Assembly (NCBI GenBank): GCA_964482135.1
Contig: CAYZWF010000002.1
Coordinates: 6,639-70,638 of the forward strand
Source of the DNA: an uncultured Rhodospirillaceae bacterium
GTDB taxonomy: Bacteria; Pseudomonadota; Alphaproteobacteria; UBA11136
Length of the DNA stretch: 64,000 nucleotides
Direction of reading: 5' to 3'
The notes under the pieces are model-generated. The model saw nothing but the letters and a program-made list of their open reading frames with translations. It searched no databases and was not told the DNA's origin. Positions within the stretch are counted from its first letter, which is position 1; every line of letters begins with the position of its first letter. A program made the translations under genes and the position numbers. Shown piece by piece: positions 1 to 64,000 of the stretch.

Positions 1-1
1 C

Positions 2-892
2 AAGTCCTACGCCGGACGCCCGGTGGTGATGGATGTGAGCCTGTCATTGCCGGAGGGCTATCTCATGGCTCTGGTGGGCCATAACGGCGCCGGCAAAAGC
101 ACATTGATAAAGCTGATGCTGGGCCTTACCCGTCCAACGGAGGGGGAGATTGGTATCCTCGGGCAAGACCCCCTGTCGCCGGGAGGGATGGAGGCGCGCT
201 CCAATACCGGGTTCCTGCCCGAGAACGTGGTCTTCGAAGGCGCCCTGAGCGGCCGCGAGGTAATGACTTTCTTTGCACGGATCAAGGGTGAGCCGGTGGC
301 GAAAAGTCTGGAGCTGTTCGATCTGGTGGGCCTCTCCCATGCCGTGGATATGAAGGTAAAAACCTATTCCAAGGGCATGCGTCAGCGCCTCGGACTGGCC
401 CAGGCATTTCTCGGGGAACCGCGGCTTCTGCTTCTCGACGAGCCCACCTCGGGTCTTGATTCGGCGGCCCAGATTCAATTCTACAATATCGTAAAAATGC
501 TTAAGGAACGCGGGGCCAGCATCCTTATTTCCTCTCATGCCCTGACCGAACTGGAAGCCCAGGCCGATCTGATCGCCATGATGAACTCGGGCCATCTCAT
601 GGCCTGTGCGTCCATCGGCGAGCTGCGGGAGATCGCCGGGCTGCCTTCCATGCTCCGCCTTTCGGTTCGCGATGGAAAAACATCGGAGGTGGCCGAACGT
701 CTGAAGAAATGCGGCGCCCCAACCAAAATAAACGGCACTCACGTGGAAATCGCGATTTCTCCGGACGATAAAATGACGACCCTGAAAAAGGTCGGCCAGT
801 TGGGAAAAGAAGTTCTCGATGTGGATGTCTATTCCCCCTCCCTCGATATGCTCTATACCGCTTTTTGCCAGCGCCGGGAGAACGGCCGGTGA
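2..892 (+). CDS. nosF: ABC transporter ATP-binding protein NosF (5'-partial; reading frame continues upstream of the window)
   Basis: Frame 2 is open from base 2 (KSYAGRPVVMDVSL...). Walker A motif GHNGAGKST, ABC signature LSGG-like region, Walker B LLLDEP. It is followed by nosY and nosL with coupled overlaps. Confidence 0.8.
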   Translation, partial: KSYAGRPVVMDVSLSLPEGYLMALVGHNGAGKSTLIKLMLGLTRPTEGEIGILGQDPLSPGGMEARSNTGFLPENVVFEGALSGREVMTFFARIKGEPVAKSLELFDLVGLSHAVDMKVKTYSKGMRQRLGLAQAFLGEPRLLLLDEPTSGLDSAAQIQFYNIVKMLKERGASILISSHALTELEAQADLIAMMNSGHLMACASIGELREIAGLPSMLRLSVRDGKTSEVAERLKKCGAPTKINGTHVEIAISPDDKMTTLKKVGQLGKEVLDVDVYSPSLDMLYTAFCQRRENGR

Positions 893-1719
893 AAAACATT
901 CTCGTGATTGCCGGGAAGGAAATTCGCGACGGGATTCGCAATCGTTGGATTCTGGCGACCGCGCTGTTGCTGGGCGGCCTCTCTCTCGGCCTGGCTTTTC
1001 TGGGTTCTGCACCGGTGGGCGAAGTGGGCGCGAGCCGCCTGGCGGTCACCGTCGTCAGCCTGGCCAGCCTGATGATTTTGCTGGGCCCGTTAATCGCCCT
1101 GATGCTGTCCTTTGACGCCATCGTCGGCGATGTGGAGCGCGGTACGTTGCTGTTGCTGTTGTCGTACCCCTTGTCACGGGGACAGCTCATCCTCGGCAAG
1201 TTCGCCGGTCATGTGAGCATTTTTTCGGCCGCGGTTGTGATGGGCTATGGCGTGGCGGCGCTGGCCATAACATTAAGCGGGGAGGAGATCGCATCGGGTG
1301 AATGGGCGGCGTTTCTTGGCCTTGCCGGGTCTTCCATAATGCTGGGCGCGGCCTTCATCTCCATGGGTTATCTGGTGAGCGTTCTGGTGAAAGAGCGGGC
1401 GACGGCGGCAGGAATCGCCATTGGATTATGGCTGTTGTTCGCGCTGCTCTACGACATGGTGCTGCTTGGTATTCTGGTGGCTGATAAGGGCGCCACCCTC
1501 AAGCCGGATCTCTTTAACGTCCTGCTTCTGATTAATCCGGCCGATGCCTTTCGGCTGTTCAATCTTTCCGGACTGGACAGCATCGGCACCCTGTCCGGTA
1601 TGGCGGCTTTGGCCGGACATGCCGATTTCTCTCCCTGGACGGCCTTGTCGGCCCTTCTGGCATGGGTCATCGCACCCCTTGGCCTGACCGGGATGCTTTT
1701 CAGGCGCAAGGAAATCTGA
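889..1719 (+). CDS. nosY: ABC-2 type permease NosY
   Basis: Polytopic membrane protein directly after nosF. The likely GTG start at 889 overlaps the nosF TGA stop (GTGA). The ORF track starts it at 865. Confidence 0.75.
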   Translation: MKNILVIAGKEIRDGIRNRWILATALLLGGLSLGLAFLGSAPVGEVGASRLAVTVVSLASLMILLGPLIALMLSFDAIVGDVERGTLLLLLSYPLSRGQLILGKFAGHVSIFSAAVVMGYGVAALAITLSGEEIASGEWAAFLGLAGSSIMLGAAFISMGYLVSVLVKERATAAGIAIGLWLLFALLYDMVLLGILVADKGATLKPDLFNVLLLINPADAFRLFNLSGLDSIGTLSGMAALAGHADFSPWTALSALLAWVIAPLGLTGMLFRRKEI

Positions 1720-2267
1720 TGGCGAATCATTTCGTTATGATGTTTTTCCTGGCGGCCTTGTTGCTCCCGGCCGGATGTGGCGAGGAGGATGTTCCGCCGC
1801 CGCCGCCCCAGGAGCTTACCGGAAACGATGCCGGTTATTTCTGCAGCATGACCGTCATCGGCCACCCCGGACCGAAGGCGCAGATTCATTTGACCGGCAA
1901 TGAAAAGCCCCTGTGGTTTACTTCCGTGCGCGACATGTTCGGTTTTCTCCTGCTGCCGGGAGAATCAAGGGAGGTGGCGGCGATTTACGTCACCGATATG
2001 ACCGGCAATGACGACTGGGAGGGTGCCGCCACGGGCCCCTGGGTCGATCCGAAAACGGCCTGGTTCGTGATTGACAGTTCAAAAACCGGAGGCATGGGGG
2101 CGGCCGAAACGGTGCCCTTTTCGGGAAAAGAGGAGGCCCAATCCTTTGCGGATAAATTCGGCGGCCGCCTGGTTTCATTCGACGGTGTGCCCGCGGATTA
2201 TATCTTCAATACCAACAGCGGACTCGAACGTGATAGGGCGGAGTCCGCCACGCCCGGAAAGGATTGA
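1719..2267 (+). CDS. nosL: Copper-binding lipoprotein NosL
   Basis: ATG at 1719 overlaps the nosY stop (TGATG). Lipoprotein signal MANHFVMMFFLAALLLPAGC, and an NosL-like Met/His-rich domain (CSMTVIGHPGPKAQIH). Confidence 0.8.
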   Translation: MANHFVMMFFLAALLLPAGCGEEDVPPPPPQELTGNDAGYFCSMTVIGHPGPKAQIHLTGNEKPLWFTSVRDMFGFLLLPGESREVAAIYVTDMTGNDDWEGAATGPWVDPKTAWFVIDSSKTGGMGAAETVPFSGKEEAQSFADKFGGRLVSFDGVPADYIFNTNSGLERDRAESATPGKD

Positions 2268-3229
2268 TCGAGGTGACAGCTTCCATAGCCCGCCGCCGTT
2301 TTTTGGCCATCAGCGCCGCGGGAGCCGGGCTGCAAATCCTTCTTCCCGGCGCCGTGGCGGCATCGGCTGCCCCGGAAACCCTCGTCCGCTGGAATGGGCT
2401 CGCCCTTGGCGCCCGTTCGGAAATTCTGCTCAACATGCCGGAGCGCGCCCGCGCCCGGGCCCTGATCGAACGGGTGGTTGGTGAAATCAAAAGGCTGGAG
2501 AAAATTTTTTCCCTCTACCGCTCCGATTCCGCCATCAGCCGGCTCAACCGGGATGGACATCTCGGCGATCCGCCGCCGGAGTTTGTCGAGCTCTTGAGTC
2601 ATGCCGCGGCCATCAGCGAGGCAACCGGCGGACATTTCGATATCACCGTCCAGCCACTGTGGCGGCTTTACAGCAACTATGGAGACGGTCCTATTTCAGA
2701 GCGGCTGCAACGCCAGGTTCTCGAACTCGTGGGTTACCGGGCGGTCGAGGTGGAGCGGAAGGTGGTTCGTTTCGCCCGCCGGGGGATGGAAATTACCCTC
2801 AACGGAATTGCCCAGGGATATATCACGGACAAGGTCACCCGGTTGCTGCGCAACGAGGGCCTGGACAATACTCTGGTGCAATTGGGGGAGACCCGGGCCC
2901 TGGGGACGCATCCTTCGGGACGGCCCTGGCTTATCGGTATCGAAAATCCCGCCGCGCGCGGGAAAAGCAAATGGTCCCTTGCCCTGGAAAATCAGGCCCT
3001 GGCTACATCGGGGGGCTATGGCGGGCCGTTGGCGGGATCGAAAAATCACATTTTAAATCCCCATAACGGACAAAGCCCCGGGGACCATGAAAGCCTGACG
3101 GTGGTTGCTGGAAATGCAACCACGGCCGACGCTCTCTCCACGGGGTTTATTTCAATGCCGGAGAATAAGGTTAAAACGGTGCTTAAATCTTATCCCGGGG
3201 TCTCCGTCCATCCTTTGAAAAGCGGCTGA
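2264..3229 (+). CDS. nosX: ApbE-family FAD:protein FMN transferase (NosX-like)
   Basis: Tat-type signal (ARRRFLAISAAGAG). ApbE family hallmarks (ITLNGIAQGYITD, ATSGGYG). Positioned after nosL. Start is TTG at 2264 or GTG at 2273. Confidence 0.8.
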   Translation: MIEVTASIARRRFLAISAAGAGLQILLPGAVAASAAPETLVRWNGLALGARSEILLNMPERARARALIERVVGEIKRLEKIFSLYRSDSAISRLNRDGHLGDPPPEFVELLSHAAAISEATGGHFDITVQPLWRLYSNYGDGPISERLQRQVLELVGYRAVEVERKVVRFARRGMEITLNGIAQGYITDKVTRLLRNEGLDNTLVQLGETRALGTHPSGRPWLIGIENPAARGKSKWSLALENQALATSGGYGGPLAGSKNHILNPHNGQSPGDHESLTVVAGNATTADALSTGFISMPENKVKTVLKSYPGVSVHPLKSG

Positions 3230-3316
3230 TTGATTTCTTGATCCCGCCAACGGCCCGCCATAAACCAACGGTCCCCGGTTTATCGCCGGAGGTTTTTGGT
3301 GTTGAGGAACGGGGAG

Positions 3317-4936
3317 TCAGTGGCTGGTGCCCGAAGAGCGGGTGATCTTGTTGTAGACGTTGTATTTACCCGAGGGCTTGTTCATGGGTATCCGTTTCAC
3401 CTCTTCTAAAGTGGCGGCGTCGTAGACCACCAGCGCGCCGTCTTCCTCCCATATGCTGACCAGGGCGTAGCGGCCGTCGCGGGTGAATTCCACATGGGCG
3501 GCGGTCTTGCCCGGCGCCGGGCGCAGGGTCTTGACGATCTCCAGCGTTTTCTTGTCGATCACGTGGAGGGCGTCGCGGTTGGGGCCGAAGAAGACATCGG
3601 CCCAGGCATAGGGCGTGTTTTCGTGGCTGCGCATGAAAAAGCCCGGCCCCAGGGTCTCGATGCGCTTGACGGTCTCCCAGTTTTCCATGTCGATGACGCT
3701 GATCATGTTCTCCCGCAGATGGGGCGTGGCCATGACTTCCCTGCCGTCGTGCCGCCAGTAAATGCCGGAGCCGAGATGGGGCATGCCGTCAAGCGCCAAG
3801 TCGGCGATCTTTCTCCTGACATCGAGGTTATAGACCGCCCCGCCCTTGCCGTCGCGGGAGGCGCCGATGACCTCGGCATAGGCGGGATCAAAGAAAAAGT
3901 CATCGAGGTAATCCTCGAGCTTGATACGGCGCCGGGCGAAGGGCTGTTCCTCGACGACGATTCCTTCCACCTGGCCGCTACGGTAGCTGTGGACGAAGTT
4001 TCCATAGACCGGGGCGGCGTTTGGATCGTAGGAGAGTTCCCATACCTCCTTGAAGTCCTTAAGGGCGGCGATGAAGCTTTTACGCGGGGCCGCGTCGTAA
4101 ACCGCGCTCACCCGGGAGCTCGCGCCCTTGCCGTCATCGACGGAGATGACCCGGAACAGCGACAGATCGGCGGCGTTGAGGACCACCAGGCTATGGGGCA
4201 GGTAGTTGCCCACCATGACCCATTTCCCGTCCGATGAGACGGCGATATTGCGGGTATTGATGCCGGCGCGGATTTCGGCCACCGGCTTGAGGCCGTAAAG
4301 GTCGTATTTGCTGACCCAGCCGTCGCGCGAGCCGAGATAGACGAAACGGCCGTCGGGCGAATATTTGGCGCCGCCATGGAGGGCGAAGCGGGAAGGAAAA
4401 CGCCACAGGGGCTCGAAACTGTCGCCGTCGAGAATGGTGACGTGGTGATCGCCGGTCTCCACCACGGTGAACAGGTTCAAGGGGTCGGCGCCGTGAACGG
4501 GGGCCTCGGGCAGCCCGGCCACGGCGTTGTGGACCACATGAGTGGCGGCGATTTCGGTGCGGCCCCATTGCGGCAGGTGCGGAAGAGGGGTGTAGATCAA
4601 TTCCGTCAACGCCGCGATTTCGTCGGCGGAGAGCTTGCCGGAGAATCCCTGCATCTGGGTGGCGATGCGGCCCTCGGCGGTGACTTTGCGGGCTTCGTCC
4701 TTCTTTAGCCGTTTCAGGTTCTCCGGGAGCAGGGCCGGGCCTTCGCCGCCCAGCCTGTCGGAACCGTGGCATTCGCCGCAGTGGGTGGCGTAGAGGGCCT
4801 TTACATTGGAAGCGCCGTTGGGGGGGGCGTCGCCGGGAACGGCCTTGAGCGTGACTTCCGCTTTAACGGTGGCTGTAACGGTGGCGGGCAGGAGCCACGC
4901 CAGCACCGCCAGCAGGAGGCTAAATCGCGGCGGCAT
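3317..4936 (-). CDS. nirN: Cytochrome cd1-like protein NirN (c-heme domain plus 8-bladed propeller; dihydro-heme d1 dehydrogenase family)
   Basis: Signal peptide MPPRFSLLLAVLAWLL. Heme c motif CGECHG followed by a cd1 beta-propeller (VVETGDHHVTILDGDSFEP...). The 741-aa ORF in the track is an artefactual 5' extension; the real ATG is at 4936. Last gene after nirJ. Confidence 0.8.
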   Translation of the reverse strand: MPPRFSLLLAVLAWLLPATVTATVKAEVTLKAVPGDAPPNGASNVKALYATHCGECHGSDRLGGEGPALLPENLKRLKKDEARKVTAEGRIATQMQGFSGKLSADEIAALTELIYTPLPHLPQWGRTEIAATHVVHNAVAGLPEAPVHGADPLNLFTVVETGDHHVTILDGDSFEPLWRFPSRFALHGGAKYSPDGRFVYLGSRDGWVSKYDLYGLKPVAEIRAGINTRNIAVSSDGKWVMVGNYLPHSLVVLNAADLSLFRVISVDDGKGASSRVSAVYDAAPRKSFIAALKDFKEVWELSYDPNAAPVYGNFVHSYRSGQVEGIVVEEQPFARRRIKLEDYLDDFFFDPAYAEVIGASRDGKGGAVYNLDVRRKIADLALDGMPHLGSGIYWRHDGREVMATPHLRENMISVIDMENWETVKRIETLGPGFFMRSHENTPYAWADVFFGPNRDALHVIDKKTLEIVKTLRPAPGKTAAHVEFTRDGRYALVSIWEEDGALVVYDAATLEEVKRIPMNKPSGKYNVYNKITRSSGTSH

Positions 4937-6134
4937 GGCCGGTTTTGGCGGAGGCGGGAGTCTGCGCCGGTGTTTCAGTGAGTCCGATTTCGCCATCATC
5001 GAGGTAACAGCCGGGATCTTCGGCCCAGGGATCGTCCGTCGTCTGCAAGGCGCGGATACGGGTATTGCCGTTGCAGATGGCGAAATAGCCGCATTGGCCG
5101 CAACGCCCGCCGATCTGCCGGGGATGGCGCTTGAGTCCGGCCATGATGGGGTCGGAAACATCGCCCCAGATTTCTGAGAAGGGACGCTCGCGCACAGTAC
5201 CGAGGTCGTAATGCCACCAGAAGGTGTCGGGGTGCACATGGCCCTGGTTATCGATATTGGCCACGTTGACGCCCGACGAATTGCCGCCCCAGCGGATAAG
5301 GCCCTCATGGAGGTGTTTTTCGGCCTCGGGAAAACGCTCCCGCGCCCAATGCAGAAGATAGACGCCATCGGCGTCGTTATTGCCGGTGACGAATTCTTTC
5401 CCGCCATCGGCCTCCACGTCACGCCAGGCGGTCTCGAAGAGTAGGTCCATGGCTTGGCGCGTGGTCCCGAAAAAGGCGTCGTCGCCGCGGTTGCGGTTGC
5501 CGCGTCCGGCATAGTTGAGATGGGAGAGGTAGAATTTATCAATGTCCTCTTCGTCCATGAGGGCGAGCAGGCGCGGCAGGTCGGCGGCGTTGTCCTTGGT
5601 CATGGTGAAGCGGATACCCACCTTGATCCCGGCCTCGCGGCACAGGCGGATGCCCGCCAGCGAGGCGTCATAGGCGCCTTCCTTGCGCCGGAAACGGTCA
5701 TGGGTGGCGCCGATGCCATCCAAGCTGATCCCCACATAGTCGTACCCCACCCCGGCGATGGCGCCGATCATGTCAGGCGTGATGAGGGTGCCGTTACTGG
5801 AGAGCCCCACATAGAAGCCCATGTCCTTGGCGCGCTGGGAAATCTCGAAGATGTCGGGGCGCAGCAGGGGTTCGCCGCCGGAAAGGATGAGGACAGGCAC
5901 ACCGAAGGCCTTCAAGTCGTCCATGACGGCGGCCACTTCCCGGGTGCTGAGTTCGTCGGGGAAATCGGTGTCGGCGGAAATGGAATAGCAGTGGCGGCAG
6001 GTGAGGTTACAGCGCCGGATCAGGTTCCAGATCACCACAGGTCCAGGCGGGGTGGATGGGCCATTCCCCGAGGCGCGCGCGGGCGCCGCGCCGGGGCTGG
6101 CGATCTCGCGCATGAATTTGCTGATGCGGAACAT
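4920..6134 (-). CDS. nirJ: Radical SAM heme d1 biosynthesis protein NirJ
   Basis: Radical SAM CxxxCxxC (CNLTCRHC), SPASM-like C-terminal cysteines. Position between nirH and nirN. Confidence 0.85.
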   Translation of the reverse strand: MFRISKFMREIASPGAAPARASGNGPSTPPGPVVIWNLIRRCNLTCRHCYSISADTDFPDELSTREVAAVMDDLKAFGVPVLILSGGEPLLRPDIFEISQRAKDMGFYVGLSSNGTLITPDMIGAIAGVGYDYVGISLDGIGATHDRFRRKEGAYDASLAGIRLCREAGIKVGIRFTMTKDNAADLPRLLALMDEEDIDKFYLSHLNYAGRGNRNRGDDAFFGTTRQAMDLLFETAWRDVEADGGKEFVTGNNDADGVYLLHWARERFPEAEKHLHEGLIRWGGNSSGVNVANIDNQGHVHPDTFWWHYDLGTVRERPFSEIWGDVSDPIMAGLKRHPRQIGGRCGQCGYFAICNGNTRIRALQTTDDPWAEDPGCYLDDGEIGLTETPAQTPASAKTGHAAAI

Positions 6135-6161
6135 GGCGGCTCCCGGTTTTCCTCCTGGGCC

Positions 6162-6680
6162 CTAGGTAAACCGCATCCCGGTCTTTTTGAGGATGCCGGT
6201 GCTGAGAAGTATATCGTGAGAGCGCAGATGGGAGTGGAGAAGATCGGCGATTTCAGCCATTTTTTCGCGGACTTCGGACTCTTCGCGGCCATGAACCATG
6301 GCGAACAGGTTATAGGGCCATTGCGGCGGGTGGCGCGGCCGCAGGTAGCAATGGCTGACGAAATCGAGCGCCGCCACGCGCCTCCCCAGCTCATCGGACA
6401 TATGGTCGTGTATGTCCCACACCGTCATGGCGTTGGCGCCATAGCCCAGCGCATAGTGGTTGGGCAGGGCGGCGATACGGCGTAACGCGCCGGCTTCCGT
6501 CATGGCCTTGAGGCGGGCCATCACATCTTCCACGTCGAGGTTCAGCGCCTCGGCCACGGCATGATAGGGGCGCAGGCAGAGAGGCAGGCCCTTTTGGGTG
6601 GCCTGGATGATGCGGCGGTCGGTTTCGTCGGGCTGGTATGCCGCCGCCTCATATGACTCGAAGGCCTGTACTTCAGACAT
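6162..6680 (-). CDS. nirH: Siroheme decarboxylase subunit (AsnC/Lrp-like; NirH-type)
   Basis: AsnC-like fold with the conserved HCYLRPRHPPQWPYNLFAMVHG motif shared with the nirD/L/G paralogs. Fourth of four tandem paralogs. Confidence 0.75.
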   Translation of the reverse strand: MSEVQAFESYEAAAYQPDETDRRIIQATQKGLPLCLRPYHAVAEALNLDVEDVMARLKAMTEAGALRRIAALPNHYALGYGANAMTVWDIHDHMSDELGRRVAALDFVSHCYLRPRHPPQWPYNLFAMVHGREESEVREKMAEIADLLHSHLRSHDILLSTGILKKTGMRFT

Positions 6681-7146
6681 GGAATTTCAGCCCTATGTAA
6701 TATTCGTCGATCTTGGGAAAATCGAGAACCTTGCAGCCGGTGGCGGTCTCGATCTCGTTCAATACCTCGGCGATGCGTTCGGGAGTTTCCACTGCCAGCA
6801 CGAACCACATGTTGAGATCATGGTCGCGGCGGTAATTATGGGCCACCTCGGTAAAGCCGTTGACGGTCTCGGCGATGGTCTCGAACTCCCTTTCCGGGGC
6901 GGAAAGAGCGGCCAGGGTCAGGGCTCCGCCCAGCCGTTCGGCGTTGTAAAGGGGTCCAAACCGGGTCAGGACGCCGCCTTCCAGGAGCCGTTCGATGCGC
7001 GTCACCACTTCGTCCTCGTCAATTCCGGACCGCGAGGCGGCTTGCGCGAAGGGGCGTTCGCAGACGGGAATTCCCTCTTGCAGGTCATTGACCAGCAGGC
7101 GGTCGATGGCGTCCAGCGCCACGGTATCCTGGGTCAGTGCGGTCAC
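6673..7146 (-). CDS. nirG: Siroheme decarboxylase subunit (NirG-type)
   Basis: Start reassigned to GTG 7146..7144, which overlaps the TGA stop of nirL (GTGA). This removes a 170-nt overlap implied by the longer ORF in the track. Motif HNYRRDHDLNMWFVLA. Confidence 0.7.
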   Translation of the reverse strand: MTALTQDTVALDAIDRLLVNDLQEGIPVCERPFAQAASRSGIDEDEVVTRIERLLEGGVLTRFGPLYNAERLGGALTLAALSAPEREFETIAETVNGFTEVAHNYRRDHDLNMWFVLAVETPERIAEVLNEIETATGCKVLDFPKIDEYYIGLKFHV

Positions 7147-7712
7147 GCCACGTTTCCTTGCTGGCCGCGGCTTGCTCTCTGCGAATCGCGGTTGGGGGCG
7201 GCGCTCTCCAGCGTGGCGTTCTCCGGCTTGGCGGTATGAGCGTAACGCGCGCCGCACTGCTTGAAGCGGCGGTGGCTGAAGAGCACGGCGCGGGGAAAGG
7301 TGTTGAGCCCGCACTCCCGGGTCAGGGTTTCGATCTGTGCTTCCACGGTGTCACGGTTGTGGCCATGGATCATGCAGAACAGGTTATAGGGCCAGTGCGG
7401 CGCGGCGCGGCGGCGGCGATAGCACAGGGTGACGTGGGGCAGCGCCGAAAGCAGTTCTCCCAGCGCCGCGGCCTCTTCGTCGGGCACGTCCCATACCACC
7501 ATGGCGTTGGCGTGGTAGCCGAGAGTGTGATGGCGGACCACGATCCCGAAACGGCTGATAAGCCCGGCCTCGCGCAGGGCCTTCAGGCGTTCGATGACCT
7601 GGGTTTCCTCCAGGCCCACCCGTTCGCCGATCTCGCGGTAGGGGCGGGGAACGGAAGGCAGGCCCTGTTCGAGGGCGGCGATCAGCCGATGGTCATAGGT
7701 GTCGAGAATCAT
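7143..7712 (-). CDS. nirL: Siroheme decarboxylase subunit (NirL-type)
   Basis: AsnC-like N-terminus, motif LCYRRRRAAPHWPYNLFCMIHG. ATGA overlap with the nirD stop. Confidence 0.75.
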   Translation of the reverse strand: MILDTYDHRLIAALEQGLPSVPRPYREIGERVGLEETQVIERLKALREAGLISRFGIVVRHHTLGYHANAMVVWDVPDEEAAALGELLSALPHVTLCYRRRRAAPHWPYNLFCMIHGHNRDTVEAQIETLTRECGLNTFPRAVLFSHRRFKQCGARYAHTAKPENATLESAAPNRDSQRASRGQQGNVA

Positions 7713-8191
7713 GACAGTGGGAATCCGAGATTGATGTGATAGGCCTCTTCGAGGGGCAGGTTAAGGGCGTCGAGCCCGGTTTCTTGCGCGAGGCTACGGA
7801 GAACGCCTTCCACCGCTTCCTTGTCAGGCGCGGTGACCACGAACCACAGATTAAATTCATGGTCGCGTTCGTAATTATGGTTCACATGGGGGTTGGTGCT
7901 GACCATATCCGCCACCTGTTCCAGGCGTTCGCTGGGCACGTTCATGGCCGCCAGGGTGCTCCATCCCGCGCGGTGGGGGCGCAACAGCGGCCCGATACGA
8001 TCGAGGATTCCCCGTTCTCTTAAGCTATCGAGAATTTCCATGATCTCCGCCTCTTCGGTTCCCAACTCCCGGGCCATGGCGGCGTAAGGGTCGGGGACCA
8101 GGGGAAAGCCGTCCTGAAAGGCGTTGAGAATGCGCTTTTCCATTTCGGAAAGGCGGGGGGCGTCGGTGCTGTCGGGGAGGGGCGGGGTCAT
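7709..8191 (-). CDS. nirD: Siroheme decarboxylase subunit (NirD-type)
   Basis: AsnC-like, motif HNYERDHEFNLWFVV. First of the four paralogs after nirF. Confidence 0.75.
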   Translation of the reverse strand: MTPPLPDSTDAPRLSEMEKRILNAFQDGFPLVPDPYAAMARELGTEEAEIMEILDSLRERGILDRIGPLLRPHRAGWSTLAAMNVPSERLEQVADMVSTNPHVNHNYERDHEFNLWFVVTAPDKEAVEGVLRSLAQETGLDALNLPLEEAYHINLGFPLS

Positions 8192-8194
8192 GGC

Positions 8195-9394
8195 TTATAA
8201 TCCGATTTTGTGGGCACGGGCCGACATGAAGATACCGCTTGGTTTTGCCGCCGTAATCTCACCCAATTTGGCGAAGTTGTCTGTGTCATAGATCACAACC
8301 TTATCGTCATCGCGCACCGAAACCCAGACCTGTTCGCCGCGTGGGGTGAATTCCAGATGCAGCACCGCCGGGCCGGGCTTGAGTTCATGCACTATCTGTT
8401 TCGAGGCCACGTCAATGACCTGGACCGTATCATTTAGGGGGTGGGCGAAAGTGACCCAGACCTGGCGCCCGTCGGGCCGGGCGATGACGAAGACGGGCTG
8501 GCCGTGGACGGGAATCCGCCCCACTTCGCGCCAGTCGTCACGCGCCACCATCAAGACCTCGTGGCGGCCCACGGCGGGAAGGAACAGCAACCCGCCGGCC
8601 TCGGCCCAGCCTTCGAGATGGGGCATTTTGTAGACCGGGAGCGGTTCCTCGCCGCGGCCATAGCCGTCGAGAATACGCCGTACGCCTTTCTTCGGATTCC
8701 ACAGGTCGAGCAGGGCCACGCCATCCTCGCCGAACAGCCCGGCCAGATAATAGCGTCCGTCGGGGGTAATCAGGCCGTCATAGGGAAGGTTGCCGATGTC
8801 GCGGAATTTGGTCAGTTCCGGTTGGATGGGCTGTTTCATGCCGGCGATCCAGATTTCCCCGGCGTCATAAAGGGTAAAAACGAAATCTCCGCCCGGCGCG
8901 TCCACCAGCCCCACCACCTTGGAAAGATTCCCATCGCCGTTGACGGCGGGAATTTCCGTCACCTGGTCGAGGGATGCTGTGTCGAATACCTTGACTCCGC
9001 CGGGGTCGTAATTGGACACGGCAACCAGCTTGCCGTCCTGGGAAATGGCCCCGCCGATGCTGTTTCCGGCCTGGAGCACCCGCCCAACCAGCTTGCCGGA
9101 GAGAAGGTCCACCTTGCTCAGCCCGCCATCGCGCCCGAAGATGAAGGCGTTGCGGGTATCGCGGGAAAAAACCACCGAGGCATGGGAAAGATCGCCCAGG
9201 CCGGTGACGTGATGCAGGGTCTTGCGATTCGTGGTGTCGGCAATGACCAGGCCGCCCGAGGCCCGTTCCACGATCACGGCGAGGTCGCCGCTGCCGCGTT
9301 TTTCCTCCGTTACCGTCTGGCCGGGAGACAGAAACCACGCCAGCGCAAGCAACGTCAGCACCGCGAAAACAATATTCCATCCCTTAAGGGGCAT
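8195..9394 (-). CDS. nirF: Heme d1 biosynthesis protein NirF (cd1-like beta-propeller without heme c)
   Basis: N-terminal signal/TM region, then propeller repeats homologous to the NirS C-terminal domain. No CxxCH motif. Sits between nirC and nirD. Confidence 0.8.
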   Translation of the reverse strand: MPLKGWNIVFAVLTLLALAWFLSPGQTVTEEKRGSGDLAVIVERASGGLVIADTTNRKTLHHVTGLGDLSHASVVFSRDTRNAFIFGRDGGLSKVDLLSGKLVGRVLQAGNSIGGAISQDGKLVAVSNYDPGGVKVFDTASLDQVTEIPAVNGDGNLSKVVGLVDAPGGDFVFTLYDAGEIWIAGMKQPIQPELTKFRDIGNLPYDGLITPDGRYYLAGLFGEDGVALLDLWNPKKGVRRILDGYGRGEEPLPVYKMPHLEGWAEAGGLLFLPAVGRHEVLMVARDDWREVGRIPVHGQPVFVIARPDGRQVWVTFAHPLNDTVQVIDVASKQIVHELKPGPAVLHLEFTPRGEQVWVSVRDDDKVVIYDTDNFAKLGEITAAKPSGIFMSARAHKIGL

Positions 9395-9734
9395 CGGCGG
9401 CTCCCTGTTTCAGGCGCTCTACCAGCCAGGCCGCCTCAGCCGGGGTGATTAGCCCCTTCCAGGGCGGCATGGGCGTTCCCGGCACGCCGTCAAGAATGAT
9501 CGCGCTCAGCATCTCGTTGTCCTTTCCATCCAGTGCCGGGGTAGTGAGGGGCAACCCCAGCCCGCCGGTAAGCCGTAAGCCATGACAGGCGCCACAATCC
9601 TGTTTGAGCAGGTGCAGAAGGGCGGCTTGGCGCTCGGCCGGGGGCTCGGCCGGACCGGCTTGTGTAAAAAAAGGCCAGAGAAAGCCAGCCAGAAAAAGGC
9701 CCAGAACTCCCACCGTTCCCGCTTTCATATCCAT
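9384..9734 (-). CDS. nirC: Monoheme cytochrome c NirC (c55X-type)
   Basis: Signal peptide then single CGACHG motif, about 100 residues. Start chosen at MDMKAG (9734) or MKAG (9728, better AAGGA spacing). The GTG-initiated 141-aa version in the track is probably over-extended. Confidence 0.7.
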   Translation of the reverse strand: MDMKAGTVGVLGLFLAGFLWPFFTQAGPAEPPAERQAALLHLLKQDCGACHGLRLTGGLGLPLTTPALDGKDNEMLSAIILDGVPGTPMPPWKGLITPAEAAWLVERLKQGAADAP

Positions 9735-9882
9735 CCTTTTGTTGTTAGTGCGACTTAAGGTTAAAGTTCCATCGGTCCTGTTGTGGGCCCGGTTTAAAAT
9801 TTCGAACACGCCCGGAGATGACGGCGGAGGACTCCGGCTTGTTGTCCGCCGCCGCTAAACCCGCGCAACGCCATCTATGCAA

Positions 9883-9896
9883 TGTCACGGATGACA
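9883..9896. promoter_or_regulatory. Perfect 5-4-5 palindrome TGTCAcggaTGACA in the nirC/nirS divergent promoter region
   Basis: Read directly from the sequence. Located 74 nt upstream of the longest nirC start and about 250 nt upstream of nirS. It is not a canonical FNR (TTGAT-N4-ATCAA) or NnrR (TTGCG-N4-CGCAA) box. Confidence 0.3.
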
Positions 9897-10146
9897 AGGT
9901 AAGGGCGCACTATTCATAAAGGCAGCTAAGGTTAATCTACTTGGGGATCAAAAGCCTCTGTTTCTTCTGTGTTTTAATGCGGCATTTTGTCTCCGTTACC
10001 AATATGGATTTTATAGTAAAGTCCACGAATTGCCATACGCCCTTGATCTGTTTTGTTGTTGGATTTTGGTGTAGAGAGAACGATTCTGAGGTAGTCTAAG
10101 GACGGCCTTTTCCTCGAAGATTCCTATCAGTTAGGGAGATAACGTA

Positions 10147-11784
10147 ATGAGAAAATATATCTTAGCTGTGTCGGCGGTTGCCATGGCGGCGGGTCTTGCC
10201 ATGGGATCCTCGGCCCCGGCGATAGCTGCCGACAAGGCCGCTCCGACAATGTCGAAGGAAGACTTTGATGAGGCCAAGACCTTGTATTTCCAGAGATGCG
10301 CCGGTTGTCACGGAGTATTGCGCAAGGGAGCGACGGGAAAAAACCTGGAACCCGGTCCCTCGAAAAACAGTAAGGGCACTCTCGAACTCGGCCAGAAGCG
10401 TCTCGTAAAAATTATCACCCTCGGTACCGAGGGCGGCATGAACAACTTCGATGATATCTTCACCAAGGACCAGATCGCCAAGCTGGCGACCTATATCCAG
10501 CTGCCTCCTCCCGAGCCGCCGGAGATGTCCCTGGCGCAGATGAAGGAAAGCTGGAAGGTACACGTTAAGCCCGAAGACCTTCCCAAGAAGCCCCAACATA
10601 CCGGTAACTGGGAGAACTACTTCCTGGTCATCCTTCGTGACGCCGGCAAGATAGGGGTCATCGACGGCGACACCAAGGAAGTGGTGGCCAAGATCGACAC
10701 CGGCTACGCCATCCATGTGATTAAGGAATCCTCCGACGGCCGCTTCTGGTACACCCAGGGCCGTGACGGCAAGATGACGAAAATCGATCTGTGGATGGAC
10801 CCGCCGCAGGTGGTCGCCGAGGCCCGAGTCGCCTATGACGCCCGCGACGTGGCCGTTTCTCACTTCGGAGAATGGAAGGACAAATACGTGATCGGCGGTG
10901 GCTACTGGCCGCCTCACTTTGTCATTCTCGACGCCGAGACCATGGAGCCTCTTAAGGTAATCTCCACCCGTGGCGTCAACGTGGACGGTGAATATGTGGA
11001 GGAGGCGCGTGTGGCGGCTATTTACAACACGCCAGAGGCCCCGACCTGGATCGTCGCCGTCAAGGAGCTGGGTCAGCTGTGGCAGGTGGATTACAGCGAC
11101 ATCGACAATCTCCAGATTAACCAGATCGACAGCCACAAATTCCTCCATGACGGCTTCTTCGATCCTACCTTGCGTTATTTCCAGATCGCCGCCAACGCCT
11201 CCAACCGGATGGAGATCATGGATTCCATTGACCGTAAGTTCGTGGCCTCGATCGAAACCGGCAAGAAGCCTCATCCCGGCCCCGGCGCCAACTGGGTGGA
11301 TCCTAAATGTGGTCCGGTGGGCGGCACCGTACATCTGGGTGAGGGCAAGATGACCGCCTGGGGCAACGATCCCAAGGGCCATCCTGATCAGGCCTGGAAG
11401 GTTTGTTACAAGGCCGCCACCGACGGTCCGGGTCTGTTTATCCGCACCCATCCCAACGTGTCTTTCGTGGCCATGGATCAGACCAAGCATCCCGAACCGG
11501 AAGTTCAGCAGTCGATCAAGATTCTCGACAAGGAGACCCGGAAGATGATCAAGACCATCCGGGTTACCGAGCTGGAGAAAGCCGTCGCCGTCCATATCGA
11601 ATTCAACAAGGGCGGCAGCGAGATGTGGGTATCGGTCTGGGCCCGTGGCGGCAAAAAGGACTGGCTCAAGGGTGAAATCGTCGTTTACGACACCAAGACC
11701 CTTGAGGAAAAAACCCGGATTAAGAATCTTGAAACACCGACCGGCAAATTCAACGTCTATAACAGGATGCACCACAAGACGTGA
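10147..11784 (+). CDS. nirS: Cytochrome cd1 nitrite reductase NirS (copy 1)
   Basis: Signal peptide, heme c CAGCHG, then d1 propeller with conserved cd1 segments. 545 aa. Confidence 0.9.
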   Translation: MRKYILAVSAVAMAAGLAMGSSAPAIAADKAAPTMSKEDFDEAKTLYFQRCAGCHGVLRKGATGKNLEPGPSKNSKGTLELGQKRLVKIITLGTEGGMNNFDDIFTKDQIAKLATYIQLPPPEPPEMSLAQMKESWKVHVKPEDLPKKPQHTGNWENYFLVILRDAGKIGVIDGDTKEVVAKIDTGYAIHVIKESSDGRFWYTQGRDGKMTKIDLWMDPPQVVAEARVAYDARDVAVSHFGEWKDKYVIGGGYWPPHFVILDAETMEPLKVISTRGVNVDGEYVEEARVAAIYNTPEAPTWIVAVKELGQLWQVDYSDIDNLQINQIDSHKFLHDGFFDPTLRYFQIAANASNRMEIMDSIDRKFVASIETGKKPHPGPGANWVDPKCGPVGGTVHLGEGKMTAWGNDPKGHPDQAWKVCYKAATDGPGLFIRTHPNVSFVAMDQTKHPEPEVQQSIKILDKETRKMIKTIRVTELEKAVAVHIEFNKGGSEMWVSVWARGGKKDWLKGEIVVYDTKTLEEKTRIKNLETPTGKFNVYNRMHHKT

Positions 11785-11817
11785 TCCTTACACAGCGTTG
11801 ATTATGTCGACCGGAAG

Positions 11818-11866
11818 CAAAAAAGAAGAGGATGGGTGCCTGTTGGCATCTGTCCTCTTCTTTTCC
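11818..11866 (+). terminator. Rho-independent terminator after nirS
   Basis: AAGAAGAGGA ... TCCTCTTCTT 10-bp stem (11823-11832 and 11853-11862) followed by TTTT. Confidence 0.5.
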
Positions 11867-11967
11867 GTTCTACTGAGAGAAGACTGTGGCTTGCAATAGG
11901 CAACAGGCGCACCTTAAAACAGAATAGGTGCACCTTAAACTGGGCTCACGGGGAGAGATGACGGAGC

Positions 11968-13734
11968 ATGATTTCAGATAAATTTCGCTATTTTCTGACA
12001 AACCGGCTCGTCAAGTCGATCATCATGACGCCGGTTCGTTCCACGATTATCGGCGCGGCGGCCTTTTTCGCGATCGGAATCGTTTTCTGGGCCGGTCTGA
12101 ATGTGGCTATAGAATCCACCGATAATATGGAGTTCTGCATCGGCTGCCATGTGATGGAGAGCACCGTTTATCAGGAATATAAAAAGACTCCCCACTATCA
12201 GAATCGCACCGGAGTGCAGGCCACCTGTCCCGACTGTCACGTTCCCCGGCCCTGGCTCGACAGAGCCCTGCGCAAGCTGCGGGCCAGCAACGAGATATTG
12301 CACTGGATGTTGGGCAGCATAGACACGCCCGAAAAATTCGAGGCCAAACGCCTCACCCTGGCCAAGCATGTGTGGAAATCCATGAAGGAAACGGATTCCC
12401 GCGAGTGCCGCAACTGCCATTCCTGGGAAGCCATGAAGGGTGCAAAGCAGCAGCGCCGGGCGAGAAAACAGCATGAACTGGCGCTTATAGACAACCTGAC
12501 CTGTATTGATTGCCATAAGGGCATTGCTCACAGAGCCGTGCATAAGCTTCTCGATGATGACGAGGATTTCTACGACGGCAAGTCCGATCCACGTAAGCTC
12601 GATGTTCTTACCGCCGCCGAGGCCGCGGTCGCGGAGAAAGAAGAAGCTGCCGCTGCCGCGGCATCGGCGGAGGAAGCGCCCGTAGCCGAGGCGCCCGGCA
12701 AGGCGGAAGCCGCGGAAAGCACGCCCGCATCCGCACCCTCACCCACACCATCAGCAGGCGGCGAAGCAGCGGGCGGCGGACCTGCCTGGGGCAATATTCC
12801 GGGCCGCGATATCGTTGTCTTCTATCCGGGGCAGACCTCCATGGAGTGGATCCTCAAGGGGAGCGACCATGGCGGCGCGCGCGCCATCAAGAAACTGGGC
12901 GATCCCTGCGCCGAGTGCCATGAGGGTGAGCAGGATAAAATGGGCAGGATTCTGGCCAGCGGTGAGAAAGCCGAGGCTACGCCCATTCCCGGCAAACGCG
13001 GCCATATCAAGGTCAACGTCAAGGCCGCCCATGACGGCGAAAATCTCTACATGCATTTCCAATGGCCGGGAACCGAGCATACGCCGGCGCCCTTCGTGGA
13101 CGGCGGCAAGATGGACCCCGATAATCAGGTTAAGCTTGCCGTTATGTTCGATGACGGAAAGGTGGACGCTGCCGACAGCGCGGGCTGTTGGGTCACCTGT
13201 CATCACGATTCCCGCTATATGCCCGATCATCCTGACGCCGCCGCCGTCACCGCCGCGGGCGATCTCGCCAAACGGCTCGGTGCGGCCGACGGGATCACCA
13301 AGTATCTGAAGGAAACGCGCAGCGAAATCGAGATCAAGGGCAACGACGACAAGCCCCGTGGCGGTTGGGACAAGCTCAAGCCGGCATCCGAGATCGAGGA
13401 GCTGAAAGGTGCCGGGGCTTTCATGGACCTGATGCGCGTTAAGATCGGCGAGGGTAAATCGGAAAGCGGTTCCGTGCTGGAACATCGGGCCATGAGCGGG
13501 GAGTCGGGCATCACCTTCAGCGGAGGCCTTGCCGACGGCGTCTGGTCCGTGACCGTGACCCGCCCCCTCAAGGCGGACAAGCCCGGCGGCGTCACCATCG
13601 AGCCGGGCAAGCTCTATACGGTGGGGATCGCCATTCACGACGATTACACCCTGGCCCGGTTCCACCATGTTTCACTGGAATACTCGCTGGGACTCGACAA
13701 CGAAGAGGCTGGCATTAATGCCATCAAGATGTAA
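11968..13734 (+). CDS. nirT: NapC/NirT-family membrane tetraheme cytochrome c fused to a C-terminal extra heme-binding domain (EB_dh/DOMON-like)
   Basis: N-terminal TM helix then four CxxCH motifs (CIGCH, CPDCH, CRNCH, CIDCH). An Ala/Pro-rich linker follows. The about 330-aa C-terminal domain carries CAECH and a CWVTCH motif. Confidence 0.75.
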   Translation: MISDKFRYFLTNRLVKSIIMTPVRSTIIGAAAFFAIGIVFWAGLNVAIESTDNMEFCIGCHVMESTVYQEYKKTPHYQNRTGVQATCPDCHVPRPWLDRALRKLRASNEILHWMLGSIDTPEKFEAKRLTLAKHVWKSMKETDSRECRNCHSWEAMKGAKQQRRARKQHELALIDNLTCIDCHKGIAHRAVHKLLDDDEDFYDGKSDPRKLDVLTAAEAAVAEKEEAAAAAASAEEAPVAEAPGKAEAAESTPASAPSPTPSAGGEAAGGGPAWGNIPGRDIVVFYPGQTSMEWILKGSDHGGARAIKKLGDPCAECHEGEQDKMGRILASGEKAEATPIPGKRGHIKVNVKAAHDGENLYMHFQWPGTEHTPAPFVDGGKMDPDNQVKLAVMFDDGKVDAADSAGCWVTCHHDSRYMPDHPDAAAVTAAGDLAKRLGAADGITKYLKETRSEIEIKGNDDKPRGGWDKLKPASEIEELKGAGAFMDLMRVKIGEGKSESGSVLEHRAMSGESGITFSGGLADGVWSVTVTRPLKADKPGGVTIEPGKLYTVGIAIHDDYTLARFHHVSLEYSLGLDNEEAGINAIKM

Positions 13735-14176
13735 GCAGCCACGCCGCAGGAGTTTCCGCTTCTTGTATATGGCGGCTATGGCAAGCGCGGGACTGGCCTT
13801 TGCGGCGATACTGATCACGCCGCCGGTTGCACTGGCGGACGAGGAAAGAGAGAGAATCTGCGCCGAGGCTGAGAAACGCTATCAGGAACTATTCGATGGG
13901 GCGGGTGGCGATGTGTCCGTCGTGAAAATGTACAAATACAACTTTTGCCCCATGGACCTGACCGTGACGGCCGGGACCACGGTGCGTTGGATCAATGTGG
14001 ACAAGCGCACCAGCCACAGTGTCTGGCTTAAGGTGGCGGGGATTGAGGAAACGGATCGTCTATTTCCCGAAGAAAGCTGGGAGCACCAGTTTACGGATAG
14101 CGGAGAATACCCCTATCTGTGCGGACCCCATGGGGAACAGGAGAGCATGACCGGTAAAGTTACGGTTGTTCCCTGA
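13718..14176 (+). CDS. Type-1 copper cupredoxin (pseudoazurin/plastocyanin-like electron carrier)
   Basis: Ligand pattern H...C-G-P-H...M (TSHSVW ... YLCGPHGEQESMTG). N-terminal hydrophobic signal. Start is ambiguous (13718 or 13769); the 13667 start in the track overlaps nirT. Confidence 0.65.
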   Translation: MPSRCKQPRRRSFRFLYMAAMASAGLAFAAILITPPVALADEERERICAEAEKRYQELFDGAGGDVSVVKMYKYNFCPMDLTVTAGTTVRWINVDKRTSHSVWLKVAGIEETDRLFPEESWEHQFTDSGEYPYLCGPHGEQESMTGKVTVVP

Positions 14177-14268
14177 ATTGTCTCCTGGCCCGAGGGCTGA
14201 CCCCGCTGTGATGGAGTCTTTCTCGTGAGTGTGGACAAAAAACAAACCCGGATAACGGAGGTAGTGAA

Positions 14269-14724
14269 GTGAAAAAAGTTCCCGTCCAATGGACCGACGA
14301 GTTAAGCGTCGGTGTCGATATTATCGACAAGGACCATCAGAAATTATTTTCATTATTCAAACAGCTTCGCTCGCTTAATGAAGAAGGCGATCGGACCGCG
14401 GCTATCGTTGATGTTCTTTCGGAGCTTTATGATTACACGGACTATCACTTCAAGCGGGAAGAGGCGGTGATGGAAGTCTGCAGTTATCCCCATTTAAACA
14501 GACACAGACAGGTCCACACAGCCTTTGCAGCCGGCGTCAAACGCTTCCTCGACGCCGCCGCCGATGGCGCCGATGAATTCATGGTGAACAGCCTGAGCGA
14601 ATTTCTGGAGGATTGGCTCAAGGAGCATATCATGGGGATGGACAAGGATTACGAAACCTGGACAGTGGGCAAGAACAACGAAATCAACGAGGTGAACCTG
14701 GATTTCGAGGCAAGCAGGAAATAA
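14269..14724 (+). CDS. Bacteriohemerythrin (hemerythrin-like metal-binding protein)
   Basis: Hemerythrin motifs W-x-D-x-L-x-V-G-x-x-x-ID-x-x-H...L, HFxxEE, H...H...E. GTG start with GGAGG ribosome-binding site. Confidence 0.8.
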   Translation: MKKVPVQWTDELSVGVDIIDKDHQKLFSLFKQLRSLNEEGDRTAAIVDVLSELYDYTDYHFKREEAVMEVCSYPHLNRHRQVHTAFAAGVKRFLDAAADGADEFMVNSLSEFLEDWLKEHIMGMDKDYETWTVGKNNEINEVNLDFEASRK

Positions 14725-14781
14725 CGGCGCGGGGAGAGGCGTTCCGTAAGGACTCTGTTTCAAGGTTCCGGTTATAAAGTT

Positions 14782-14811
14782 ACGGCCGGGCGGCATATGC
14801 CGCCCGGCCGT
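14782..14811. terminator. Perfect 30-bp palindrome (ACGGCCGGGCGGCATATGCCGCCCGGCCGT); bidirectional terminator between convergent hemerythrin and nirS2
   Basis: Fully self-complementary, read directly from the sequence. Flanked by AT-rich runs on both sides. Confidence 0.55.
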
Positions 14812-14837
14812 TAATACGAGATCACCGAATCAGCAGA

Positions 14838-16616
<1,779 letters not shown>

Positions 16617-16694
16617 TCAATAGTGACATGCTTCAATTACCCTCACGTTGAGATGCCCGATGATAAGCTCGATAAGGAAAAGGGGGAAAGCAGA

Positions 16695-16717
16695 AATATG
16701 TATATAAAATACATGTT
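16695..16717. promoter_or_regulatory. NsrR-like (Rrf2 family) operator AATATGTATATAAAATACATGTT in the nirS2/nirI divergent promoter region
   Basis: 11-1-11 imperfect palindrome. Only one position departs from the gamma/beta-proteobacterial NsrR consensus as recalled (AAnATGnATTTnAAATnCATnTT). Located 112 nt upstream of nirS2 and 206 nt upstream of nirI. Confidence 0.5.
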
Positions 16718-16922
16718 ATATTATAGAAGGAAGTAATATTTCCATTCCAGGCTTACCGCTAGCCTATTAAAAAGAATGGCTCTAAAGAGTTGGAGCTGCG
16801 TCAAATTGTCGCGGAGTGATTTGTCGCAGGAGGAAGTTGTTCTGATCCCCTACACATTAAACAACATATGGTCTAGTTAGCGTTATTTTTATATACTTTT
16901 ATAATAAAGTTTAGGCAATCGT

Positions 16923-19169
16923 ATGTCTTGTGAATACAAAAGGTTTACATGCATAACATTTCTGTTTGTGGCCTGTTTGTTTTGCCGGGCCATCGCAGCC
17001 CCGGCCCACGCCGATGAAGGTGCGGCGGATTTTTTCGAGCCAAGGATTCTTTCGCGCATCTTTCCCGCCGCCGACGGCTTCGGCCCCCTTCAGGGTAATC
17101 CTCCCGCAATTGCCGTCTATCGTGGCGACAAGCAGCTTGGGTATGTCTTTTCCAGCCGCCAGGTGGTGGGGTCCACGGGGTTTTCAGGCAAGCCCCTGGA
17201 TATCGTCATTGGCCTTGACCTCGAAGGAAAGATTGCCGGGCTGGAGTTGCGCGAACATCACGAGCCGATTCTGGTGATCGGCATCAGGGACGCGGACCTG
17301 GAACGTCATATGCAGCAATATGTGGGGTTTCACGTGGCCACCCGGGTAACGCCGGTTGCCGACAAGCGTAAGGAAACGGCACCGGAAACGGCACCGGAAA
17401 CGGTATTGGAAACGGCAACGGAAGAAGCCGCGGTCGATATCCTCAGCGGCGCTTCCATCACCACCGCGGTTGTCAATGATGTGATCATGCGCGCCTCACG
17501 GGCAATGGCGCGTTCGCGGGGAATCCTGCCGCCCCTCGAGGATGATGGACGTGGCGTGGTGGATTATGACCGCTTCGAAAGCAAGGATTGGAGCGCCCTG
17601 CTCAGGGAAGGCGCCATAGCTGTTCTGCGCCTCTATAACAGTGACGTGTCGCAGGCCTTCGCCGCCCAGGGGGTGCCTGCCAAATCAATAAAACGAATGA
17701 AGCAACAGTTGGGAGAACCTAAGGGCCGTTTCATCGATCTTTATGCGGCCCTGGCCACGCCGGCGCTGATTGGCCGCAATCTCTTGGGGGATCATCTCTT
17801 CGGCCGTCTCTCTTCCGATCTGGAGCCGGGAGCGCAGATGATCCTGATCGCCGGTGACGGGCGCTATTCCTTCAAGGGAACGGCCTATGTGAAGAACATC
17901 GTCTTTGACCGTATTCAGATTATTCAAGGAGAGAACACCTTCAAGTTTAATACCGGGGATCATCGGCGCGTAGAGTCTCTGGCCGTGGAGGGGGCTCCCA
18001 TATTGCGGGAACTGGGCCTGTTCACCCTTTCCCCGGGAAGCGGATTCGATCCGGCGCAGCCCTGGCGCCTGGAGATTCTCGTCGTCAGATCCTATACGGA
18101 TGCGAAGGGAAAGGAGATAGAGGATTACGCAGCATTCACCTTGCCCTACCGCTTGCCCGGGGAGCTGATAGAGCGCGCCGCCGGCGTGGAAGACGTAGCG
18201 GCGGAACGGGCATCCTGGCCTCTTTGGCAACATGCCTGGGCCGACAACCAGGGAAAGATCGTCGTCCTTAGCGTGGCTTTGCTGATCCTTCTTAGCGCCC
18301 TGGTTTTCCAGGATTCCATGGAGCGCCGTCCGCGATTCTACCGTTTTTTCCGTCTCGGTTTCCTGGTGTTCACCACAGTATGGATTGGCTGGTATGCCGG
18401 GGCTCAGCTTTCGGTTATTAACGTGATTACCTTCTTGCAGTCTTTGGTCACCGCCTTCAGCTGGGAATTCTATCTGCTCGGCCCCCTGATCTTCATCCTT
18501 TGGTGCTTCGTGGCCGTGGCCCTGTTGTTCTGGGGGCGCGGCGTCTATTGCGGCTGGCTGTGCCCCTTCGGGGCCTTGCAGGAACTTCTCAACGAGGTGG
18601 CCCAGAAGGTCCGGGTGCCGCAGATAAATATCCCTTTCACGGTCCAGGAACGGCTGTGGCCCATCAAATACATGCTGTTTCTTGGCCTTCTCGGGCTGTC
18701 TTTCTATTCTATGCGTGAGTCTGTGGTGCTGAGCGAGGTGGAGCCCTTCAAGACCGTGTTCTCGCTTAACTTCCAGCGTGCTTGGCCTTTCGTGGCGTAC
18801 GCCGTTGGTCTGTTGGTGGCGGGGCTGTTCATCGAGCGTTTCTTCTGCCGCTATCTTTGTCCCCTGGGCGCGGCGCTGGCGGTTCCGGCGCGCGTGCGCA
18901 TGTTCGAATGGCTGAAACGGCGCCCCCAATGCGGCCGGGAATGCCGTATCTGCGCCCAGGAATGTACGGTGGGAGCGATCCACCCCAACGGCCAGATCAA
19001 TCCCAACGAATGCATTTACTGTATGCATTGCCAGGTACTTTATTACGATGATCACCGCTGTCCGCCCATGATCAGCCGCCGCGAACGCAAAGAGACCTAC
19101 CGGGCGGCACGGGAGGGGGAAAACGGGGACGACCCCGCAAGAGAAGGAGGCCATGTGGATGCGGTCTGA
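16923..19169 (+). CDS. nirI: NosR/NirI-family membrane-bound FMN-binding iron-sulfur regulator
   Basis: Periplasmic FMN-binding domain, about 6 TM helices, and C-terminal CX3CP and ferredoxin cysteine clusters (YCGWLCPFG, CRYLCPLG, CGRECRICAQEC). Divergent from nirS and followed by an ApbE gene, as for Paracoccus nirIX. Confidence 0.8.
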   Translation: MSCEYKRFTCITFLFVACLFCRAIAAPAHADEGAADFFEPRILSRIFPAADGFGPLQGNPPAIAVYRGDKQLGYVFSSRQVVGSTGFSGKPLDIVIGLDLEGKIAGLELREHHEPILVIGIRDADLERHMQQYVGFHVATRVTPVADKRKETAPETAPETVLETATEEAAVDILSGASITTAVVNDVIMRASRAMARSRGILPPLEDDGRGVVDYDRFESKDWSALLREGAIAVLRLYNSDVSQAFAAQGVPAKSIKRMKQQLGEPKGRFIDLYAALATPALIGRNLLGDHLFGRLSSDLEPGAQMILIAGDGRYSFKGTAYVKNIVFDRIQIIQGENTFKFNTGDHRRVESLAVEGAPILRELGLFTLSPGSGFDPAQPWRLEILVVRSYTDAKGKEIEDYAAFTLPYRLPGELIERAAGVEDVAAERASWPLWQHAWADNQGKIVVLSVALLILLSALVFQDSMERRPRFYRFFRLGFLVFTTVWIGWYAGAQLSVINVITFLQSLVTAFSWEFYLLGPLIFILWCFVAVALLFWGRGVYCGWLCPFGALQELLNEVAQKVRVPQINIPFTVQERLWPIKYMLFLGLLGLSFYSMRESVVLSEVEPFKTVFSLNFQRAWPFVAYAVGLLVAGLFIERFFCRYLCPLGAALAVPARVRMFEWLKRRPQCGRECRICAQECTVGAIHPNGQINPNECIYCMHCQVLYYDDHRCPPMISRRERKETYRAAREGENGDDPAREGGHVDAV

Positions 19170-20241
19170 CACGAATAATTCTGCCCGGCAGGCAAAGGTT
19201 TCCCGCAGGCGGGCAATCGGGGTTTTCGCCGCCACGGCGGGGCTGCCGCTGATGATGTCGGTTCCCGGCGTGGCGCGGGCCGCCGGACGGAACGGGTCTC
19301 TCTTTGAATGGAACGGCACGGCGCTGGGCGCCAGTTCGCGGATGATCCTCTCGCACCCCGACCGCGAGGCGGCGCGGCGTCTTGTGGTCATGTGCCGGGA
19401 TGAAATCGAGCGGCTGGAACGGATTTTCAGCCTCTACCGTTCTTCTTCCGAACTTTCCCGTCTTAACCGGGGCGGCCGGCTTGATGCGCCTTCCCATGAC
19501 ATGGTGCGTCTGTTGAGCGCCTGCCGCCGTTTCGGTGATCTCAGCGGCGGCGCCTTCGATGTGACCGTGCAACCCTTGTGGCGGCTCTATGCCGATCACT
19601 TCGCCGCCCATCCCGGAGATGAAAACGGCCCTGATGCCAGGGCGCTGGAGCGGGTCCGGGCGCTGGTGGATTATCGCGGCGTGGAGGTGACGGCGCGGCG
19701 CATTTCCTTCGCCCGCAAGGGCATGGCGGTGACCTTGAATGGGATCGCCCAGGGCTATATCACCGACCGCGTGGCCGAATTATTGCGCGCCGAGGGCATG
19801 GACAATGTACTCATCCAGCTTGGCGAGACCCACGCCCTTGGCGGCCATCCCCAAGGCCGGGCCTGGCGCCTGGGCCTGACGGCGGCGGCGGGAACCCATG
19901 GCGAGGGGGCTGGCCATGACGAAGCGACTGGGGAAAATGTGGTGGAACTGCGTAACCGCGCCCTGGCCACCTCCGCGCCCCACGGATTTACCTTCGACCG
20001 CGAGGGACGCTTTCATCATCTGATCGACCCTGATTCCGGGAACAGTCCTCAAGCCGTGGCCGGCGTTTCCGTGACCGCGCCCCGGGCCGCCGATGCCGAT
20101 GCCCTGTCCACGGCGCTCTCGGTTATGGAGGCGCGGCGCGGGGCACAGATGATGGAGAGGGTGGGAGACGCCACGGCATGGGTAGTTCTGGCCGATGGCG
20201 GGGAAATAACCCTGGGCCGGGCACGAGGATCGAAAGCGTAG
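19153..20241 (+). CDS. nirX: ApbE-family FAD:protein FMN transferase (NirX-like)
   Basis: Tat signal SRRRAIGVFAATAG. ApbE motifs (VTLNGIAQGYITD). Overlaps the nirI 3' end by 17 nt. Confidence 0.8.
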   Translation: MWMRSDTNNSARQAKVSRRRAIGVFAATAGLPLMMSVPGVARAAGRNGSLFEWNGTALGASSRMILSHPDREAARRLVVMCRDEIERLERIFSLYRSSSELSRLNRGGRLDAPSHDMVRLLSACRRFGDLSGGAFDVTVQPLWRLYADHFAAHPGDENGPDARALERVRALVDYRGVEVTARRISFARKGMAVTLNGIAQGYITDRVAELLRAEGMDNVLIQLGETHALGGHPQGRAWRLGLTAAAGTHGEGAGHDEATGENVVELRNRALATSAPHGFTFDREGRFHHLIDPDSGNSPQAVAGVSVTAPRAADADALSTALSVMEARRGAQMMERVGDATAWVVLADGGEITLGRARGSKA

Positions 20242-20266
20242 CCGGGCCAACAAGTGTGACGGGCCG

Positions 20267-20662
20267 TCAGCCGTGAAGTTTGTGCAGGGGGGCGTCCATC
20301 TTCCTGAAATGGGTGGAAAACCACCCCCGCAGTTCGTCGGCGAACTGGTCCTCGGACTGGAAATAGGTGCCGTCCTCGTGGCGGTCCATGATGTCACGGA
20401 TTTGATCGAGAAGGTATTCGTGTTCCTTTTTGTGGGCGTTGAAGCCGCTATAGTTTTCGTCGCGCATGGTCTTTTCCTCGAGCGCGAAGTGGAGGGAGAT
20501 ACGGGCGAAAAGCTCACCCAGAAAATCGCCGACCGATTCGCGGGAGCCCTGGGACATCATTTCGCCGTGGAGTTCGTTGATAAGCGAAATCAACTGTTCA
20601 TGTTCGTAATCCACATGGGGGATTCCGGTCTTGAACTCCTCTTTCCATTCGATCAGCGTCAT
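20267..20662 (-). CDS. Bacteriohemerythrin (second copy); last gene of the HCO operon
   Basis: Hemerythrin ligand motifs (HVDYEHEQL, HFALEE, HKKEHEYL). Confidence 0.8.
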   Translation of the reverse strand: MTLIEWKEEFKTGIPHVDYEHEQLISLINELHGEMMSQGSRESVGDFLGELFARISLHFALEEKTMRDENYSGFNAHKKEHEYLLDQIRDIMDRHEDGTYFQSEDQFADELRGWFSTHFRKMDAPLHKLHG

Positions 20663-20682
20663 GGCGACCCCCGGTCGTTTTG

Positions 20683-21201
20683 TTATTTTATGACAAAGTT
20701 CGCCGATGGGGTGGAAAAAACCACGGCCAGATTGCGGGTCGGTTCCAGATCTACCTCCTGGGTGGTCTCATAATCGAAACCCTCTGCGCGGCCGCTGTCG
20801 CGCATGCGCATATCCAGGCGGTGATGCCCGGCGGGCACGGTGATGCGTTCGTAAAAATAGGATGGTCCGTCGCTCGACAGGCCGGAGGGTGGCTGTTCGC
20901 GGCTGAAAATAAGTTCTCCATTGAGAAGAATCTCCACCAAGACGGGGTGGCGCTCGCGCGGGCAGAGCTGTAGCGCGCGCCGGGTGGTGCGGGTCTCCTT
21001 GATGCCGGCGAACTGGCGGATGTCGCATTCGCCTTTGTGTTTTCCACCGTGACTGATGGAAAGTTTCATCACCGCCGTGTCTGGGGCGAGCCGTATATAG
21101 GCCGGGCTGTTGGAGAAATATCCCAACACCACCGCCAGGGCCAGATAGGCCACGCCCTGTCCGAGGAATTTCATCGCTCTAGACATGAGGCTACGAGGCA
21201 T
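20683..21201 (-). CDS. Hypothetical membrane-anchored protein (one N-terminal TM helix)
   Basis: ORF with hydrophobic N-terminus (GVAYLALAVVLGYF). No recognisable motif. Overlaps the upstream gene by 11 nt, so probably co-transcribed. Confidence 0.5.
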   Translation of the reverse strand: MPRSLMSRAMKFLGQGVAYLALAVVLGYFSNSPAYIRLAPDTAVMKLSISHGGKHKGECDIRQFAGIKETRTTRRALQLCPRERHPVLVEILLNGELIFSREQPPSGLSSDGPSYFYERITVPAGHHRLDMRMRDSGRAEGFDYETTQEVDLEPTRNLAVVFSTPSANFVIK

Positions 21202-22786
21202 GGGGGTGCTCCTTTTCTCCGTCCCCCTCTTTCGCGGCGGATGTTTTCATGGCCATTAAATGATCGCGGAATGCCTTCAGGCGGTCGGCCAGTTCCCCGG
21301 GTTCGGTGGGGGCGAGCCAGGCGGTGGCGATACGTTCGCGCGGCACCCGGTCGCGCAGATAGGGATCCCGCTTGCCGCCGATTCTCAACTCCGTCCATTC
21401 CACACCGAGCCGGTGAAAACACTCGTTCTCGCGACAGCCGGCAAGCATGATGCCGTCGGCGTGGCCGCGGGTGAGGACGTAATCCATAAAGGCGGGCGGC
21501 AGCATGGCGATGCAGGGAAGGCTGAACACGGCGACGTCGGGTGAGGCCAGTTTGCCGATATCGTTGCCATGGTCGCAGCCGAAAATAACGATCTTCGATT
21601 CGCCTTCGAGACGCGCAAGAGCCTGATCCACGTTCTTGCGAAGCTTGTCCAGGGTGAATTGGGGCAGGTCGATACCGGTCACCAGTTCCGTTGAGGTGCG
21701 GAAGGGCGTGGAGGCGGGACAGGACCCCACGCAGATGCCGCAGGCGGTGCATAGATCGCTCGAAACAAGGGCAATGGAGGGGAAGGGGCGTCCGTCGTCG
21801 CGCGGCCCCATCACCACCGCCCCATAGGGGCAGTCCTCGAAACAACGGGTGCAGCCGTTGCAATTGGCGGCATCCACCACCGCCGGGCTGGAGCGTTTGA
21901 AGGGCGGCGCCCAGGGCAGGATGCTGAGCACGGTGCTGGTTCCCACCAACAGCAGCCAGACCCATCCCGCCGACCATATCTCGATCAGTGGATAGAATCC
22001 GAGATAGAACCAGTCGAGGCTGACCTTTTCCACCACCATGCCGAGATCAGCCGGGGGGTGACTCAGCGCCGGTTTATAGAGCGCGAGCAGGAAAAGCATG
22101 CCCAGGGTACCGGCGGCCAGCGCCAGGGGCGGGTTGACCCTGGGACGGCTGATGCGCAGCAGGTGAATCCACATGGCAAACAGCAGGAACAGGGGCAGGG
22201 CGATGTGGAGGAAGACGAGCAGCGAGAAGAAACGGTCGCCGAGGCTGCCTCTGGTCAGGAAATTATTGGCGATGGGCTCGCCGAACAGGGGCAGCCAGTC
22301 CATCCATTCGAAGGTGGCCACGGCGATATACTGGGCCAGCTGGTCCCATACCAGCCAATAGCCGTTGATGCCGGAAGCAAAGGCAAGCCAGAGGATGGGG
22401 ATACCGCTGAACCAGGAAAACCAGCGTACGCTGCGGTAACGGTCGAGGACGAACTCGCGCATCAGATGCAGCATCATGGTAATCACCAGCGCATCGGAGG
22501 CATAGCGGTGGAGGCTGCGCATGATTCCGCCCAGATACCACTGTTCCACGGTGAGATACTCGATGGAGTCGTAGACGCCATTGATGCTGGTCTCGAAGAC
22601 GATATAGAGGTAGATGCCGGTGGCGGCGACGATCCAGAAATAGAAGTAGCCCAGCGCGCCGAGCTGGGTCAGGGGGTTGAGCTTGGGTCCGAAGGCCGCG
22701 TCGAACCAGCCTTCGACCTGCATGAGTCCGTTTTGCGCGGTCCGCCGCAAAGGGTGGGGCTGGGAAGGTGAGGCATTTCCGTTCAC
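21191..22786 (-). CDS. Triple-domain fusion: cytochrome b/b6-like transmembrane domain + 2x[4Fe-4S] ferredoxin + MvhD/FlpD-like domain
   Basis: N-terminus resembles cytochrome b (GGIMRSLHRYASDALVITMMLHLM vs [23 protein letters not shown]). Middle has CNGCTRCFEDCP and CTACGICVGSCP. C-terminus matches the methyl-viologen-reducing hydrogenase delta-subunit family (IVIFGCDHG ... GIMLAGCRENECFH). ATGA overlap with the SCO1 stop. Confidence 0.7.
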   Translation of the reverse strand: MNGNASPSQPHPLRRTAQNGLMQVEGWFDAAFGPKLNPLTQLGALGYFYFWIVAATGIYLYIVFETSINGVYDSIEYLTVEQWYLGGIMRSLHRYASDALVITMMLHLMREFVLDRYRSVRWFSWFSGIPILWLAFASGINGYWLVWDQLAQYIAVATFEWMDWLPLFGEPIANNFLTRGSLGDRFFSLLVFLHIALPLFLLFAMWIHLLRISRPRVNPPLALAAGTLGMLFLLALYKPALSHPPADLGMVVEKVSLDWFYLGFYPLIEIWSAGWVWLLLVGTSTVLSILPWAPPFKRSSPAVVDAANCNGCTRCFEDCPYGAVVMGPRDDGRPFPSIALVSSDLCTACGICVGSCPASTPFRTSTELVTGIDLPQFTLDKLRKNVDQALARLEGESKIVIFGCDHGNDIGKLASPDVAVFSLPCIAMLPPAFMDYVLTRGHADGIMLAGCRENECFHRLGVEWTELRIGGKRDPYLRDRVPRERIATAWLAPTEPGELADRLKAFRDHLMAMKTSAAKEGDGEKEHPHAS

Positions 22787-23661
22787 GGGGAGCCGTCCTT
22801 GGAACGCCGCCGCCGGGATCGGACTAGGAAAATCAGTGTGCCGCCAATACAGATTCCGCCGATGGCCATGCCCACGAACAGGGAATAATCAAAACGATAG
22901 CGGCCGCTCGCCGGATCGTAGACGGTGCAAAACAGTTTCACCCGGTTGGCGATCCCCTCGAAGCTGGTGAAAGAGGCGCCGGTTCCGTAAATGAGGTTTT
23001 TGAGTGGCTCCACCAGATGGGGGGGGCTGAAATCCTCACCGTATATCTGGTTGGTAACACGTCCTTCGGCATCGGCCACCGTGACCTGGCTCAGATGGTC
23101 GAAGCCTTTGGGAGATTCCTTGAAGATGAAGCCCAATTCCTTGCCCAAGGCGGCGATGGTCGGGGCATCGGCGCTGAGGAAGAGCCATCCCTCGTCCCCG
23201 ACGCCGTGACTTTTTGCGAATTGGCCCATGCGTTGGGGCGTATCCGTGGGCACGTCGAAGCCGATACTGACAACATGGAAGGAGTCGGCGCCCATGGCTT
23301 CACGCGCCGTCTCCACGGCCCGCCCCAGGGTCTCGGTGATGAGGGGGCAGGCATGGGCGCAACTTGAATAGATGAGGCTGATGACCAGGGGTGTGCCACG
23401 GAAATCGGAAAGCCGCACGGTTTTTCCCGACGCGTCGGTAAAGGTGGCATCGCCGATCACCCTGCCGACGGCGGCCTGGCTGATGGCAAGGGCGTTCTCG
23501 GAATCGAAATCGTTTTCATCTTCATGTGTGGGCGACATATGGGTATTGCCGCCGTGCCCCGCCAGCCCCGGCATGGGGATCAGGCCGAGGAAAAGAAATG
23601 CAGCCGCAAGAATCGATTTCACGTGGCGTCTCCCAGGGATGAGTATATGCAGAGATACCAA
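22783..23661 (-). CDS. SCO1/SenC-family copper chaperone (thioredoxin-like, CxxxCP) with C-terminal TM helix
   Basis: Signal/TM region, CxxxC motif SSCAHACP, and a conserved His (DHLSQV region). Confidence 0.75.
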   Translation of the reverse strand: MVSLHILIPGRRHVKSILAAAFLFLGLIPMPGLAGHGGNTHMSPTHEDENDFDSENALAISQAAVGRVIGDATFTDASGKTVRLSDFRGTPLVISLIYSSCAHACPLITETLGRAVETAREAMGADSFHVVSIGFDVPTDTPQRMGQFAKSHGVGDEGWLFLSADAPTIAALGKELGFIFKESPKGFDHLSQVTVADAEGRVTNQIYGEDFSPPHLVEPLKNLIYGTGASFTSFEGIANRVKLFCTVYDPASGRYRFDYSLFVGMAIGGICIGGTLIFLVRSRRRRSKDGSP

Positions 23662-23719
23662 GAGCGGTGCGACTTATGTCGCACCGCTCTCAGTATACAG
23701 GATTATGGCGCTTGAGGCT

Positions 23720-25417
23720 TTAGCTGAGGCCCCAGGTTTCCGCCAGGTACTTCCAGTTGACGAAGTAATAGAGGACGAAGGTAACCAGGAACACCATGGC
23801 CAGGGCAAAGGTTCCCGGAACCTCCAGATGGTCGGCGCTGCCGTACTGCGCCGCCGCGGTCGTGGGCGGTGCTTCGGCTGCCGGCGCGGGTGCGGCTTCG
23901 CCCTTGGTCTTGCCAAAGAGCAGAGAGCCAACCACCACGATGATGAACATGGCGCCTCCCAGAGAGGCAACCACGGCGCTGACGCCGTTGAGACCCAACA
24001 TGAGATAGGCGGCGCCGGGGAAGTCCATGCTCATGGCGGCGTCGCTGAAGGTAATATCCCAGTGCCGCCGGGGCACGCCCAGAGTGCCGGCTCCCATCAT
24101 GAAGACGGAAAGTCCCGTCACTCCGATGGCGAAGACGTAGGGTTGCCACTGCGCCATTTTCGGGAACAGGATTTCCTTGCGGAAGATAAGCGGCACCAGA
24201 AGATAGGTGACGGCCATGAAGGCCAGGGTCGTTCCCGCCACTACGGTGCCGTGGAAATGGCCCGGCACATAAAGGGTGTTGTGCATGATCAGGTTGATTT
24301 GTTCGGTGCCGAGAATGACACCGGTGATGCCACCCAGGAACCCGAACATGACCAGCGAGAGGAACATGCCGGAAAAGGCGGGATTGCCCCATGGCGCCTT
24401 GCGCAGCCATTCGAACAGGCCCTTGTTGAAGCCCTTTTTACGCTGCGCCGCCTCGATTGAGCCAGGCACCGTAAGGCCGTGGATCATGCTCGCCAGCACC
24501 GCCAGATACATGGCGTAGCTGGTGTTGAAGATCTTGTATTCCGAACTCAAGCCCGGCTCCACCAGCAGGTGATGGACGCTGCCCAGTTGCAGGAACAGGA
24601 TATAGAGAAGGAAAGCCGTGCGGCTGACCTTCTCGGACAGGGGCTTGGCGCCGAAGAGCACGGCGGCGATCAGGTACCATACCGCCACATGGGCCGAGAC
24701 GTTGATCTGTTGCGAGGAATGGCCCATGGCCCACCACACCACCTTGTACATGAGGGGGTCGATGTAGCTGACGAGACCCACCGACCACATCAGGGTGGGG
24801 ATGAGAATGATAGCGCCCGAGGCGATGGTGAAAACGGCGATGATGGCCGCAGTTATGGCGCCGAAAGTGACCAGCGGGACCGAACCCTCGTAGGTCTTTT
24901 CATCCTTGGCTATGACCAGGGTGCCGAAGAAACAGCAACAGCCCAGCAGGGCGCCTACGGCGAACAGGATGATCCCGAGATAGAACAGGGGATCGGCCTG
25001 CATGGGCACGTAAGAGGTGAACATGACGCTGGATTCGCCCATCAGCACGACAACGTTGGTCATGGCGGCGCCCACCAGCATCAGCCAGAAGCCGACCCAG
25101 GCCAGTTTAGGCGCTGCCAGACGGCAGCCCAGCAGAATAGCGGACGCAAAGTAGAGTACCGCCATTTCGAAGAAGATCATCCACACCAGCAACACGTCGA
25201 GACCGTGTGCGGTCAAGGCCAGATAGAACCAGTCGTCGGGCAGGAAATGCACCGCCGGCCAGCGGGTCAGCGCCACGGAGAGACCGAACAGTCCGCCGAC
25301 GAGCAGGAAGACCACGGCGACAACGGCGTTGGCCTTGATCAGCTTTTCGGCGGGAAGATGGACCTTGAGCCCGGTATCGGGGCAGGTGCGAAATTGTGTG
25401 TCGTTTGCCATGTCCAT
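23720..25417 (-). CDS. Heme-copper oxidase superfamily subunit I (B-family-like; candidate CuA-type NO reductase catalytic subunit)
   Basis: 12+ TM helices. CuB/heme ligands present: helix VI GH (WAMGHSSQQ), helix VII HH (SVHHLL), helix X HxH (HFHGT). The cross-link Tyr is absent at H+4 (Q instead). 565 aa, like Thermus ba3 subunit I. Confidence 0.75.
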   Translation of the reverse strand: MDMANDTQFRTCPDTGLKVHLPAEKLIKANAVVAVVFLLVGGLFGLSVALTRWPAVHFLPDDWFYLALTAHGLDVLLVWMIFFEMAVLYFASAILLGCRLAAPKLAWVGFWLMLVGAAMTNVVVLMGESSVMFTSYVPMQADPLFYLGIILFAVGALLGCCCFFGTLVIAKDEKTYEGSVPLVTFGAITAAIIAVFTIASGAIILIPTLMWSVGLVSYIDPLMYKVVWWAMGHSSQQINVSAHVAVWYLIAAVLFGAKPLSEKVSRTAFLLYILFLQLGSVHHLLVEPGLSSEYKIFNTSYAMYLAVLASMIHGLTVPGSIEAAQRKKGFNKGLFEWLRKAPWGNPAFSGMFLSLVMFGFLGGITGVILGTEQINLIMHNTLYVPGHFHGTVVAGTTLAFMAVTYLLVPLIFRKEILFPKMAQWQPYVFAIGVTGLSVFMMGAGTLGVPRRHWDITFSDAAMSMDFPGAAYLMLGLNGVSAVVASLGGAMFIIVVVGSLLFGKTKGEAAPAPAAEAPPTTAAAQYGSADHLEVPGTFALAMVFLVTFVLYYFVNWKYLAETWGLS

Positions 25418-25423
25418 GTCCCC

Positions 25424-25966
25424 CTATTTATCAACCACGACAATTTTGCCCAGCATGGTGTGGTGGCCAATGCCGCAAAATTCATTGCAAACGATACCAA
25501 ATTCCCCGCTCTCGGTCGGCGTGATCGTTGCCACCATGTCGTATCCGGGATGAATCTGTAAATTGAGATTGACCGGTTGCAGGGAAAATCCGTGCAGCCA
25601 GTCCAGCGAGGCGAGATGCAGACGGTAGGTTTCCCCTTTTTGCAGTTCGAAAACGGGCCACCACTCCCACAGGCGGGCGATCATATAGATGTCGCTGCCG
25701 GGCGGGGGACTCACCACCGGCACGTCGGTCTCGCCCCAGGTGCCGACGGTGTATTCGGCCGCCGCGGCTTCCGCCTTCGCCGCGTAAACGTCGGAATTGA
25801 TCCGGTAGCCTTCGGTGGGTGGGTTCTGCTGCCCTTCCAGATGCCAGTAAGGCATCATGAAAAACATGATGATGCACCAGATCAGGCCGATGCCGATCCA
25901 CAGGACTTCGTTGCGTCCGATGGGCTCGTTCCACCAGATACGTTGTTCGGGAGGTGAGATGGCCAT
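25424..25966 (-). CDS. Heme-copper oxidase subunit II with CuA centre (no cytochrome c domain)
   Basis: Single TM helix plus cupredoxin with a complete CuA motif H...CNEFCGIGHHTM. 180 aa, comparable to ba3 subunit II. Confidence 0.8.
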   Translation of the reverse strand: MAISPPEQRIWWNEPIGRNEVLWIGIGLIWCIIMFFMMPYWHLEGQQNPPTEGYRINSDVYAAKAEAAAAEYTVGTWGETDVPVVSPPPGSDIYMIARLWEWWPVFELQKGETYRLHLASLDWLHGFSLQPVNLNLQIHPGYDMVATITPTESGEFGIVCNEFCGIGHHTMLGKIVVVDK

Positions 25967-25985
25967 GTCTCTTTACCTTTCGCGG

Positions 25986-26144
25986 CTAGTTGGCGAGGGG
26001 GATCGAGATGACTTCCATAATCCCCCAGATTAAATAGAAGACGGTGGGCATAACGATGCCTATGCAAAGCAGCAGAAAGGGATTGTCGAGAAGCTGTTGC
26101 ATGAAGGGAATCTGGTCCCCCTTGCCCCCCTGATCATCCACCAT
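25986..26144 (-). CDS. Small single-TM protein (52 aa), candidate oxidase subunit IIa-like
   Basis: Not in the ORF track (under 60 aa). Hand-translated as MVDDQGGKGDQIPFMQQLLDNPFLLLCIGIVMPTVFYLIWGIMEVISIPLAN. AAGGAG Shine-Dalgarno 7 nt upstream. Lies directly upstream of subunit II, as cbaD does in the Thermus cbaDBA operon. Confidence 0.5.
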   Translation of the reverse strand: MVDDQGGKGDQIPFMQQLLDNPFLLLCIGIVMPTVFYLIWGIMEVISIPLAN

Positions 26145-26308
26145 GAGTTTTCTCCTTCAGTAGCAACGATGCTGTATTGGTGAGGCGTGAAAGTAGCAGA
26201 TTAAGTACAACAAATGGAAGGGTGTAGATTTCCGCTTACGTTCCGTAGCGGCAAAATGTCACACATTGGAAAGTCTGAAGAGCGGGGGGAGGCGCTAAGG
26301 AGCGGGGG

Positions 26309-26497
26309 TTACATGTAGTCCGGGGCCAGCGCCCGGATCACGGCGAAGCTGCTCACGGCAAGCGTCAGGATGATGAAGAAGAAGAAGATCGCGCGGTATT
26401 GGAAGCGCCGCCCCGCCATGACCTCGGCGCGGTCGAGAAGGCGGTCGGAGATCACGTAAATGATGATACCGGCTACGGTGAAGGCGATGAATTCCAT
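26309..26497 (-). CDS. Possible small two-TM membrane protein (62 aa)
   Basis: ORF with two hydrophobic segments and a GGAG ribosome-binding site. No homology basis. An imperfect hairpin (26234-26253) follows. Confidence 0.3.
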   Translation of the reverse strand: MEFIAFTVAGIIIYVISDRLLDRAEVMAGRRFQYRAIFFFFIILTLAVSSFAVIRALAPDYM

Positions 26498-26518
26498 GTG
26501 GTGATCTCCGTTTGTTTC

Positions 26519-28591
26519 TCAAAGAGGAAGAGGGGGAATCATGGCCGGGTAGGTTCCCTGTTGGCGCAGAATTTCCCAGCGCTTGCGCAGGGCCAGCCGC
26601 AGATAGCGGTATCTTGTGGTCTTTCGCACGTCTTCGGGTTTATGGCCGGCTTTTTCCCAGAGAGCACGCTCGAAATCGAAGGGCTCGCCGATCAAGGGCG
26701 CAATGTCATCGAGCGCCTTGGCGAATCCCGCGTCGTCTTCCTCCACATAGCCGTGGAGTCTGGCGAACGGATAGAACAGCGTGCCGAGGATGAACCGGTC
26801 GCGCTCGCTGAATGATTTTCCCACCTTGCGGGTGATGGCGCTTTTATCGAATTGGTCCCTGCCGCCATGGGTGGCGCCGCCGGGCTCACCCCACCATTTC
26901 AGCCCCTGCATGGTGGACTGGCCCATGGTGTCGGAGGGCTCTACCCCGATCCAGGTGCTCAGGCGGCGCAGGGTCTCCCCGGTCTCGTTCTTGAGGTCTT
27001 CGAGGTGTATTCCGGCGGAGTCGCACAGGCCGAATTCGGTTCTGGAGAAGAGGTGCAGCATTTCCAGCACATGGCCGTAGAGGGAGGTGTAGTTGGCGGA
27101 GCTGTCGCCGGAGGGAATCAGGGCCTCGAGGTTCTGCAAGGGTTCGCGCACCGTCATCAGGAGTTTGGCGTCGGGGAAATATTTAAGGAAGTTCAGCAGC
27201 TCGTAAGGGTTGGGGTTGTGGATGTGATAGAAAATCACATCCTGGCCGCCAGCCCGGCTCCCCTCTCTTCCCGTGGTCTTCTCGAAGGCGACGTGGATCA
27301 TGCGGAAGAAATCGCCCTGATGGAACCGGCCGCATTCTTCCATCAGTTCGTCGAGGTGGCCCAGGAACACCGCCCGGTCCAGCTTCAGCGATTGCTTGCC
27401 GTCCTCGCCCATTGTGGTGAAGCCTTCCGACACGCCGACGCGGAAATCATCGGGCCGGTTGGGGTTGCCCGGTACCGGCTGGGGGTTGGCGGCGTCGAAC
27501 AGCACCTCGTAGAGGGCGGCGAAACGTAATCCGATTTCCTTTATTCCCCCGGCGGTCAGGCGCGGCCAGACATCGGACCCGAAGAACCCCTTCATATAAA
27601 CGCCGGGCAGGGTGGTGATTTGCGGGTGGCCGTCAACAAGGCTGTGTAGGAATCCGGTGCCGCTGCGGCCATAGGCAAGCAGGGCCACCACGCGCTGTTG
27701 GGGTAGGGTTGAGGGCTCTTTTTGTTTTTTACCAGCGGTGATGGTTTCAGCCTCCGCGCTGGGCAGGGCGGCGATGGCCGCCTCGCAGCTTGGGGTGGCT
27801 GTTTCCGGATCGAGCGAACGGGTGATGTAGTCGAGGAGGAGTGGCGTGGGCGAGTCCGGAAGCGCCGTCTTTAGGTTTTCCATGAAAGCGTGCGCGATCT
27901 GTTTCCCGTTCTCATCTTCGTGGGCCAGGATCACCAGGGGGGCGGCGAGAAGGCCGAGGATTTCCTTGCGCCCGGGGGCAACGGCGAAGAGCTTTTCACA
28001 GCATTGGACGAGCTCTTCCAATTTTCCGATCTCGCCCAGGGCAGAGGCCATGCCCAATAGCGAGTCCACATTGTCGGGGGAGAGTTCCAGCGCGCGCTTC
28101 AGGGAAGTCTCGGCTTCGTCGAGGCGGTCCAGCCGGCGCAGCGTCAGCCCCAGATTGCTGTGGACCTGAGCCGCCTGGGGTGCCTTTTCAAGAACCTGCC
28201 GATAGCAGGACTCGGCCTCGGCGAAGCGTTCCTGCGCCTGTAGCGCCAGCCCCAGATTGTTGAGGGCCGCGGCGGAATTTGGCTCGATCTCCAGTGCGCG
28301 CTTCAGGTTTTTTTCCGCTTCCTCCGGATGCCCCAGATCTTTCAGTACCAGCCCTAAATTGCTGAGAAAACCAACATTGGCGGGCGCCAGCGAAACCGCC
28401 TTGCGGATATGCTGTTCGGCCTTTGCCGGATTCTCCGCCTGATAGGCGAGAAGGCCGAGAAGGTGCCAGGCCTCGGCGTTGCCAGAATCGGCTTTGATCA
28501 CCCGCCGGTAACAGGATTCGGCTTGCGCGAAACGGCCCACGGACTGGTGCTGGCTGCCCTTCACCAGCAGGGCGTGATGTTCGGCCGCCAT
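26519..28591 (-). CDS. TPR-repeat protein with C-terminal sulfotransferase-family domain
   Basis: Multiple TPR-like repeats (AEAWHLLGLLAYQ ..., NLGLVLKDLG ...). PAPS-binding-like P-loop LLAYGRSGTGFLHSL. Start taken at MAAEHH (28591) rather than the overlapping 28789. Confidence 0.6.
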   Translation of the reverse strand: MAAEHHALLVKGSQHQSVGRFAQAESCYRRVIKADSGNAEAWHLLGLLAYQAENPAKAEQHIRKAVSLAPANVGFLSNLGLVLKDLGHPEEAEKNLKRALEIEPNSAAALNNLGLALQAQERFAEAESCYRQVLEKAPQAAQVHSNLGLTLRRLDRLDEAETSLKRALELSPDNVDSLLGMASALGEIGKLEELVQCCEKLFAVAPGRKEILGLLAAPLVILAHEDENGKQIAHAFMENLKTALPDSPTPLLLDYITRSLDPETATPSCEAAIAALPSAEAETITAGKKQKEPSTLPQQRVVALLAYGRSGTGFLHSLVDGHPQITTLPGVYMKGFFGSDVWPRLTAGGIKEIGLRFAALYEVLFDAANPQPVPGNPNRPDDFRVGVSEGFTTMGEDGKQSLKLDRAVFLGHLDELMEECGRFHQGDFFRMIHVAFEKTTGREGSRAGGQDVIFYHIHNPNPYELLNFLKYFPDAKLLMTVREPLQNLEALIPSGDSSANYTSLYGHVLEMLHLFSRTEFGLCDSAGIHLEDLKNETGETLRRLSTWIGVEPSDTMGQSTMQGLKWWGEPGGATHGGRDQFDKSAITRKVGKSFSERDRFILGTLFYPFARLHGYVEEDDAGFAKALDDIAPLIGEPFDFERALWEKAGHKPEDVRKTTRYRYLRLALRKRWEILRQQGTYPAMIPPLPL

Positions 28592-28836
28592 GGGGACGCT
28601 GCCGCCTTGCCGGTTCACGGCGGGTTTCCCACTACGTCCGGTTTTAGCACCATGTTCTCCACACACCCCGGAAAGCACACCCAAGAGCGGGTGGCGCTGG
28701 TTCAGAACCGATGCCCGGATTGTGACCGTGATCCCTTTTCCGTGCAAGGGGGTGGTGGCGTGGATTGCGTCACTATGAAACAGCGCCATATATGAACAGA
28801 GTGCCGCATAATGGCTTGTCCCGGGAGTCAGGACTT

Positions 28837-30651
28837 ATGCTCAAGAACGCATCTGGAAAGGGGTCAAGGAAAGGGGCCGCGAACCGCAAGCCTGCGGCGG
28901 CGGCATCGGAGGCGGCATCCCGGGAACCTTTATTGCCGGGGATGGCGGAGCTTGACCGCATGCTCCACGCCCTGCAGCTTCAGGCGGCGGGCGGCATTTC
29001 CCCGGCCGCGGTGATGAATGCCCGCCTCGACTGGCTGGTTCATCTCGCCAATTCACCCACCAAGCTGACGTCATTGATGCAGAAGGCGATTAGCGACTGG
29101 GCGCGGCTGATGATCTATGCCGGGCGTTCCCTGATGGACTCCCAAACCCCGCCTCCCGAACAGGTGGACCGGCGCGACCCCCGGTTTCGCGCCGAGCTGT
29201 GGAAGGCCTGGCCCTTCAACGTTTTCTCCCAGGCTTTTCTGTTGACCCAGAACTGGTGGCGGGCGGCGGCAACGGACGTGCATGGCATGACCAAACAGCA
29301 TGAGCGGGAGGTCCAGTTCATGATGCGCCAGAACCTTGACCGGGTGGCGCCCGCCAATTTCCCCTGGAGCAACCCGGAGGTCATCTCCCGCACCTGTGAA
29401 GAGGGCGGCATGAACCTTATCCGTGGCGCCGGGAACCTGGTGGAGGAGGCGCGGCGGCGCTGGACCGGGGAGCGGCCCAAGGGCCTGGAAGGTTACGAGG
29501 TGGGGCGTAATCTGGCCGTGACTCCGGGCAAGGTGATTTATCGCAACCGGCTGATGGAGCTGATCCAGTATTCGCCCGCCACCGGCGAAGTGTGGAACGA
29601 ACCGGTGCTGATCATCCCCGCCTGGATCATGAAATATTACGTGCTTGATCTCTCCCCCCATAATTCCCTGGTGGGGTATCTGGTGGCCAACGGCCATACG
29701 GTGTTCATGATTTCATGGAAAAATCCCAGGGCCGAGGACCGCGATACCGGCATGGACGACTATCGCGAACTCGGGGTCATGGCGGCCCTCGATGTGATCG
29801 GCAAGGTGGTGCCGAAACGCCGCGTTCACGCCTGTGGTTATTGTCTGGGCGGGACGTTGCTGGCTATTGCCGCGGCCACCATGGCCCGCGAAGGCGACCA
29901 TCGCCTCGCCACCATGACCCTTCTCGCCGCCCAGACCGATTTTACCGAGGCCGGTGAGTTGATGCTGTTTATTGATGAAAGCGAACTCGCCTATCTCGAG
30001 GACATGATGTGGACCAAGGGCTATCTCGACACCAGGGAAATGTCGGAAGCCTTTCAGCTGATCCGCGCGGCGGACCTTGTCTGGTCACGCATGATCCGCG
30101 AGTATCTTCTGGGAGAAGACGGGACATTCACCGATCTTATGGCCTGGAACGCCGACCAGACGCGGCTTCCCTACAAGATGCATTCCGAATATTTACGCGA
30201 GCTTTTTCTCGAAAACCGCTTCGCCGCGGGCAAGTACGAGGTGGAGGGCCAGCCGGCGGTGCTCACCGATATTGACGTGGATGTTTTCGCGCTGGGCACC
30301 ATCCGCGATCACATTTCGCCCTGGCAATCGGTGTTCAAGATCAAGTTCCTGTCGGACACCGATGTGACCTTCGTTCTCGCCGCCGGCGGCCATAACGCGG
30401 GCATCGTCTCGGAGCCGGGCCACCGCGGCCGCAGCTATCAGATCATGACCCTGAAGGAGGCGGACATCTATAAAGACCCCGAAGTCTGGCGCGGCCAGGC
30501 CCCGTCCCATAAGGGATCGTGGTGGCCGGCATGGTCGAAATGGCTGGGCAAACGTTGCGGCGGCAAGGGCAAGACACCAGCCATGGGCGCCCCCCGCCGT
30601 GGCCTCAAGCCAATTGCGGATGCACCCGGTGATTATGTGCGCGAATCGTGA
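28837..30651 (+). CDS. phaC: Class I poly(R)-hydroxyalkanoate synthase PhaC
   Basis: Lipase box GYCLGG, PhaC N-terminal region, about 600 aa. Start at MLKNASG with GGGAG ribosome-binding site (the track starts it at 28765). Confidence 0.85.
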   Translation: MLKNASGKGSRKGAANRKPAAAASEAASREPLLPGMAELDRMLHALQLQAAGGISPAAVMNARLDWLVHLANSPTKLTSLMQKAISDWARLMIYAGRSLMDSQTPPPEQVDRRDPRFRAELWKAWPFNVFSQAFLLTQNWWRAAATDVHGMTKQHEREVQFMMRQNLDRVAPANFPWSNPEVISRTCEEGGMNLIRGAGNLVEEARRRWTGERPKGLEGYEVGRNLAVTPGKVIYRNRLMELIQYSPATGEVWNEPVLIIPAWIMKYYVLDLSPHNSLVGYLVANGHTVFMISWKNPRAEDRDTGMDDYRELGVMAALDVIGKVVPKRRVHACGYCLGGTLLAIAAATMAREGDHRLATMTLLAAQTDFTEAGELMLFIDESELAYLEDMMWTKGYLDTREMSEAFQLIRAADLVWSRMIREYLLGEDGTFTDLMAWNADQTRLPYKMHSEYLRELFLENRFAAGKYEVEGQPAVLTDIDVDVFALGTIRDHISPWQSVFKIKFLSDTDVTFVLAAGGHNAGIVSEPGHRGRSYQIMTLKEADIYKDPEVWRGQAPSHKGSWWPAWSKWLGKRCGGKGKTPAMGAPRRGLKPIADAPGDYVRES

Positions 30652-30679
30652 CGGTAATTGTGACGGGGACCGGGTGCGG

Positions 30680-31651
30680 TTACAGGGTGCCTCCCTGGTA
30701 AACCCAGTTCACGTAGGCCAGGTAGCTCAACAGAAAGGCCGCGCCGGTGAGAAAACGGATACGCCCGAAGCAAAGCAGGAAGGGAGCCACGGCCAGGGTG
30801 ACCAATAAAAAGATATTCATGTCGTCGAAGAAGTCGTGGGGCAGGGCGATATCCGTCACCAGAAGCGTGGCGCCGAGAATGCCGAGGATGTTGAAGATGT
30901 TGCTGCCGATCACGTTGCCGACGATCACATCGGTTTCCTTGCGGTACGCCGCGATCAGGGCCGTCACCAGTTCCGGCAGCGAGGTTCCCAGCGCCACCAT
31001 GGTGAGGCCGATGGCGGCTTCGGAGATGCCGAAGTCGTGGGCGATTTTTACCGCGCTGTCGACGAAAATACGGGCCCCCCAAACCACGCCCACCATACCG
31101 CCCAGCGTCAGGACGATGGCAAATTTCATGCCGTGCCTGGTGTCTTCGAATTGCCGGGCTTCGCGTTCGTGGAGCAGGCGTTCGGGCGAGGAAGCGGAGG
31201 CGGACCGTTCCGCCATGTAGGAGAAAATGATGAATCCGGCCAGCGCGACCAGGAACATGGCGCCGACCCAACCGGGAAGAATCCCCTGTTGGGCGAGGAT
31301 AAAAAACGCCAGGCTGGCGCCAATCATGATCATGGTATCGCGGCCGATGGCGGCGGGCGCGGAGGCGAGCGGCCGTATCAGCGCCGAAACGCCGAGAATG
31401 AGAAGGATGTTGGCGATATTGCTGCCCACCACATTGCCCAGCGCGATGTCGGGCTTTCCCGTGAGGGCGGCATCGAGGGAAACCGCGAGTTCGGGCACCG
31501 ATGTGCCGAAACCGACGATCACGAGGCCCACGAACAGGACCGAGATATTGTGGCGCATGGCGATGCCCACCGCACCCCGCACCAGGGATTCGCCTCCGGC
31601 CAGCAGCAGGGCGACGCCCACGAGGGCAAGAACATATGTGGAATCAAACAA
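30680..31651 (-). CDS. Ca2+/cation antiporter, CaCA family (YrbG-like)
   Basis: Two internal alpha-repeat motifs GTSVPELAVS and GTSLPELVTA. About 10 TM helices. Confidence 0.8.
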   Translation of the reverse strand: MFDSTYVLALVGVALLLAGGESLVRGAVGIAMRHNISVLFVGLVIVGFGTSVPELAVSLDAALTGKPDIALGNVVGSNIANILLILGVSALIRPLASAPAAIGRDTMIMIGASLAFFILAQQGILPGWVGAMFLVALAGFIIFSYMAERSASASSPERLLHEREARQFEDTRHGMKFAIVLTLGGMVGVVWGARIFVDSAVKIAHDFGISEAAIGLTMVALGTSLPELVTALIAAYRKETDVIVGNVIGSNIFNILGILGATLLVTDIALPHDFFDDMNIFLLVTLAVAPFLLCFGRIRFLTGAAFLLSYLAYVNWVYQGGTL

Positions 31652-31823
31652 CCAGACGGCCTTTCAGGGATTAAGGAGAAGGACAGGGTGTGAAAGTTTC
31701 CGCCCCAACATACGGTTCTAAAATGGCCTGACAAGTGGGCTATGATTTTTTTGTCCCGGGGATATCGGTTTTTCCCTGTTTTCCCACGGGGGGCCGTAAC
31801 CATGGCAGTGTCGGAGGAGTCCT

Positions 31824-32666
31824 ATGTCTATTTTTTTCGCTTATGACGGCTCCATAAATAATGACTGGGTGGCGCGCTACGCCATCCGTCTTGCCTCCCA
31901 TGACGAGGACGCCCGCCTTCAGCTTATCCATGTGAATGACGGCGCCACTTCCCCCGAAATCATCAGGGACAAGATCGCTCGCATCGAAATGGAATCCTCC
32001 CTGATGGGGGTGGCTTTCGAAAGTGAAATTTTATCTCCGGGGGCGGGCGTTGCGGAGGCGCTGGACGAGCGAATCCCGCCGGGCCCTGAATCGCTCCTGA
32101 TCTGTGGGGTGAGGGTCGGGGGCCGGGGCGGCGGCCTGTTTTCGGGAACCATCACCGAACGCATGATGAAGCTTGGGCTCTATAGCGTCCTTGCGCTGCG
32201 AATTGTGCAGCCGGGCCTTCTCGGGCTTCCCGGCAATATCCTGGTTCCTGTTTCCGGGGCGGTGGAAGGATTCCGCTCCGGCCTTTCCATACTGAATCGT
32301 CTTGCCCCCGACATCCACGAGCTTTTCCTGCTCCGCGTCATGATGCTGAGCCGTGGCCATTATCGCCAGCTTGGCGATAAGGAGGCCGAAGCGCTGCGCC
32401 GCGAAGGTGCGGAGTATCTGGAGGAGATGGAGAAAGAGCTGGTGGCCGCCGTTGATCTTTCTTCCGACAGGGTCGAGGCCATTGCCCGCATTTCCGATGA
32501 CTGGGTCAAGGAGGTCCTTATCTGCGCCGGACGTTGTAAATCGGGGCTGATTCTTATGGAGGTTCCACGAAAAAGCCTGAGGGGGAAATTCCTGTTCGGT
32601 GACAAGACCGAGGAACTGTTGCGGGGTGCGCCCTGTGACGTGGCGCTTTATCGCGGGATCGTATAA
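31824..32666 (+). CDS. Universal stress protein, tandem USP domains
   Basis: Two USP-like halves. C-terminal motif region (VLVPVSG, DVALYRG). Confidence 0.65.
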   Translation: MSIFFAYDGSINNDWVARYAIRLASHDEDARLQLIHVNDGATSPEIIRDKIARIEMESSLMGVAFESEILSPGAGVAEALDERIPPGPESLLICGVRVGGRGGGLFSGTITERMMKLGLYSVLALRIVQPGLLGLPGNILVPVSGAVEGFRSGLSILNRLAPDIHELFLLRVMMLSRGHYRQLGDKEAEALRREGAEYLEEMEKELVAAVDLSSDRVEAIARISDDWVKEVLICAGRCKSGLILMEVPRKSLRGKFLFGDKTEELLRGAPCDVALYRGIV

Positions 32667-35372
32667 ATGGCGGGACAGATACAGAATGTCTCCGCGGCTG
32701 AGGCCTTTGGGTTTCTGCAATCCCGCGCCGGGGGGCTGACGAAAGCCGAAGCCCAGGAGCGATGGCGCGAGGTGGGCCCCAACACCATCGAGGTGGAACG
32801 CCGGTTCCGCTGGCTTGAAAACCTGGGGCGGCAGTTCACCAATTTTTTCACTCTGTTGCTCGATCTTGCGGCGGTGATCTGTTTCATCGCCGACCACATC
32901 CGCCCCGGCGAGAGTATGAATATCCTGGGATGGGCATTGCTGTCGGTCTCGGTTCTCAATGCCCTGTTCAGTTTCGTTCAGGAATACCGGGCCGAGCGGG
33001 CCATGGAGGAGCTGCGGAAATTCCTGCCGCAACGGGTCCGGGCCATGCGCGGCGGCGAGGAAAGGGAAATTCTTGGTTCGGAACTGGTTCCCGGAGATGT
33101 CCTTCTGGTGCAGGAGGGAGACCGCATTCCGGCCGACGCCCGGCTGGTGGTCAGTCATGACCTGTTGGTGAACAACGCGCCCCTGACCGGGGAATCGGTG
33201 CCGCTGGCGAGAACCGCCGAGGCCTCGGAAGAAAGCATGTCGGAAAGCGACAACATCCTTCTCGCGGGATGCTCGGTGCTGCGCGGTTCGGGCCTGGCGG
33301 TGGTCTTCGCCACCGGTTTCCGCACCCAGTTCGGCCGTATCGCCATGCTGTCACAGGAAACGCGGCGTCATATCTCGCCCCTGGAGCAACAGACCCAGAG
33401 TATGGTACGCGTGCTTTCCATCATCGCCGTGGCCATGGGGCTGGCTTTTTTCGCCTATGGGGTCTACGCCGGGCGGCCCTTATGGGTAAATCTGGTGTTC
33501 ATGATGGGGATCATCGTCGCCAATGTTCCCGAAGGGCTGTTGCCCACCTTCACCCTGTCGCTGGCCATGGGCAGCCTGCGCATGGCGCGGCGCAACGTTT
33601 TGGTGAAGGGGCTGAACGCGGTGGAATCCCTGGGCGCCGTTCATGTGATCTGTACCGACAAGACCGGAACCCTGACCCTCAACCGGATGGCCGTGGCCCA
33701 TGTGGCGGAACCTCTCGATGCGGAGGCGTTGACGGAGTCCCATGAGTGCGTACCGATCCTGGAACTGGCGCTGGCGGCCTCCGAGGTTCATGTCACTAGG
33801 GGTGAGTTTTCAGGCGATCCCCTGGATGTGGCCATCGCTCTGCGTGTGGAGGAGCAGGAAAAAGACGAGTCCATGGTGTCCAGGGTGGATGCCGCCATGA
33901 CCCGCCGCTTCGCCTTCGATTCGGAAAAACGCAGCGCCGCGGGAATCATGACCCGGGAAAAGGATTCCGTCTTTGCTCTCAAGGGGGCCTGGGAATTCCT
34001 GCGCCCCCGTATTACCCGGATTGCGTCCGGCCGTGACGGCGCCGCCGGGGAGGCCGGTGTGGAGGAACTGGAACGGGCCGACGCGGTGGTTCACCGGCTT
34101 GCCGCCCAGGGTCTGCGCGTTATCGCGGTGGCCTGCCGGTCCCTGGATACGCCGCCTGCGGCGGATGCCGCAATAGAGACCTTTGAACACGATCTCGTTC
34201 TCATGGGATTTCTCGGATTTTCGGACACCCTGCGTCCCGAGGTGCCCGGCGCCGTGGCGCAATGCCATGCGGCGGGTATCCGCATGCTGATGATTACCGG
34301 GGACCATCCCGAAACCGCGGAGGCCATCGCCCGCCACGCAGGGATTGTTCCCGCCGACGCAGCGCCGGGATCGGTCACCATGACCGGTGCGGAACTTGAG
34401 GATATGCGCGAGGAACAGCTGATCAGGCATTTGCGGGAGGGGGTCCAGATTTTCGCCCGCGCCACGCCCGAACAGAAAATGAAAATCGTGGCGGCGCTGC
34501 ATCAGATGGACCTGGTGGTGGCCATGACCGGGGATGGCGTCAACGACGCGCCGGCCCTGAAGACCGCCGATGTGGGAGTGGCCATGGGGGTCACGGGTAC
34601 CGATGTGGCGCGCGAGGCGGCGCAGGTGATCCTTCTCGACGACAACTTCGCTTCCATCGTCGCCGGGGTGGAGGAAGGGCGCACTATCTTCGGCAATATC
34701 AAGAAATTCACCAACTATGTGCTGGTGAGCAACGGCCCGGAGATCATGCCCTATTTGATCTACATTATTTTTCCGGTGCCGCTGGCGATGACGGTGATCC
34801 AGATTCTGGCCATTGATCTGGGCACCGACATCATCCCCTCCATGGGGCTGGGACAGGAAAAACCGGACCCCGAAACCATGAAACAGCCGCCGCGAAGCCG
34901 CAAGCAGGGGCTTCTCAACTGGCCGGTGATCGCCCATAGCTATTTTTTCCTCGGGCTGATCGAGGCGGGCTTCTCCCTGTTCCTTTTTTTCTTCGTGCTT
35001 TATCAGGGGGGCTGGGAATGGGGCCAGGAACTGGGGGCCAGCGATCCCCTTTACCGCTCGGCCACGGGCATCACCCTGTCGTCCATTATCCTCATGCAGA
35101 TCGGCAACCTGTTCGGCCGCAGGTCGCGCCGGGGCTCGGGGCTGGACGCCTCGGTGTTGCGCAACCCCCTGATCGTCGCGGGGATCGTCTTCGAGGTGGT
35201 GTTCTCCTGGGCCATTCTTTACTTCCCGCCGTTGGGAACGGTTCTCGGCACCGGCCCGGTGGATATTACCGTTTACGCCGCCGCCTGGCTCGGGGTGCCG
35301 CTGATCTTCGGCCTCGATTTCGCACGCAAGCGAGTGTTCGCGGCTGTGGAAAATAAAACCCATATGCGATGA
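32667..35372 (+). CDS. Cation-transporting P-type ATPase (type II-like)
   Basis: DKTGTLT phosphorylation motif, TGES, MTGDGVNDAPAL hinge. 10 TM helices. 901 aa. Confidence 0.85.
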   Translation: MAGQIQNVSAAEAFGFLQSRAGGLTKAEAQERWREVGPNTIEVERRFRWLENLGRQFTNFFTLLLDLAAVICFIADHIRPGESMNILGWALLSVSVLNALFSFVQEYRAERAMEELRKFLPQRVRAMRGGEEREILGSELVPGDVLLVQEGDRIPADARLVVSHDLLVNNAPLTGESVPLARTAEASEESMSESDNILLAGCSVLRGSGLAVVFATGFRTQFGRIAMLSQETRRHISPLEQQTQSMVRVLSIIAVAMGLAFFAYGVYAGRPLWVNLVFMMGIIVANVPEGLLPTFTLSLAMGSLRMARRNVLVKGLNAVESLGAVHVICTDKTGTLTLNRMAVAHVAEPLDAEALTESHECVPILELALAASEVHVTRGEFSGDPLDVAIALRVEEQEKDESMVSRVDAAMTRRFAFDSEKRSAAGIMTREKDSVFALKGAWEFLRPRITRIASGRDGAAGEAGVEELERADAVVHRLAAQGLRVIAVACRSLDTPPAADAAIETFEHDLVLMGFLGFSDTLRPEVPGAVAQCHAAGIRMLMITGDHPETAEAIARHAGIVPADAAPGSVTMTGAELEDMREEQLIRHLREGVQIFARATPEQKMKIVAALHQMDLVVAMTGDGVNDAPALKTADVGVAMGVTGTDVAREAAQVILLDDNFASIVAGVEEGRTIFGNIKKFTNYVLVSNGPEIMPYLIYIIFPVPLAMTVIQILAIDLGTDIIPSMGLGQEKPDPETMKQPPRSRKQGLLNWPVIAHSYFFLGLIEAGFSLFLFFFVLYQGGWEWGQELGASDPLYRSATGITLSSIILMQIGNLFGRRSRRGSGLDASVLRNPLIVAGIVFEVVFSWAILYFPPLGTVLGTGPVDITVYAAAWLGVPLIFGLDFARKRVFAAVENKTHMR

Positions 35373-35458
35373 AATGTCCCACTGCGTTGAAATTATGAAT
35401 TAATTTCTTAAGGTCTTAGAATAGGAAAGATATTTCTTTATGGGAAGGGGGCACGGCA

Positions 35459-36571
35459 ATGGACAGCCTTTTGGATTTCGGAGACGATCTCGGTCCCGCC
35501 AAGATCATTCATTTCTTCGAGCCGTCGGTGGGGTTGGCCGGGGTGCTGGTGGTGGATAACGTGGCCGCCGGCCCGTCGGTGGGAGGCATCCGTATGGCGC
35601 CGGACGTGACCCTGGAGGAATGCTGTCGTCTGGCCCGCGCCATGACCATGAAGAACGCCGCAGCCGGACTTCCCCATGGCGGCGGAAAAGCCGTGGTGCG
35701 GGGCGATCCGAAAATGCCGCCCCGGGACAAGGAGCGCGTGATCCGCGCCCTGGCCAACGCGCTGCGCGATATCGAGGAATACATCCTGGCCCCCGACATG
35801 GGCACCGACGAACAATGCATGGCCTGGATCAAGGACGAGGTGGACCGCGTGGTGGGTCTGCCGCGCGAGGTGGGAGGCATTCCCCTGGACGAAATCGGCG
35901 CCACCGGATGGGGGCTGAGCCGGGTGGCGCTGGTGGCCGCCGAGCATTGTGATATGGAACTCAAGGGGGCCCGCGTGGTGATTCAGGGGTTGGGCGCCGT
36001 GGGCACCCATGCGGCGCGGTTTCTCTCCGAGCTGGGATGCAGCCTGGTCGGCGCCGTGGATACCGGGGGAACTCTCTATGACCCCAGCGGGCTTAACGTG
36101 GAGGCCCTGATAGCGCTTAAACAAGAGGGCAAGAGCGTGGTCGACCACCCCTCGGGAGAGAAGCTCTCCGGCGAGGACGCGGTGGGTCTGGACTGCGACA
36201 TCTGGGTGCCCGCCGCCCGCCCCGACGTGATTCACAAGGGCAATGTGAAACAGATCAAGGCGCGCCTGATTTTGCAGGGGGCGAATATCCCCATCACCCA
36301 CGAGGCGGAAAAAATTCTTCATGAAAAGGGTGTGCTCTGCGTGCCCGATTTTATCGCCAATGCCGGCGGCGTCATCTGCGCCGCCATGGAATACCAAGGC
36401 TCCACCGAAGCGGGGGTGTTCCAGGCCATCGAGGAGAAGCTGACCCATAACACCGAACTGGTTCTGGCGGCGGTGGAGAAGGAAGGCATTCTCCCCCGCG
36501 ACGCCGCCATCGCCATGGCCGAGGAAAGGGTGCGCAAGGCCATGATCTTCCGCCGTTGGTCCATATATTAG
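35459..36571 (+). CDS. Glu/Leu/Phe/Val-family amino acid dehydrogenase
   Basis: Conserved GGxK active-site region (LPHGGGKAVV) and Rossmann GLGAVG. 370 aa. Confidence 0.75.
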   Translation: MDSLLDFGDDLGPAKIIHFFEPSVGLAGVLVVDNVAAGPSVGGIRMAPDVTLEECCRLARAMTMKNAAAGLPHGGGKAVVRGDPKMPPRDKERVIRALANALRDIEEYILAPDMGTDEQCMAWIKDEVDRVVGLPREVGGIPLDEIGATGWGLSRVALVAAEHCDMELKGARVVIQGLGAVGTHAARFLSELGCSLVGAVDTGGTLYDPSGLNVEALIALKQEGKSVVDHPSGEKLSGEDAVGLDCDIWVPAARPDVIHKGNVKQIKARLILQGANIPITHEAEKILHEKGVLCVPDFIANAGGVICAAMEYQGSTEAGVFQAIEEKLTHNTELVLAAVEKEGILPRDAAIAMAEERVRKAMIFRRWSIY

Positions 36572-36604
36572 ACCCGGCCAACCGCCAATCCTTCAGGAAG
36601 GGAG

Positions 36605-37555
36605 GTGTGCATGTTTCGAGTTCGTTTCCATGGACGTGGCGGCCAAGGCATGAAAACGGCCAGCCATATTCTCGGCAGCGCCTTCTTCCATGAGGGGTTC
36701 GAGGTGCAGGATGCGCCGCGCTATGGCGCCGAACGCCGTGGCGCCCCTATTTTCGCCTATGTGCGGGCGGCGCGCGGAGCCATTAACGAGCGCGGCATCA
36801 TCCGCTGTCCCGATCTGGTGATCGTCGCCGATGAAAGCCTGGTGCCGGTGCCCGCCGCCGAGGTTCTGGCTAATTTCGCCCCCCATACCACGCTGTTGAT
36901 CAACAGCGCCGAGAGCGCCGAGACCTGGCGCGGGCGTCTCAACCTTTCATCCCCCATTATCTGTCTGCCCCTTGCCGAGGCCGCCGAACAGGCGGAGCTG
37001 CCCTATATGGGAGTGGCCTGCGCCGGAGCCGCGGCCCGTCTCACCGGCGTCATCGGTCGCGATGCCCTGGAAGAGACCATCGCCGGGGAGCTGGGGCATT
37101 TGGGCAAGGAGGTGGTGGCGGAAAACCTGAAACGGGCGCTGGCCGCCTTCGACGCCATGGCGGATCATGAGGGCTGTGTGGCGGAAGGAGAGGAACGCCT
37201 GGCCGCCACGGCACAGGGGGCGGACTGGATCGAGATGCCGCTGGACTCCAGTGAGCAGACCACGCCCGCCATCCATGCCGGGGCCACCAGCGTCGAAGTG
37301 CGGACCGGGCTGTGGCGCGTCATGCGCCCGGTGGTGCATGAGGACCTCTGTAACAAATGCGTCTGGATTTGCGGCAGCCTGTGTCCCGACAGCGTTATTT
37401 CTGTGGGCGAGGGTGGCTATCCGCAAGTGGATTACGATCATTGCAAGGGCTGCATGATCTGTGTCGCCGCCTGTCCGCGCCACGCCATCGAGGCGGTTCC
37501 AGAACACGGTGCTGCGGGGGAAACAGCAGCAACCCATGAGGAGGCATCGCCATGA
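36605..37555 (+). CDS. 2-oxoacid:ferredoxin oxidoreductase gamma subunit fused to delta (2x[4Fe-4S]) subunit
   Basis: POR/VOR gamma N-terminus (RFHGRGGQG). C-terminal CNKCVWICGSLCP and CKGCMICVAACP. Confidence 0.8.
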   Translation: MCMFRVRFHGRGGQGMKTASHILGSAFFHEGFEVQDAPRYGAERRGAPIFAYVRAARGAINERGIIRCPDLVIVADESLVPVPAAEVLANFAPHTTLLINSAESAETWRGRLNLSSPIICLPLAEAAEQAELPYMGVACAGAAARLTGVIGRDALEETIAGELGHLGKEVVAENLKRALAAFDAMADHEGCVAEGEERLAATAQGADWIEMPLDSSEQTTPAIHAGATSVEVRTGLWRVMRPVVHEDLCNKCVWICGSLCPDSVISVGEGGYPQVDYDHCKGCMICVAACPRHAIEAVPEHGAAGETAATHEEASP

Positions 37556-38823
37556 CGCGCCAGCTTCTTACCGGCAACGTGGCGGCGGCCTGGGGCGTGC
37601 GTCTGGCCGAGGTGGACTATGTGCCGGCCTTTCCCATCACCCCCCAGACCGAGATCATCGAGACCATTGCCGGCTGGATCGACAAGGGTGAGATGGACTG
37701 CCGCATGGTGACCATGGATTCGGAGCATTCCATGATTACCGCCGCCGGGGCCGCGGTGGCCACCGGGGTGCGCTCCTACGCCGCCACCTCGAGCCAGGGG
37801 CTGCTCTATGGCATGGAGATGCTCTATACGGTGGCGGGCTGGCGCACGCCCTTCGTGCTGACCAATGTGTCGCGCGGGTTGTCGGCGCCCATCACCCTGG
37901 AATCCGACCATAACGATGTGATGGCGGCGCGCGACAGCGGCTTTTTGCAGATTCACTGCGCCACCTGCCAGGAGGTGGTGGACGCCACCCTCATGGCCTA
38001 TCGCCTGGCCGAGGATAAACGGGTGCGGGTTCCCATCATTGTCAATCTCGACGGCTTTTATCTCTCGTTTACCCGCGAGCCGGTGGATATTCCCGACCCG
38101 GCCAAGGCGCGGGACTTCCTGCCGCCCTTCGATCCGGGACCGTTGAAATTCCGCGCCGGGCGGCCCCTGAGCGAGGCCGTGGCCGTACTCGGCGGTACGC
38201 CGTACTCTTATTTCCGTTACGAACTGCATCTCGCCGCCATGGGCGCGCTGGCGGTCTATGACGAAGTGGCCGAGGATTTTGCACGCCTCTTCGGACGCCG
38301 TTACGAGGCGGTGGAGAGCTATCGCGCCGAGGACGCCGACTATGTGTTCGTCATGCTGGGCTCGTTTTCCACCAAGGCTAGGGATGCCGTGGATGGTTTG
38401 CGCGAATCGGGCGTCGCCGCCGGTCTGGTGCGGCCGCGCCTGTTCCGGCCCTTCCCCGTGGAGGCCCTGCGCCGCGCCCTGGCCGGGCGCAAGGGGGTGG
38501 CGGTGATCGACCAGAACCTTTCCATGGGCAAGGGCGGCGTTTTGCACGGGGAACTGGCCTCGGTGCTCTACGGCGTGGCCGGCGCGCCGGTGGTGGCGGG
38601 CTTTATCGGCGGGCTGGGGGGACGTGATATCGGCCCCGGCGAATTCCGCGAGATGATCTCGGTGCTGGAACAGGCCGTGGCCGATGGCGAGACACCGCCC
38701 CCGCGGCTTCTCTTCAGCGCCGAGGAACTGCGCCATGTGCGCAAGCTGCAGGCCTCGGCTCATGTGGAGAGGGAGGAAATCCACCGCCAGGAGAGGGATG
38801 AAACAGAGAGGGACGACACATGA
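37552..38823 (+). CDS. 2-oxoacid:ferredoxin oxidoreductase alpha subunit
   Basis: POR/VOR alpha family features (FPITPQTEI, domain order). ATGA coupling with the gamma/delta gene. Confidence 0.8.
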   Translation: MTRQLLTGNVAAAWGVRLAEVDYVPAFPITPQTEIIETIAGWIDKGEMDCRMVTMDSEHSMITAAGAAVATGVRSYAATSSQGLLYGMEMLYTVAGWRTPFVLTNVSRGLSAPITLESDHNDVMAARDSGFLQIHCATCQEVVDATLMAYRLAEDKRVRVPIIVNLDGFYLSFTREPVDIPDPAKARDFLPPFDPGPLKFRAGRPLSEAVAVLGGTPYSYFRYELHLAAMGALAVYDEVAEDFARLFGRRYEAVESYRAEDADYVFVMLGSFSTKARDAVDGLRESGVAAGLVRPRLFRPFPVEALRRALAGRKGVAVIDQNLSMGKGGVLHGELASVLYGVAGAPVVAGFIGGLGGRDIGPGEFREMISVLEQAVADGETPPPRLLFSAEELRHVRKLQASAHVEREEIHRQERDETERDDT

Positions 38824-39737
38824 GCGAACCGGTGATCAAGGGCATGAAGGATATCCCCTCGGAACACATTCTCGGCGCCGGTACCGCGCTGTGTGCCGGA
38901 TGCGGAGGCCTTCAGGCATTGCACGAGATTTACGACGTGCTCGGCGAGAATACGGTGTTCGTGAATTCCGCGGGATGCATGACCCTGTTGTCGGTCTATC
39001 CTTTCACGCCGTTCCGCGGCGGCTGGCTCTATACGGCCATGGCCTCGGCTCCGGCGGGCGCGCAGGGGGTGCGCGACGCCCTGGATATCCTGCTCGCCAA
39101 GAAACGGATTACGCCTGAAGAAGATATGCAGGTGGCGGTGCTTTCCGGCGACGGGGCCACGTACGGCATGGGGCTTGCCGCCGCCTCCTGCGCCATCGAC
39201 CGCGATCTCGATTTTCTCTATGTCTGTTACGACAACGAGGGCTACGGCAATACCGGCAACCAGACCTCGGCGGGTACGCCTCATGCCAGCCGCACCGCCA
39301 CCGATACCGGCACCGAAGGGGTGCCCGGTTACAAGAAGGATCTGTTCGGACTCTGGGTGGCCAACCGCCCCGCCTATGCGGCCACGGTGATCGGCGCCGA
39401 ACCGCTGGACCTCGCCCGCAAGGTGGAAAAAGCCAAATCCATCAAGGGGCCGAAACTGATTCTGGCACTCTCCCCCTGTCCGGTGGGCTGGGACTATGAC
39501 CCCATGGATACGCTGGACATCGGCCGCCTCGCCGTGAAGACGGGTATCTGGCCGCTGAAGGAATTTGCCGACGGCAAGGTGGTCCATACCAAGACCCCCC
39601 ATCCCCGCACCCCGGTGGAGGAATATCTCAAGCTGCAAGGCCGCTATGCCCATCTCTTTTCACCCAAGCGCAACGAAACCCTGCTGGGTGAGATACAGGG
39701 CCGGGTGGATGCCTATTGGGACGCCGTGGGCGGTTAG
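38820..39737 (+). CDS. 2-oxoacid:ferredoxin oxidoreductase beta subunit (TPP-binding)
   Basis: N-terminal Cys cluster for the [4Fe-4S] (CAGCGG), and TPP-binding GDG...N motif. Confidence 0.8.
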   Translation: MSEPVIKGMKDIPSEHILGAGTALCAGCGGLQALHEIYDVLGENTVFVNSAGCMTLLSVYPFTPFRGGWLYTAMASAPAGAQGVRDALDILLAKKRITPEEDMQVAVLSGDGATYGMGLAAASCAIDRDLDFLYVCYDNEGYGNTGNQTSAGTPHASRTATDTGTEGVPGYKKDLFGLWVANRPAYAATVIGAEPLDLARKVEKAKSIKGPKLILALSPCPVGWDYDPMDTLDIGRLAVKTGIWPLKEFADGKVVHTKTPHPRTPVEEYLKLQGRYAHLFSPKRNETLLGEIQGRVDAYWDAVGG

Positions 39738-39778
39738 GAGGAAAAGCCGGGCCGCGCGTGAACGCGGGAAAGGAAGAA

Positions 39779-41509
39779 ATGACGGAACAGGGCAAAAGCT
39801 ATTTCCGGCGCGGCGGCGAGGAGCCTCTTCTCGAGGTCACCATCCCCGAGCATGTGGCCGCCGTCACTGCGCGCTTTCCCGAGAGCGAGGCGGTGGTGTC
39901 TCTGCCCCAGAAAAAGCGCCTGACTTACGGAGAGCTTGATAAGGAAGTCATGGGTCTCGCCCGGGGTCTTCTTGGGCTTGGTTTCGCCAAGGGCGATCGT
40001 ATCGGCATCTGGGCCACAGACAATATGGAATGGCTGTTGCTGCAGTTGGCCACTGCCCGCATCGGCGCGGTTCTGGTCAATATCAACCCCGCCTACCGGG
40101 CGGGAGAACTGGCCTATGCCCTGAAACGCTCGGAGGTGCAGGGGGTGTTCGCCATTCCTTCCTTCCGGTCCAGCGATTACGTGGCCATGCTGGCCGAGAT
40201 CGTGCCCGAACTGCGGGAAGGCGGAACCGAGATCGAGGCCGCGGAACTGCCCCATCTGCGCCGGGTGGTGCTTTATGACGCCGCCGCTCCCATGGAGACC
40301 GCGCGCCCCCATCCCGGATTCACGTTGTGGCGGGAGGTCCTGGAGGCCGGTGACGGGGTGAGCGCGGCGCAAGTGGACGCGGTGACGGAGTCTCTGGATG
40401 CCCATGATCCCATCAATATCCAGTACACCTCCGGCACCACCGGCTTTCCCAAGGCGGTGGTGCTGTCCCACCACAACATTCTCAACAACGCCTATTTCGC
40501 GGCCAAGGCCATGCGCTTTACGGAAACCGACCGGCTCTGTGTGCCGGTGCCCTTCTATCATTGTTTCGGCATGGTGCTGGCTAATCTGCTGTGTTTGTCA
40601 GTGGGCGCCTGTCTCGTTATTCCCTCGGAACATTTCGACGCGCCCTCGGTATTGAAAGCCGTGGAGGCGGAGAAATGCACCGCCGTGCACGGCGTGCCCA
40701 CCATGTTCATCGCCGAGCTCGAGCACCCCGATTTCAAACGTTATGACCTCACCAGCCTGCGCACCGGAATCATGGCCGGTGCGCCGTGCCCGCCGGAATT
40801 AATGAAACGGGTCATCAGCGAGGAACACTGCCCCGAGATTCTCATCGGCTATGGCGAAACCGAGGCCTCTCCGCTGACCCACCTCACCAGCGCCGATGAC
40901 AGTTTCGAGCGCCGCACCGAAACGGTGGGCTGTAACCTCGCCCACCAGGAGGTGAAGATCGTCGATACCGACACCGGCGAGACCGTCCCCCTGGGCGCGG
41001 TGGGGGAGGTCTGTTTCCGCGGCTATCACATCATGAAGGGCTATTACGGCGACGAGGAAGCCACCAAAAAGGCCATCGACGAGGAGGGCTGGCTCTATTC
41101 CGGCGACCTCGGAACCATGGATGAAGAGGGCTATGTGAAAATCACCGGCCGCCTCAAGGAGATGATTATCCGTGGCGGCGAGAACATCTATCCCCGGGAA
41201 ATCGAGGAGGTGATCTTCGGCCACCCCAAGGTGGTGCAGGTGGCGGTGTTCGGCGTCGATGACGCGTTCTATGGCGAGGAGGTGATGGCCTGGGTCCAGC
41301 TTCACCCCGGCGAGGAGATGGGCGAAGAGGAGGTGCGGGAGTATTGCCGCGAACGGCTGGCCCATTTCAAGGCGCCCAAATATATCCGCTTCGTGGATGA
41401 TTTCCCCATGACGGTGACCGGCAAGCTGCAGAAATTCCGCATGCGGGAAATAGCTCAAGAAGAGATGGCGGGACAGGAAATGACTGGAAAGGAAGCGGAG
41501 GCCACATGA
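39779..41509 (+). CDS. AMP-dependent acyl-CoA synthetase/ligase
   Basis: AMP-binding motif YTSGTTGFPKAV, YGxTE, and C-terminal GKLQK lysine. Start at MTEQGK. Confidence 0.85.
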   Translation: MTEQGKSYFRRGGEEPLLEVTIPEHVAAVTARFPESEAVVSLPQKKRLTYGELDKEVMGLARGLLGLGFAKGDRIGIWATDNMEWLLLQLATARIGAVLVNINPAYRAGELAYALKRSEVQGVFAIPSFRSSDYVAMLAEIVPELREGGTEIEAAELPHLRRVVLYDAAAPMETARPHPGFTLWREVLEAGDGVSAAQVDAVTESLDAHDPINIQYTSGTTGFPKAVVLSHHNILNNAYFAAKAMRFTETDRLCVPVPFYHCFGMVLANLLCLSVGACLVIPSEHFDAPSVLKAVEAEKCTAVHGVPTMFIAELEHPDFKRYDLTSLRTGIMAGAPCPPELMKRVISEEHCPEILIGYGETEASPLTHLTSADDSFERRTETVGCNLAHQEVKIVDTDTGETVPLGAVGEVCFRGYHIMKGYYGDEEATKKAIDEEGWLYSGDLGTMDEEGYVKITGRLKEMIIRGGENIYPREIEEVIFGHPKVVQVAVFGVDDAFYGEEVMAWVQLHPGEEMGEEEVREYCRERLAHFKAPKYIRFVDDFPMTVTGKLQKFRMREIAQEEMAGQEMTGKEAEAT

Positions 41510-42474
41510 AGAAAATTCTGGTGACGGGAGCCCTAGGGCAGATCGGCTCGGAACTGGTGCCGGCGTTGAGGGAGCGCCATGGCGGCGGCAACGTGGTGGC
41601 CTCGGACATTCGCATGAAGCCCGGAGGCGGTGAAGTCGCAGGGGAGGGGCCCTTCGAACATCTCGATTGCACCAAGGGGCGCGAGATACGCGACCTTATC
41701 CTGCGCCATGACATCGGCACCGTTTACCATCTTGCCGCCATCCTCTCGGCGGTTGCCGAAGAACGGCCGCAGGTGGCCTGGCACCTCAACATGGGGGGGC
41801 TTTACCGGGTGCTGGAGGCGGCGCGGCATTTCGGATGCACGGTGTTTCTGCCCAGCTCCATCGGCGCCTTCGGCCCCGCCACGCCACGGGAGAATACGCC
41901 CCAGGACACCATTCAGCGTCCCACCACCATGTACGGCGTGACCAAGGTCGCCAGTGAGTTGCTCTGCGACTATTACGCCCAGCGTTTCGGCGTGGATACG
42001 CGGGGGCTGCGGCTGCCCGGCCTTATCTCCCATGTGGCGTTGCCGGGCGGGGGAACCACCGATTACGCCGTTGAAATGTTTTACCAGGCCATCCGTTACG
42101 GCCAGTACCGCTGTTTCCTCAAAGCCGATACCCGGCTCGACATGATGTATATGCCCGACGCTGTCAGGGCCATGATCGAGGTCATGGCGGCGGACCCGGC
42201 GCAGCTGGTCCACCGCAATGCCTTTAACGTGACGGCCATGAGTTTCACGCCGCGGGAACTGGCGGGGGAGATCGCCAAGCATATCCCCGGCTTCACCGTC
42301 GAATATGATGTGGACCCCATCCGCCAGGCGATCGCCGATTCGTGGCCGCAATCCATGGATGACTCCGCCGCCCGCCAAGAGTGGGGATGGGAGCCCCATT
42401 ATGATCTGCACTCCATGACCGGCCATATGCTGGAGGAACTCCGCAAAAAGCTCGGGATACCGGCCACAGAATAA
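41506..42474 (+). CDS. tdh: NAD-dependent L-threonine 3-dehydrogenase (UDP-glucose 4-epimerase-like SDR)
   Basis: GALGQIG Rossmann motif, extended SDR YxxxK. Immediately upstream of kbl. Confidence 0.7.
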   Translation: MKKILVTGALGQIGSELVPALRERHGGGNVVASDIRMKPGGGEVAGEGPFEHLDCTKGREIRDLILRHDIGTVYHLAAILSAVAEERPQVAWHLNMGGLYRVLEAARHFGCTVFLPSSIGAFGPATPRENTPQDTIQRPTTMYGVTKVASELLCDYYAQRFGVDTRGLRLPGLISHVALPGGGTTDYAVEMFYQAIRYGQYRCFLKADTRLDMMYMPDAVRAMIEVMAADPAQLVHRNAFNVTAMSFTPRELAGEIAKHIPGFTVEYDVDPIRQAIADSWPQSMDDSAARQEWGWEPHYDLHSMTGHMLEELRKKLGIPATE

Positions 42475-42505
42475 ATTCAGAATAAATACAGCGAGGAAGA
42501 ACCAC

Positions 42506-43750
42506 ATGCCCCACCAACGAATCGCCAAGCTGTTGTCTTCGGAGCTCGGGGACATGGAGAAAAGCGCCGCCGCCAAGGGCCGCGAGACCGTCTTTAGCGC
42601 CGTGATCCCGGCGGCTGAGGGAAACGGCCCGCGCTTCATCCTCGAGGGGGAAGGGGAGGCCCGGTTTCTGAGGATGAATTCCAACAGCTATCTCGGCATG
42701 TCCCTGAACCCGGACGTCATGGCGGCCGGGGAAGAGGCGGTACGGACCTATGGCGCAGGGCCGGGTGCGGTGCGTTTCATCAGCGGCACCTGGGCGCCGC
42801 ATATTGAACTGGAACGCCGGTTGGCCGATTTTCACGGCCGTGACAGCGCCATGATCTTCAGCTCGGCCTATGCCGCCATGATGGGAATCCTGCCGCCGTT
42901 GATTACGCTGGAGACGGCGGTGATCAGCGACGAACTCAATCACAACTGCATCATCAACGCTCTGCGCCTGGCGCGGCCCGGAGAAAAAAAGGTCTACCCC
43001 CATCTCGACTTGGGCCAATTGGAGGCGCGGCTGAAAGAGGCGGCGAGCACCTGCCGCCGCGCCATTATCGTTACGGACGGGATTTTCAGTATGCGCGGCG
43101 ACCACGCCCCGCTGGCCGGAATCATGGAACTGGCGCGCCGTTATGACGACGCCTTCACCGAGAACGTTCTTGTGGTGGTGGACGATTCACACGGCGTCGG
43201 CGCCTTCGGCGCAACCGGACGCGGCAGTGAGGAATATACCGGCTGTGGAGAGGCGGATATCCTGTTGGCGACCCTGGGCAAGGCGATCGGCGTCAATGGC
43301 GGCTATGTGGTGGCGAGCCGGACCCTTACCGACTATTTGCGGGAAAAGTCCCCCTTCTATGTGTATTCCAATCCCATCACTCCGGGCGAAGCGGCGGCGG
43401 CGGCGCGGTCGCTGGAGATTCTCGACAGTCCCCGGGGGCTGGCGCTGCTGGATCATCTGCGGGCCATGACCGCGCGCTTCGAGGCCGGTCTTCGCCAGCG
43501 GGGGTTCGAGACCATTCCCGGCGAACATCCCGGCGCGCATCCCATAGTGCCCCTGATGACCCGGGATACCGACCGCACCCTGGCCTTGGTCCGCCATCTG
43601 AAAAGCCACGGCATCCTCGCCACCGCCATCCACTATCCCGTTGTGCCCCGTGGTGACGAGGAAATCCGTTTTCAGATTTCCGCGGACCATACCGAGGCCG
43701 ATATTGATCTGGTTCTCGACGCCTTGGAGGGGGCGTTGGCGGAGTCTTGA
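42506..43750 (+). CDS. kbl: Glycine C-acetyltransferase (2-amino-3-ketobutyrate CoA ligase)
   Basis: Alpha-oxoamine synthase family (PLP fold type I); paired with tdh. Confidence 0.75.
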   Translation: MPHQRIAKLLSSELGDMEKSAAAKGRETVFSAVIPAAEGNGPRFILEGEGEARFLRMNSNSYLGMSLNPDVMAAGEEAVRTYGAGPGAVRFISGTWAPHIELERRLADFHGRDSAMIFSSAYAAMMGILPPLITLETAVISDELNHNCIINALRLARPGEKKVYPHLDLGQLEARLKEAASTCRRAIIVTDGIFSMRGDHAPLAGIMELARRYDDAFTENVLVVVDDSHGVGAFGATGRGSEEYTGCGEADILLATLGKAIGVNGGYVVASRTLTDYLREKSPFYVYSNPITPGEAAAAARSLEILDSPRGLALLDHLRAMTARFEAGLRQRGFETIPGEHPGAHPIVPLMTRDTDRTLALVRHLKSHGILATAIHYPVVPRGDEEIRFQISADHTEADIDLVLDALEGALAES

Positions 43751-43751
43751 C

Positions 43752-44528
43752 TTAGCGCATGGAGCGCCAGGACTTGCGGGCCTCGTCGGAAATGCCGCCG
43801 GAATAGTAGCCCTGGAAAGGAATGCGGAACTCGGATTCCTCCGCGTTTTTCCTGAAGATAGCCAGAAGCATGGCATTCTCGGGTAGTTTGCCCGCCTTGA
43901 TAAATTCCAGCACCGCATCGCGGTCCGGGAATTGGTGAATCTCGAAGGGATTCGCGGCGCCCGCAAAAAACCACATGTCATAGTTATTGGCGCGCGCCAG
44001 ATCGAAGAACAGGGTGGGCTGGAAATTAACGAAGCCGTGATCCACCCAGCCGCTGATGAGCGGACCTTCGTGAATCATGAGCCCGCCGGGGCGCGTGTAT
44101 TGGTGCATGGAGGCGAACACCTGGCCGTAATTGAAGACGTGTTCGGCGGTGCCGTTATTGATGGTGACGTCAAAGGCGGTATCCAGGTCCAGGGGATGGT
44201 TGAGATCGTGCCTGAGGCAGGCATCGGTGCCGTTGAGGTCGATGGCGGTGACTTCGCGGCAACCGTAAAACAGGTCGTAATAGACCTTGGCGATGTCGAA
44301 GGGCCGGGTTTCCGTTTCCCCGGCCACCGCCGTTTCCAGACGCGCGCTCAGACGGTCGCGTTCCCCGGGGTCTTCGATAAGCGTACGGATGTCCTCAAGA
44401 AGGGTTTCGGTAGGGACGTCGCCGTACCAGTTAGCCTCGCCGAATTCCAGCACCGCAGCATCCTTGGGCAGGATTCCCTCCTGAAAAAACGTGCGGGTCA
44501 CGGTATAGGTGATGCGGGAGATAGCCAT
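43752..44528 (-). CDS. Hypothetical protein (possible methyltransferase-like fold)
   Basis: ORF only; weak resemblance to SAM-MTase motif regions (LEFGEANWYGD, TINNGTAEH). Convergent with kbl, downstream of the inositol cluster. Confidence 0.4.
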   Translation of the reverse strand: MAISRITYTVTRTFFQEGILPKDAAVLEFGEANWYGDVPTETLLEDIRTLIEDPGERDRLSARLETAVAGETETRPFDIAKVYYDLFYGCREVTAIDLNGTDACLRHDLNHPLDLDTAFDVTINNGTAEHVFNYGQVFASMHQYTRPGGLMIHEGPLISGWVDHGFVNFQPTLFFDLARANNYDMWFFAGAANPFEIHQFPDRDAVLEFIKAGKLPENAMLLAIFRKNAEESEFRIPFQGYYSGGISDEARKSWRSMR

Positions 44529-44580
44529 GTTGAGTCACATAGTATGCCTTAAGCGGTTTCCGTCTTAAGTAGATTCTTCT

Positions 44581-45576
44581 CTATGTAATTTCTTCCGGGG
44601 GGAGTTTGGTGGGGATGGAATAGCGCCAGGCAATCAGGAATCCCCAGACGATCCATATAATTTCCCGCAACCGCCGCACCAGCGCCACCGCCAGGCCCAG
44701 GGACGGTTGGCCGGTGATGGGGGTGATAATCAGTACCATGGCCCCTTCCTGGACGCCGATTCCGGCGGGGATGAAAAATGCCCCGGCGCGCACCAGCTCC
44801 ACCACCGCTTCGATGCACCATGCCTCGGCCATGGAGACGGGGTGGCCGAAAAACCATAAGATGAGATAAAGCTCCACCGCGCCCAGAACCCAATTGGCGA
44901 AGGTCAATGCCAGCGCCAGGGCGAATTTTCCGTGATCGCCGGCGTAGCTTTCCACCAGCCGGTTGTCCAAATCCTGGATGTGATGGAGCACCTCGGCCAG
45001 GCGCCGCCCGAAGCGCCGCCGCGAGAGCCATTCCCAGACGGCGGAGGTTACCTTCAGACGCTGCACGGCAAAGACCGCCGCGATCCCCACTATCAGAACC
45101 GTCAGGCCGATGGCGGCGGCCAGTTCATAAGCCGGGGACAGATAGCCGTAAGCGATGGTGAGAGCCAGCCCGCCGCACAGGAAAACCACCAGGGCCATCA
45201 AATTCGCCGTCTTGGCCACCACCAGGGAGGCCACCCCTTCGCGGTAGTCGAGGCCGAGAAATTTCTTCATCAGCACGGCTTTGACCGGTTCCCCGGCAAG
45301 ACCGACGAAGGGGGTTACCCGGTTCACCGCCGCACCCACCATGCGCACCTTCCAGAGGGCGTAAAACCACGGCCAGTCACGCCGGAAGGGGCGGATCAGA
45401 TACTGCCAGGACAGGGTATCGGCGAGGAAGGCGGCCATATAGACGCCGAGAACCGCCAAGAGCCCCCATTTGAGGTGCTCCATGTGACCGGCCACCGCGC
45501 TCAGGTCGGTTTTGACCACGATGGCGGTGAGTAACGCCAGGCCCAGCAGCAGAAACAGTATACGCAGCACCTTCAT
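44581..45576 (-). CDS. Lysylphosphatidylglycerol-synthase-TM-like (flippase-like) integral membrane protein
   Basis: Start reassigned to MKVLRILFLLL (45576), 12 nt after the upstream stop. About 8 TM helices. Confidence 0.55.
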   Translation of the reverse strand: MKVLRILFLLLGLALLTAIVVKTDLSAVAGHMEHLKWGLLAVLGVYMAAFLADTLSWQYLIRPFRRDWPWFYALWKVRMVGAAVNRVTPFVGLAGEPVKAVLMKKFLGLDYREGVASLVVAKTANLMALVVFLCGGLALTIAYGYLSPAYELAAAIGLTVLIVGIAAVFAVQRLKVTSAVWEWLSRRRFGRRLAEVLHHIQDLDNRLVESYAGDHGKFALALALTFANWVLGAVELYLILWFFGHPVSMAEAWCIEAVVELVRAGAFFIPAGIGVQEGAMVLIITPITGQPSLGLAVALVRRLREIIWIVWGFLIAWRYSIPTKLPPEEIT

Positions 45577-45587
45577 GGGGGGTGGAC

Positions 45588-46301
45588 CTATACGTGGTGG
45601 CGGCGGAAGCCCTTGACGAACTGGAGCATCCAGTAAGCTTGCGCGCCCAGCGCGCCGGTGGGAAGCAGAATCCACAAGGAATCGGCAAGGGCCAGGGCGA
45701 GAACGATGAAACAGAAGTCGGTGCGGATCACCCGCGAGACGTAAATGGAACGGTCGGTGGAGGAGTCCTCGGGTCCGTCTTCCACGAAGCTGCCTTCGCC
45801 GCCACCGATGGTGATGCCGCTGTCGCGCAGACAATCAATGGCGTAGTTGACGGTTCCACCCGCCGCCGCGATGACACCGCACCACAGCCAGAAGGATTCT
45901 TCCGTTCGCGCTCTGATCCCGGCGCCCAGCGCGATAAAGAGCGCGCCGTGCACCACCCAGTCGACGAAGGTATCGAAGCGTTTGCCGAAATCGGAGGTGA
46001 GATTTTTAAGCCGCGCAACCTCGCCGTCGCAGTTATCGAGAACGTAACAGGCGATGAAAAATGCCGCACCCGTCAGGGTGGCCCTGGGCCCGCTGTACTG
46101 GAACAGCCATGCCGCCAACAGTCCGAAGACCAGGGAGATGGCGGTGATCTGGTTGGGCGTCAACGGCGAACGGTAAAGCGCCGGGGTGGAAATGTAAGAG
46201 AGGTGGCGGACCAGGGGGAAAAGCCTTCGCGGGGGGGGTAAAAGTTCCCCCGGGGGGCTGTCGGGATGCGCCTCGTTCATGTCCTGGCCGTCAGTATTCA
46301 C
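45588..46301 (-). CDS. CDP-alcohol phosphatidyltransferase family protein
   Basis: Motif D-x2-DG-x2-AR ... G-x3-D-x3-D present (DNCDGEVARL ... GKRFDTFVD). Confidence 0.8.
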   Translation of the reverse strand: MNTDGQDMNEAHPDSPPGELLPPPRRLFPLVRHLSYISTPALYRSPLTPNQITAISLVFGLLAAWLFQYSGPRATLTGAAFFIACYVLDNCDGEVARLKNLTSDFGKRFDTFVDWVVHGALFIALGAGIRARTEESFWLWCGVIAAAGGTVNYAIDCLRDSGITIGGGEGSFVEDGPEDSSTDRSIYVSRVIRTDFCFIVLALALADSLWILLPTGALGAQAYWMLQFVKGFRRHHV

Positions 46302-46304
46302 GCA

Positions 46305-47660
46305 TCAACGGACAATGAGTTTTTCAACATTTTCCCCAAGATCCGATTGATCGAGCGCCTCTTCCTCGGCTAAGGCGCGCAGCATGTTGGTCAGCATCAG
46401 GTGCTGGACGAACAGGTCGTTCTGGGGTTCCTGGGAATCGGGCATGGTGGGCGCCTTGTAATAGAAGGACAGCCATTCCTGAATGCCGTTGAGGCAGGCG
46501 CGCTGTGCCAGGTCCATGAAAAGGATCAAATCGAGGGCAATGGGGGCGGCGAGGATGGAATCCCGGCACAGGAAATTGACCTTTATCTGCATGGACTGGC
46601 CCAGCCATCCCTGGATGTCGATATTGTCCCAGCCTTCCTTGGCGTCGCCACGGGGCGGGTAATAATCGATGCGGATCTTATGGTGGTAGTCGCCGTAAAG
46701 TTCGGGATAGAGATCGGGCTGGAGGATGGAATCCAGCACCCGGCCCTTGGAGGATTCCTTGGCCTTGAAAGAACCGGAATCGTCCAGGACCTCGCCGTCC
46801 TTGTTGCCGATGATGTTGGTGGAATACCAGCCTTCCAGGCCCAGCATGCGGGCTTGCAGGCCCGGCGCGACGACAGTCTTCATCATGGTCTGGCCGGTTT
46901 TGAAATCGCGCCCGCTGATGGCCACACCCTTTCTGTTGGCGAGATCGATGAGGGCAGGAATTTCCACCGAAAAGTTCGGCGCGCCGTTGGCATAGGGAAT
47001 GCCGCACATGAGGGAGGCATAGGCGTAGATCATGGAGGGCGCGATCTCGGGGGCGTTGTCGCGGAGGCCCTGTTCGAAGGCTTCCAGCGTCTGGTGAACC
47101 GGTCCCGGTTCCGAATAAACCTCCGTGGAGCCGCACCAGAGCATCACCGCGCGCTCGAGGTCGTTATCGGCAAGGAACTTCTTGATATCGTCCATCAGCG
47201 CCTTGGCCAGGTCCATTTTGCTGGCGCCGGTTTTCACATGGGTGCCCTTGAGATTACGCACATAAGCCTGGTCGAAAACGCCGCGCCACGGCGCGATGGC
47301 TTCGAGCTCGCGGCGCACATTCGACAGCATGTCATGGCCGAGGACGCCCGCGTTGCACGCCGTCTGGTAGGCATTTTCAGGCGTGATGTCCCAACCGCCG
47401 AATACCAGGTCACTGGGTTCCGCCAGGTGAACCAGATCCTTGATGGCGACGTAACGGGGAGTCTCGCCGTTGCCGATCTGGATCTTCTGCATCTGGGTTA
47501 GGGATCCGATAGGCCGCCCTTGTCCTTTCGCAACGAGGTTCACGCCGGCGATAAGGGTGGTGGCGACCGCCCCCATGCCGGGAATGAGAACGCCGAGACG
47601 GCCCTTGGGCGGAGCAATGCCCGCGCTTTGTTTCAAAGGGGGAGTGGTTGGCTTATTCAT
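46305..47660 (-). CDS. ino1: myo-Inositol-3-phosphate synthase (MIPS/Ino1)
   Basis: Length and conserved segments of archaeal/bacterial MIPS (NAD-binding N-terminus, catalytic region SLMCGIPYANGAPN). Confidence 0.75.
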   Translation of the reverse strand: MNKPTTPPLKQSAGIAPPKGRLGVLIPGMGAVATTLIAGVNLVAKGQGRPIGSLTQMQKIQIGNGETPRYVAIKDLVHLAEPSDLVFGGWDITPENAYQTACNAGVLGHDMLSNVRRELEAIAPWRGVFDQAYVRNLKGTHVKTGASKMDLAKALMDDIKKFLADNDLERAVMLWCGSTEVYSEPGPVHQTLEAFEQGLRDNAPEIAPSMIYAYASLMCGIPYANGAPNFSVEIPALIDLANRKGVAISGRDFKTGQTMMKTVVAPGLQARMLGLEGWYSTNIIGNKDGEVLDDSGSFKAKESSKGRVLDSILQPDLYPELYGDYHHKIRIDYYPPRGDAKEGWDNIDIQGWLGQSMQIKVNFLCRDSILAAPIALDLILFMDLAQRACLNGIQEWLSFYYKAPTMPDSQEPQNDLFVQHLMLTNMLRALAEEEALDQSDLGENVEKLIVR

Positions 47661-47674
47661 GGAAAACCTATTTA

Positions 47675-48880
47675 TTAATTTTTCTCCCGGTAGGCGATTA
47701 CCAGAAGGAATATAAAGAATATCGGCGCTCCCACCGCAGTGAGAGCAAGAAACCAGGCCGCCTTCCCAAACGCCGAGAGCAGCACGACTAGATAGATGAA
47801 ATCGCGGCGGACAAGCGCATCCGCCACTTGCGAAAAACCGCCCCCAGGTCCTTGCGCAACGGAGGTGAAGAGCGGCCCTGATGACTCCTTATGACGCATC
47901 GTGCGCCAAAACACAAATCCCGCCGAGGCCAGAGTGCCCAAAACCGCCGCAAAACCAGCCCAGAGCGGCCATACCGACTCCGACTCGAGACTCCATCCCA
48001 CGCCCATGCATGCAAAAACGGCCACGTGGACCAGGTTGTCGCCCCAATAATCGAGTATGCCTCCGAGACGCGATTCCTTCATACGTAGCCGCGCCAGCTC
48101 GCCGTCGCAGCCATCGAGGATGGAATGGGCCAAAAACAGCAACGCCCCCGTCACCTGCAGCGCCGGTTGCGACGACAGGAAAAACGGTGCCCCCAGAAGC
48201 CCCACGAGAATGCTGATGACGGTCATGGCGTTGGCCGACACCCGCGTCGCCGCGATCCGCCTTGTAATGGCCAGGGAGATGGGCCGGGACACAAGGCGGG
48301 CCATGACCCCGTCGGTTTCCTTGACCAGGCCGCCAAGCAGCCAGTCCACGGCCTCGGAAACAGTGGTTTCGGGGGTGAGATTCAGCCGCCGCTGTTCACC
48401 GAGTTCGCCGGGCCGGCACGAGGAGGCATCGAACATGCCCAGCAAGGTGGCGAATATGTCATTGGTCCGATTCTGGGGGGCTCCGTCTTCGGAGGACGGC
48501 TGGAGGGAAAACGGCCTCTGACCGGGAGTGGTTTCGATCACTGCGGCGGTTCCCGCTTCGAAAATCATTTTTCCCGGTTCCACCGGCATGCAGAGAAGTT
48601 CACCCAGCCATTTCTGGTCGGGCAATACATCCCCGGAAAGGACCACGATGCGACGTGCCGCAATGGTGGGGGCAGGACCATCCGAAGACGTAATAATACG
48701 CTCGAAACCGGCCCGTTCCGCAGTCCGTACCGTGCGGCGGGCAAGGGGCATGCCTAGCAGTTCGGTTTCGGGTCCAACCGGGCCGTCATTGCCCGGCGGC
48801 AGCACCATGAGAAGGCTCGAAGCCGCGTCGATGCTTCCCTGTGCGTTGTCCGTCTCATCTTGGAGAGGAGCAAAATTCAC
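47675..48880 (-). CDS. CDP-alcohol phosphatidyltransferase with N-terminal nucleotidyltransferase-like extension (IPCT/DIPPS-like architecture)
   Basis: C-terminal motif DGCDGELARL ... GGILDYWGD. N-terminal about 180 aa is weakly NTP-transferase-like (LLGMPLARRTVRTAERAGFERII). Confidence 0.65.
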   Translation of the reverse strand: MNFAPLQDETDNAQGSIDAASSLLMVLPPGNDGPVGPETELLGMPLARRTVRTAERAGFERIITSSDGPAPTIAARRIVVLSGDVLPDQKWLGELLCMPVEPGKMIFEAGTAAVIETTPGQRPFSLQPSSEDGAPQNRTNDIFATLLGMFDASSCRPGELGEQRRLNLTPETTVSEAVDWLLGGLVKETDGVMARLVSRPISLAITRRIAATRVSANAMTVISILVGLLGAPFFLSSQPALQVTGALLFLAHSILDGCDGELARLRMKESRLGGILDYWGDNLVHVAVFACMGVGWSLESESVWPLWAGFAAVLGTLASAGFVFWRTMRHKESSGPLFTSVAQGPGGGFSQVADALVRRDFIYLVVLLSAFGKAAWFLALTAVGAPIFFIFLLVIAYREKN

Positions 48881-48894
48881 GAACGCACCTCTTT

Positions 48895-49695
48895 TTACGA
48901 CTTACCGTATGGTGATCCCAGCGGGGCGGGTTCGCGGGCGGGGCGGTAGGTTCCCTTGGAAAGCCGTATTTTTTCGCGAGACTCCGCTTCCTCAAGGGCT
49001 TCGGGTGTATCCACGTCGAGCCAGAATTTGCCGGTTACCTCGGCGGTTTTGGCGCGGCCCCGCGCGGCCAAATGACGCAGGCCGTCGGAAAGGCCGTGCA
49101 GGTTGTTGGCCGCGGCCAGTTCCAGCCCTTCGAAAAGACCCGGGGTACACAGCACGATGCCAGTATCGGCCGCGTCCCAGGCCTCAAGATTCTTACCGAT
49201 CTCACAGATTTGGCCGTCCTCAAGCCGCACCCGGGTGACGTCATCGAGGTCGAAAATACCCTCTTTGTCACGGTCCACGGCGAGACACATTTCCCCGGGC
49301 TCCGGAACATGACGGGCCAGGGTTTCGGCAATTTCCGGATCGAACATATGATCGGTCATGGTGAGAAAGAAGGTGGCGTCACCCACATGTTCCCTCGCCG
49401 CCAGCGCGCTGGTGCCGTTTCCTTGTTCCCAGTTGGTGGCGGTGACGGCGTCAATGGTTAGGTTATGGCGGCGCGCAATGAGGTCGAAATGGGCCGAGAT
49501 GGTGTCCGCCTTGTGACCGGTTATGACGATAAAATTCGTGATTCCCGCGCCGTCGCGCAACGCCAGCACAGTGTGTTCGGCCAGGGTCCGTCCCCCCACC
49601 TGGACCAGCGGCTTCGGGGTGTCGGATCCCGACGTCAGCCGTGACCCCAGCCCGGCGGCGAGAATGACTGCCCTGTCTGGTTCGGTTATGGGCAT
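48895..49695 (-). CDS. Nucleotidyltransferase (NTP_transferase family; candidate CTP:inositol-phosphate cytidylyltransferase)
   Basis: GxGxRL motif ILAAGLGSRL. First gene of the operon. Confidence 0.7.
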   Translation of the reverse strand: MPITEPDRAVILAAGLGSRLTSGSDTPKPLVQVGGRTLAEHTVLALRDGAGITNFIVITGHKADTISAHFDLIARRHNLTIDAVTATNWEQGNGTSALAAREHVGDATFFLTMTDHMFDPEIAETLARHVPEPGEMCLAVDRDKEGIFDLDDVTRVRLEDGQICEIGKNLEAWDAADTGIVLCTPGLFEGLELAAANNLHGLSDGLRHLAARGRAKTAEVTGKFWLDVDTPEALEEAESREKIRLSKGTYRPAREPAPLGSPYGKS

Positions 49696-50021
49696 ATGGC
49701 GGTTCCTTCAGGCTGTTAATTTTATGAGCAAGTGGTGATCGGCCGCGGATTGCGGAAATCTTTAATTCCGGACGGTGCTGGCCGGGTGTTGGGGTGAATG
49801 TTCCTGAGTGGGGGGCTCAGAGCGTTACGTTTAATTTCCCTGAAAGCGTCCTCGATTGATGCTGTCAAACGTTATAACCATTATGGCCGGCAAAGCCATT
49901 AATATCGGGTTAACCATAACCGGGTTTGTCGGGCCCGGCTTTTGGAACGGTTGCATTAAGATATATAAAAACCATTAAAAACATATTGATGTACATAAAA
50001 CTTAATATTTTAGATAACTCT

Positions 50022-50049
50022 CTTGATTGGCCGAAAATTTGCCTTACAT
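50022..50049 (+). promoter_or_regulatory. Candidate sigma32 (RpoH)-type heat-shock promoter upstream of hsp20
   Basis: CTTGAT at 50022-50027, a 14-nt spacer, then CCTTACAT at 50042-50049. Sits about 100 nt upstream of the Hsp20 ATG. Confidence 0.35.
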
Positions 50050-50054
50050 GGTGA

Positions 50055-50148
50055 GTGACGGAGGCCGCAAATTGGCTCCGTCACCGTGACGGGCCTGATC
50101 ATTTGATAGGCCTGAAATGACGACATCGCTCATCAAGGAGGATGAATT
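50055..50148 (+). other. Structured 5' leader of hsp20 (three hairpins, Shine-Dalgarno in the last one); candidate RNA thermometer
   Basis: Hairpin 1 GTGACGGAG/CTCCGTCAC (50055-50084). Hairpin 2 GGCCT/AGGCC (50092-50112). Hairpin 3 TCATC-AAGGAG-GATGA (50130-50145) holds the Shine-Dalgarno sequence. Confidence 0.3.
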
Positions 50149-50631
50149 ATGAGTCTTATTGATTTTTCACCCCTGTTCCGTTCCACCGTCGGTTTCGACC
50201 ATTTGGCCCGGCTCGCCGAAGAGGCTTTGGATGCCGGTAACGGAGCGTCTTACCCCCCCTATAATATCGAGCGCCAGGGCGACCATGCCTATCGCATCAC
50301 CCTGGCCGTGGCCGGTTTCGGCGAGGAGGAGTTGAACGTGGAGGCCCGCGAAAACGCCCTTGTGGTCTCCGGCGAGAAAGCAGGAGGGGGTGAAGAGGCC
50401 GCCTATCTCTTCAAGGGAATCGCGGGACGCAACTTCAAGCGTGTCTTCCGCCTTGCCGACCATGTGAGGGTTGACGGCGCCAATCTTGTAAACGGCATGT
50501 TGACTATCGATCTCGTGCACGAGATTCCCGAGGAGAGAAAGCCCCGGCGCATAGCTATCGGGTCGCAAGCCGAAGGGTTGGTCTCGAAGACGAAAAAGCT
50601 CTTTGAGACTACCGGCGAAAAAGCAGCTTAA
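50149..50631 (+). CDS. Small heat-shock protein, Hsp20/alpha-crystallin family
   Basis: Alpha-crystallin domain (YRITLAVAGF ... GMLTIDL). 160 aa. Confidence 0.85.
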   Translation: MSLIDFSPLFRSTVGFDHLARLAEEALDAGNGASYPPYNIERQGDHAYRITLAVAGFGEEELNVEARENALVVSGEKAGGGEEAAYLFKGIAGRNFKRVFRLADHVRVDGANLVNGMLTIDLVHEIPEERKPRRIAIGSQAEGLVSKTKKLFETTGEKAA

Positions 50632-50653
50632 CTTCCCAATCCAATTACAATTT

Positions 50654-50693
50654 GGCGGGCGCCGTTCCTTATGAGTGGCGCCCGTCTTTTTTT
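50654..50693 (+). terminator. Rho-independent terminator after hsp20
   Basis: GGCGGGCGCC ... GGCGCCCG stem (50654-50663 and 50677-50684) followed by a T7 run. Confidence 0.6.
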
Positions 50694-50720
50694 GTCCACG
50701 AGAATCTTTTTGCGGTTCTT

Positions 50721-50782
50721 TTTTATTGCCGGTGACCCGGCCTATAATTGGTTTTATTGCCAGTGACCCGGCCTATAATTGG
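50721..50782. repeat. Tandem 31-bp direct repeat x2 (one mismatch), each copy carrying a TATAAT-like box
   Basis: TTTTATTGCC(G/A)GTGACCCGGCCTATAATTGG twice, head to tail, read directly from the sequence. Immediately upstream of the small ORF at 50815. Confidence 0.6.
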
Positions 50783-50814
50783 GCAGTGATAGTTATTTTA
50801 GGAGGTCCGCCGCC

Positions 50815-51051
50815 ATGTCTGACGAAACCGCTTCACCGGAACAGATGAAACAGGCCATCAATATGAATATGGAAGCTTTCAAGAACTTGCTTCCGGGCCT
50901 TCTCGAGACCGACAAGGGCCGCTTCGCCCTTATCCGCAACGGCGCGCTGGTCCAGACCTTCGAGACCATGGCCGGGGGCGCCCAATACGCCAGCAAGGCC
51001 TATCCCGACGGGCTCTATCTCAATCTGAAGGTGGCGGAAGGCAGCGTCTAA
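50815..51051 (+). CDS. Small hypothetical protein (78 aa)
   Basis: ORF; start taken at MSDETASPEQ. No recognisable motifs. Confidence 0.4.
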   Translation: MSDETASPEQMKQAINMNMEAFKNLLPGLLETDKGRFALIRNGALVQTFETMAGGAQYASKAYPDGLYLNLKVAEGSV

Positions 51052-51146
51052 GCCCCCCAGCCAAGGAAGGTCTGTTCTGCTGTGGCGTTCGCCGACGGTA
51101 TGTTCCGCGGATAGATTTTCAGTCCTTTCCTGTCTCCACGATGCGT

Positions 51147-52460
51147 CTAATACAGGGATGCTTTCTGTTTCTTCAGCTCCGCCATGTGGTTCTGCATGGG
51201 CAGTGATTCCTGGAATGCCCACATGACCTTTTTCACGAATTCCTCGAAGCGCGCCCTGAGGGTTTCATCATCATCCAGATTCAGGCATTCATGGGTGTTC
51301 CAGTACACCCCTTCGATGAGCTTGCCGCTGCGGGAATCGTGAAACTCTGCATGCATGGCGATTCTTACCCCATCGGGTTCGCAGCATTTGAAGATCAGCT
51401 CTCCGTCGATGACGATATCGGGAATGCTCCAGCGGCCCATGCGTACCGTGGTGCGCTCGTCATAGGCGCCGCTCATCTGCTCTTTCATGACCCCAAGCAG
51501 CTGACGGACGCCGCCCGGGTCGCTGCCGGTGATGCCGCCGTAACGGCTTCTCTTTCCCTCATCGGCGAGCTTGCTGTTGACCATGTTCATATAGGCGAGC
51601 ATCTGGTGAAGGATTTCGCCTTTGACGGTTTCCCCCTTGGGGCGGCATTTCAGAAGTTTACAGTCGCAGTAGATGGCGTAAGGCCTGGTCTTGAAGGGCA
51701 GGATGGTGACGTGAATTTTCTTTGACGGCTGGGTGAGGGCTTCGGGAAGCAGGACTTTCCGGTATCCGTGTCCTTCCAGGGGGGCGCCATCGGCCGTGCG
51801 CCAGTCTATATCGTCGCTTTCTTCTTCCAGCGTAATCGTTTCACAGCAGTCGGTTTCGGTTGTCTCAAAGGTCTCGGTGGTCTCGTCTTCAGGCTCGTCT
51901 CCGCCGAAGCTTTCTTCTCCGCCGCCCGGTGTTTGCGGCGGCTGCGGGAGAATCAGGTTCTTTTTCTTCTTCTCATCTTCCTCAATGACCACGAGATGAC
52001 CGCCGAGATTCCTGATCTGGTCGCCGAGCTTGCCGAAGTCGGGGTCGCGCTCGGCGGGTTCGGAGATGACCTCTTCATAGCCCATATGTTCCTTGGCCCG
52101 TTCCTTCGAGTACTGCATCTCCTCGCGGGCCTTGCGGCCGTAATCCTCGGGGACGGGCTTGTAATCGCCCTGTTCGGGGGGTGTGGAGGTATCGCCAGAG
52201 GAAGAAGGCTGGTCGGTAAACCCTTCGGGAACGGTCTCCCCCGGCGCCACCGGGGCCGGCTCTTCGATGATTTCAGTCTCGTCCCAGCTGCATTCGTCCA
52301 TCTCGCTGCCATCGTCATAGACCCATCTTTCACAGGGATTGCCGTCGGCATCGGTATAGGTGGTGTGGCTCAGCAGGTTGGCGGCCGCGAGGGGGCGAGG
52401 GGAGAGCCCCAGTACGCAAAGAACAGTGATAAATAAAATGCAGCGACTGAAAAGGACCAT
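51147..52460 (-). CDS. Secreted acidic Cys-containing hypothetical protein
   Basis: Clear signal peptide. Asp/Glu-rich with a KKKK stretch. Locally lower GC. Confidence 0.5.
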   Translation of the reverse strand: MVLFSRCILFITVLCVLGLSPRPLAAANLLSHTTYTDADGNPCERWVYDDGSEMDECSWDETEIIEEPAPVAPGETVPEGFTDQPSSSGDTSTPPEQGDYKPVPEDYGRKAREEMQYSKERAKEHMGYEEVISEPAERDPDFGKLGDQIRNLGGHLVVIEEDEKKKKNLILPQPPQTPGGGEESFGGDEPEDETTETFETTETDCCETITLEEESDDIDWRTADGAPLEGHGYRKVLLPEALTQPSKKIHVTILPFKTRPYAIYCDCKLLKCRPKGETVKGEILHQMLAYMNMVNSKLADEGKRSRYGGITGSDPGGVRQLLGVMKEQMSGAYDERTTVRMGRWSIPDIVIDGELIFKCCEPDGVRIAMHAEFHDSRSGKLIEGVYWNTHECLNLDDDETLRARFEEFVKKVMWAFQESLPMQNHMAELKKQKASLY

Positions 52461-52692
52461 GTATTGACCTTTCTTCCGTTGGGGTTTCCACGGTGAAAGT
52501 CACGGCGCCCAAGTGGATTATCAGGCGAATTATCGGTCAAATTGTCGGGTCGGAAAATCCTTGCATATCAGAGTGGCGAATTCAATGTAGGTGCCGGTTT
52601 TTGGGGCCCCGCATGGACAAAACGCTGTATGCAGACATAGAATGACCCGCTGAATAAAAAAGGCTCATCCACCGACCTGTTGGGGGCCTGTT

Positions 52693-53681
52693 ATGACTTC
52701 TGTTATTTCAAAGAAACATGCGTGGGCCGCCGTGGGAGTTCTGCTTCTGCCGATGGGGCCGGCTGATCTTTTTGCCGCCGAGAAAATCAAGCTGAACCCG
52801 GGTGGGTATATGGAACAGGGCCCAGGCTGGGCAGACGAGGCTGACTCCGATTATGTTCCAGACTTACAGTCCGACACCGAGGTTTTCTTTAGTGGCAAGT
52901 CGAAGTTGGACAGGGGCTTGGTGGTGGTGCCCAGAGGCGGGGAGGTCGAGGTTCCCATGGACGGCAAGACGCCCATGAAATGGGATGGCGAAAACTGGAC
53001 CCCCATTCCCTCTTCCGGTCCGGGCAAGCTTGGAAAAAGACCCAAGGTGGGCGGCATAGTTGATCGAAGCCTCCCGATTGGAGATGACGGAAAAGATGAT
53101 TACATCATGGAGCCTGATAATAGGTCACAGGGCGACCGCCGGAGGCTCGATTCTGGCGATGATCCCGATGCTGGTTCCGGCGGCGATGAGAGTGATCCTT
53201 ATGGCGGCGAATTCGATGACCCCGGACATTCGGCTATGATGGAGGGGAGACGCCAGAGGGTGGCTCGGGACTGGCCGAGGCGCTGGGCCGTATGTCGGAG
53301 CGCTATGGGGAGGCCAACAAGCGCCAGCGGGAGCTGGTCGAGCCCATCCCCGGCGAGGGAGAGGACGTCATGGACCGGGCACGCCGCCATTCAGAGGAGC
53401 GCCAGAAACAGGCCCTTCAGACGGCGCCGAAAGACGAGCCGAAACGTCCTCATGATCGGGGAGGGCAGCAACATCAGGAAGGCGGAGGAGGGGGAACGGC
53501 TCCCGCGGACCCAACGGACCCAGCGACGACGACGACCACCACCACGAGTTCGGGTGACCAGCCCTATATGCCTCCGCCTGAGGTGGAATATATTTACGAG
53601 GAATACAACGTCTACGAGGAATATACCGAGCCCGTGTCCGGCATAAATTACTTGGGCGGGGAGAGCTACGGTCTTGAGTGA
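52693..53681 (+). pseudogene. Secreted acidic Gly/Asp-rich protein, apparently frameshifted near 53225-53250
   Basis: Signal peptide then acidic sequence in frame 1 up to ...GGEFDDPGHS. Beyond that, frame 1 becomes Arg-rich nonsense. Frame 0 continues with the same acidic composition (GYDGGETPEGGSG ... EEYNVYEEYTE) to a stop at 53681. Confidence 0.45.
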
Positions 53682-53744
53682 ATAAAGCCCGCGCCGCGCC
53701 ATCACAACGCCGTGGATTATGCAGGTGGCCTATAAGGGGCCGGA

Positions 53745-54542
53745 TTATTTGGGCAGGAAGATGAAGTTCTTCACGTAAGGCCCGGTGCCGCCTTCGCGCG
53801 GTTTAATCTGGTGATCCTCCACGGAAAAGCGGCTGAGACTCCTCAACACCCCGTTTTCCAGGAAAAACCCCCGGTAATCGAAACTCTCCAGCAGGGAGAA
53901 CACATCCCCTGCCGCATCGCCCACATGGGCGAACTCGTTCTCGATGAAGAGATTGGGACGGTCGCGCCTGAGGGTTTCCGTGGCCCCGGAGAGCACGCCT
54001 TTTTCGTGGCCTTCCACGTCAATTTTGATAAAGCCGATGTCCTCCAGGCCAAGGTCGTCAATGCGGCTGCCCGGCACCTTGACCACCCCGGTGGCCATCC
54101 CGGAACCATCATCGCGCTCACGGTCGAGTCCGGCGCCGTTGCTGGACCATCCCTTGCGGCCCTTGGGCACCACCAGTTCCACCTCTTGCGTGTGGTCGGT
54201 GAGTGCCATCTGGTAGAGGGTGACGTTCCTGTCGGCCACGTGTTGCAGGATGCGAAAGGGGATGGGGTTGGGCTCGAAGGCGTGCACATGGGGGCAGTAG
54301 CGGGAAAGGAAATAGGTGAACAGGCCGAGATTGGCGCCCACGTCGAGGCTGATACGCGCGGGATCGACGATAAATTTGAGAATTCCCATCTCGGGGTCGA
54401 TCCGCGTCATGTATTTGTGGGAGCGATAACGGTAATAGCCGCGGAAGGGAACGTAGCGGAATTTGAAGTCGAGGCGGATGTCGTTGATGACATCACGCAG
54501 GGTTTCCCGGGGAAGCTGGTTGGGAGAAAGGGTCATGGCCAT
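53745..54542 (-). CDS. FkbM-family SAM-dependent methyltransferase
   Basis: FkbM hallmarks (LDVGANLGLFT, IKIDVEGHE). Confidence 0.75.
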   Translation of the reverse strand: MAMTLSPNQLPRETLRDVINDIRLDFKFRYVPFRGYYRYRSHKYMTRIDPEMGILKFIVDPARISLDVGANLGLFTYFLSRYCPHVHAFEPNPIPFRILQHVADRNVTLYQMALTDHTQEVELVVPKGRKGWSSNGAGLDRERDDGSGMATGVVKVPGSRIDDLGLEDIGFIKIDVEGHEKGVLSGATETLRRDRPNLFIENEFAHVGDAAGDVFSLLESFDYRGFFLENGVLRSLSRFSVEDHQIKPREGGTGPYVKNFIFLPK

Positions 54543-54690
54543 ATGGTTGTGTGTGTTGGTTGGGGCGTTAAAGGGCGGAGGCGTTTATCCGGGGGTTTAA
54601 GAAGAGGTGTCTCAGAGGATACCATTGTGGAAGATACTATCATCGCCGAGGTCGTAACGGCCAGCCATACCAGGAGACACAGCCCAAACC

Positions 54691-55515
54691 ATGTCGCAAG
54701 AACGGCTCCCGCCCCAGCTCTCTGAAACCGTGACTCCACGCTCGCCGCTGTTGAGGGCGCTGGCGGCCCAGCTTATTTCCGCGGTTCTGGTACTGGCTAT
54801 TACCTGGTCGCTGGAGGCGGGCGGCGCGGTGGTGAGTATCCATACGCCTCTGACGGTGAAGCTCATTGCCCAGGGGGTTCTCGCCGCCCTGATCGGACGC
54901 CGTTTCGGCCTCTCCCCGTGGTGGTTTCCCCTGCACATGGTATTTCCCTGGGCGGTGGCGGCGACCCTTTATCTTCCCGTTCCCTCATGGGTCTATCTCG
55001 GTATTTTTCTGGTTCTTCTGATGGTTTTCTGGAACAGCGCCGTGGGGCGGGTACCCCTCTATCTCAGCAACCGTAAAACCTGGGCGGCGCTGGCCGACTT
55101 GCTTCCGGAAAAACAGGATCTGGCCTTAGCCGATCTCGGCAGCGGGCTGGGCGGAACGCTTCTGTTTCTCGCGCGCCGCCGCCCCCAGGGACGTTTTCAC
55201 GGTATTGAATCGGCACCCCTGCCATATCTTTTATCGCGCCTGCGGTTGCTGGCCTCGCGGAGTGTTGGCTCCGGCTCCGGTAATGTGAAGCTGATCTATG
55301 GCGATTTCTGGGACCACGACCTTTCCGATTATGATGTGGTGTATAGTTTTCTCTCACCGGCCCCCATGCGCGGGCTTTATGAAAAGGCCCGCGACGAAAT
55401 GCGGCCGGGAAGCCTGTTTATCAGCAATTCTTTCGCCGTTCCCCAGATCGACCCCGATCAGGTGGTTAAGGTGAACGACCGCCGTGACACCCGGCTTTAT
55501 ATCTGGCGCATGTGA
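54691..55515 (+). CDS. Membrane-anchored class I SAM-dependent methyltransferase
   Basis: N-terminal TM helices. Motif I DLGSGLGG. Confidence 0.6.
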   Translation: MSQERLPPQLSETVTPRSPLLRALAAQLISAVLVLAITWSLEAGGAVVSIHTPLTVKLIAQGVLAALIGRRFGLSPWWFPLHMVFPWAVAATLYLPVPSWVYLGIFLVLLMVFWNSAVGRVPLYLSNRKTWAALADLLPEKQDLALADLGSGLGGTLLFLARRRPQGRFHGIESAPLPYLLSRLRLLASRSVGSGSGNVKLIYGDFWDHDLSDYDVVYSFLSPAPMRGLYEKARDEMRPGSLFISNSFAVPQIDPDQVVKVNDRRDTRLYIWRM

Positions 55516-55733
55516 GGTATCAGCTTCGCGGTGAGGCCTTACAGTGGGTTCGTGGCGGCTTCGCCGTAATGATGGCGGCAGGGCAATAGATACAATTTTA
55601 TACAAACTGACGGAGAACCCTTTGGGATTGCTGAGTTTTTATTGAATTGAGATGGATTTTAGTGTAGGATGCCCTTTAAATAATTCTCACTCCCCCTCCA
55701 GGTAGGACGGCGGACACGTTGGAGGGTGAGGAA

Positions 55734-56669
55734 ATGGTTGATTTAAACCCCAATATAGTAACCAGAACTCCCGGTGCCTCTTCCACTACCGGTGAGTCGC
55801 TTCGGGGCAAGGAAAAGCTCAGCCCTATCCTTGAGGGCCGGAGAGAAGATGACCAGCGCCTTGGGGTCACATCCGGGGGCTTGGGCGAGGAAATCTTCGA
55901 TGTTGCCCAGACCAGCCGCCAGGAAGAGGTGGGCCGGGAACGCCGGGACAGCTTCAACCGTAATGAAGATTTCCAGCATTCCGAGCGCAATGTCCATGAT
56001 CAGGTTCTTCTCAGCCGTGAGGCCCAGGATTTTCTCAATCAGGATCACAAGGACGAGAACTCCCTGAGCCTGGCTGAGGATCTGGCGGCCCGCCGCGCCA
56101 ATGCCGGCGAAGCCCGGACCGAGGCCCGCAGCGAGGAATTCGTTGCCGATGTTTCCGCCAGGCGGGAAACCATTGAGAACGAAGTGGACCTCATCAGGGA
56201 CTCCACCGACACGGAGCAGGAAGAGCTTCAAGATGAAATTGCCGCCGTGTTCGGCGGTGGTATCGTCAAGGGACAGGAATCCGATGATGTCGAGGCGGGG
56301 CTGCGGGAGGCGCGTAGTGAACGGTCGGGCGGCCGTGAGGAACAATTCATAGACGATAAGGCCGACAGCAAGGCCGTGGAACATAGCCAGGTGGAGCGGG
56401 ATCAGTCCGTTAACGTGGCCCAGCGCAATGTCCAGGATGAAATCAACTCCCGTGACGCCCAATCGGTGAGGGACAATACTCCGGCCCCTACCAGTCCTTC
56501 TAATGCTTCCAGTGACGCCGGCAGGCCCGAGGTGGCCAATGACCCCACGACGACTCCCCCTGCCGCGCCACCGCCGGGGGGCGATCCGAGTGCGCCTCCC
56601 ACCGCTAGCGACAGCAGCGAACGGAGCGAACAGGCCTCAGGCGTTCCCACTCTGGACATCGTGGCCTGA
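55734..56669 (+). CDS. Acidic low-complexity hypothetical protein
   Basis: Start at MVDLNPN with GGAGGG ribosome-binding site. Glu/Asp/Arg/Ser-rich, C-terminal Pro/Thr-rich tail, no signal peptide. Confidence 0.5.
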   Translation: MVDLNPNIVTRTPGASSTTGESLRGKEKLSPILEGRREDDQRLGVTSGGLGEEIFDVAQTSRQEEVGRERRDSFNRNEDFQHSERNVHDQVLLSREAQDFLNQDHKDENSLSLAEDLAARRANAGEARTEARSEEFVADVSARRETIENEVDLIRDSTDTEQEELQDEIAAVFGGGIVKGQESDDVEAGLREARSERSGGREEQFIDDKADSKAVEHSQVERDQSVNVAQRNVQDEINSRDAQSVRDNTPAPTSPSNASSDAGRPEVANDPTTTPPAAPPPGGDPSAPPTASDSSERSEQASGVPTLDIVA

Positions 56670-56699
56670 TGGCTTGAGCGTTTTCTCCGATCATTCCTT

Positions 56700-56735
56700 A
56701 AAACCGCCCGCTGTTGCAGCCGGGCGGTTTTTTTA
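56700..56735. terminator. Bidirectional rho-independent terminator (A-run / GC stem / T-run)
   Basis: AAAACCGCCCG ... CGGGCGGTTTTTTT (stem 56704-56710 and 56721-56727). Confidence 0.55.
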
Positions 56736-56812
56736 TGGGCCATTGCCGTGTGGGATTCTGTGGGGGGGGGATTGCGGGAGGATTCCGCGGGCGCCGTTTC
56801 CCGGTTCCGGAT

Positions 56813-56850
56813 ATGCCCCCTAGTTTTGGTAATGCCCCCTAGTTTTGGTA
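56813..56850. repeat. 19-bp perfect tandem duplication (ATGCCCCCTAGTTTTGGTA x2) spanning the slt stop codon; G9 homopolymer just upstream at 56762-56770
   Basis: Read directly from the sequence. The second copy contains the TAG stop of slt, reverse strand 56839-56841. Confidence 0.6.
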
Positions 56851-59001
56851 ATGAAGGTCGTTTTTCAGCGACCAGGCCATCTGGGGGCTGTTGAGGCGCA
56901 TGCGATAGACCTGGAGATTGCCGAGCACGCGCTGGATATAGGTGCGGGTTTCGTAAAAGGGGATGCTTTCAATCCAGTCCAGGGCATCCACTTGCGGCGT
57001 GCGCGGGTCACCATTGTTGCGCAGCCACCGTTTTACCCGGTTGGGTCCGGCGTTATAGGCGGCCAGAGCGAGAACGTAAGAATCACCGTACTGGTTCAGG
57101 AGGCCGGATATATAAGCCCGCCCCAGCATCATGTTGTATCCCGGGTCCGTCATGAGGCGGGTTTTGGAATAGGGCACGTTGAGCCGCCGCGCCACGTTTC
57201 TCGCCGTGGCCGGCATGATCTGCATCAGTCCGCGCGCCCCGGCATGGCTTTGGGCGAAGCTGTCGAAGCTGCTTTCCTGGCGCATCAGGGCCAGCAGCAA
57301 CGGCGTTTCGGGATGCTCCTTGTCGAACTGGGCGGGGATGGGATAGCCCCGGGACACAAGATTGACGCCGCTGCGGGTGGCTTCGTGGGCGATCTTGACG
57401 CCCACATCGGGGCGGCCGTTGTCATGGGCGAGATCGGCCACGAGGGCGCGCTGCCCCGGCGTCGATACGAGATCGTTGAGATGTATGGCGAAGGGCTTGA
57501 TCTGTTTGTATTCACCGATTTCCCCCAACAGCCGCACCAGGCGCACCAGATCGCGCGTGTTGAACCGGGCCTTTTCCTCGGCCGTGGGCAGGGGGTCGGG
57601 GGGAAGGGACGGCGTGGTTTCTCCCCCGGTCTGGGTGGCGGCGAGTTGGCCGTGAAAGGTGGTAAGAAATTCCGCCGCCTTGGCGTACCAGCCCTGGGCC
57701 AATTCGTTGCGGCCCAGGCTTTGCGCCGCCCGCGCCGCCCAGTAGGCCGCCCGTGAGCGGCTGATGGGATAGCGCACATTGCCGTAAAGCCGGGTGAAGT
57801 GATTGAGGGCGGCCTCGCCGTTGTGAAGAAAGCGCAGGGCGATCCATCCTGAAAGCCATTCCGCCTCGGCGAAGCTGGCGCCTTGGACCTGTTTGTGGGA
57901 ACTGGCGAGTTGGTAGGCCACCGAGATATCCCCCTTGACCAGCGCCTGCCGGGTGACCGCCGCGCGTTCCTTCCACCACAGTTCGGGACGCACCAGATCG
58001 AGGGGCGGGGAGCTGAGAATCTCCCTGGCGTCATCGCGGTCGCGGCGCCGCCGCCAGCGCAGACGCTCGTACTGGAATCCGGGATCGCCGAGCAGATAGG
58101 GCGGCACATGGCGGATGGCCCAGTCGACGCCGCCATGGTTCAATCGCAGCCGCAGTCGGGCCTCGGCAAGGGCCTGGCGGTCCTTGTCCACGCGGCGCAT
58201 GGTGCGGCGCGCCACCTTGAGCCTGCCTTCCCATAACAGGCGGTCGAGGCGCGCCCAGTTATCCTCGCGGGTCCAGCGTTTGTGATGGCGGGCGATGAAG
58301 GTGCGTTCCTGGCGATAGCCGAAATTGCCCGTAATCCAGGCGCGGCGGATGATGGCGGTGCCTTCCGTCTCCCGGCCTTGGCGCAAAAGGGCCTCGCCGT
58401 AACGGATCAGCCCCTTGGTGGTAAGCGGCGGATGGGCGGCAAACCAGGACAGCACCAGCGTATCGGAGGTGGCGTCGGTCATGGCCTCCTCGGCCAGGGT
58501 GGTGAGGGTGCGCAGCAGCGGCCATCCGGGATGGCTGGCGATGAAGGCGGCGATTTCCTCGAAGCCGTGTTTGCCCTCGCGCCGCAGATCGAGCCATTGC
58601 ACCAGGGAGACCAGCAACCGATCGCCCGAGGCGGACGCCTTGCGGTGCGTGGCTTTCCAGCGCTCGGCCTTGATATCCTTGAAGATGGCCTGCGCGGTTC
58701 TGAGTGTTTCGGGGCTGATGTGCCGGGGGTTGGAAGGTTGGGAACTGGAGGTTTCGGGACCGGCGGGCTTGGGGGCCGGTAACGGCGCGGCATTTGCCGT
58801 AGATGAGTCGGCTGACAAGCCGTTCTGGGCCAATGCCGGTTCTCCGGTGGCGGAGCCACCATTCTGCGCTGTCGCGGCACCGGCTGCGGCTGGAACAGCC
58901 GGGGCTGGAACAACCGCGGTTGGAACAAGGGAACCCGCGGCAATCACAAGAAAGGCCGCCGCCGCGCCGATCAGGTTTTTTCCCCCCACGATCTTCCCCA
59001 C
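56839..59001 (-). CDS. slt: Soluble lytic murein transglycosylase (Slt70 family)
   Basis: Signal peptide, superhelical N-terminal domain, catalytic motif ESSFDSFAQSHAGARGLMQIMPATA. Confidence 0.85.
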   Translation of the reverse strand: MGKIVGGKNLIGAAAAFLVIAAGSLVPTAVVPAPAVPAAAGAATAQNGGSATGEPALAQNGLSADSSTANAAPLPAPKPAGPETSSSQPSNPRHISPETLRTAQAIFKDIKAERWKATHRKASASGDRLLVSLVQWLDLRREGKHGFEEIAAFIASHPGWPLLRTLTTLAEEAMTDATSDTLVLSWFAAHPPLTTKGLIRYGEALLRQGRETEGTAIIRRAWITGNFGYRQERTFIARHHKRWTREDNWARLDRLLWEGRLKVARRTMRRVDKDRQALAEARLRLRLNHGGVDWAIRHVPPYLLGDPGFQYERLRWRRRRDRDDAREILSSPPLDLVRPELWWKERAAVTRQALVKGDISVAYQLASSHKQVQGASFAEAEWLSGWIALRFLHNGEAALNHFTRLYGNVRYPISRSRAAYWAARAAQSLGRNELAQGWYAKAAEFLTTFHGQLAATQTGGETTPSLPPDPLPTAEEKARFNTRDLVRLVRLLGEIGEYKQIKPFAIHLNDLVSTPGQRALVADLAHDNGRPDVGVKIAHEATRSGVNLVSRGYPIPAQFDKEHPETPLLLALMRQESSFDSFAQSHAGARGLMQIMPATARNVARRLNVPYSKTRLMTDPGYNMMLGRAYISGLLNQYGDSYVLALAAYNAGPNRVKRWLRNNGDPRTPQVDALDWIESIPFYETRTYIQRVLGNLQVYRMRLNSPQMAWSLKNDLHYQN

Positions 59002-59228
59002 GATTTTCAGACTCCCGGTTAGTCATACCCCGTTTGGTCTTGCCGCCACATGGTGGCGTCACACCCATTTTACCCGCAATGGAGCGTAATCTGTATCCCT
59101 TTCCGTGGGCCGAGCCGCGAGAGCGGCGCTTGTGGCGGCGGAAATCTGGGTCTATGTTCCCGCCAAACACTGTTTAAGCGCGTCGGGCGGGTCTGGTGCC
59201 GGCCTGGCGCACAACCGGAGTAAGACTC

Positions 59229-60104
59229 ATGTTCAAGGGATCCATGACCGCCCTGATTACCCCGTTCGCCGACGGCAAGGTGGACGGGAAGGCGTTCAAG
59301 GCGCTGGTCGAGAGACAGGTGGCGGAGGGCACGCACGCCCTGGTGCCCTGTGGCACCACCGGCGAGTCGCCGACGCTGACCCATGAGGAACATATGGCGG
59401 TGACGGAAATGTGCATCGCGGCGGCCGGGGCCCGTGTGCCGGTGATCGCCGGGTGCGGCTCCAACTCCACCGCCGAGGCCGTGGCGCTGGCCCGCCATGC
59501 GGCCAAAGCCGGGGCCGACGCCACATTGGTGGTCACGCCCTATTACAACAAGCCCACCCAGGCCGGGCTGTATGCCCATTTCAAGGCGGTGCATGACGCC
59601 TGTGACCTGCCGCTGTTCATCTATAATATTCCCGGCCGCAGCGTGGTGGATATGTCGGTGGAGACCATGGCGCGGCTGGCGGAACTGCCCCATATCGTCG
59701 GTGTCAAGGACGCCACCGCCGACCTCGACCGGCCCGTGCAGACCCGCGAAGCCATGGGCGAAGACTTCATCCAGCTTTCGGGCGAGGACGCCACCGTGGT
59801 TCCCTTCCTCGAAGCCGGCGGGGTAGGCTGTATTTCGGTGACCGCCAATATCGCGCCGCGCGCCTGCGCCGATCTACACGAGGCATGGATGAAGGGTGAT
59901 ATGGACACCGTGAACGAGGTCAACGAGCGCCTGATGCCGGTCCATGACGCCATGTTCTGTGAATCGAGTCCGGGACCGGTGAAATACGCCGCCTCGCTGA
60001 TGGGGCTGTGCTCCGACGAGGTGCGCCTGCCTTTGTGCGAAATCGCAGGGGAGTCCAAAGAGAAAGTCCGCGCGGCTCTGGACGCGGCGGGTCTGCTGCC
60101 GTAA
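59229..60104 (+). CDS. dapA: 4-Hydroxy-tetrahydrodipicolinate synthase
   Basis: DapA family (TALITPF, GTTGES, catalytic-Lys region). Start at MFKGSMTAL. Confidence 0.85.
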
Positions 60105-60122
60105 GGCGGCGGGGCGGTTGCC

Positions 60123-60605
60123 ATGGCCAAGGCCAAGGAAGCGGCAGAAACGGGATACCGCGTCGTCGCCAAGAACCGCAAGGCGCGCCACAATTACCTG
60201 ATTGAGGATCATCTCGAGGCCGGCATCATGCTCACCGGCTCGGAGGTGAAGTCGCTGCGCATGGGACGCGCGTCTATAGGTGAGGCCTATGGGGCGGAAA
60301 AGGGTGGCAAGCTGATGCTGGTGAACGCCCATATCCCCCAATACGACCCGGCGGGAAAGCATAATCACGACCCCAAACGGCCGCGCCAGCTGTTGGTGCA
60401 CCGCCGTCAGCTCGACCGGCTGATCGGCGCCATGACCCGCGACGGCATGACGTTGGTGCCGCTGAGCCTTTATTTCAACGAGCGCGGCCTGGCCAAGGTT
60501 GATCTCGGGATTGCCAAGGGCAAGAAGAAGCACGACAAACGCGCGGCGGCTAAGGAGAAGGACTGGAAGCGCGATAAGGCGCGCATCCTCCGCGATAAGG
60601 GATAA
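60123..60605 (+). CDS. smpB: SsrA-binding protein
   Basis: SmpB family ([20 protein letters not shown]). 160 aa. Confidence 0.9.
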
Positions 60606-60652
60606 CTACTTTTTGAGCGCTGACGTAATTTTTGGGGCCCGCAGTAATCTTT

Positions 60653-60745
60653 GGGGGCCGACGTACCCTGGCCCCTCCTGGCCCTTTCTTTTCGGGCCGA
60701 CGTACCCTGGGCCTTCTTGTTGAGGGCCGAGGTGCCCTGGCCCGT
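60653..60745. repeat. Three degenerate direct repeats of GGGCCGACGTACCCTGGCCC-like units (copies at 60655, 60694 and 60724), plus paired GTAAT(T/C)TTTGGGGCC motifs
   Basis: Read directly from the sequence. Lies between smpB and the convergent kinase remnant. Confidence 0.55.
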
Positions 60746-61614
60746 CACGCCGTGGCGGCTTTTTCCAGGACGTTCACCAGTTTATCCACGTCTATGGGTT
60801 TGGTGAGATAATCGTCAAACCCCGCATCCCGTCCTTTTCTGATGTCTCCTCTCATGGCGTGGGCGGAAAGGGCGATGACCCGGATATGGCCGGCCAGGCC
60901 CCGTTCCCGGAGCATTTTCAGGGCTTCGTATCCGTCGGCGCCGGGCAAGCCGATGTCCATAAGGATAATGTCGGGGTTCTCGGATAACGCCGCCTCGACG
61001 CCGTCTTCCGCCGTGGTCGCCTCCAGCAGGTCGTACCGGGGCATGCGTGAAAGCACTTTGCGCACGAATTTCATATTGGCGGGGTTGTCCTCCACGTACA
61101 GCACCTTCAAGTGTTTTCCCTGCGCGGTCCCGGCGGCGGGAGCGGATTCAATGGAGTCCAGGGCCGTATCGAGTTCCTGTTCCAGGCTTTCCCCTTCGTC
61201 GAACTCCACCCAGAAGGTGGTGCCTTCACCGGGAATACTGTGGACGCCGATCTCGCCGCCCATGGCCTCCACCAGTTTTTTTGTGATGGTAAGCCCGATT
61301 CCGGTGCCCTCGATGGTGCCGCTTTCACGGCCCAGCCGGTTGAATGGTTCGAACAGATCCGGCAATTGTTCTTGCGGGATGCCGCCGCCGGTATCGCGGA
61401 CGCTGATGCGGATTTTACCGCCTTCGCGGCGCTCCGGGACAAGAGTCACCTCGCCGCCCTCGCGGTTGTATTTGATGGCGTTGGACAGGAGGTTGAGCAG
61501 CACCTGTTTGAGTCTGGTGTAATCGGCCTTGAGGAAGGGGGCCCCAATCTCCGCGCTTTGATCGTGGACGGTGATCCCGCATTCCTCCGCCTGGGCCTTT
61601 TTGTAGGGAAACAA
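60745..61614 (-). pseudogene. 5'-truncated hybrid sensor histidine kinase (HATPase_c + receiver domain only; no HisKA or sensor domain)
   Basis: The N-box (LLNLLSNAIKY) lies only about 35 aa from the TTG-initiated N-terminus. G1/G2 boxes (DTGGGIP, GTGIGL) and a REC domain (VLYVEDNP ... DIILMDIGLP ... K) are present. Only about 97 nt separates it from the upstream UDG gene. Confidence 0.5.
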
Positions 61615-61710
61615 TTCTTCCGCGCGCGTCTGCTCATCAAGGAGGGCGGCGGAAATTTCAAAAATCTTATGTGAGGGGGTTTATAGAGAGCGCTTTATTC
61701 TTTGGAAAGC

Positions 61711-62406
61711 CTATTGGGTATCAAGCTGTGCCCGAATCCCCGCCAGAACCTCGAAGAACATGGCCTCGGTGAGGCGTTTGGTCTGGGTGTTGTAGCGCGA
61801 ACAGTGGTAGCTGTCGGCCAGGGTGAGATTACCGGGAAGATCATGTGTGGCGCCATGGCCGAAGGGGAAGTTCCTGAGTTTGAGGGCGAAAGTGCGGATC
61901 ACCGCGTCATGGGCCACCTTGCCCAGCGCCATCAACACCCGCAGATTGGGCATGGCGGCGATTTCGGACACGAGAAAAAGCCGGCAGGCGGCGGTCTCGG
62001 CGCCGGTGGGTTTGTTCTCCGGGGGCACGCAGCGCACCGCGTTGGTGATGCGGCAATCCGCGAGCGTGAGAGCGTCATCGGGGCGCGCGGCGTAGGTGCC
62101 GCTGGAAAATCCGAATTTCGCCAGACCCCCATAGAGGAGATCGCCGGCATAGTCGCCGGTGAAGGGCCTCCCCGTGCGGTTGGCCCCTTTCAAGCCCGGC
62201 GCCAGCCCCACCACCAGCAGCCGGGCGTCGATTTTGCCGAAGGAGGCCACCGGGGCGTTATGCCAGGGAGGCCGGGCGTCGCGGTTTGCCAGGCGGTTGG
62301 CTTGGCGGAACTGGACGAGCCGGGGGCATAAGGGGCATTCAGGGGGCGGGTCCGTGAATGGGGGGTCCGTGAAGGGGGGCGTCCCGGTTGAAGGAGAACT
62401 GGTCAT
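61711..62406 (-). CDS. Uracil-DNA glycosylase, family 4
   Basis: Family-4 motifs (CPLCP ... GLAPG, HPSPLN-equivalent region). Confidence 0.75.
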   Translation of the reverse strand: MTSSPSTGTPPFTDPPFTDPPPECPLCPRLVQFRQANRLANRDARPPWHNAPVASFGKIDARLLVVGLAPGLKGANRTGRPFTGDYAGDLLYGGLAKFGFSSGTYAARPDDALTLADCRITNAVRCVPPENKPTGAETAACRLFLVSEIAAMPNLRVLMALGKVAHDAVIRTFALKLRNFPFGHGATHDLPGNLTLADSYHCSRYNTQTKRLTEAMFFEVLAGIRAQLDTQ

Positions 62407-62431
62407 GGCGGCGGCCTTATTGCTTGCGGGC

Positions 62432-63073
62432 TTAAGCCGATGACGCCAGTTCTTCTTCCATAATCTCTTCGGGGATGCCTTCTTCCGGAACTTCTCTCTG
62501 TTCTTCTCTCTGGGGGTCTTCGCGCAGGGGGATGTCCTCGCTGCCGTGATCGCGGCCGATCTGGTCCTTCAACTCGACGATATCCACGAACTGGTCGGCC
62601 TGGCGGCGCAGTTCATCGGCGCACATGGGCGGGCTCGACTTGACGGTGCTGATGACGGTGACGCGAGCCCCCTTGTTCTGGACCGCCTCCACCAGCGACC
62701 GGAAGTCGCCGTCTCCCGAAAACAGCACCATATGGTCAAGCCTGCCGGCCATCTCCATCATGTCGACGGCGATTTCGATGTCCATATTGCCCTTGATCTT
62801 GCGCCGTCCGGCGGCGTCGGTGAATTCCTTGGTGGGCTTGGTGATCATGGTGTAGCCGTTATAGTCGAGCCAATCCACCAGCGGCCGGATCGGCGAGTAT
62901 TCCTGGTCGTCGATGAGGGCGGTGTAGTAATAGGCGCGGATAAGCTTGTTCTCGCCGCCGAAGAATTCCAGCAGGCGTTTGTAATCGATGTCGAAGCCTA
63001 TGGATTTTGCCGCCGCGTAGAGATTGGAGCCGTCTATGAAAAGAGCGATTCGCTCATCGGGATAAAAATGCAT
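62432..63073 (-). CDS. NYN-domain (LabA-like) protein with acidic C-terminal tail
   Basis: LFIDGSNLY ... VLFSGDGDF motif pattern of NYN/LabA nucleases. Confidence 0.65.
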   Translation of the reverse strand: MHFYPDERIALFIDGSNLYAAAKSIGFDIDYKRLLEFFGGENKLIRAYYYTALIDDQEYSPIRPLVDWLDYNGYTMITKPTKEFTDAAGRRKIKGNMDIEIAVDMMEMAGRLDHMVLFSGDGDFRSLVEAVQNKGARVTVISTVKSSPPMCADELRRQADQFVDIVELKDQIGRDHGSEDIPLREDPQREEQREVPEEGIPEEIMEEELASSA

Positions 63074-63288
63074 GGAGCCAATTCCTTAAAAAATGGCGCT
63101 TGCCCTGAAAAATAAAAAACCCGGAAATAAGAGAAAACAGGGCCCGCATTTGAAAAATTAGGGGTTTACAGGGCCGTGGGCGATTCTATAAATGCCGGCC
63201 ATTCCCCTTTATGTAGGTGGGTGCCTAAACGGGGCGCCGCAAGGATTTATACTAAAATTATTCCAATTCGTCATCGGGAACCACGATT

Positions 63289-63804
63289 TTGATCATTATC
63301 GGCATCGGCTCCAATCTGCCCAGCGACATGTACGGCGCGCCCGCGGCCAATTGCGAGGCGGCGCTGGGGGTTCTCGGGGAACGGGGACTCTCGGTGGTGA
63401 AACGCGCGCGCTGGTACGAAAGCGCGCCGGTGCCGGTTTCCGACCAGCCCTGGTTCGTTAACGGCGCGGTGACCGTGGAGACCGCTTTGCCGCCGCAGGC
63501 GCTTCTCGATCTGCTCCATGACATCGAACACGGATTCGGACGCGTGCGGCGGGTGCGCAACGAGGCGCGAATCCTCGATCTCGACCTCATCGCCTATGAT
63601 GATCTGGTAATTGAGGGCAGCGACGGCCCGGTGCTGCCCCACCCCCGGATGCACGAGCGCGCCTTTGTCCTGTTGCCCTTGCTGGAACTGGCCCCGGACT
63701 GGATTCACCCGGTCTCAAAAACGCCCATTGAAGAGTTGGTGTCGGCCCTGGCAGAAGGCCAAGAGGGCCAGGAAATCCGCCCCGTTGAAGGGAGCGCCGG
63801 TTAG
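63289..63804 (+). CDS. folK: 2-Amino-4-hydroxy-6-hydroxymethyldihydropteridine pyrophosphokinase
   Basis: HPPK family (IGIGSNL, RWYESAPV, LDLDLI). Confidence 0.85.
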   Translation: MIIIGIGSNLPSDMYGAPAANCEAALGVLGERGLSVVKRARWYESAPVPVSDQPWFVNGAVTVETALPPQALLDLLHDIEHGFGRVRRVRNEARILDLDLIAYDDLVIEGSDGPVLPHPRMHERAFVLLPLLELAPDWIHPVSKTPIEELVSALAEGQEGQEIRPVEGSAG

Positions 63805-64000
63805 GCTTCGGCGGGGGTTTTGGCGGGTGTTTTGGGGGCGCGCGGCAATACCGCCCCAATGTGGCTAATGGCCTTGCCTAGTGGGGCATCGGTACATATA
63901 TTCCCCCCCTGCATACAATTTCAGTAAATACAGTTTCGCAACACACCCGAAAAAACACCCCATGAGCCCCATCGGAGAATCCCATGGCCCGCGTAACCAT

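Follow-up and report, generated by a model that had tools for sequence, protein, structure and literature searches.

A predicted NirT–NirB fusion cytochrome encoded between nirS and a cupredoxin gene in an uncultured Rhodospirillaceae bacterium

Separate and fused NirT and NirB cytochromes

The electron route to the cytochrome cd1 nitrite reductase varies between denitrifiers, and NirT and NirB were described in 1991. Many nirS denitrifiers lack a NirT–NirB fusion (NirTB) and use the cytochrome bc1 complex together with cytochrome c551 or pseudoazurin, and therefore NirS does not need NirTB in general. In strain ZoBell, nitrite reduction requires nirT (PMC13086519). The CXXCH and CWXXCH motifs of the EbdC-like cytochromes are conserved in NirB of P. 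stutzeri (PMC3884062). Psest_0817, which lies two loci after nirS in P. stutzeri RCH2, is annotated as 'Ethylbenzene dehydrogenase', and its fitness values resemble those of nirS (PMC5554334).

Comparable pairs, PcrQ/PcrO and NapC/NapO, are found in Azospira, where genetics show that the members of such pairs function jointly, both being needed and interchangeable between pathways (PMC5845722, PMC3884062, PMC4623255). Single mutants of napC and napO do not grow with nitrate as the sole acceptor, and anaerobic growth is lost in the double mutants pcrQ napC and pcrO napO; this later work describes PcrO and NapO as dihaem c-type cytochromes (PMC5845722). A one-polypeptide form has also been named: a single sentence of a 2026 paper mentions a 'fused NirTB' in Halomonas sp. 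2A, and the paper reads the fusion as pointing to cooperation of NirT with NirB (PMC13086519). The gene presented here, nirTB, is located in a 64,000-nucleotide stretch of DNA (the window) from an uncultured Rhodospirillaceae bacterium.

The fused reading frame and its domains

The positions of nirTB, its parts and its neighbours are presented in Table 1. The start codon is preceded by the ribosome-binding site GGGGAGAG, about 10 nt 5' of the ATG. Six haem motifs were found in the protein: CIGCH at residue 57, CPDCH at 87, CRNCH at 147, CIDCH at 179, CAECH at 314 and CWVTCH at 407, the last of the CX3CH type. NirTB is predicted to be a membrane-anchored periplasmic cytochrome with six covalent haems. 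An earlier note on this DNA had described a NapC/NirT tetrahaem part fused to a large C-terminal haem domain with a CAECH and an atypical CWVTCH motif, the two being joined by an Ala/Pro/Glu-rich linker. This description is borne out by the Pfam families Cytochrom_NNT and EB_dh in one open reading frame, by the linker composition and by the motifs at residues 314 and 407.

Table 1. Features of the nirTB locus (positions in the window)
Feature	Position	Strand	Evidence or remark
nirS, presumed electron acceptor: 545-aa cytochrome cd1 nitrite reductase	10147..11784	+	Cytochrom_D1 E 1.1e-112, N-terminal cytochrome c domain
Perfect 20-bp hairpin with U-rich tail, between nirS and nirTB	11821..11864	+	RNA fold
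nirTB, whole fused ORF	11968..13734	+	588 aa + stop codon; ATG start
Membrane anchor helix at the N-terminus, residues 26-44, TIIGAAAFFAIGIVFWAGL	12043..12099	+	Highest Kyte-Doolittle value of any 19-residue stretch, 2.14
Tetrahaem domain of the NapC/NirT quinol dehydrogenase family, residues 30-191	12055..12540	+	PF03264 E 2e-65
CXXCH motifs of the NirT part	12136-12150, 12226-12240, 12406-12420, 12502-12516	+	
Low-complexity Ala/Glu/Pro-rich linker, residues 192-272 (81 residues)	12541..12783	+	A 28%, E 14%, P 10%
Dihaem c module of NirB type with EbdC fold, residues 273-588 (316 residues)	12784..13731	+	PF09459 E 4.1e-33
Haem motifs of the module	CAECH 12907-12921; CWVTCH 13186-13203	+	
Cupredoxin, small blue copper protein, 135 aa, signal peptide	13769..14176	+	Copper-bind E 1.6e-7

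Among the best 80 genome loci, 78 keep this reading frame, as do a metagenome protein of 99% identity (P0001) and Azospirillum brasilense Sp7; the fusion is therefore not a sequencing artefact. A frameshift or an assembly artefact is ruled out by this conservation in relatives. The gene call on a contig of 99% identity (L001) is identical.

The N-terminal part is anchored by a single hydrophobic region: all 12 Kyte-Doolittle windows above 1.6 cluster around the helix of residues 26-44, and G37, F40, W41 and G43 of this region are conserved in 79 fused proteins. The match to PF03264 (Cytochrom_NNT) scores 220.2 bits against a cut-off of 24.1 and covers profile positions 12-172 of 174. Methionine M63 of a CXXCHxM motif and the histidines H76, H169 and H188 are invariant in the 79 fused proteins and are candidate distal ligands. 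Between them, the 79 fused and 121 module sequences preserve all six haem motifs. The more specific models are not reached: TIGR02161 (napC_nirT) gives 234.9 bits, below the NCBIfam cut-off of 310.6, and NapC PRK10617 gives 209.5 bits, below 349. NirTB therefore belongs to the NapC/NirT family and is not a NapC equivalog, and its quinol dehydrogenase activity is assigned at the level of the family. A TorC-like identity was rejected as well; the NCBIfam TorC match covers only positions 22-180 of 387 in the profile, with 216.9 bits against a cut-off of 478.2.

The linker has no conserved positions among the 79 fused proteins, and the spacing between the fourth and the fifth haem motif ranges in them from 120 to 161 residues. 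In the same set of proteins the spacing between the CAECH-type and CWVTCH-type motifs is 93-104 residues.

For the C-terminal domain, the EB_dh haem-binding family (PF09459) was found over residues 273-569 with 115.8 bits against a cut-off of 33.3. The earlier note had proposed a resemblance to EB_dh/DOMON-type domains, of which the EB_dh part stands and the DOMON part is only weak: PF03351 gave no match at E<=0.01 in the window protein, two homologues have sub-threshold DOMON scores of 19.9 and 25 bits (cut-off 32.7), and in its fold the module is distantly similar to dopamine beta-hydroxylase, which contains a DOMON domain (E 0.018). Twelve residues of the module, C314, C317, H318, C407, C411, H412, M418, Y446, R532, H557, R564 and H566, are invariant in 121 sequences; M418, H557 and H566 among them confirm the conserved His and Met that had been pointed out. 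Stand-alone relatives of the module carry the EB_dh domain only.

The AlphaFold2 model of the module has a mean pLDDT of 88.7. Foldseek comparison of this model with the PDB returned as best folds EbdC (2ivf_C, E 9e-10) and NxrC (7b04_C, E 7.4e-8), and a profile search with the module returned the same chains (1.6e-8 and 5.4e-6, respectively). The profile was needed for this result; in a single-sequence search of the PDB with NirTB, the N-terminal part matched NrfH weakly and the C-terminal module had no match. The alignment of the module with EbdC stops at residue 200 of the EbdC chain, opposite H566-H567, and the next position in NirTB is V568, not Lys. The Lys haem ligand of EbdC (Lys201) is expected just past this end. 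Assignment of the C-terminal domain to the NirB/PcrO/NapO type of EbdC-like dihaem cytochromes c is supported, and the protein is therefore read as a NirT–NirB fusion. Homologues bear the source name 'cytochrome C552'.

Gene neighbourhood and distribution

As the earlier note had stated, nirS is located directly upstream of nirTB and the cupredoxin gene directly downstream. The hairpin between nirS and nirTB has a folding energy of -34.4 kcal/mol and a z-score of -7.0 against shuffled sequences; a simple terminator scan missed it, and an Rfam scan of the whole window gave no match. The hairpin, possibly a partial terminator or an element that stabilises mRNA, may partly uncouple the expression of nirS and nirTB. 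For the cupredoxin, the start is ATG 13769, with TTG 13763 as an alternative. Its type-1 copper site is intact in 77 of 77 sequences, with H83, C118, H121 and M127 as invariant ligands. Gene order suggests that the cupredoxin may serve NirTB and NirS as a soluble carrier between them.

The genes examined at window positions 1968-36571 are of the nir, nos, copper-protein, hemerythrin, haem-copper-oxidase and housekeeping types, with no molybdoenzyme gene among them. The nir cluster also contains a nirC cytochrome c gene. A second nirS, nosR, nosL and a haem-copper oxidase-type cluster are also present in the window.

A scan of species-representative genomes gave 554 loci with a relative of the module, of which the best 80 were analysed. 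The one-polypeptide architecture occurs in 78 of these 80; in those 78 loci the fused gene has nirS directly upstream in 73 and a cupredoxin gene directly downstream in 70. The same triad of nirS, nirTB and cupredoxin gene is found in L001-L004 and on plasmid p4 of A. brasilense Sp7, and the hosts of the fused gene include Ruegeria, Pseudovibrio and Roseibium. In many marine Alphaproteobacteria and some Gammaproteobacteria, nirS clusters as a rule contain the fusion. The earlier note had contrasted the protein with NapC/NirT proteins of normally about 200 aa; in the light both of these counts and of the published fusion (PMC13086519), it is not an unusual protein. The plasmid collection yielded the Sp7 protein WP_059399791.1, annotated "NapC/NirT family cytochrome c". 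It has 59.5% identity over 79% of the NirTB query, and the two-part architecture was read from the translation.

The two parts also occur as separate genes. In another nir cluster, a 204-aa NapC/NirT gene is followed by a 341-aa EB_dh protein, which clusters with P0126 at 90% identity or more; the module in the window shares 52% identity with P0126. This split pair, together with the literature on the NirB motifs (PMC3884062) and on strain RCH2 (PMC5554334), supports the proposal of the earlier note, a fusion of NirT with a separate dihaem carrier. In Marinobacterium an unfused NapC-like and EB_dh pair is encoded by adjacent genes. One such pair adjoins a multihaem cytochrome and an MtrB/PioB-type porin, and one stand-alone module adjoins a cytochrome b.

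The first homologue search was dominated by relatives of 840-970 aa with two modules. The module in the window is equidistant from both of their repeats and falls among the two-module proteins in a neighbour-joining tree, and one-module proteins are the majority among the genome representatives. Origin of the 588-aa protein from a two-module ancestor by loss of a repeat is thus possible but unproven.

Possible role and comparison with known systems

Taken together, the domain content and the gene order suggest that NirTB is probably a tethered, bc1-independent branch from quinol to NirS containing six haems. The N-terminal NapC/NirT domain would oxidise quinol on the periplasmic side of the membrane, as family membership suggests. 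Electrons would then run over the four haems of NirT to the two presumed c-type haems of the C-terminal module, an EbdC-like beta-sandwich that would hang from a flexible linker of about 80 residues. From here they may reach cytochrome cd1 NirS directly or via the co-conserved cupredoxin, a last step suggested by the gene order. Such a branch would form a dedicated quinol-to-nitrite route that needs no cytochrome bc1 complex, and NirTB would be the one-polypeptide form of nirT + nirB of P. stutzeri and of the Azospira PcrQ/PcrO and NapC/NapO pairs. The self-contained quinol-to-NirS route put forward in the earlier note is plausible on the basis of gene order and of genetics in other organisms.

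It should be considered whether NirTB could mainly serve cytochrome cd1 as a reductive activator or as a conditioning partner, with the bulk of the electrons travelling via bc1 and soluble carriers. The work of Zajicek et al., as cited in a passage of PMC13086519, points in this direction; so do the nirC gene of the same cluster and the hairpin after nirS, which would permit lower expression of nirTB than of nirS. We regard this explanation as unlikely, since a tethered wire of six haems, strictly co-conserved with a cupredoxin, seems more than an activator by itself would need, and the homologous NapC/NapO of Azospira are required for growth with nitrate as the sole acceptor (PMC5845722). A different periplasmic partner of NirTB and the cupredoxin (for instance the second NirS paralogue, NosZ or an NO reductase), or a reversed flow from a periplasmic donor to the quinone pool, appears somewhat more improbable still. 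It would suit the quite different settings of unfused NapC-like and EB_dh pairs (the multihaem cytochrome with the MtrB/PioB-type porin), the stand-alone module beside cytochrome b and the further nirS, nosR, nosL and oxidase-type genes of the window. However, the fused gene directly follows nirS in 73 of the 78 closest relatives (from the best 80 of 554 loci, the cupredoxin gene being the only other neighbour compared for linkage).

The module might also bind a non-covalent haem b, as in EbdC and NxrC, instead of or besides the haems c, or might be a sensor or binding domain and not a wire. The module shares its sequence family and its fold with EbdC and NxrC, which are haem b subunits, a homologue was termed 'heme b/c-containing' by Melnyk et al. 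(PMC3884062), and three invariant candidate axial ligands (M418, H557 and H566) are available for two c-type haems. However, the 121 sequences all keep the two cysteine motifs with their histidines, and in the profile alignment the region of the expected Lys ligand of EbdC (Lys201) corresponds to His566-His567-Val568. PcrO and NapO, moreover, were later described as dihaem c-type (PMC5845722), and we consider this explanation very improbable.

NirTB as a tethered branch to NirS could also be read more widely. With the cupredoxin as its almost constant partner, the branch might by its presence or absence govern electron partitioning in a nirS denitrifier and the accumulation of nitrite; the NirB module might represent a new structural class among c-type cytochromes, two haems c being grafted on an EbdC/DOMON-like beta-sandwich, with no solved structure; and repeated switching between one and two tandem modules might tune the reach of the wire. 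This extended reading is rather doubtful. The fusion itself is a natural hint that NirT and NirB act as a single unit. The tight linkage of the cupredoxin suggests a complete quinol-to-nitrite branch around bc1, which would alter energy yield and nitrite accumulation. NirTB is an ordinary member of a known family that is biochemically unstudied; no biochemical characterisation of fused homologues was found in the literature searched. Because the point about cooperation is already published (PMC13086519) and the fused gene is common in sequenced genomes, with annotations in many denitrifiers, the window adds one example and no new idea. The practical value lies in A. brasilense Sp7 and Ruegeria, which are tractable hosts carrying the fused gene.

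In the nirSTBM cluster of P. stutzeri (Stutzerimonas), a tetrahaem NapC/NirT protein is likewise followed by an EB_dh dihaem protein with CXXCH and CWXXCH motifs, and both are encoded after nirS (PMC3884062, PMC5554334, PMC13086519). The P. stutzeri NirT and NirB (cytochrome c-552) are separate, while NirTB is one polypeptide with an 81-residue linker; the likeness is drawn from motifs and annotation. Stutzerimonas was absent from the best 80 of the 554 module loci in species-representative genomes, and no Stutzerimonas protein was listed among the 120 best of a profile search with stand-alone modules. The next gene also differs, encoding a cupredoxin in the window and cytochrome c551 (nirM) in nirSTBM.

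The annotated fused homologues are the nearest counterparts. WP_059399791.1 of Sp7 and WP_167685786.1 of Parasedimentitalea denitrificans have the architecture of NirTB, with four motifs, a linker and then CXXCH and CWxxCH, and the same neighbours, nirS before and a copper protein after. Annotated fused homologues differ from NirTB solely by sequence divergence and linker length, and their total length is 540-655 aa.

In Azospira suillum PS, PcrQ/PcrO and NapC/NapO also combine a quinol dehydrogenase of the NapC/NirT type with an EbdC-like dihaem cytochrome c (PMC5845722, PMC3884062, PMC4623255). However, they are separate proteins and feed the perchlorate and nitrate reductases, not NirS. The pentahaem cytochromes TorC/DorC share with NirTB a NapC/NirT tetrahaem domain with an extra C-terminal haem domain. 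In TorC/DorC this extra domain hands electrons to the terminal reductase. In NirTB it has the EB_dh fold and two predicted haems and is unrelated to that of TorC/DorC.

EbdC, which is ethylbenzene dehydrogenase's gamma subunit, and NxrC have the Pfam family and the beta-sandwich fold in common with the module. As gamma subunits in molybdoenzyme complexes of the type II DMSO reductase family, they bind one haem b via Lys and Met (PMC8840923). In contrast, the module of NirTB carries its two cysteine motifs for haem c on helical segments that are inserted. His residues lie about where the Lys ligand would align, and the invariant M418 is a candidate counterpart of the EbdC Met.

The fused reading frame and its surroundings

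The nirTB gene encodes a NapC/NirT tetrahaem domain joined by a linker to a C-terminal NirB-type EB_dh module (residues 273-588). The earlier note had described this reading frame, with an Ala/Pro/Glu-rich linker and an extra haem domain, between nirS and a cupredoxin gene, and its observation and interpretation are both correct. Four CXXCH motifs are located at residues 57, 87, 147 and 179, followed after a long gap by CAECH at 314 and CWVTCH (CX3CH) at 407. There is one hydrophobic helix, at residues 26-44, N-terminal to the first haem motif. The linker of 81 residues is composed of 28% Ala, 14% Glu and 10% Pro, and no conserved positions were found in it in an alignment of fused proteins. 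The purine-rich ribosome-binding site lies about 10 nt 5' of the start, the end of nirS is 183 nt upstream, and the cupredoxin gene begins about 30 nt 3' of nirTB. The domains are not joined artefactually: a 99%-identical protein of 588 residues, with matching neighbours, is found on a metagenome contig.

The NirT part retains the features typical of its family: the first motif is CXXCHxM (M63), and H76, H169 and H188 are invariant. It scores under the NCBIfam cut-offs for napC_nirT, NapC and TorC; judged by its sequence, it is a NapC/NirT family member and no equivalog of any named enzyme. A TorC-type pentahaem identity for NirTB was rejected because the TorC model covers the tetrahaem part only.

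Features of the nirTB region (window coordinates unless residues are given)
Feature	Position	Strand	Remarks
nirN	3317-4936	-	
nirS	10147-11784	+	545 aa, full-length
Perfect 20-bp hairpin, U-rich tail	11821-11864		between nirS and nirTB; -34.4 kcal/mol, z -7.0
Direct repeat G(C/T)GCACCTTAAA x2	11908-11939		after hairpin, directly 5' of nirTB ribosome-binding site
nirTB	11968-13734	+	588 aa, ATG start (gene call)
NapC/NirT family domain	residues 30-191 of NirTB		PF03264, E 2e-65 (Pfam)
EB_dh domain	residues 273-569 of NirTB		PF09459, E 4.1e-33, well over curated cut-off (Pfam)
Bacteriohemerythrin	14269-14724	+	151 aa, within nir/nos region
Second nirS paralogue	14838-16583	-	581 aa, full-length
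Bacteriohemerythrin	20267-20662	-	131 aa, within nir/nos region, part of six-gene block
Six-gene block	20267-25966	-	

The hairpin and the direct repeat may form a partial terminator plus a regulatory site, and both hemerythrins may sense or buffer O2 or NO. The six-gene block encodes the smaller hemerythrin, a 172-aa protein without family, a 531-aa fusion of cytochrome b, two 4Fe-4S motifs and FlpD, then SCO1/SenC, a COX1-family protein scoring far under all oxidase cut-offs, and a 180-aa CuA/CoxB-like protein. Most of this block adjoins nirS and the two-module version of nirTB (nirTBB) in the related locus L002, in which the hemerythrin and the CoxB-like gene were not seen. The block may resemble the putative NO reductase clusters of the norSY-senC-orf1 ('sNOR') type.

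Fused, split and two-module forms

In the first protein search, 119 of the best 120 matches (P0002-P0120) were proteins of 840-970 aa in which NirT is combined with a tandem pair of EB_dh modules, with eight haem motifs in all; their sources are Sedimenticola, Terasakiella, Thiodiazotropha and tubeworm symbionts, and loci L002-L004 encode the same form. The high rank of these proteins reflects nothing more than a score doubled by the second module. A scan of one genome per species with the module profile gave 554 loci encoding a relative. NirT is fused to one module (552-655 aa) in 78 of the best 80 of these; among the 78, nirS is directly upstream in 73 and a cupredoxin directly downstream in 70. 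Among the hosts are many cultured Ruegeria species, Pseudovibrio, Roseibium, Shimia, Aliiroseovarius, Parasedimentitalea, Thalassotalea, Thalassomonas and Denitrobaculum. The top match in the plasmid collection, on p4 of Azospirillum brasilense Sp7, is a 540-aa protein (RefSeq 'NapC/NirT family cytochrome c'), 59.5% identical and with the same six motifs. It follows a cytochrome D1 protein in RefSeq and is followed by a 'plastocyanin/azurin family copper-binding protein' and, immediately 3' of that gene, by a second cytochrome D1 protein; in the window, nirTB, cupredoxin and hemerythrin are likewise flanked by the two nirS paralogues. A passage on Halomonas sp. 2A takes its fused NirTB as a sign of a NirT-NirB functional unit (PMC13086519). 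The fusion is thus widespread, routinely annotated and already noted in print, and the NirTB of the window, with 57-60% identity to its nearest relatives, is a new member of a known, biochemically uncharacterised group.

The repeats of two-module proteins are 60-97% identical to each other but only about 54% identical to the module of the window, which points to concerted evolution of the tandem modules. In a neighbour-joining tree of NirT domains, proteins with one and with two modules are intermingled; therefore the module number appears to have changed repeatedly. The NirTB of the window groups with two-module Terasakiella-like proteins and, on this weak tree of 175 residues, may have lost a repeat.

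At E <= 0.001, 509 representatives of a library clustered at 50% identity are related to the module. Among them are many stand-alone proteins, about 300-345 aa long, that have a signal peptide and both cysteine motifs. One of them, P0126, is 52% identical to the module, and the gene of a protein of its cluster (at least 90% identity) lies 25 nt 3' of a 204-aa NapC/NirT gene. This pair sits in a nir cluster, with nirS adjoining and then nirE, nirC, nirF, nirDLGH, nirJ and nirN. It is the split form of NirTB, which supports the earlier proposal that NirT had been joined to a separate dihaem carrier. For several homologues the source name is 'cytochrome C552', probably the former name of NirB. 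In P. stutzeri RCH2, Psest_0817, two loci after nirS and annotated 'Ethylbenzene dehydrogenase', has fitness values resembling those of nirS (PMC5554334).

Outside such clusters, an unfused NapC-like protein and an EB_dh dihaem protein of Marinobacterium aestuariivivens (L005, 5378-7865) have a multihaem cytochrome and an MtrB/PioB-type porin as neighbours, and a Ni_hydr_CYTB cytochrome b adjoins a stand-alone module (L007, 5403-6960). It seems that membrane quinol-reactive proteins use the module as a general adaptor, and not for denitrification alone.

Fold and haems of the module

The AlphaFold2 model of the module (121 sequences) is confident, with a mean pLDDT of 88.7 and a pTM of 0.89. 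It shows a beta-sandwich fold, and both cysteine motifs lie on helical insertions. Among solved structures it comes closest to EbdC (2ivf_C, E 9e-10) and NxrC (7b04_C), both haem b subunits that the sequence profile also reaches; CBM9 and DOMON-containing proteins come next. The sequence identity to EbdC and NxrC is only 10-16%, so the NirB type is not represented among solved structures. The EbdC match in the profile alignment ends opposite H566-H567 of NirTB, and the next residue is V568, where Lys201, the presumed haem ligand of EbdC, would fall.

Both cysteine motifs with their histidines, as well as M418, Y446, R532, H557, R564 and H566, are invariant in 121 module sequences. Because of the motifs and of M418, H557 and H566, two covalently bound haems c are predicted, with distal ligands from these three residues. 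A third, non-covalent haem is possible. Residues 314-340 (window 12907-12987), around the first haem motif of the module, match weakly (E 0.035, profile search) the haem-binding stretch of Methylophilus cytochrome c'' (1e8e); this may be chance.

Proposed electron route and known systems

The type-1 copper ligands of the cupredoxin, H83, C118, H121 and M127, are invariant in 77 sequences. We consider it likely that the NirT domain oxidises quinol and that electrons would reach NirS through the six haems, with or without the cupredoxin as an intermediate carrier and independently of bc1. A role of NirTB as an activator for cd1 is unlikely. The unfused pair in the porin-cytochrome cluster and the module beside cytochrome b speak for service to another partner or for reversed electron flow, which we regard as quite improbable for NirTB. 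EbdC holds one haem b with Lys and Met as ligands (PMC8840923); that the module likewise binds haem b, or has a non-wire function, is very improbable.

The proposed quinol-to-NirS route can be compared with known systems. In Azospira, published genetics show that NapC/NirT-type proteins cooperate with EbdC-like dihaem cytochromes: single mutants in napC or napO do not grow when nitrate is the sole acceptor, pcrQ napC and pcrO napO double mutants show no anaerobic growth, and the pairs cross-complement (PMC5845722). Nitrite reduction in strain ZoBell is reported to need nirT (PMC13086519). In P. stutzeri, nirM (cytochrome c551) holds the place that the cupredoxin gene holds in the window.

Follow-up and report, generated by a model that had tools for sequence, protein, structure and literature searches.

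What represses, or activates, the second cytochrome cd1 nitrite reductase gene of an uncultured alphaproteobacterium is the question raised by an AT-rich intergenic region in the 64-kb stretch of DNA analyzed here (the window), in which a 23-bp palindrome had been read as an operator for an NsrR-type repressor. Judged from the DNA sequence, we consider this reading moderately probable. The motif match, its rarity and specificity, the conserved block in which it lies and an adjoining -10 element all speak for it, whereas the backing that an nsrR gene or a second site would have given is missing from the 81.5 kb assembled around the palindrome. The genes and sequence elements at issue are as follows.

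14838 to 16583, minus strand: nirS2, encoding a cytochrome cd1 nitrite reductase of 581 aa (Pfam and solved structures), the likely regulated gene
16584 to 16922: divergent nirS2/nirI intergenic region, 339 bp, 37.5% G+C, without an FNR/NNR/DNR-type box
16695 to 16717, no strand: candidate NsrR-type operator, the 23-bp 11-1-11 inverted repeat AATATGTATATAAAATACATGTT, sole strong match in 64 kb
16697 to 16715: 19-bp core of the candidate operator, 22.05 bits
16923 to 19169, plus strand: gene for a NosR/NirI-family membrane flavo-iron-sulfur protein of 748 aa, divergent from nirS2, a possible second target
19153 to 20241, plus strand: ApbE-family gene (NirX/NosX-like), overlapping the end of nirI

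The NirS2 protein has cytochrome c and D1 domains and scores 857 bits against the solved cd1 nitrite reductases of Paracoccus and Pseudomonas; it is 46% identical to the product of the second copy, nirS1 (10147-11784). The name nirI for the divergent gene is reasonable on synteny, given that the true nosR is located elsewhere, next to nosZ and just left of the window, and that its product is only 42% identical to the NosR/NirI-family protein. Co-transcription of the ApbE-family gene with nirI is probable. Extension of the contig adds housekeeping genes rightward, and nosRZDFYL together with a 306-aa ORF leftward, where all assemblies end. The contigs of several independent samples stop alike at L170 ~20647-21620, which is ~6.6 kb left of window position 1, and this shared end point suggests a repeat or variable region there; the 306-aa ORF that precedes the contig end is divergent from nosR and has no Pfam match. 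Downstream of nirS1, positions 11968-13734 (plus strand) encode a 588-aa fusion of a NapC/NirT tetrahaem cytochrome to an ethylbenzene-dehydrogenase-like (EB_dh) domain, after which come a cupredoxin and then a bacteriohemerythrin. On the minus strand, positions 20267-25966 form an operon for a very divergent heme-copper oxidase, with a 565-aa COX1-family subunit that scores only 73 bits against CtaD, a 180-aa CuA-type subunit II-like protein, an SCO1/SenC-like protein, a 531-aa cytochrome b + 4Fe-4S + FlpD fusion, a 172-aa unknown protein and a bacteriohemerythrin. Because canonical norCB is absent from the window, this operon may encode a non-canonical NO reductase.

The palindrome is present exactly at the predicted coordinates, with its edge 112 nt from the nirS2 ATG at 16583, in an intergenic region whose predicted length of about 340 bp and AT-richness (against ~60% G+C for the window) are borne out by measurement. 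Between the arms of the 11-1-11 near-palindrome, AATATGTATAT and AAATACATGTT, 9 of 11 positions can pair, and the palindrome is perfect within the inner 6-5-6 core, ATGTAT-ATAAA-ATACAT. A recount also returns the single mismatch that the original prediction had claimed relative to an NsrR 23-mer consensus, AAnATGnATTTnAAATnCATnTT, and nothing else in the 64 kb matches that consensus at three or fewer mismatches (0.03 matches expected). The 23-bp form of the motif used for comparison is AAnATGyATTTnAAATrCATnTT. The published NsrR consensus is gATGyAT-N5-ATrCATc (PMC1274295), and the only perfect ATGYAT-N5-ATRCAT match in the window is the core of the site, ATGTAT-N5-ATACAT. Using a symmetrized 19-bp weight matrix built from the 91 unique NsrR sites in the supplementary table of the same paper (PMC1274295), we obtain for the site a score of 22.05 bits, which corresponds to the 63rd percentile of the leave-one-out scores of these 91 published sites (median 20.1), with the runner-up 19-mer in the window at 8.3 bits. 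All 18 positions besides the first contribute positively to this score, the first of the 19 being T/G in place of the usual G/C. As the NsrR motif is itself AT-rich, the intergenic region was simulated with its own dinucleotide statistics. Of 20,000 such composition-matched regions, 7 contain a perfect core and none contains a 23-mer with one mismatch or fewer, and a score of at least 22.05 bits is reached in a fraction of 2e-5 of 200,000 simulated 339-bp regions when the site is masked in fitting the model. The site therefore resembles the NsrR consensus far beyond chance, even for AT-rich DNA. A second palindrome in the same region, CTGCGTCAAAT-N12-ATTTGTCGCAG at 16796-16829, is paired at 10 of 11 positions and partly retained in the metagenome-assembled genome (MAG) from the Black Sea described below; its RNA fold is non-significant (z = -1.6).

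The matrix is also specific when applied to comparable DNA. A scan of 149 other nir and nos loci (2.25 Mb) gives six matches of at least 13 bits and none of at least 21 bits. The sole two matches of at least 17.7 bits (20.8 and 17.8 bits) flank an nsrR gene in Bradyrhizobium sp. Oc8, the product of which belongs to Rrf2 by Pfam and is 47% identical to E. coli NsrR, and in locus L139 another NsrR homologue has a match of 13.2 bits immediately before it. High matrix scores in such DNA hence track nsrR, and the two strong canonical sites in Bradyrhizobium imply that the canonical motif is in use in the Alphaproteobacteria. These two sites are at 4383-4401 and 5808-5826 of locus L035, where nsrR is ~4 kb from nosR. 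NsrR homologues do exist in this class: among 79 more distant nosR loci of reference genomes, nine alphaproteobacterial ones have an NsrR homologue within 10 kb.

The position of the site relative to candidate promoter elements may be of the kind expected for a repressor, and the following features bear on this point.

16720 to 16725, minus strand: TATAAT, a perfect -10-like hexamer facing nirS2, 2 bp from the operator and identical in the Black Sea MAG
16744 to 16749, minus strand: weak -35-like TGGAAT, 18 bp upstream of TATAAT, 3/6 matches, retained in the Black Sea MAG (locus L004)
16705 to 16710, plus strand: -10-like TAAAAT facing nirI, inside the operator, a weak candidate with a poor -35 (GGGAAA) and a 15-bp spacer
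16676 to 16742: best-conserved intergenic block, 1 substitution per 67 bp relative to the Black Sea MAG, holding the operator and TATAAT

Taking TATAAT as the -10 element would place the transcription start of nirS2 at ~16713. The operator would then span about -4 to +19, where a bound repressor classically blocks transcription, so that a repressor-type geometry is plausible. An alternative promoter closer to nirS2, TTGAAG-15-TAAAAT (16636-16610), would put the site near -103 instead; this is an untypical position for a repressor and counts against the NsrR reading.

We also compared the window with its relatives. Many marine metagenome assemblies contain identical contigs. Of 185,579 species representatives, the only close genome is 'Alphaproteobacteria bacterium BS150m-G7', the NirI of which is 94% identical, all other NirI matches having at most 47% identity; protein searches show the same gap, with a cluster of at least 90% identity and the next at 78% among the matches listed. 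BS150m-G7 is a MAG from the Black Sea redoxcline that has been described as an unclassified alphaproteobacterial complete denitrifier (PMC8067304). Its version of the site, AATATATATATAAAATACATGTT, scores 18.9 bits (44th percentile of known sites) and differs by a single change from G to A. Adenine ranks second in frequency at that position, with 10% of known sites, and is the base found in NsrR sites of Bacillus subtilis and Nitrosomonas. For comparison, third codon positions of nirS2 are 16% different between the window and this MAG, and the 82 bp adjoining nirI (16841-16922) are 46% diverged, as against the one substitution in 16676-16742. Because the constraint covers all 67 bp of that block, conservation cannot single out the operator. 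Beyond this pair, an NsrR-like site is absent from all 76 usable upstream regions of 80 nirS relatives (65-78% NirS identity), which limits the support from conservation to two closely related genomes, and none is seen in 16 metagenomic relatives that have the divergent nirI/nirS layout, for which the best score is 4.7 bits.

These same relatives differ from the window lineage in another respect. The original prediction had contrasted the palindrome with the FNR/NNR box that model denitrifiers carry between nirS and nirI, and this contrast extends to closer company: a perfect TTGA-N6-TCAA between nirI and nirS is present in 11 of the 16 relatives that share the layout and absent from the window lineage. 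Boxes of this type also occur in many other nirS relatives, ~50-105 nt upstream of the start codon. Between 16580 and 16930, neither TTGAT-N4-ATCAA nor TTGCG-N4-CGCAA is found at up to two mismatches, and TTG-N8-CAA is absent altogether. No FNR-type box emerges from scans of 9735-10146 (nirC/nirS1), 16584-16922 and 25967-26518 (upstream of the heme-copper oxidase operon), or on reading by eye upstream of the true nosR (L170 20457-20646), and the lineage may lack the FNR/DNR/NnrR class of regulator for denitrification. At 16623-16636, 46 nt from the ATG of nirS2, there is a degenerate FNR/CRP-like box, GTGACATGCTTCAA, which has decayed further in the Black Sea MAG; it may be what is left of the box still present in relatives. 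Set against the 11 relatives that have the box, its absence here gives the palindrome the appearance of a lineage-specific replacement.

No gene for an NsrR-type regulator is found nearby. Using tblastn with Rrf2 and FNR query sequences, we find no gene of either family in the window, in the close MAG locus or in both contig extensions (81.5 kb), which agrees with the earlier statement that the window holds no NsrR gene. Scanning these 81.5 kb with the matrix recovers the nirS2 site and no second site of at least 8.4 bits. The regions before nirS1 and the true nosR-nosZ are covered by this result, as is the one before the heme-copper oxidase operon, where the best match is 7.5 bits; hmp, nnrS, ytfE/dnrN, hcp and norB are not recognized among the annotated products of the same 81.5 kb. 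A separate search for a motif shared by the four denitrification promoter regions of this organism yields only 11/12 word matches at chance level, among them one NsrR-like half-site, AATATGGATTT, upstream of nirS1. This half-site is the left flank of a palindrome, TGGATTTTA-TAG-TAAAGTCCA at 10001-10025, ~120-140 nt upstream of nirS1; the flank looks like a single NsrR half-site, yet the full 19-mer scores low.

The main rival to the NsrR reading is that the palindrome is ordinary AT-rich promoter DNA, composed of overlapping -10-like hexamers, an upstream element or the site of a nucleoid protein such as IHF, and that its resemblance to an NsrR operator is coincidental because the NsrR motif is itself AT-rich and palindromic. 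Several observations fit this idea. The intergenic region has 37% G+C, several -10-like hexamers and several overlapping near-palindromes, for example TATAAAATACATGTTATATTATA at 16703-16725; an IHF-like 13-mer can be fitted with two mismatches; conservation reaches beyond the repeat to the whole 67-bp block; and neither regulator gene nor second site turns up in 81.5 kb. The simulations and the specificity test nevertheless argue against it, since only 2 in 100,000 composition-matched regions attain the observed score, nothing in 2.25 Mb of comparable loci scores equally while the nearest scores lie beside nsrR genes, and 18 positions, all but the first, score positively. We therefore regard coincidence as unlikely.

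If the palindrome is a real operator, it might still serve a different regulator, either another Rrf2 protein or a dimeric factor from outside that family that prefers similar half-sites, in which case the signal would be something other than NO. The lack of a local nsrR within 81.5 kb would fit, as would the T/G in place of the usual G/C at position 1 of 19, and diverged NsrR motifs are known in the Alphaproteobacteria, such as TGGTAT-N7-ATACCA in Rhodobacter capsulatus (published table, PMC1274295), so that motif and family are not rigidly tied. Against this stand the setting, an NO-making nitrite reductase being typical of the NsrR regulon, and the poor fit of the other regulators for which we compared consensus motifs (Fur, Zur, ArgR, IscR, Irr, CRP, FNR, LexA, TyrR, IHF and NarL). 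Fur misses 9 positions, Zur 8, ArgR 7, type 2 IscR 11 and FNR 4 of 10 specified positions; all of these motifs do worse than NsrR, the long ones missing at least seven positions and the short ones matching no better than AT-rich DNA would by chance. On this evidence another regulator is distinctly improbable. That the palindrome acts in RNA rather than in DNA, as a hairpin in a 5' leader or as a terminator, would be consistent with the 9-bp stem that a plus-strand transcript can form (-6.4 kcal/mol, z = -2.7). On the nirS2 strand, however, the hairpin reaches only -3.3 kcal/mol (z = -1.6), the AU-rich stem lacks the U-tract signature of a terminator, and the best Rfam hit, at E = 0.89, is far under the threshold of its family, which leaves a role in RNA very remote indeed.

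Returning to the NsrR reading, the mechanism that we propose would involve an NsrR-type repressor, an Rrf2-family dimer with an NO-sensitive iron-sulfur cluster that would be encoded elsewhere in the genome. As long as the cluster is intact, the dimer would occupy the 11-1-11 repeat, and because this repeat lies against the -10 element of nirS2 and contains the -10-like hexamer of nirI-nirX, binding would block RNA polymerase at one or both promoters. Nitrosylation of the cluster by NO would then take the repressor off the DNA, permitting expression of nirS2 and probably also of nirI-nirX. Which protein binds, where transcription starts, in which direction regulation works and that NO is the signal are inferred here, and relief of repression by NO is taken over from the action of NsrR elsewhere; on this analysis nirS2 is probably switched on by nitric oxide. 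A tentative extension of the idea, which we regard as possible though doubtful, is that this oxygen-minimum-zone/redoxcline lineage has exchanged FNR-type (NNR/DNR) control of the nirI/nirS promoter for NsrR-type control, making one nirS paralogue an NO-triggered feed-forward switch through a swap of regulator and site like that proposed for Neisseria but on a cd1 enzyme. If the operator is real, one nirS copy would stay off until NO is present, which bears on the timing of NO and N2O release, and control of the NO-producing step would become visible in an abundant, uncultured denitrifier of marine low-oxygen waters. An alphaproteobacterial cd1-type nitrite reductase would also join the NsrR regulon.

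The site has the same 19/23-bp inverted repeat as the NsrR operators of Gamma- and Betaproteobacteria and Bacillus (E. coli ytfE/hmp, Bordetella nnrS, Legionella glbN, Bacillus hmp), and differs at 3 of 19 positions from that of Geobacillus (G. stearothermophilus, G. kaustophilus; GATGTATTaAAAATACATg) and at 5 of 19 from that of Legionella (GATGTATTTcAAATACATC). It departs from the published NsrR set in having T rather than G/C at the outer position, and in its target, no nirS gene being among those of that set. Known or predicted NsrR sites have been published for Neisseria, Chromobacterium and Nitrosomonas at nirK/aniA, norB and nosR (PMC1274295). At Neisseria aniA, Nitrosomonas europaea nirK and Chromobacterium violaceum nirK, a predicted or demonstrated NsrR site likewise precedes an NO-producing nitrite reductase, and the distance to the start codon is similar, at -112 to -117 for Neisseria aniA and -114 to -132 for the window site. 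Those targets, however, are copper enzymes (nirK) whereas the enzyme here is a cytochrome cd1 (nirS), and at positions 4 and 16 the window site has G/C as against T/A in the motif of Neisseria.

A precedent for a cd1 enzyme exists in Thermus thermophilus, in which deletion of nsrR activates PnirS, so that NsrR represses the gene for cd1 nitrite reductase (PMC5748679). Thermus belongs to a distant phylum, however, and its nsrR is inside the nir-nor cluster, whereas the window lineage has no nsrR within 81.5 kb. Among the Alphaproteobacteria, NsrR of Magnetospirillum gryphiswaldense is reported to act as a repressor that binds at the promoters of nap, nirT, norC and nosZ (PMC11014258). Although this is an alphaproteobacterial NsrR too, the reported motifs are very degenerate and the main conclusions of that paper are disputed by a 2026 study (PMC12774639), which makes the precedent a weak one. 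Control of nitrite reductase genes by NsrR is already known, and the understanding of how NsrR acts is unchanged by the present site. Saunders et al., in 1999, are said to have described a divergent nirI-nirX / nirS layout in Paracoccus denitrificans. That layout is like the one found here, with nirS divergent from a NosR-family and then an ApbE-family gene, but the Paracoccus promoter has an NNR (FNR-type) box, whereas the window region has an NsrR-like palindrome instead and no TTGA-N6-TCAA. The one less ordinary feature of this locus is that, at a conserved nirI/nirS promoter, an FNR-type box seems to have given way to an NsrR-type operator.

Follow-up and report, generated by a model that had tools for sequence, protein, structure and literature searches.

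This locus raises the question of what its catalytic subunit reduces. Public annotation names the protein a cytochrome c oxidase, while an initial annotation of the 64-kb stretch of DNA analysed here (the window) read the operon as a candidate NO reductase of an sNOR/CuA-NOR-type or undescribed branch. We consider it highly likely (probability roughly 0.85) that the products of the operon are an eNOR-family nitric oxide reductase and its maturation and accessory proteins, and that it lies within a nitrite-to-N2 denitrification island. The seven minus-strand open reading frames (ORFs) lie at the coordinates first proposed, and the genes called independently on identical metagenome contigs concur; a 62-aa ORF directly upstream of the operon start given in the initial annotation lies beyond the span described there.

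26309..26497, minus strand: 62-aa protein with two predicted TM helices (gene call on the identical contigs)
25986..26144, minus strand: 52-aa single-TM small subunit (one hydrophobic segment)
25424..25966, minus strand: probable eNOR subunit II, a 180-aa cupredoxin (PDB match to ba3 subunit II/CuA domain)
23720..25417, minus strand: probable eNOR subunit I, a 565-aa COX1 protein (PF00115, E = 5e-68)
22783..23622, minus strand: SCO1/SenC copper chaperone (PF02630, E = 3e-11)
21191..22786, minus strand: cytochrome b/2x[4Fe-4S]/FlpD(MvhD) fusion (Pfam Cytochrome_B, Fer4 families and FlpD)
20683..21201, minus strand: 172-aa membrane-anchored β-sandwich protein (AF2 model)
20267..20662, minus strand: bacteriohemerythrin, the last gene of the operon (NCBIfam, E = 1e-29)

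The gene order is far from chance and recurs in about 70–80 of 83 related loci from different species, and an FNR/DNR-type box (TTGAY-N4-RTCAA) is found ∼120 nt upstream in 51 of 79 relatives, against a background of about one per 14 kb. The 52-aa protein, which has no Pfam or NCBIfam match, keeps its place upstream of subunit II across 80 of the 83 loci and is positionally analogous to ba3 subunit IIa (CbaD), the order of small protein, subunit II and subunit I matching the three-subunit Thermus cbaD-cbaB-cbaA layout to which it had been likened. Homologues of the 62-aa protein occupy the same place and strand in 42 of the 83 loci, and its gene may be a separate transcription unit.

The best solved structural homologue of subunit I is the Thermus thermophilus ba3 oxidase (E = 1e-43), and alignment of the two places six His ligands at H71, H233, H282, H283, H387 and H389 (ba3 H72, H233, H282, H283, H384 and H386), two for the low-spin heme, one for the high-spin heme and three for the CuB/FeB site. 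These are conserved in 83–84 of 84 clade members, with H386 replaced by Lys in the Thermus member. Helix VI carries the motif WAMGH233-S-S-Q-Q237, in which Q237 occupies the position of the cross-linked Tyr237 of ba3; alignment and residue mapping thus both bear out the early observation that all six His are kept and the cross-link Tyr has become Gln. Gln is found at this position in all 84 clade sequences, and also in two more distant members (P0148 and P0154). Mapping of the channel residues across the 84 sequences, a step proposed in the initial annotation, yielded a K-channel-like path comprising Y248, S261, S310, H313 and T316. In ba3 numbering, Y248, S261 and S309 (S310 in the window) are invariant or nearly so, the Ser309 equivalent being present in 84/84, T315 is T or S, T312 corresponds to an invariant His (His313), and Y244 to V or I.

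Subunit II consists of an N-terminal TM helix and a periplasmic CuA cupredoxin domain with a complete CuA motif (H...CNEFCGIGHHTM), the ligands of which all align with those of ba3 subunit II, the best PDB match (E = 1e-14), and which is conserved in 84 sequences. As initially described, no cytochrome c domain was found in this subunit. Judged by these alignments, in which both partners of the subunit I–CuA subunit II pair match ba3 (1e-43 and 1e-14), the enzyme is of B-family derivation, CuA-type, and has lost the cross-link Tyr.

The operon is accompanied on its low-coordinate side by genes of nitrite and nitrous oxide metabolism.

23-3229, plus strand: nosFYL-apbE, near nirS copy 2 (Pfam annotation, identical ENA contig)
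3317-9728, minus strand: nirC-F-DLGH-J-N, adjoining nirS copy 2 (Pfam annotation, identical ENA contig)
10147..11784, plus strand: nirS copy 2 (Pfam annotation of the gene calls on the identical ENA contig)
14838..16583, minus strand: nirS copy 1, cytochrome cd1 nitrite reductase (Pfam Cytochrome_CBB3 and Cytochrom_D1, identical contig)
16923-19169, plus strand: nosR/nirI-like membrane FMN/Fe-S protein (NCBIfam NosR, 767 bits, below the 1000-bit cutoff)
19153-20241, plus strand: apbE/nirX-like flavin transferase (Pfam ApbE, E = 8e-59)

The nosR-like and apbE genes run towards the operon, which is indeed converged on by a nirIX-like pair; the two nirS genes, however, do not flank it as had been thought, both lying on the same side. 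The nosR-like/apbE pair are context genes outside the enzyme, adjoining the eNOR cluster in only ∼10 of 83 loci, and a nirS-like gene is found within 10 kb of eNOR in ∼20 of 83. No other COX1-family gene is present in the 64-kb window, and therefore no norB or qNOR, in agreement with the reported lack of norCB. Apart from eNOR, the island offers no candidate NO reductase.

Gln at His+4 in helix VI is the published diagnostic of eNOR, whereas Asn is found at the Tyr position in sNOR and bNOR (PMC8756737, Table A4 and Fig. 6). The family (Hemp & Gennis 2008; Murali et al., PNAS 2024, PMC11214002) includes as characterised members Rmar_0161 of Rhodothermus marinus and the ‘cytochrome a1-like’ hemoprotein of Magnetospirillum magnetotacticum, with which we compared the window's enzyme by description. 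The grounds for assigning it to eNOR are the diagnostic residue, the features it shares with the family and how its clade is distributed over taxa. In an NJ tree, proteins with H-x-x-Q-Q group in a single clade (bootstrap 90) apart from the Tyr-bearing B-family oxidases; the clustering among O2 reductases named at the outset as a possible refutation is not seen. The hosts of this clade, Proteobacteria, Thermus, Thermomicrobium and one haloarchaeon, match the published eNOR distribution over Proteobacteria, Thermus, Chloroflexi-like bacteria and haloarchaea. Shared with eNORs, besides B-family derivation, the CuA subunit II and the Gln itself, are frequent misannotation as cytochrome c oxidase and the K-channel-like residues, among them the Ser that corresponds to ba3 S309 (PMC11214002); the Lys of the Thermus member represents the His/Lys low-spin heme variant reported for some eNORs (PMC11214002). 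The eNORs contain heme A-type cofactors, and genes for heme O or heme A synthase (ctaB/ctaA) are frequent in their operons. Most relatives of the window's enzyme likewise have heme O synthase beside the catalytic genes, in 58 of 81 loci as the gene that immediately follows subunit I, and the published eNOR operons of Magnetospirillum and Ferrigenium have the same arrangement. The window's copy differs in having no nearby heme O or heme A synthase gene, heme O synthase being absent from the whole 64 kb.

Because the enzyme is a B-derived CuA protein that has lost the Tyr, falls outside the Tyr-bearing O2 reductases and is encoded in a nir/nos island without norCB, NO reduction is indicated, although the activity itself is a prediction by family. 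The NO reductase reading of the initial annotation is supported by the lost Tyr, the tree and the nir/nos context; its placement with sNOR/CuA-NOR or in an undescribed branch is not, as Gln is the eNOR signature. The initial annotation had correctly detected an enzyme family, but a known one. Nor can eNOR be called poorly characterised in the sense meant there: the R. marinus eNOR has been purified and reduces NO (Murali et al., PNAS 2024, PMC11214002), with no O2 reductase activity (2021 bioRxiv version), and metagenome studies now count eNOR routinely (PMC13592168).

The accessory genes are also widely retained. SCO, found in 78 of 83 loci, has a C-x3-C-P motif and a conserved His, with a signal/anchor at the N-terminus and an additional TM segment at the C-terminus, and its PF02630 match agrees with the early remark that the operon carries its own Cu chaperone. 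The fusion (510 aa from an alternative start at 22723) joins a di-heme cytochrome b6-like membrane domain of ∼6 TM helices to a pair of [4Fe-4S] motifs (CxxCxxCxxxCP) and an MvhD/FlpD-like domain that has four conserved Cys, and matches cytochrome b6 (E = 1e-19) and MvhD (E = 2e-5) in the PDB. All four heme-ligand His (H93, H107, H194 and H208) are conserved in 75 sequences, and a PEWY-like ‘DWFYLGFYP’ loop is present. The 172-aa protein (163 aa from an alternative start at 21174), encoded in 73 of 83 loci, has no family match in Pfam or NCBIfam; its H51, C59 and C80 vary little if at all, and an AF2 model (pLDDT 86.6) with one N-terminal helix and a β-sandwich gave no significant PDB fold match. 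Bacteriohemerythrin, a cytoplasmic di-iron O2/NO-binding protein, is encoded in 67 of 83.

The initial annotation regarded the fusion as a unique putative quinol-oxidising module. This gene is found in 74 of 83 loci and in that of a 56%-identical member, and a Ferrigenium straubiae eNOR operon described in a preprint comprises eNOR II, eNOR I, heme o synthase, sco1, a ‘scaffold protein’ with no assigned function and cytochrome b/[Fe-S] proteins (bioRxiv 10.64898/2026.01.22.701106). The accessory module is therefore neither unique nor undescribed. The two operons are alike by description, although one of the Ferrigenium cytochrome b proteins also contains domains that bind FAD and NADH, in place of which the window's fusion has an MvhD-like domain at its end, and the hemerythrin of the window's operon is unmentioned in the preprint.

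Whether the fusion is a dedicated electron-input module of the enzyme, and no maturation or redox-housekeeping factor, is a tentative question. It could oxidise quinol in an eNOR supercomplex, or couple NO reduction to the reduction of a cytoplasmic acceptor as proposed for Ferrigenium, for which a supercomplex has been suggested and whose homologues were detected by proteomics under denitrifying conditions. Tight co-occurrence with eNOR, the conserved heme-ligand His and the PEWY-like loop would all suit such a role. However, the Fe-S/MvhD part is predicted to be cytoplasmic, given the even number of preceding TM helices and positive flanks, which is the wrong side of the membrane for CuA reduction and makes it no obvious donor to the periplasmic CuA. 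In addition, the fusion was not found in the eNOR loci of Thermus, Thermomicrobium and one haloarchaeon, suggesting the core enzyme works without it, and on balance we think electron input possible but doubtful. Compared with those loci, the proteobacterial subclade adds SCO, the fusion, the β-sandwich protein, hemerythrin and the 62-aa protein. We regard it as rather unlikely that the last four form a dedicated module with eNOR in this clade, either as a supercomplex tying NO reduction to the quinone pool or a cytoplasmic redox carrier, or in delivering O2 or reductant for heme A/CuA maturation near anoxia; if true, this would be an unrecognised coupling or maturation route for a denitrification enzyme.

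A B-family (ba3-like) O2 reductase working at low O2, with the missing Tyr replaced by another residue, seems very improbable. Such an enzyme would account for the ba3 match, the small/II/I gene order, CuA, the six His and the single K-type path, as well as the public annotation and an O2-binding hemerythrin in the operon. Yet identity to ba3 is only 28–30%, and 25–32% to Tyr-bearing B oxidases generally, outside whose clade, ba3 included, the window's protein falls; where ba3 has Y237, V236, W239, T312 and Y244, the window has Gln, Gln, Asn, His and Val, and the Tyr of the H233-Y237 cross-link expected of an oxidase is replaced by Gln throughout. As for a substitute, Tyr272 is not one, since the sister clade in which Tyr237 persists has it as well. 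Only in the QQ clade is Tyr301 invariant, which could favour a migrated Tyr, but the helical register would place it on the P side of the K-path residue His313, ∼3 helical turns away, where it is unlikely to reach His233. No migrated Tyr was found in these NOR families by the authors who reported R. marinus eNOR to lack O2 reductase activity. Compared with ba3, the expected chemistry would be two-electron NO reduction in place of four-electron O2 reduction.

Equally improbable is the earlier proposal of sNOR, bNOR (qCuA-NOR) or an undescribed NOR branch. The sNOR of ammonia-oxidising bacteria (norSY-senC-orf1) is likewise a CuA-type, B-derived putative NOR with SenC/SCO after the catalytic genes. 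By published accounts, however, it has Asn at the Tyr position, lacks Ser309 and places Glu differently (PMC11214002), and it forms a separate clade from eNOR in published trees; here Gln is found and Ser309 is invariant. The bNORs, also with Asn and with the active site of sNOR, are known from Bacillales only, whereas the hosts here belong to the Alpha- and Gammaproteobacteria. It is eNOR that fits the taxon spread, the His/Lys variant and the heme O synthase alongside, and close relatives in at least 550 species genomes, together with a published operon description, speak against ‘undescribed’. The gNORs have Asp in place of the diagnostic Gln, and in them one CuB-site His is replaced by Asp and subunit II lacks CuA ligands, so this family is set aside here, where all three His are kept and CuA is complete. 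In cNOR and qNOR, Glu at His+4 ligates FeB, a cytochrome c subunit (NorC) or fused quinol-binding domain is present and there is no CuA; with Gln at this position, a CuA cupredoxin as subunit II and PDB matches at E ≤ 1e-3 that include neither a cNOR nor a qNOR chain, these too are rejected.

The eNOR reading, combined with what the present analysis showed of gene content, conserved ligands and motifs, membership of the clade and synteny, suggests how the system may operate. The two cd1 NirS enzymes would provide a local source of periplasmic NO, to be reduced to N2O at the subunit I binuclear centre, putatively one high-spin heme and one three-His metal site with Gln236/Gln237 in place of Val/Tyr. 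A periplasmic carrier, cytochrome c or the neighbouring cupredoxin, would donate electrons to CuA of subunit II and then the low-spin heme. Protons would probably come from the cytoplasm along the K-channel-like path (Y248, S261, S310, H313, T316), and the reaction would then be electrogenic. SCO is presumed to load CuA, while the fusion, β-sandwich protein and hemerythrin would most likely provide a transmembrane electron link joining the quinone pool and the cytoplasm, supporting assembly, or redox or O2/NO handling.

Cytochrome c oxidase is the usual annotation of eNOR genes, so genomes of this kind are scored as lacking NO reductase, and recognition of this operon would complete the nitrite-to-N2 pathway for a marine alphaproteobacterial lineage. 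This fits reports of eNOR as the most abundant nor type in estuarine sediments, and among the HCO transcripts of Ferrigenium under denitrifying conditions, that of eNOR is the most abundant (bioRxiv 10.64898/2026.01.22.701106). A copy of the operon is also found on a plasmid of the cultured organism Defluviimonas, where the conserved accessory gene set that accompanies the enzyme in most proteobacterial relatives is a candidate for testing.

Seven tightly packed ORFs, whose spacing varies between an overlap of 11 bp and a gap of 97 bp, make up the minus-strand operon at 20267-26144, and gene calls made independently on identical contigs, which are of marine metagenome origin, return the same seven, bearing out the operon proposed in the initial annotation. 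A plus-strand unit of a nosR-like gene and apbE converges with the operon, as had been described for nirIX, leaving 26 bp between its end and the hemerythrin stop.

Products of the operon in gene order, with Pfam/NCBIfam assignments and occurrence among 83 related loci, where absences are mostly due to contig ends
Minus strand, 52-aa small subunit: no family, one hydrophobic segment; 80/83
Minus strand, 180-aa subunit II: COX2/CuA cupredoxin; 83/83
23720-25417, minus strand, 565-aa subunit I: COX1 (E 5e-68)
Minus strand, SCO1/SenC protein; 78/83
21191-22786, minus strand, 531-aa fusion: cytochrome b/b6, two 4Fe-4S ferredoxin motifs and a FlpD/MvhD domain; 74/83
20683-21201, minus strand, 172-aa protein: no family; 73/83
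Minus strand, bacteriohemerythrin; 67/83

Among solved structures, subunit I is best matched by that of the Thermus thermophilus ba3 oxidase (E about 1e-43), whose residue numbering was rebuilt from the alignment of the two proteins before 84 members of the Q-Q clade (proteins with H-x-x-Q-Q in helix VI) were aligned. All six His ligands are kept in subunit I (H72, H233, H282, H283, H384 and H386), and Gln-Gln replaces Val236-Tyr237 in 84/84 aligned members, confirming the earlier reading of six His with Gln in place of the cross-link Tyr. A K-type path can be mapped in the same alignment: Y248, S261 and S309 (Ser310 in window numbering) are conserved, Ser309 invariantly, T315 is Thr or Ser, T312 is replaced by an invariant His and Y244 by Val or Ile. 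Subunit II matches the ba3 CuA domain (E 1e-14) with every CuA ligand present (H...C-N-E-F-C-G-I-G-H-H-T-M). Tyr272, considered as a migrated active-site Tyr, was rejected because a sister clade with H-x-x-Q-Y keeps both Tyr272 and Tyr237. At the P-side end of helix VIII, only the Q-Q clade has an invariant Tyr301; the Q-Y sister group carries Leu, Ile or Val there, and the B-family residue is variable.

The residue four positions after the His sorts the CuA-type NOR families, being Tyr in oxygen reductases, Asn in sNOR/bNOR and Gln in eNOR, while gNOR has Asp in place of a His ligand (PMC8756737, Table A4, Fig. 6). The eNORs also keep a B-family-like K-channel including Ser309, which sNOR lacks, the low-spin heme of some is ligated by His and Lys, and genes for heme A biosynthesis occur in many of their operons (Murali et al., PMC11214002). 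These published features recur in the window protein or its close relatives: a clade member encoded on a Thermus plasmid has Lys for H386, and a heme O synthase gene directly follows subunit I in 58/81 relatives; the 64-kb window itself has none. Searching 1.84 billion representative proteins, followed by residue mapping and cluster look-ups, turned up more distant H-x-x-Q-Q members, among them a 40%-identical protein of the haloarchaeon Natrarchaeobius, and an archaeal sister group in which the motif is H-x-x-Q-Y and the Tyr is kept. In a neighbour-joining tree (100 bootstraps) of Q-Q proteins and Tyr-bearing B-family oxidases, the Q-Q proteins of the window, Woeseiaceae, Rhodospirillaceae, Defluviimonas, Thermus, Thermomicrobium and the haloarchaeon form one clade (support 90) that excludes every one of these oxidases, and its taxon range is that of the published eNOR tree. 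Taken together, Gln237, Ser309, the tree and the taxon range very probably place the enzyme, on sequence grounds, in eNOR, and the published residues of sNOR/bNOR set it apart from those families. The sNOR/CuA-NOR-type or undescribed branch first proposed therefore gives way to a known family, biochemically validated and environmentally abundant. Calling the operon that of a non-canonical NO reductase was sound, the Tyr being lost and the clade lying outside the Tyr-bearing oxidases, with activity assigned by family.

When subunit I was compared with plasmids by tblastn, the matches were QQ-type proteins or Tyr-bearing B oxidases, with no sNOR, bNOR or R. marinus eNOR among them. Nine of ten inspected non-QQ matches keep Tyr237 (Deinococcus, Geobacillus, Haloarcula, Brevibacillus, Methylobacterium, Burkholderia, Variovorax, Janthinobacterium and Cupriavidus), and the tenth, from Azospirillum, is degenerate. 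This last protein (A. brasilense plasmid NZ_CP032346.1, 4001-5326; L098) and three heme-copper-like relatives (P0203 from a Dehalococcoidia MAG, P0222 and P0245) have F-H-x-x-H-Y in helix VI, Y-H for the H282-H283 pair and Tyr for the proximal His384, an active site that reads as different, degenerate or re-purposed. The T. thermophilus plasmid pHB5018d encodes an eNOR-type subunit I (7983-9665) in which Lys takes the place of ba3 H386, the second His ligand of the low-spin heme; genes for a multicopper oxidase, a cytochrome c and an Rrf2-family regulator lie beside it, while the proteobacterial accessory genes are all missing. WP_015717644.1, the Thermus entry in the eNOR tree of PMC8756737, is not among the members listed for the Thermus protein's cluster. 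The archaeal H-x-x-Q-Y proteins (P0158, P0159 from a Hodarchaeales MAG, P0162 from a Thermoproteota MAG, and P0171) keep the cross-link Tyr and share Q236, N239, E84, Y272 and H313 with eNOR; they may represent the oxygen-reducing lineage nearest its origin.

More than 8000 protein clusters in a 5.8-billion-sequence database match subunit I at E <= 1e-10, the top 120 of them at 75% identity or more, and its own 90% identity cluster takes in the Alphaproteobacteria MAG protein MBL6934827.1. A genome-collection scan found relatives encoded in at least 550 species-level genomes; the best 80 of these are 70-78% identical and belong to Woeseiaceae, Steroidobacteraceae, Rhodospirillaceae, Hyphomicrobiaceae and other Alpha- and Gammaproteobacteria, with neither Rhodothermus nor Magnetospirillum among those 80 loci. 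The whole cluster also occurs on a plasmid (NZ_CP156080.1) of a cultured strain, Defluviimonas sp. SAOS-178_SWC, and the complete genomes with this cluster include the Woeseiaceae chromosome OZ246981.1. In estuarine sediments eNOR leads the nor types in both abundance and transcription, and Woeseiales dominate the net N2O producers (2026 study, PMC13592168).

The operon lies in a denitrification island, whose layout was taken from Pfam-annotated gene calls on the identical contigs.

Layout of the island
23-3229, plus strand, nosF-Y-L-apbE
3317-9728, minus strand, nirN-J-H/G/L/D-F-C
10147-11784, plus strand, nirS2
11968-13734, plus strand, 588-aa multiheme cytochrome (Cytochrom_NNT / MtrC-like / EB_dh domains)
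13763-14176, plus strand, small cupredoxin
14269-14724, plus strand, second hemerythrin
14838-16583, minus strand, nirS1
16923-20241, plus strand, nosR-like gene and apbE
20267-26144, minus strand, eNOR operon

On the ENA contig nosD and nosZ lie just outside the window start. No second COX1-family gene was found among the gene calls of the 64-kb window, in line with the reported lack of norCB, which leaves eNOR as the island's sole candidate NOR. The two nirS genes do not flank the operon, as had been stated; both lie on the same side of it. Between them sit the multiheme cytochrome, cupredoxin and second hemerythrin (11968-14724), of which the cupredoxin might pass electrons to NirS or eNOR.

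Subunits I and II carry a CuA entry site, two heme sites, a three-His metal site and a K-type polar path, and subunit I has no redox-active Tyr. Judging from the family, R. marinus biochemistry and genomic context, the enzyme would catalyse 2 NO + 2 e- + 2 H+ -> N2O + H2O, with electrons passing from a periplasmic carrier to a CuA presumably metallated by SCO. Protons would be taken up from the cytoplasm, making the reaction electrogenic.

With the enzyme itself already known, the interest left in the operon is its accessory module. The fusion, whose best PDB match is cytochrome b6 (1e-19), conserves four heme-ligand His (H93, H107, H194 and H208), two CxxCxxCxxxCP motifs and the four Cys of its MvhD part, and contains a PEWY-like loop (DWFYLGFYP); about six TM helices with positively charged flanks suggest that its Fe-S domains face the cytoplasm. 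An AF2 model of the 172-aa protein (pLDDT 86.6) has an N-terminal TM helix and a beta-sandwich, with one His and two Cys invariant or nearly so; Foldseek gave no significant PDB fold match, only generic beta-sandwiches (best E 1.7e-3, TM 0.39).

The initial annotation regarded the putative quinol-oxidising module as unique. Its fusion, found at most of the 83 related loci, also follows eNOR together with SCO in a member of only 56% identity, where the cluster adjoins nirS and nap genes, and the eNOR operon of Ferrigenium straubiae combines heme o synthase and sco1 with a 'scaffold protein' and a pair of cytochrome b/[Fe-S] proteins, for which a quinol:NAD+ oxidoreductase or supercomplex was proposed (May 2026 preprint, bioRxiv 10.64898/2026.01.22.701106). 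The module is thus neither unique nor entirely unnoticed; the operon layout is found in hundreds of genomes, a similar one is already in that preprint, and the module is more broadly conserved here than the preprint implies. The Thermus, Thermomicrobium and haloarchaeal eNOR loci examined have neither SCO nor the fusion. We favour a supporting role for the fusion, beta-sandwich protein and hemerythrin, since other phyla have the core enzyme but not these genes, and the Fe-S domains are predicted to be cytoplasmic. They might supply electrons across the membrane for maturation or redox repair, or buffer O2/NO in connection with the O2-dependent heme A pathway raised in the eNOR literature. Direct electron input or a supercomplex is a live, if less likely, alternative to a supporting role. 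At the 56%-identical locus (L101), nirS and napA/napD are adjacent, and a second, weakly COX1-like 497-aa gene (6844-8337) lies directly upstream of the small subunit, II and I genes.

Farther upstream of the window's eNOR cluster, 26519-28789 (minus strand) encodes a 756-aa protein with TPR repeats and a weak sulfotransferase-like C-terminal region (below the Pfam cutoff), with a counterpart in 0/83 related loci. Upstream of the eNOR operon and nirS genes of the window we found no FNR/DNR box, and the inverted repeat AATGTgtgACATT (26255-26267) occurs once, no more than expected by chance. In the related loci L012-L091, the FNR/DNR/NnrR-type palindrome TTGAY-N4-RTCAA precedes the small-subunit gene by about 120 nt in 51/79 relatives, against a background of about one per 14 kb, which fits anaerobic or NO-responsive control. 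Directly upstream of the window's small-subunit gene is a 62-aa membrane ORF with two predicted TM helices (26309-26497, minus strand); a homolog holds the same position and strand in 42/83 related loci, and in many relatives the FNR-type box falls between this gene and the operon.

Follow-up and report, generated by a model that had tools for sequence, protein, structure and literature searches.

Five co-directional genes on the minus strand, at positions 44581-49695 of the window (the whole 64-kb stretch of DNA that was analysed), very probably encode the synthesis of inositol phosphate, its activation to CDP-inositol and its transfer to an acceptor that is most likely a membrane lipid. Production of an inositol-phosphate lipid by a Kennedy-type pathway, in which the head group is activated, is in our view the probable, though by no means certain, function of the cluster. 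A membrane inositol phospholipid is the favoured product, given the flippase-like partner and the MMPL and Mla neighbours seen in relatives, and a solute resembling di-myo-inositol phosphate (DIP) is possible. Biochemical knowledge of a CDP-inositol lipid route comes from a single bacterium; in this uncultured marine alphaproteobacterium the route would draw on two transferase families uncharacterised so far.

Gene content and conservation of the cluster

The five genes had been named in a sequence-only reading, and all of them were found on the minus strand where it had placed them, with domain calls that held. They are separated by 14, 14 and 3 or 24 bp (depending on the start of the fourth gene), followed by a 13-bp overlap between the stop of the fourth and the start of the fifth, a spacing that indicates an operon-like unit. 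All five genes were present in identical order in the relatives L007 and L008, whose 401-aa proteins are 73% and 57% identical to that of the window, arguing against a chance arrangement. Four were found in L027, all that its truncated contig accommodates.

The range originally proposed, 43752-49695, holds the five-gene cluster and also takes in a sixth, undescribed ORF of 258 aa (43752-44528, minus strand), which is not conserved with it. This ORF is co-directional and lies 52 bp downstream of the fifth gene, and its only Pfam matches were weak ones to Methyltransf_23/31/11, below the cutoffs. Of the relatives, only the ~93%-identical L001/L002 carry it beside the cluster. It was absent there in L007, L008 and L027, and has homologues (47-59% identity) in unrelated TPR/glycosyltransferase or miscellaneous contexts; this methyltransferase-like ORF is probably outside the pathway. 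Neighbouring "SPT-like" genes, considered as sphingolipid genes, were rejected as such, being Tdh/Kbl.

The first gene (48895-49695, minus strand) encodes a cytidylyltransferase of 266 aa, the putative maker of CDP-inositol, with an NTP_transf_3/NTP_transferase domain (Pfam NTP_transf_3, E 2.3e-16) and the GLGSRLTSGSDTPK signature (GLGSRL...PK). It scored 137 bits (E 8e-40) against the IPCT half of NF041135 and matched A. fulgidus IPCT (PDB 2xme) over its full length (E 1e-27, residues 8-237), whereas the best non-IPCT structure reached only ~1e-9. In L088, the MIPS::NTP fusion has a C-terminal half that shares 47% identity with it, and the N-terminal domains of the fusions fus497 and P0498 share 42%. 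Judged by sequence, this standalone NTP-transferase is specifically IPCT-like.

The third gene (46305-47660, minus strand) encodes a myo-inositol-1-phosphate/inositol-3-phosphate synthase (MIPS) of 451 aa that matched PF07994 (E 6.7e-91) and PF01658 (E 5e-31) in Pfam. Its best solved relative is BT_1526 of B. thetaiotaomicron (PDB 7NWR; E 8.6e-143, residues 14-434), a biochemically characterised MIPS, and by these matches the ino1 candidate is a true MIPS of the long type and not a different NAD-dependent enzyme.

The two CDP-alcohol phosphotransferases

The second gene (47675-48880, minus strand) encodes a CDP-alcohol phosphotransferase (CDP-AP) of 401 aa, the putative user of CDP-inositol as donor. 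A CDP-OH_P_transf domain (residues 215-327; PF01066, E 4e-12) with the complete DGCDGELARLRMKESRLGGILDYWGD motif at residues 256-281 follows a soluble domain of ~185 aa, and the protein divides into an IPCT-like N-domain (~20-183) and a six-TM catalytic domain (~190-400). The top Foldseek match of its AF2 model (pLDDT 82, pTM 0.76) was AF2299, over both domains (E 5e-15, TM 0.74), then DIPPS and then PIP synthase (PIPS). The best family model was the DIPPS half of NF041135 (73 bits, E 2e-20; equivalog cutoff 580).

A nucleotidyltransferase-like N-terminal extension and an IPCT/DIPPS architecture had been read from this sequence. The two-domain layout stood, and the extension agreed with that description by fold and by profile alignment, hhalign placing the protein in register with the IPCT::CDP-AP fusion of L003 from just past the G-loop (probability 100%, E 1.6e-40). 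However, Pfam detected no nucleotidyltransferase in the extension and motif inspection found no GxGxR...PK there. The extension, whose nucleotidyltransferase identity is drawn solely from fold and profile alignment, is probably a degenerate, non-catalytic domain derived from an IPCT, and loss of the signature would explain the separate IPCT gene. The 401-aa family comprises more than 2959 proteins from many phyla, in mesophilic marine, soil and groundwater MAGs. In most phyla its gene belongs to another kind of cluster, not described before, that includes enzymes of the aminocyclitol type and sometimes adjoins hopanoid genes.

The fourth gene (45588-46301, minus strand) encodes a shorter CDP-AP, of 237 aa from a GTG at 46301 or, more likely, 230 aa from an ATG at 46280, the start taken by public gene callers (P0121). 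It has a CDP-OH_P_transf domain (PF01066, E 1.6e-13) with a complete DNCDGEVARLKNLTSDFGKRFDTFVD motif, and belongs to a family of ~558 proteins; in both L088 and L089 the family gene forms a pair with one for LPG_synthase_TM. Its best NCBIfam model was archaetidylinositol-phosphate synthase (54 bits, below the cutoff of 180), the PIPS models scored 34-40 bits (40 for the 230-aa protein) against a cutoff of 170, and the top Foldseek match of its AF2 model (pLDDT 88) was the TM domain of AF2299.

By sequence models and predicted folds, both CDP-APs thus appear nearest to AF2299, DIPPS and PIPS, enzymes of inositol phosphate or soluble CDP-alcohols, and not to PgsA/PssA. Together with a genuine MIPS, this leaves nothing, among the computational results that the sequence-only reading had named as speaking against its route, that was actually found.

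Proposed pathway and its closest known counterparts

The fifth gene (44581-45576, minus strand) encodes an LPG_synthase_TM/HpnL-like polytopic membrane protein of 331 aa, putatively flippase-like; the mechanical ORF is longer, and the start chosen, MKVLRILF, fits the 329-aa protein called in L001. It matched PF03706 (Pfam, E 1.2e-35) and the flippase-like model TIGR00374 (56.7 bits, above cutoff), and scored 168 bits against TIGR03476 HpnL, below the cutoff of 195.65. Of 80 species loci, 65 have an LPG_synthase_TM gene and 33 an MMPL gene no more than 10 kb from the 401-family gene. MMPL directly adjoins the cluster in L027 and L008, and in L089 it overlaps the 230-family gene and is followed by MlaC, MlaC and MlaA; no MMPL, MlaA, MlaC or squalene-hopene cyclase genes were found in the 64-kb window.

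The steps of the pathway are tied together by Rosetta-stone fusions, in which MIPS is joined to IPCT (L088, L039 and L067), IPCT to a 401-type CDP-AP (L003, fus497) or the latter to IPCT (P0368), and IPCT, CDP-AP and LPG_synthase_TM occur in a single 798-aa chain (P0498). These fusions and the identities of MIPS, IPCT and the transferases lend support to the CDP-inositol-dependent route, to an inositol phospholipid or DIP, that had been suggested beforehand.

In the proposed pathway, MIPS would convert glucose-6-phosphate to L-myo-inositol-1-phosphate, which the standalone IPCT would join with CTP to give CDP-inositol, both steps being well supported. The 401-aa AF2299/DIPPS-like enzyme, its N-domain an IPCT relic without the nucleotide-binding loop, would then pass phospho-inositol from CDP-inositol to an alcohol acceptor on the cytoplasmic face of the membrane. 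This acceptor is most probably a lipid, either a diacyl- or dialkyl-glycerol (the case of Rhodothermus BEPIS) or, following Caulobacter CpgA, the head group of a lipid already made. The least certain step is a second, related transfer by the 230-aa enzyme, which may have a different acceptor or may make the lipid that the 401-aa enzyme extends. Family membership and fusions suggest that the LPG_synthase_TM/HpnL-like protein flips or presents the product; where an MMPL and/or Mla system is adjacent, as in several relatives, it would take the product towards the outer membrane. No phosphatase is encoded in the five-gene cluster, which fits direct transfer from CDP-inositol to a product without extra phosphate.

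In R. marinus, a MIPS-IPCT-BEPIS operon makes ether-linked PI from CDP-inositol (Jorge, Borges & Santos 2015, via PMC4587543). PMC4587543 places this type of operon in several bacterial genera and the 401-aa family is found in at least 525 species genomes, so that the rarity first claimed for the route was overstated. The window resembles R. marinus in its operon-like MIPS, standalone IPCT and CDP-AP, and in the proposed passage from CDP-inositol to a lipid alcohol without PIP intermediate or phosphatase. Unlike R. marinus, which has one transferase and an ether glycerol as acceptor, it has two, one with a degenerate IPCT-like domain, plus the LPG_synthase_TM/HpnL-like gene; BEPIS was compared with them by description only. 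The abstract of the R. marinus study is said to include Alphaproteobacteria among the genera with the operon.

The archaeal/Thermotoga IPCT/DIPPS enzymes (PDB 4mnd, 2xme) include a full-length homologue of the window IPCT, and, like AF2299 (PDB 4o6m), share the two-domain architecture and full catalytic motif of the 401-aa protein. The 401-aa protein differs in its N-domain, which has lost GxGxR...PK, and in its host, a mesophilic alphaproteobacterium; its family is linked and sometimes fused to a lipid-flippase-type protein, an association not known for the archaeal solute enzymes. In B. vulgatus, an "alternative" inositol-lipid cluster of NTP transferase, CDP-alcohol phosphatidyltransferase and long-type MIPS, close to a homologue of the LPG-synthase BT_1521, has been proposed to use CDP-inositol without a PIP intermediate (Heaver et al. 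2022, PMC9246714), a proposal itself unconfirmed. The window has a second transferase in place of its HAD hydrolase and no sphingolipid genes near the cluster, the adjacent PLP enzyme being Kbl and not SPT.

Caulobacter crescentus, also an alphaproteobacterium, uses IPCT-like CpgD and the PgsA-domain protein CpgA to extend a lipid head group with a CDP-activated unit, giving ceramide diphosphoglycerate. CpgA, a CDP-AP, is genetically required for this addition to an existing head group and was compared with the window by description only; the activated group is 3-phosphoglycerate, the lipid a sphingolipid, and MIPS is lacking. In the mycobacterial/Bacteroides PIP synthase route (PgsA1/BT_1523), too, MIPS supplies inositol-1-phosphate, and the CDP-AP is a six-TM enzyme from the same broad clade. 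There the lipid is activated (as CDP-DAG), and a PIP phosphatase but no IPCT is required, whereas the window has an IPCT and no phosphatase in the cluster.

Alternative products

Counted against a lipid product were the minimal six-TM architecture of both CDP-APs, linked to soluble acceptors by Clarke et al. (PMC4634129), and their closest solved relatives, AF2299 and AfDIPPS, which do not process lipids. So were the lack of MMPL, MlaA, MlaC and squalene-hopene cyclase genes in the window and the locus L067, where the 401-type gene has just a Metallophos_2 phosphoesterase and a MIPS::IPCT fusion for company, without LPG_synthase_TM within 10 kb, the set expected for DIP via a phosphorylated intermediate. 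The 3-phosphoglycerate substrate of CpgD indicates that IPCT-like enzymes can take other phospho-substrates, which also weighs against the CDP-inositol lipid.

It is conceivable, though unlikely, that the product is a compatible solute, with the 401-aa protein acting as a DIPP synthase (CDP-inositol + inositol-1-phosphate to DIPP) beside MIPS and IPCT, an unlinked phosphatase releasing DIP or a related soluble phosphodiester for osmo- or thermoprotection, and the 230-aa enzyme and membrane protein serving another purpose. The L067 set and the best family model fit this, as do the best folds, AF2299 and AfIPCT/DIPPS, which share soluble substrates and a six-TM plus cytidylyltransferase-like architecture (PMC4634129), but the 401-aa score is far under the DIPPS equivalog cutoff. 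A small heat-shock gene (hsp20) is divergently adjacent to the cluster in the window and L001/L002, an adjacency limited to these ~93%-identical relatives. To our knowledge, DIP comes essentially from (hyper)thermophiles, whereas the 401-aa family comes from mesophilic MAGs; IPCT/DIPPS genes are, however, reported in non-thermophilic deep-sea Thaumarchaeota (PMC8397731). The tight linkage of the family to LPG_synthase_TM, extending to fusion, and the MMPL and Mla genes of relatives argue for the membrane lipid.

Less probable still is a mixed route, in which the 230-aa enzyme, as a PIP/PI-synthase type, would use CDP-diacylglycerol and inositol-1-phosphate, and the 401-aa enzyme would add a second phospho-inositol from CDP-inositol, giving a lipid with a di-inositol-phosphate head group. 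It would account for two transferases sharing one IPCT and one flippase-like protein, has a precedent in CpgD/CpgA, the latter adding a second phosphoglycerate, and agrees with DIPPS chemistry, in which the donor is attached to a hydroxyl on the inositol of an inositol-1-phosphate ester. The 230 family paired with LPG_synthase_TM without the 401 family (L089), and the 401 family without the 230 family (type B loci), suggest two separable steps. The reading is purely inferential: although the 230-aa protein's best models are of this kind, all PIPS/AIPS scores fall well under the cutoffs of 170-180, the cluster lacks a PIP phosphatase, and such a lipid is not reported in the searchable literature.

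That the 401-aa protein is a relative of CDP-AT-type cardiolipin synthase, incidentally adjacent to MIPS and IPCT, is very improbable: such proteins in Iodidimonas, Niveispirillum and Caulobacter were proposed as such (Degli Esposti et al. 2023, PMC10411912) and ClsA gave a weak NCBIfam match (19.9 bits, E 7e-4), but Caulobacter has them yet is without cardiolipin (PMC10411912), linkage or fusion of the family to IPCT, MIPS and cyclitol-modifying genes persists across phyla, and the DIPPS/AIPS/PIPS models far outscore PgsA/ClsA.

The five-gene cluster and its transferases

Family-model searches of five co-directional minus-strand ORFs (44581-49695) recovered the domain content described in the sequence-only reading. 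The genes encode a 266-aa nucleotidyltransferase (49695-48895), a 401-aa protein with a CDP-alcohol phosphotransferase (CDP-AP) domain at residues 215-327 and a soluble region of about 185 aa ahead of it (48880-47675), a 451-aa myo-inositol-1-phosphate synthase (MIPS; 47660-46305), a short CDP-AP of 237 or 230 aa (46301 or 46280-45588), and a 331-aa LPG_synthase_TM protein (45576-44581). They form an operon-like unit, with successive spacings of 14, 14 and 3-24 bp and, between the last two genes, an overlap of 13 bp. In GC and GC3 the genes of the cluster resembled their neighbours, and the comparison gave no sign of recent horizontal transfer. The Rfam search for regulatory RNAs yielded one sub-threshold RsmY match, located inside coding sequence, and the promoter and terminator scans were not clearly above shuffled expectation.

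The putative ino1 product was recognized as a long-type MIPS, as had been proposed. Both of its Pfam domains scored above the gathering thresholds (NAD_binding_5, PF07994, 305.5 bits, cutoff 25; Inos-1-P_synth, PF01658, 107.5 bits, cutoff 27), and its best solved relative, matched near full-length (residues 14-434, E = 8.6e-143), was BT_1526 of Bacteroides thetaiotaomicron (7NWR), for which MIPS activity and structure have been reported (PMC9246714). The 266-aa protein carries the GxGxR...PK signature as GLGSRL...PK (GLGSRLTSGSDTPK at residue 15) and scored above the PF12804 and PF00483 cutoffs. Its residues 8-238 matched CTP:inositol-1-phosphate cytidylyltransferase (IPCT) of A. fulgidus (2xme, E = 1e-27) and the IPCT domain of AfIPCT/DIPPS (4mnd, 5e-27), followed by T. 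maritima IPCT (2.4e-10) and other sugar-phosphate nucleotidyltransferases (1e-9 or worse); against the model NF041135 it matched the IPCT part alone (137 bits, E = 8e-40). The gene adjoins those for MIPS and a CDP-AP. A caveat for the IPCT assignment comes from Caulobacter CpgD, which is IPCT-like, yet uses 3-phosphoglycerate as substrate.

The motif D(x)2DG(x)2AR(x)8G(x)3D(x)3D is complete in both the 401-aa and the 237-aa protein. Their AF2 models, with JM1 and six TM helices, match AF2299, DIPPS and PIPS. For the 401-aa model (pLDDT 82, pTM 0.76) the best Foldseek hit was AF2299 across both domains (TM 0.74); for the 230-aa model (pLDDT 88, pTM 0.84) it was the TM domain of AF2299, then DIPPS and PIPS. 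The best family models for both enzymes were DIPPS, archaetidylinositol-phosphate synthase (AIPS) and PIP synthase, all under their curated cutoffs. Against NF041135 the 401-aa protein reached 73 bits in the DIPPS part only (equivalog cutoff 580 bits), and against NF045883 and NF040950 (PIP / archaetidylinositol-phosphate synthase; cutoffs 170 and 180 bits) the scores were 34 and 55 bits for the 401-aa and 40 and 54.5 bits for the 237-aa protein. The PgsA and PssA models gave 17-31 bits (cutoffs 109 and 107), always under the DIPPS/AIPS/PIPS matches, ClsA was also much lower, and PgsA and PSS structures ranked under AF2299/DIPPS/PIPS in the fold search of both transferases. Family scores and structure ranking thus agree in setting these proteins apart from the PgsA/PssA housekeeping enzymes, the assignment that would have undermined the inositol reading.

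The soluble extension of the 401-aa protein had been described as nucleotidyltransferase-like, in the manner of the bifunctional IPCT/DIPPS enzymes. The likeness held for the fold and for the alignment with a fused homologue; Pfam was silent, and the kinship of IPCT and N-domain is visible by these two means only, the single-sequence comparison with the IPCT of the cluster not being significant (E = 0.46). In the model, residues 20-183 form an alpha/beta domain; the protein as a whole superposes on AF2299, for which a cytidylyltransferase-like N-terminal domain has been described (PMC4634129). The 401-family profile aligned end to end with a 497-aa IPCT::CDP-AP fusion from a Methylomirabilales MAG (locus L003; probability 100%, E = 1.6e-40), beginning in register directly past the G-loop of the fusion. 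A bifunctional IPCT/DIPPS enzyme would call for a catalytically competent fused IPCT domain; here GxGxR...PK is missing, and the loop residues are not conserved in the family alignment. We conclude, from alignments and models, that the N-domain is probably an IPCT relic that lost catalysis. The predicted loss would explain the separate, active-type IPCT gene upstream, and a homologous protein (P0368), in which a full 401-type protein is followed by a C-terminal active-type IPCT domain, makes the same point.

Related loci and gene fusions

A search at E < 1e-5 placed more than 2959 proteins in the 401-aa family, and one at E < 1e-10 gave 3567 representatives; members occur in at least 525 species genomes from many phyla of soil, groundwater and marine habitats. 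The best matches of the family, like the close relatives of the window, were all MAGs. The 230-aa family is formed by about 558 proteins. Two gene orders were distinguished. The type A order (IPCT, 401-type, MIPS, 230-type, LPG_synthase_TM) is that of the window and of the loci L001, L002 and L007 (401-aa identity 73%), partly of L027, and it is kept in L008 (57%). Type A variants in L088 (8059-9939), L039 (2085-4004) and L067 (11002-12891) carry a MIPS::IPCT fusion of 626-640 aa. The type B order runs LPG_synthase_TM, HAD, a different NTP-transferase, an unknown 279-aa protein, a class III aminotransferase, a Gfo/Idh/MocA oxidoreductase, the 401-type protein and MIPS, and was found in most other phyla (Methylomirabilota/Rokubacteria, Nitrospira, Acidobacteriota, Hyphomicrobiales and Chloroflexia; for example L003:4278-12636, also L005, L009, L010, L015, L021-L025 and many others). 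It looks like an aminocyclitol-phosphate head-group pathway, and sometimes adjoins genes for squalene-hopene cyclase (SHC), MMPL (HpnN-like) and MlaC (HpnM-like) proteins. The searchable literature yielded no account of either the 401-aa family or the type B cluster.

Within 10 kb of the gene for the 401-type protein, 65 of 80 species loci had an LPG_synthase_TM gene, 33 an MMPL gene and 11 an SHC gene. In L027 and L008 an MMPL gene adjoins the type A genes. The 230-type gene is paired with an LPG_synthase_TM gene (product 50% identical) in L088 and L089, and in L089 an MMPL gene overlaps the 230-type start and is followed by MlaC, MlaC and MlaA genes. Besides the fusions to MIPS, IPCT orthologues are fused to CDP-APs in the 497-aa protein of L003, in P0368 and in P0498. 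The last, a single chain of 798 aa, joins an IPCT (42% identical to that of the window), a 401-type CDP-AP (40%) and an LPG_synthase_TM protein (30%); judged by its sequence, it is the strongest single item suggesting that these functions are linked.

Other arrangements were also recorded. In P0365 the type B 279-aa protein of unknown kind is fused to a 401-type protein. In P0466, P0480 and P0483 the 401-family CDP-AP domain lies behind an N-terminal adenylate/guanylate cyclase domain, and a cyclase-hemerythrin gene (L008:14494-15852) is directly downstream of the type A cluster in L008; these cases may hint at regulation by a nucleotide signal. The Hyphomicrobiales locus L089 (1-14184) further includes a GT4 glycosyltransferase, a PIG-L deacetylase, an NTP-transferase, a ROK kinase, three short CDP-APs and two LPG_synthase_TM genes, alongside its MMPL, two MlaC and MlaA genes; by analogy, the GT4 and PIG-L pair recalls GlcN-inositol (GPI/mycothiol-type) chemistry.

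Candidate pathway and alternative products

Inositol lipids are considered rare in bacteria, and to our knowledge Rhodothermus marinus is the only organism in which the CDP-inositol (Kennedy-like) route to them has been demonstrated biochemically; for Bacteroides and Prevotella it is a proposal. The cluster and the gene fusions make a clear candidate for this route in marine Alphaproteobacteria, with a logic like that of the Rhodothermus route and of archaeal IPCT/DIPPS. MIPS is predicted to form inositol-1-phosphate and IPCT to form CDP-inositol; these two steps, predicted from homology, are strongly supported. Their tie to the 401-type transferase, which would take CDP-inositol as donor, comes from gene adjacency and from fusions (MIPS::IPCT and IPCT::CDP-AP). 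The product would be a membrane lipid, handled by the LPG_synthase_TM protein, and the 230-aa enzyme would perform a second, related transfer.

A DIP-like solute is a credible alternative product that we regard as quite unlikely. In its favour, lipids are not substrates of the nearest solved relatives of the transferases, enzymes of six-TM architecture typically use soluble acceptors, and L067 combines a phosphoesterase, a 401-type protein and MIPS::IPCT without a flippase-like gene. The lipid reading is favoured by the LPG_synthase_TM partner, which is near-constant and can be fused to the transferase, by the MMPL and Mla neighbours in relatives, and by the lack of a phosphatase, since direct transfer from CDP-inositol would need none. 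As a purely conjectural variant, a mixed route might operate, in which the 230-aa enzyme makes PI(P) and the 401-aa enzyme adds a further phospho-inositol, a scheme that would account for the presence of two transferases. For AF2299-like proteins with long N-extensions, kinship with cardiolipin synthase has been proposed (PMC10411912), an idea contradicted for this family by the genomic linkage of its genes.

The inositol-phosphate lipid route proposed here resembles known systems to different degrees. The R. marinus MIPS-IPCT-BEPIS operon, as presented in PMC4587543, likewise unites MIPS, IPCT and a CDP-AP, with BEPIS compared by description only. The proposed B. vulgatus-type cluster (Heaver 2022, PMC9246714) shares an NTP-transferase, a CDP-AP and MIPS, with an LPG-synthase homologue nearby, but it has a HAD hydrolase, whereas the window has none between 43752 and 50148; type B loci in other phyla do carry a HAD gene. 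In Caulobacter, a lipid head group receives a CDP-activated group through CpgD and a PgsA-domain protein (CpgA, compared by description only). The two transferases, the pseudo-IPCT domain and the flippase-like partner are variant features relative to known routes, and by score the cluster is outside the DIPPS, PIPS, AIPS, PgsA, PssA and HpnL equivalogs.

The membrane protein scored above PF03706 and the flippase-like model TIGR00374, and reached 168 bits against HpnL (TIGR03476), below the 195.65 cutoff. No SHC, MMPL, MlaA or MlaC homologue was found in the 64-kb window, so with this HpnL score a hopanoid link is not supported there; shc/hpn linkage was seen only at related type B loci (e.g. 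L003, L009 and L022). Literature searches on a hopanoid/MIPS/CDP-alcohol cluster and on phospho-inositol hopanoids returned nothing, and papers from 2025-2026 still give the function of HpnL as unknown. A bolder proposal, tentative and in our view rather unlikely, is that both CDP-AP families and the HpnL-like protein build an undescribed lipid class, with a di-inositol-phosphate head group or with phospho-inositol on a non-glycerolipid anchor such as bacteriohopanepolyol. If true, at least 525 bacterial species would share a widespread, so far unrecognised pathway of head-group activation, with the 401-aa family as its marker; in the commoner form (the type B set, often beside shc/hpnN/hpnM) this pathway would attach an aminocyclitol phosphate, and HpnL-type proteins would gain their first functional context. 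Identifying the product would add a lipid or solute biosynthetic pathway, and could explain the flippase-like HpnL-type proteins.

Genes surrounding the cluster

A 258-aa ORF (43752-44528, minus strand), weakly methyltransferase-like and covered by the range of the sequence-only reading, accompanies the cluster only in relatives of about 93% identity. It was rejected as an inositol methylase, given that its homologues (47-59% identical) sit in unrelated contexts. Its family has about 371 proteins, nearly all of 256-259 aa with no Pfam match above cutoff, and elsewhere adjoins large TPR/Glyco_transf_41 proteins. The convergent plus-strand run at 36605-43750 is operon-like, with overlapping starts and stops, and its end and the 258-aa ORF's stop are 1 bp apart; the run encodes 2-oxoacid:ferredoxin oxidoreductase alpha and beta subunits, an AMP-binding acyl-CoA ligase, an SDR-type L-threonine 3-dehydrogenase and a Kbl-like 2-amino-3-ketobutyrate CoA ligase. 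The Spt/CerR/ACP-synthetase look of this run suggested a sphingolipid link, which was rejected on the Tdh/Kbl identities: the SDR protein is an L-threonine 3-dehydrogenase (E = 8e-124), and the PLP enzyme is closest to Kbl (9e-72), with SPT only at 1e-47. Neither gene is kept beside the cluster beyond relatives of about 93% identity.

The nir/nos-type genes of the window, together with Alphaproteobacteria/Rhodospirillaceae MAGs as the closest public relatives, make the alphaproteobacterial denitrifier setting assumed beforehand a reasonable one. ORFs of the denitrification island lie at 3317-5542 and 14838-16583 (minus strand) and at 10147-11784, 11968-13734 and 16923-19169 (plus strand). Cytochrome cd1 (NirS-type) is represented in the island by three paralogues, a copy number that is unusual; also encoded there are a NapC/NirT domain fused to an EB_dh domain and a Fer4_5 NosR-like protein.

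Divergent from the cluster is an ibpA-like small heat-shock gene (50149-50631), separated from it by a 453-bp AT-richer intergenic region (within the 49696-50631 stretch), for which the Rfam search returned neither a ROSE element nor any other. An RpoH-like CTTG-N17-CTTACAT element, spotted by eye only, is located ahead of this gene at about 50022-50050. Further along, a minus-strand gene (51147-52460) encodes a highly acidic, Glu/Asp/Pro-rich protein of 437 aa with an N-terminal hydrophobic segment and no Pfam match; its counterpart in L001 and L002 has 433 aa and likewise lacks a Pfam match.
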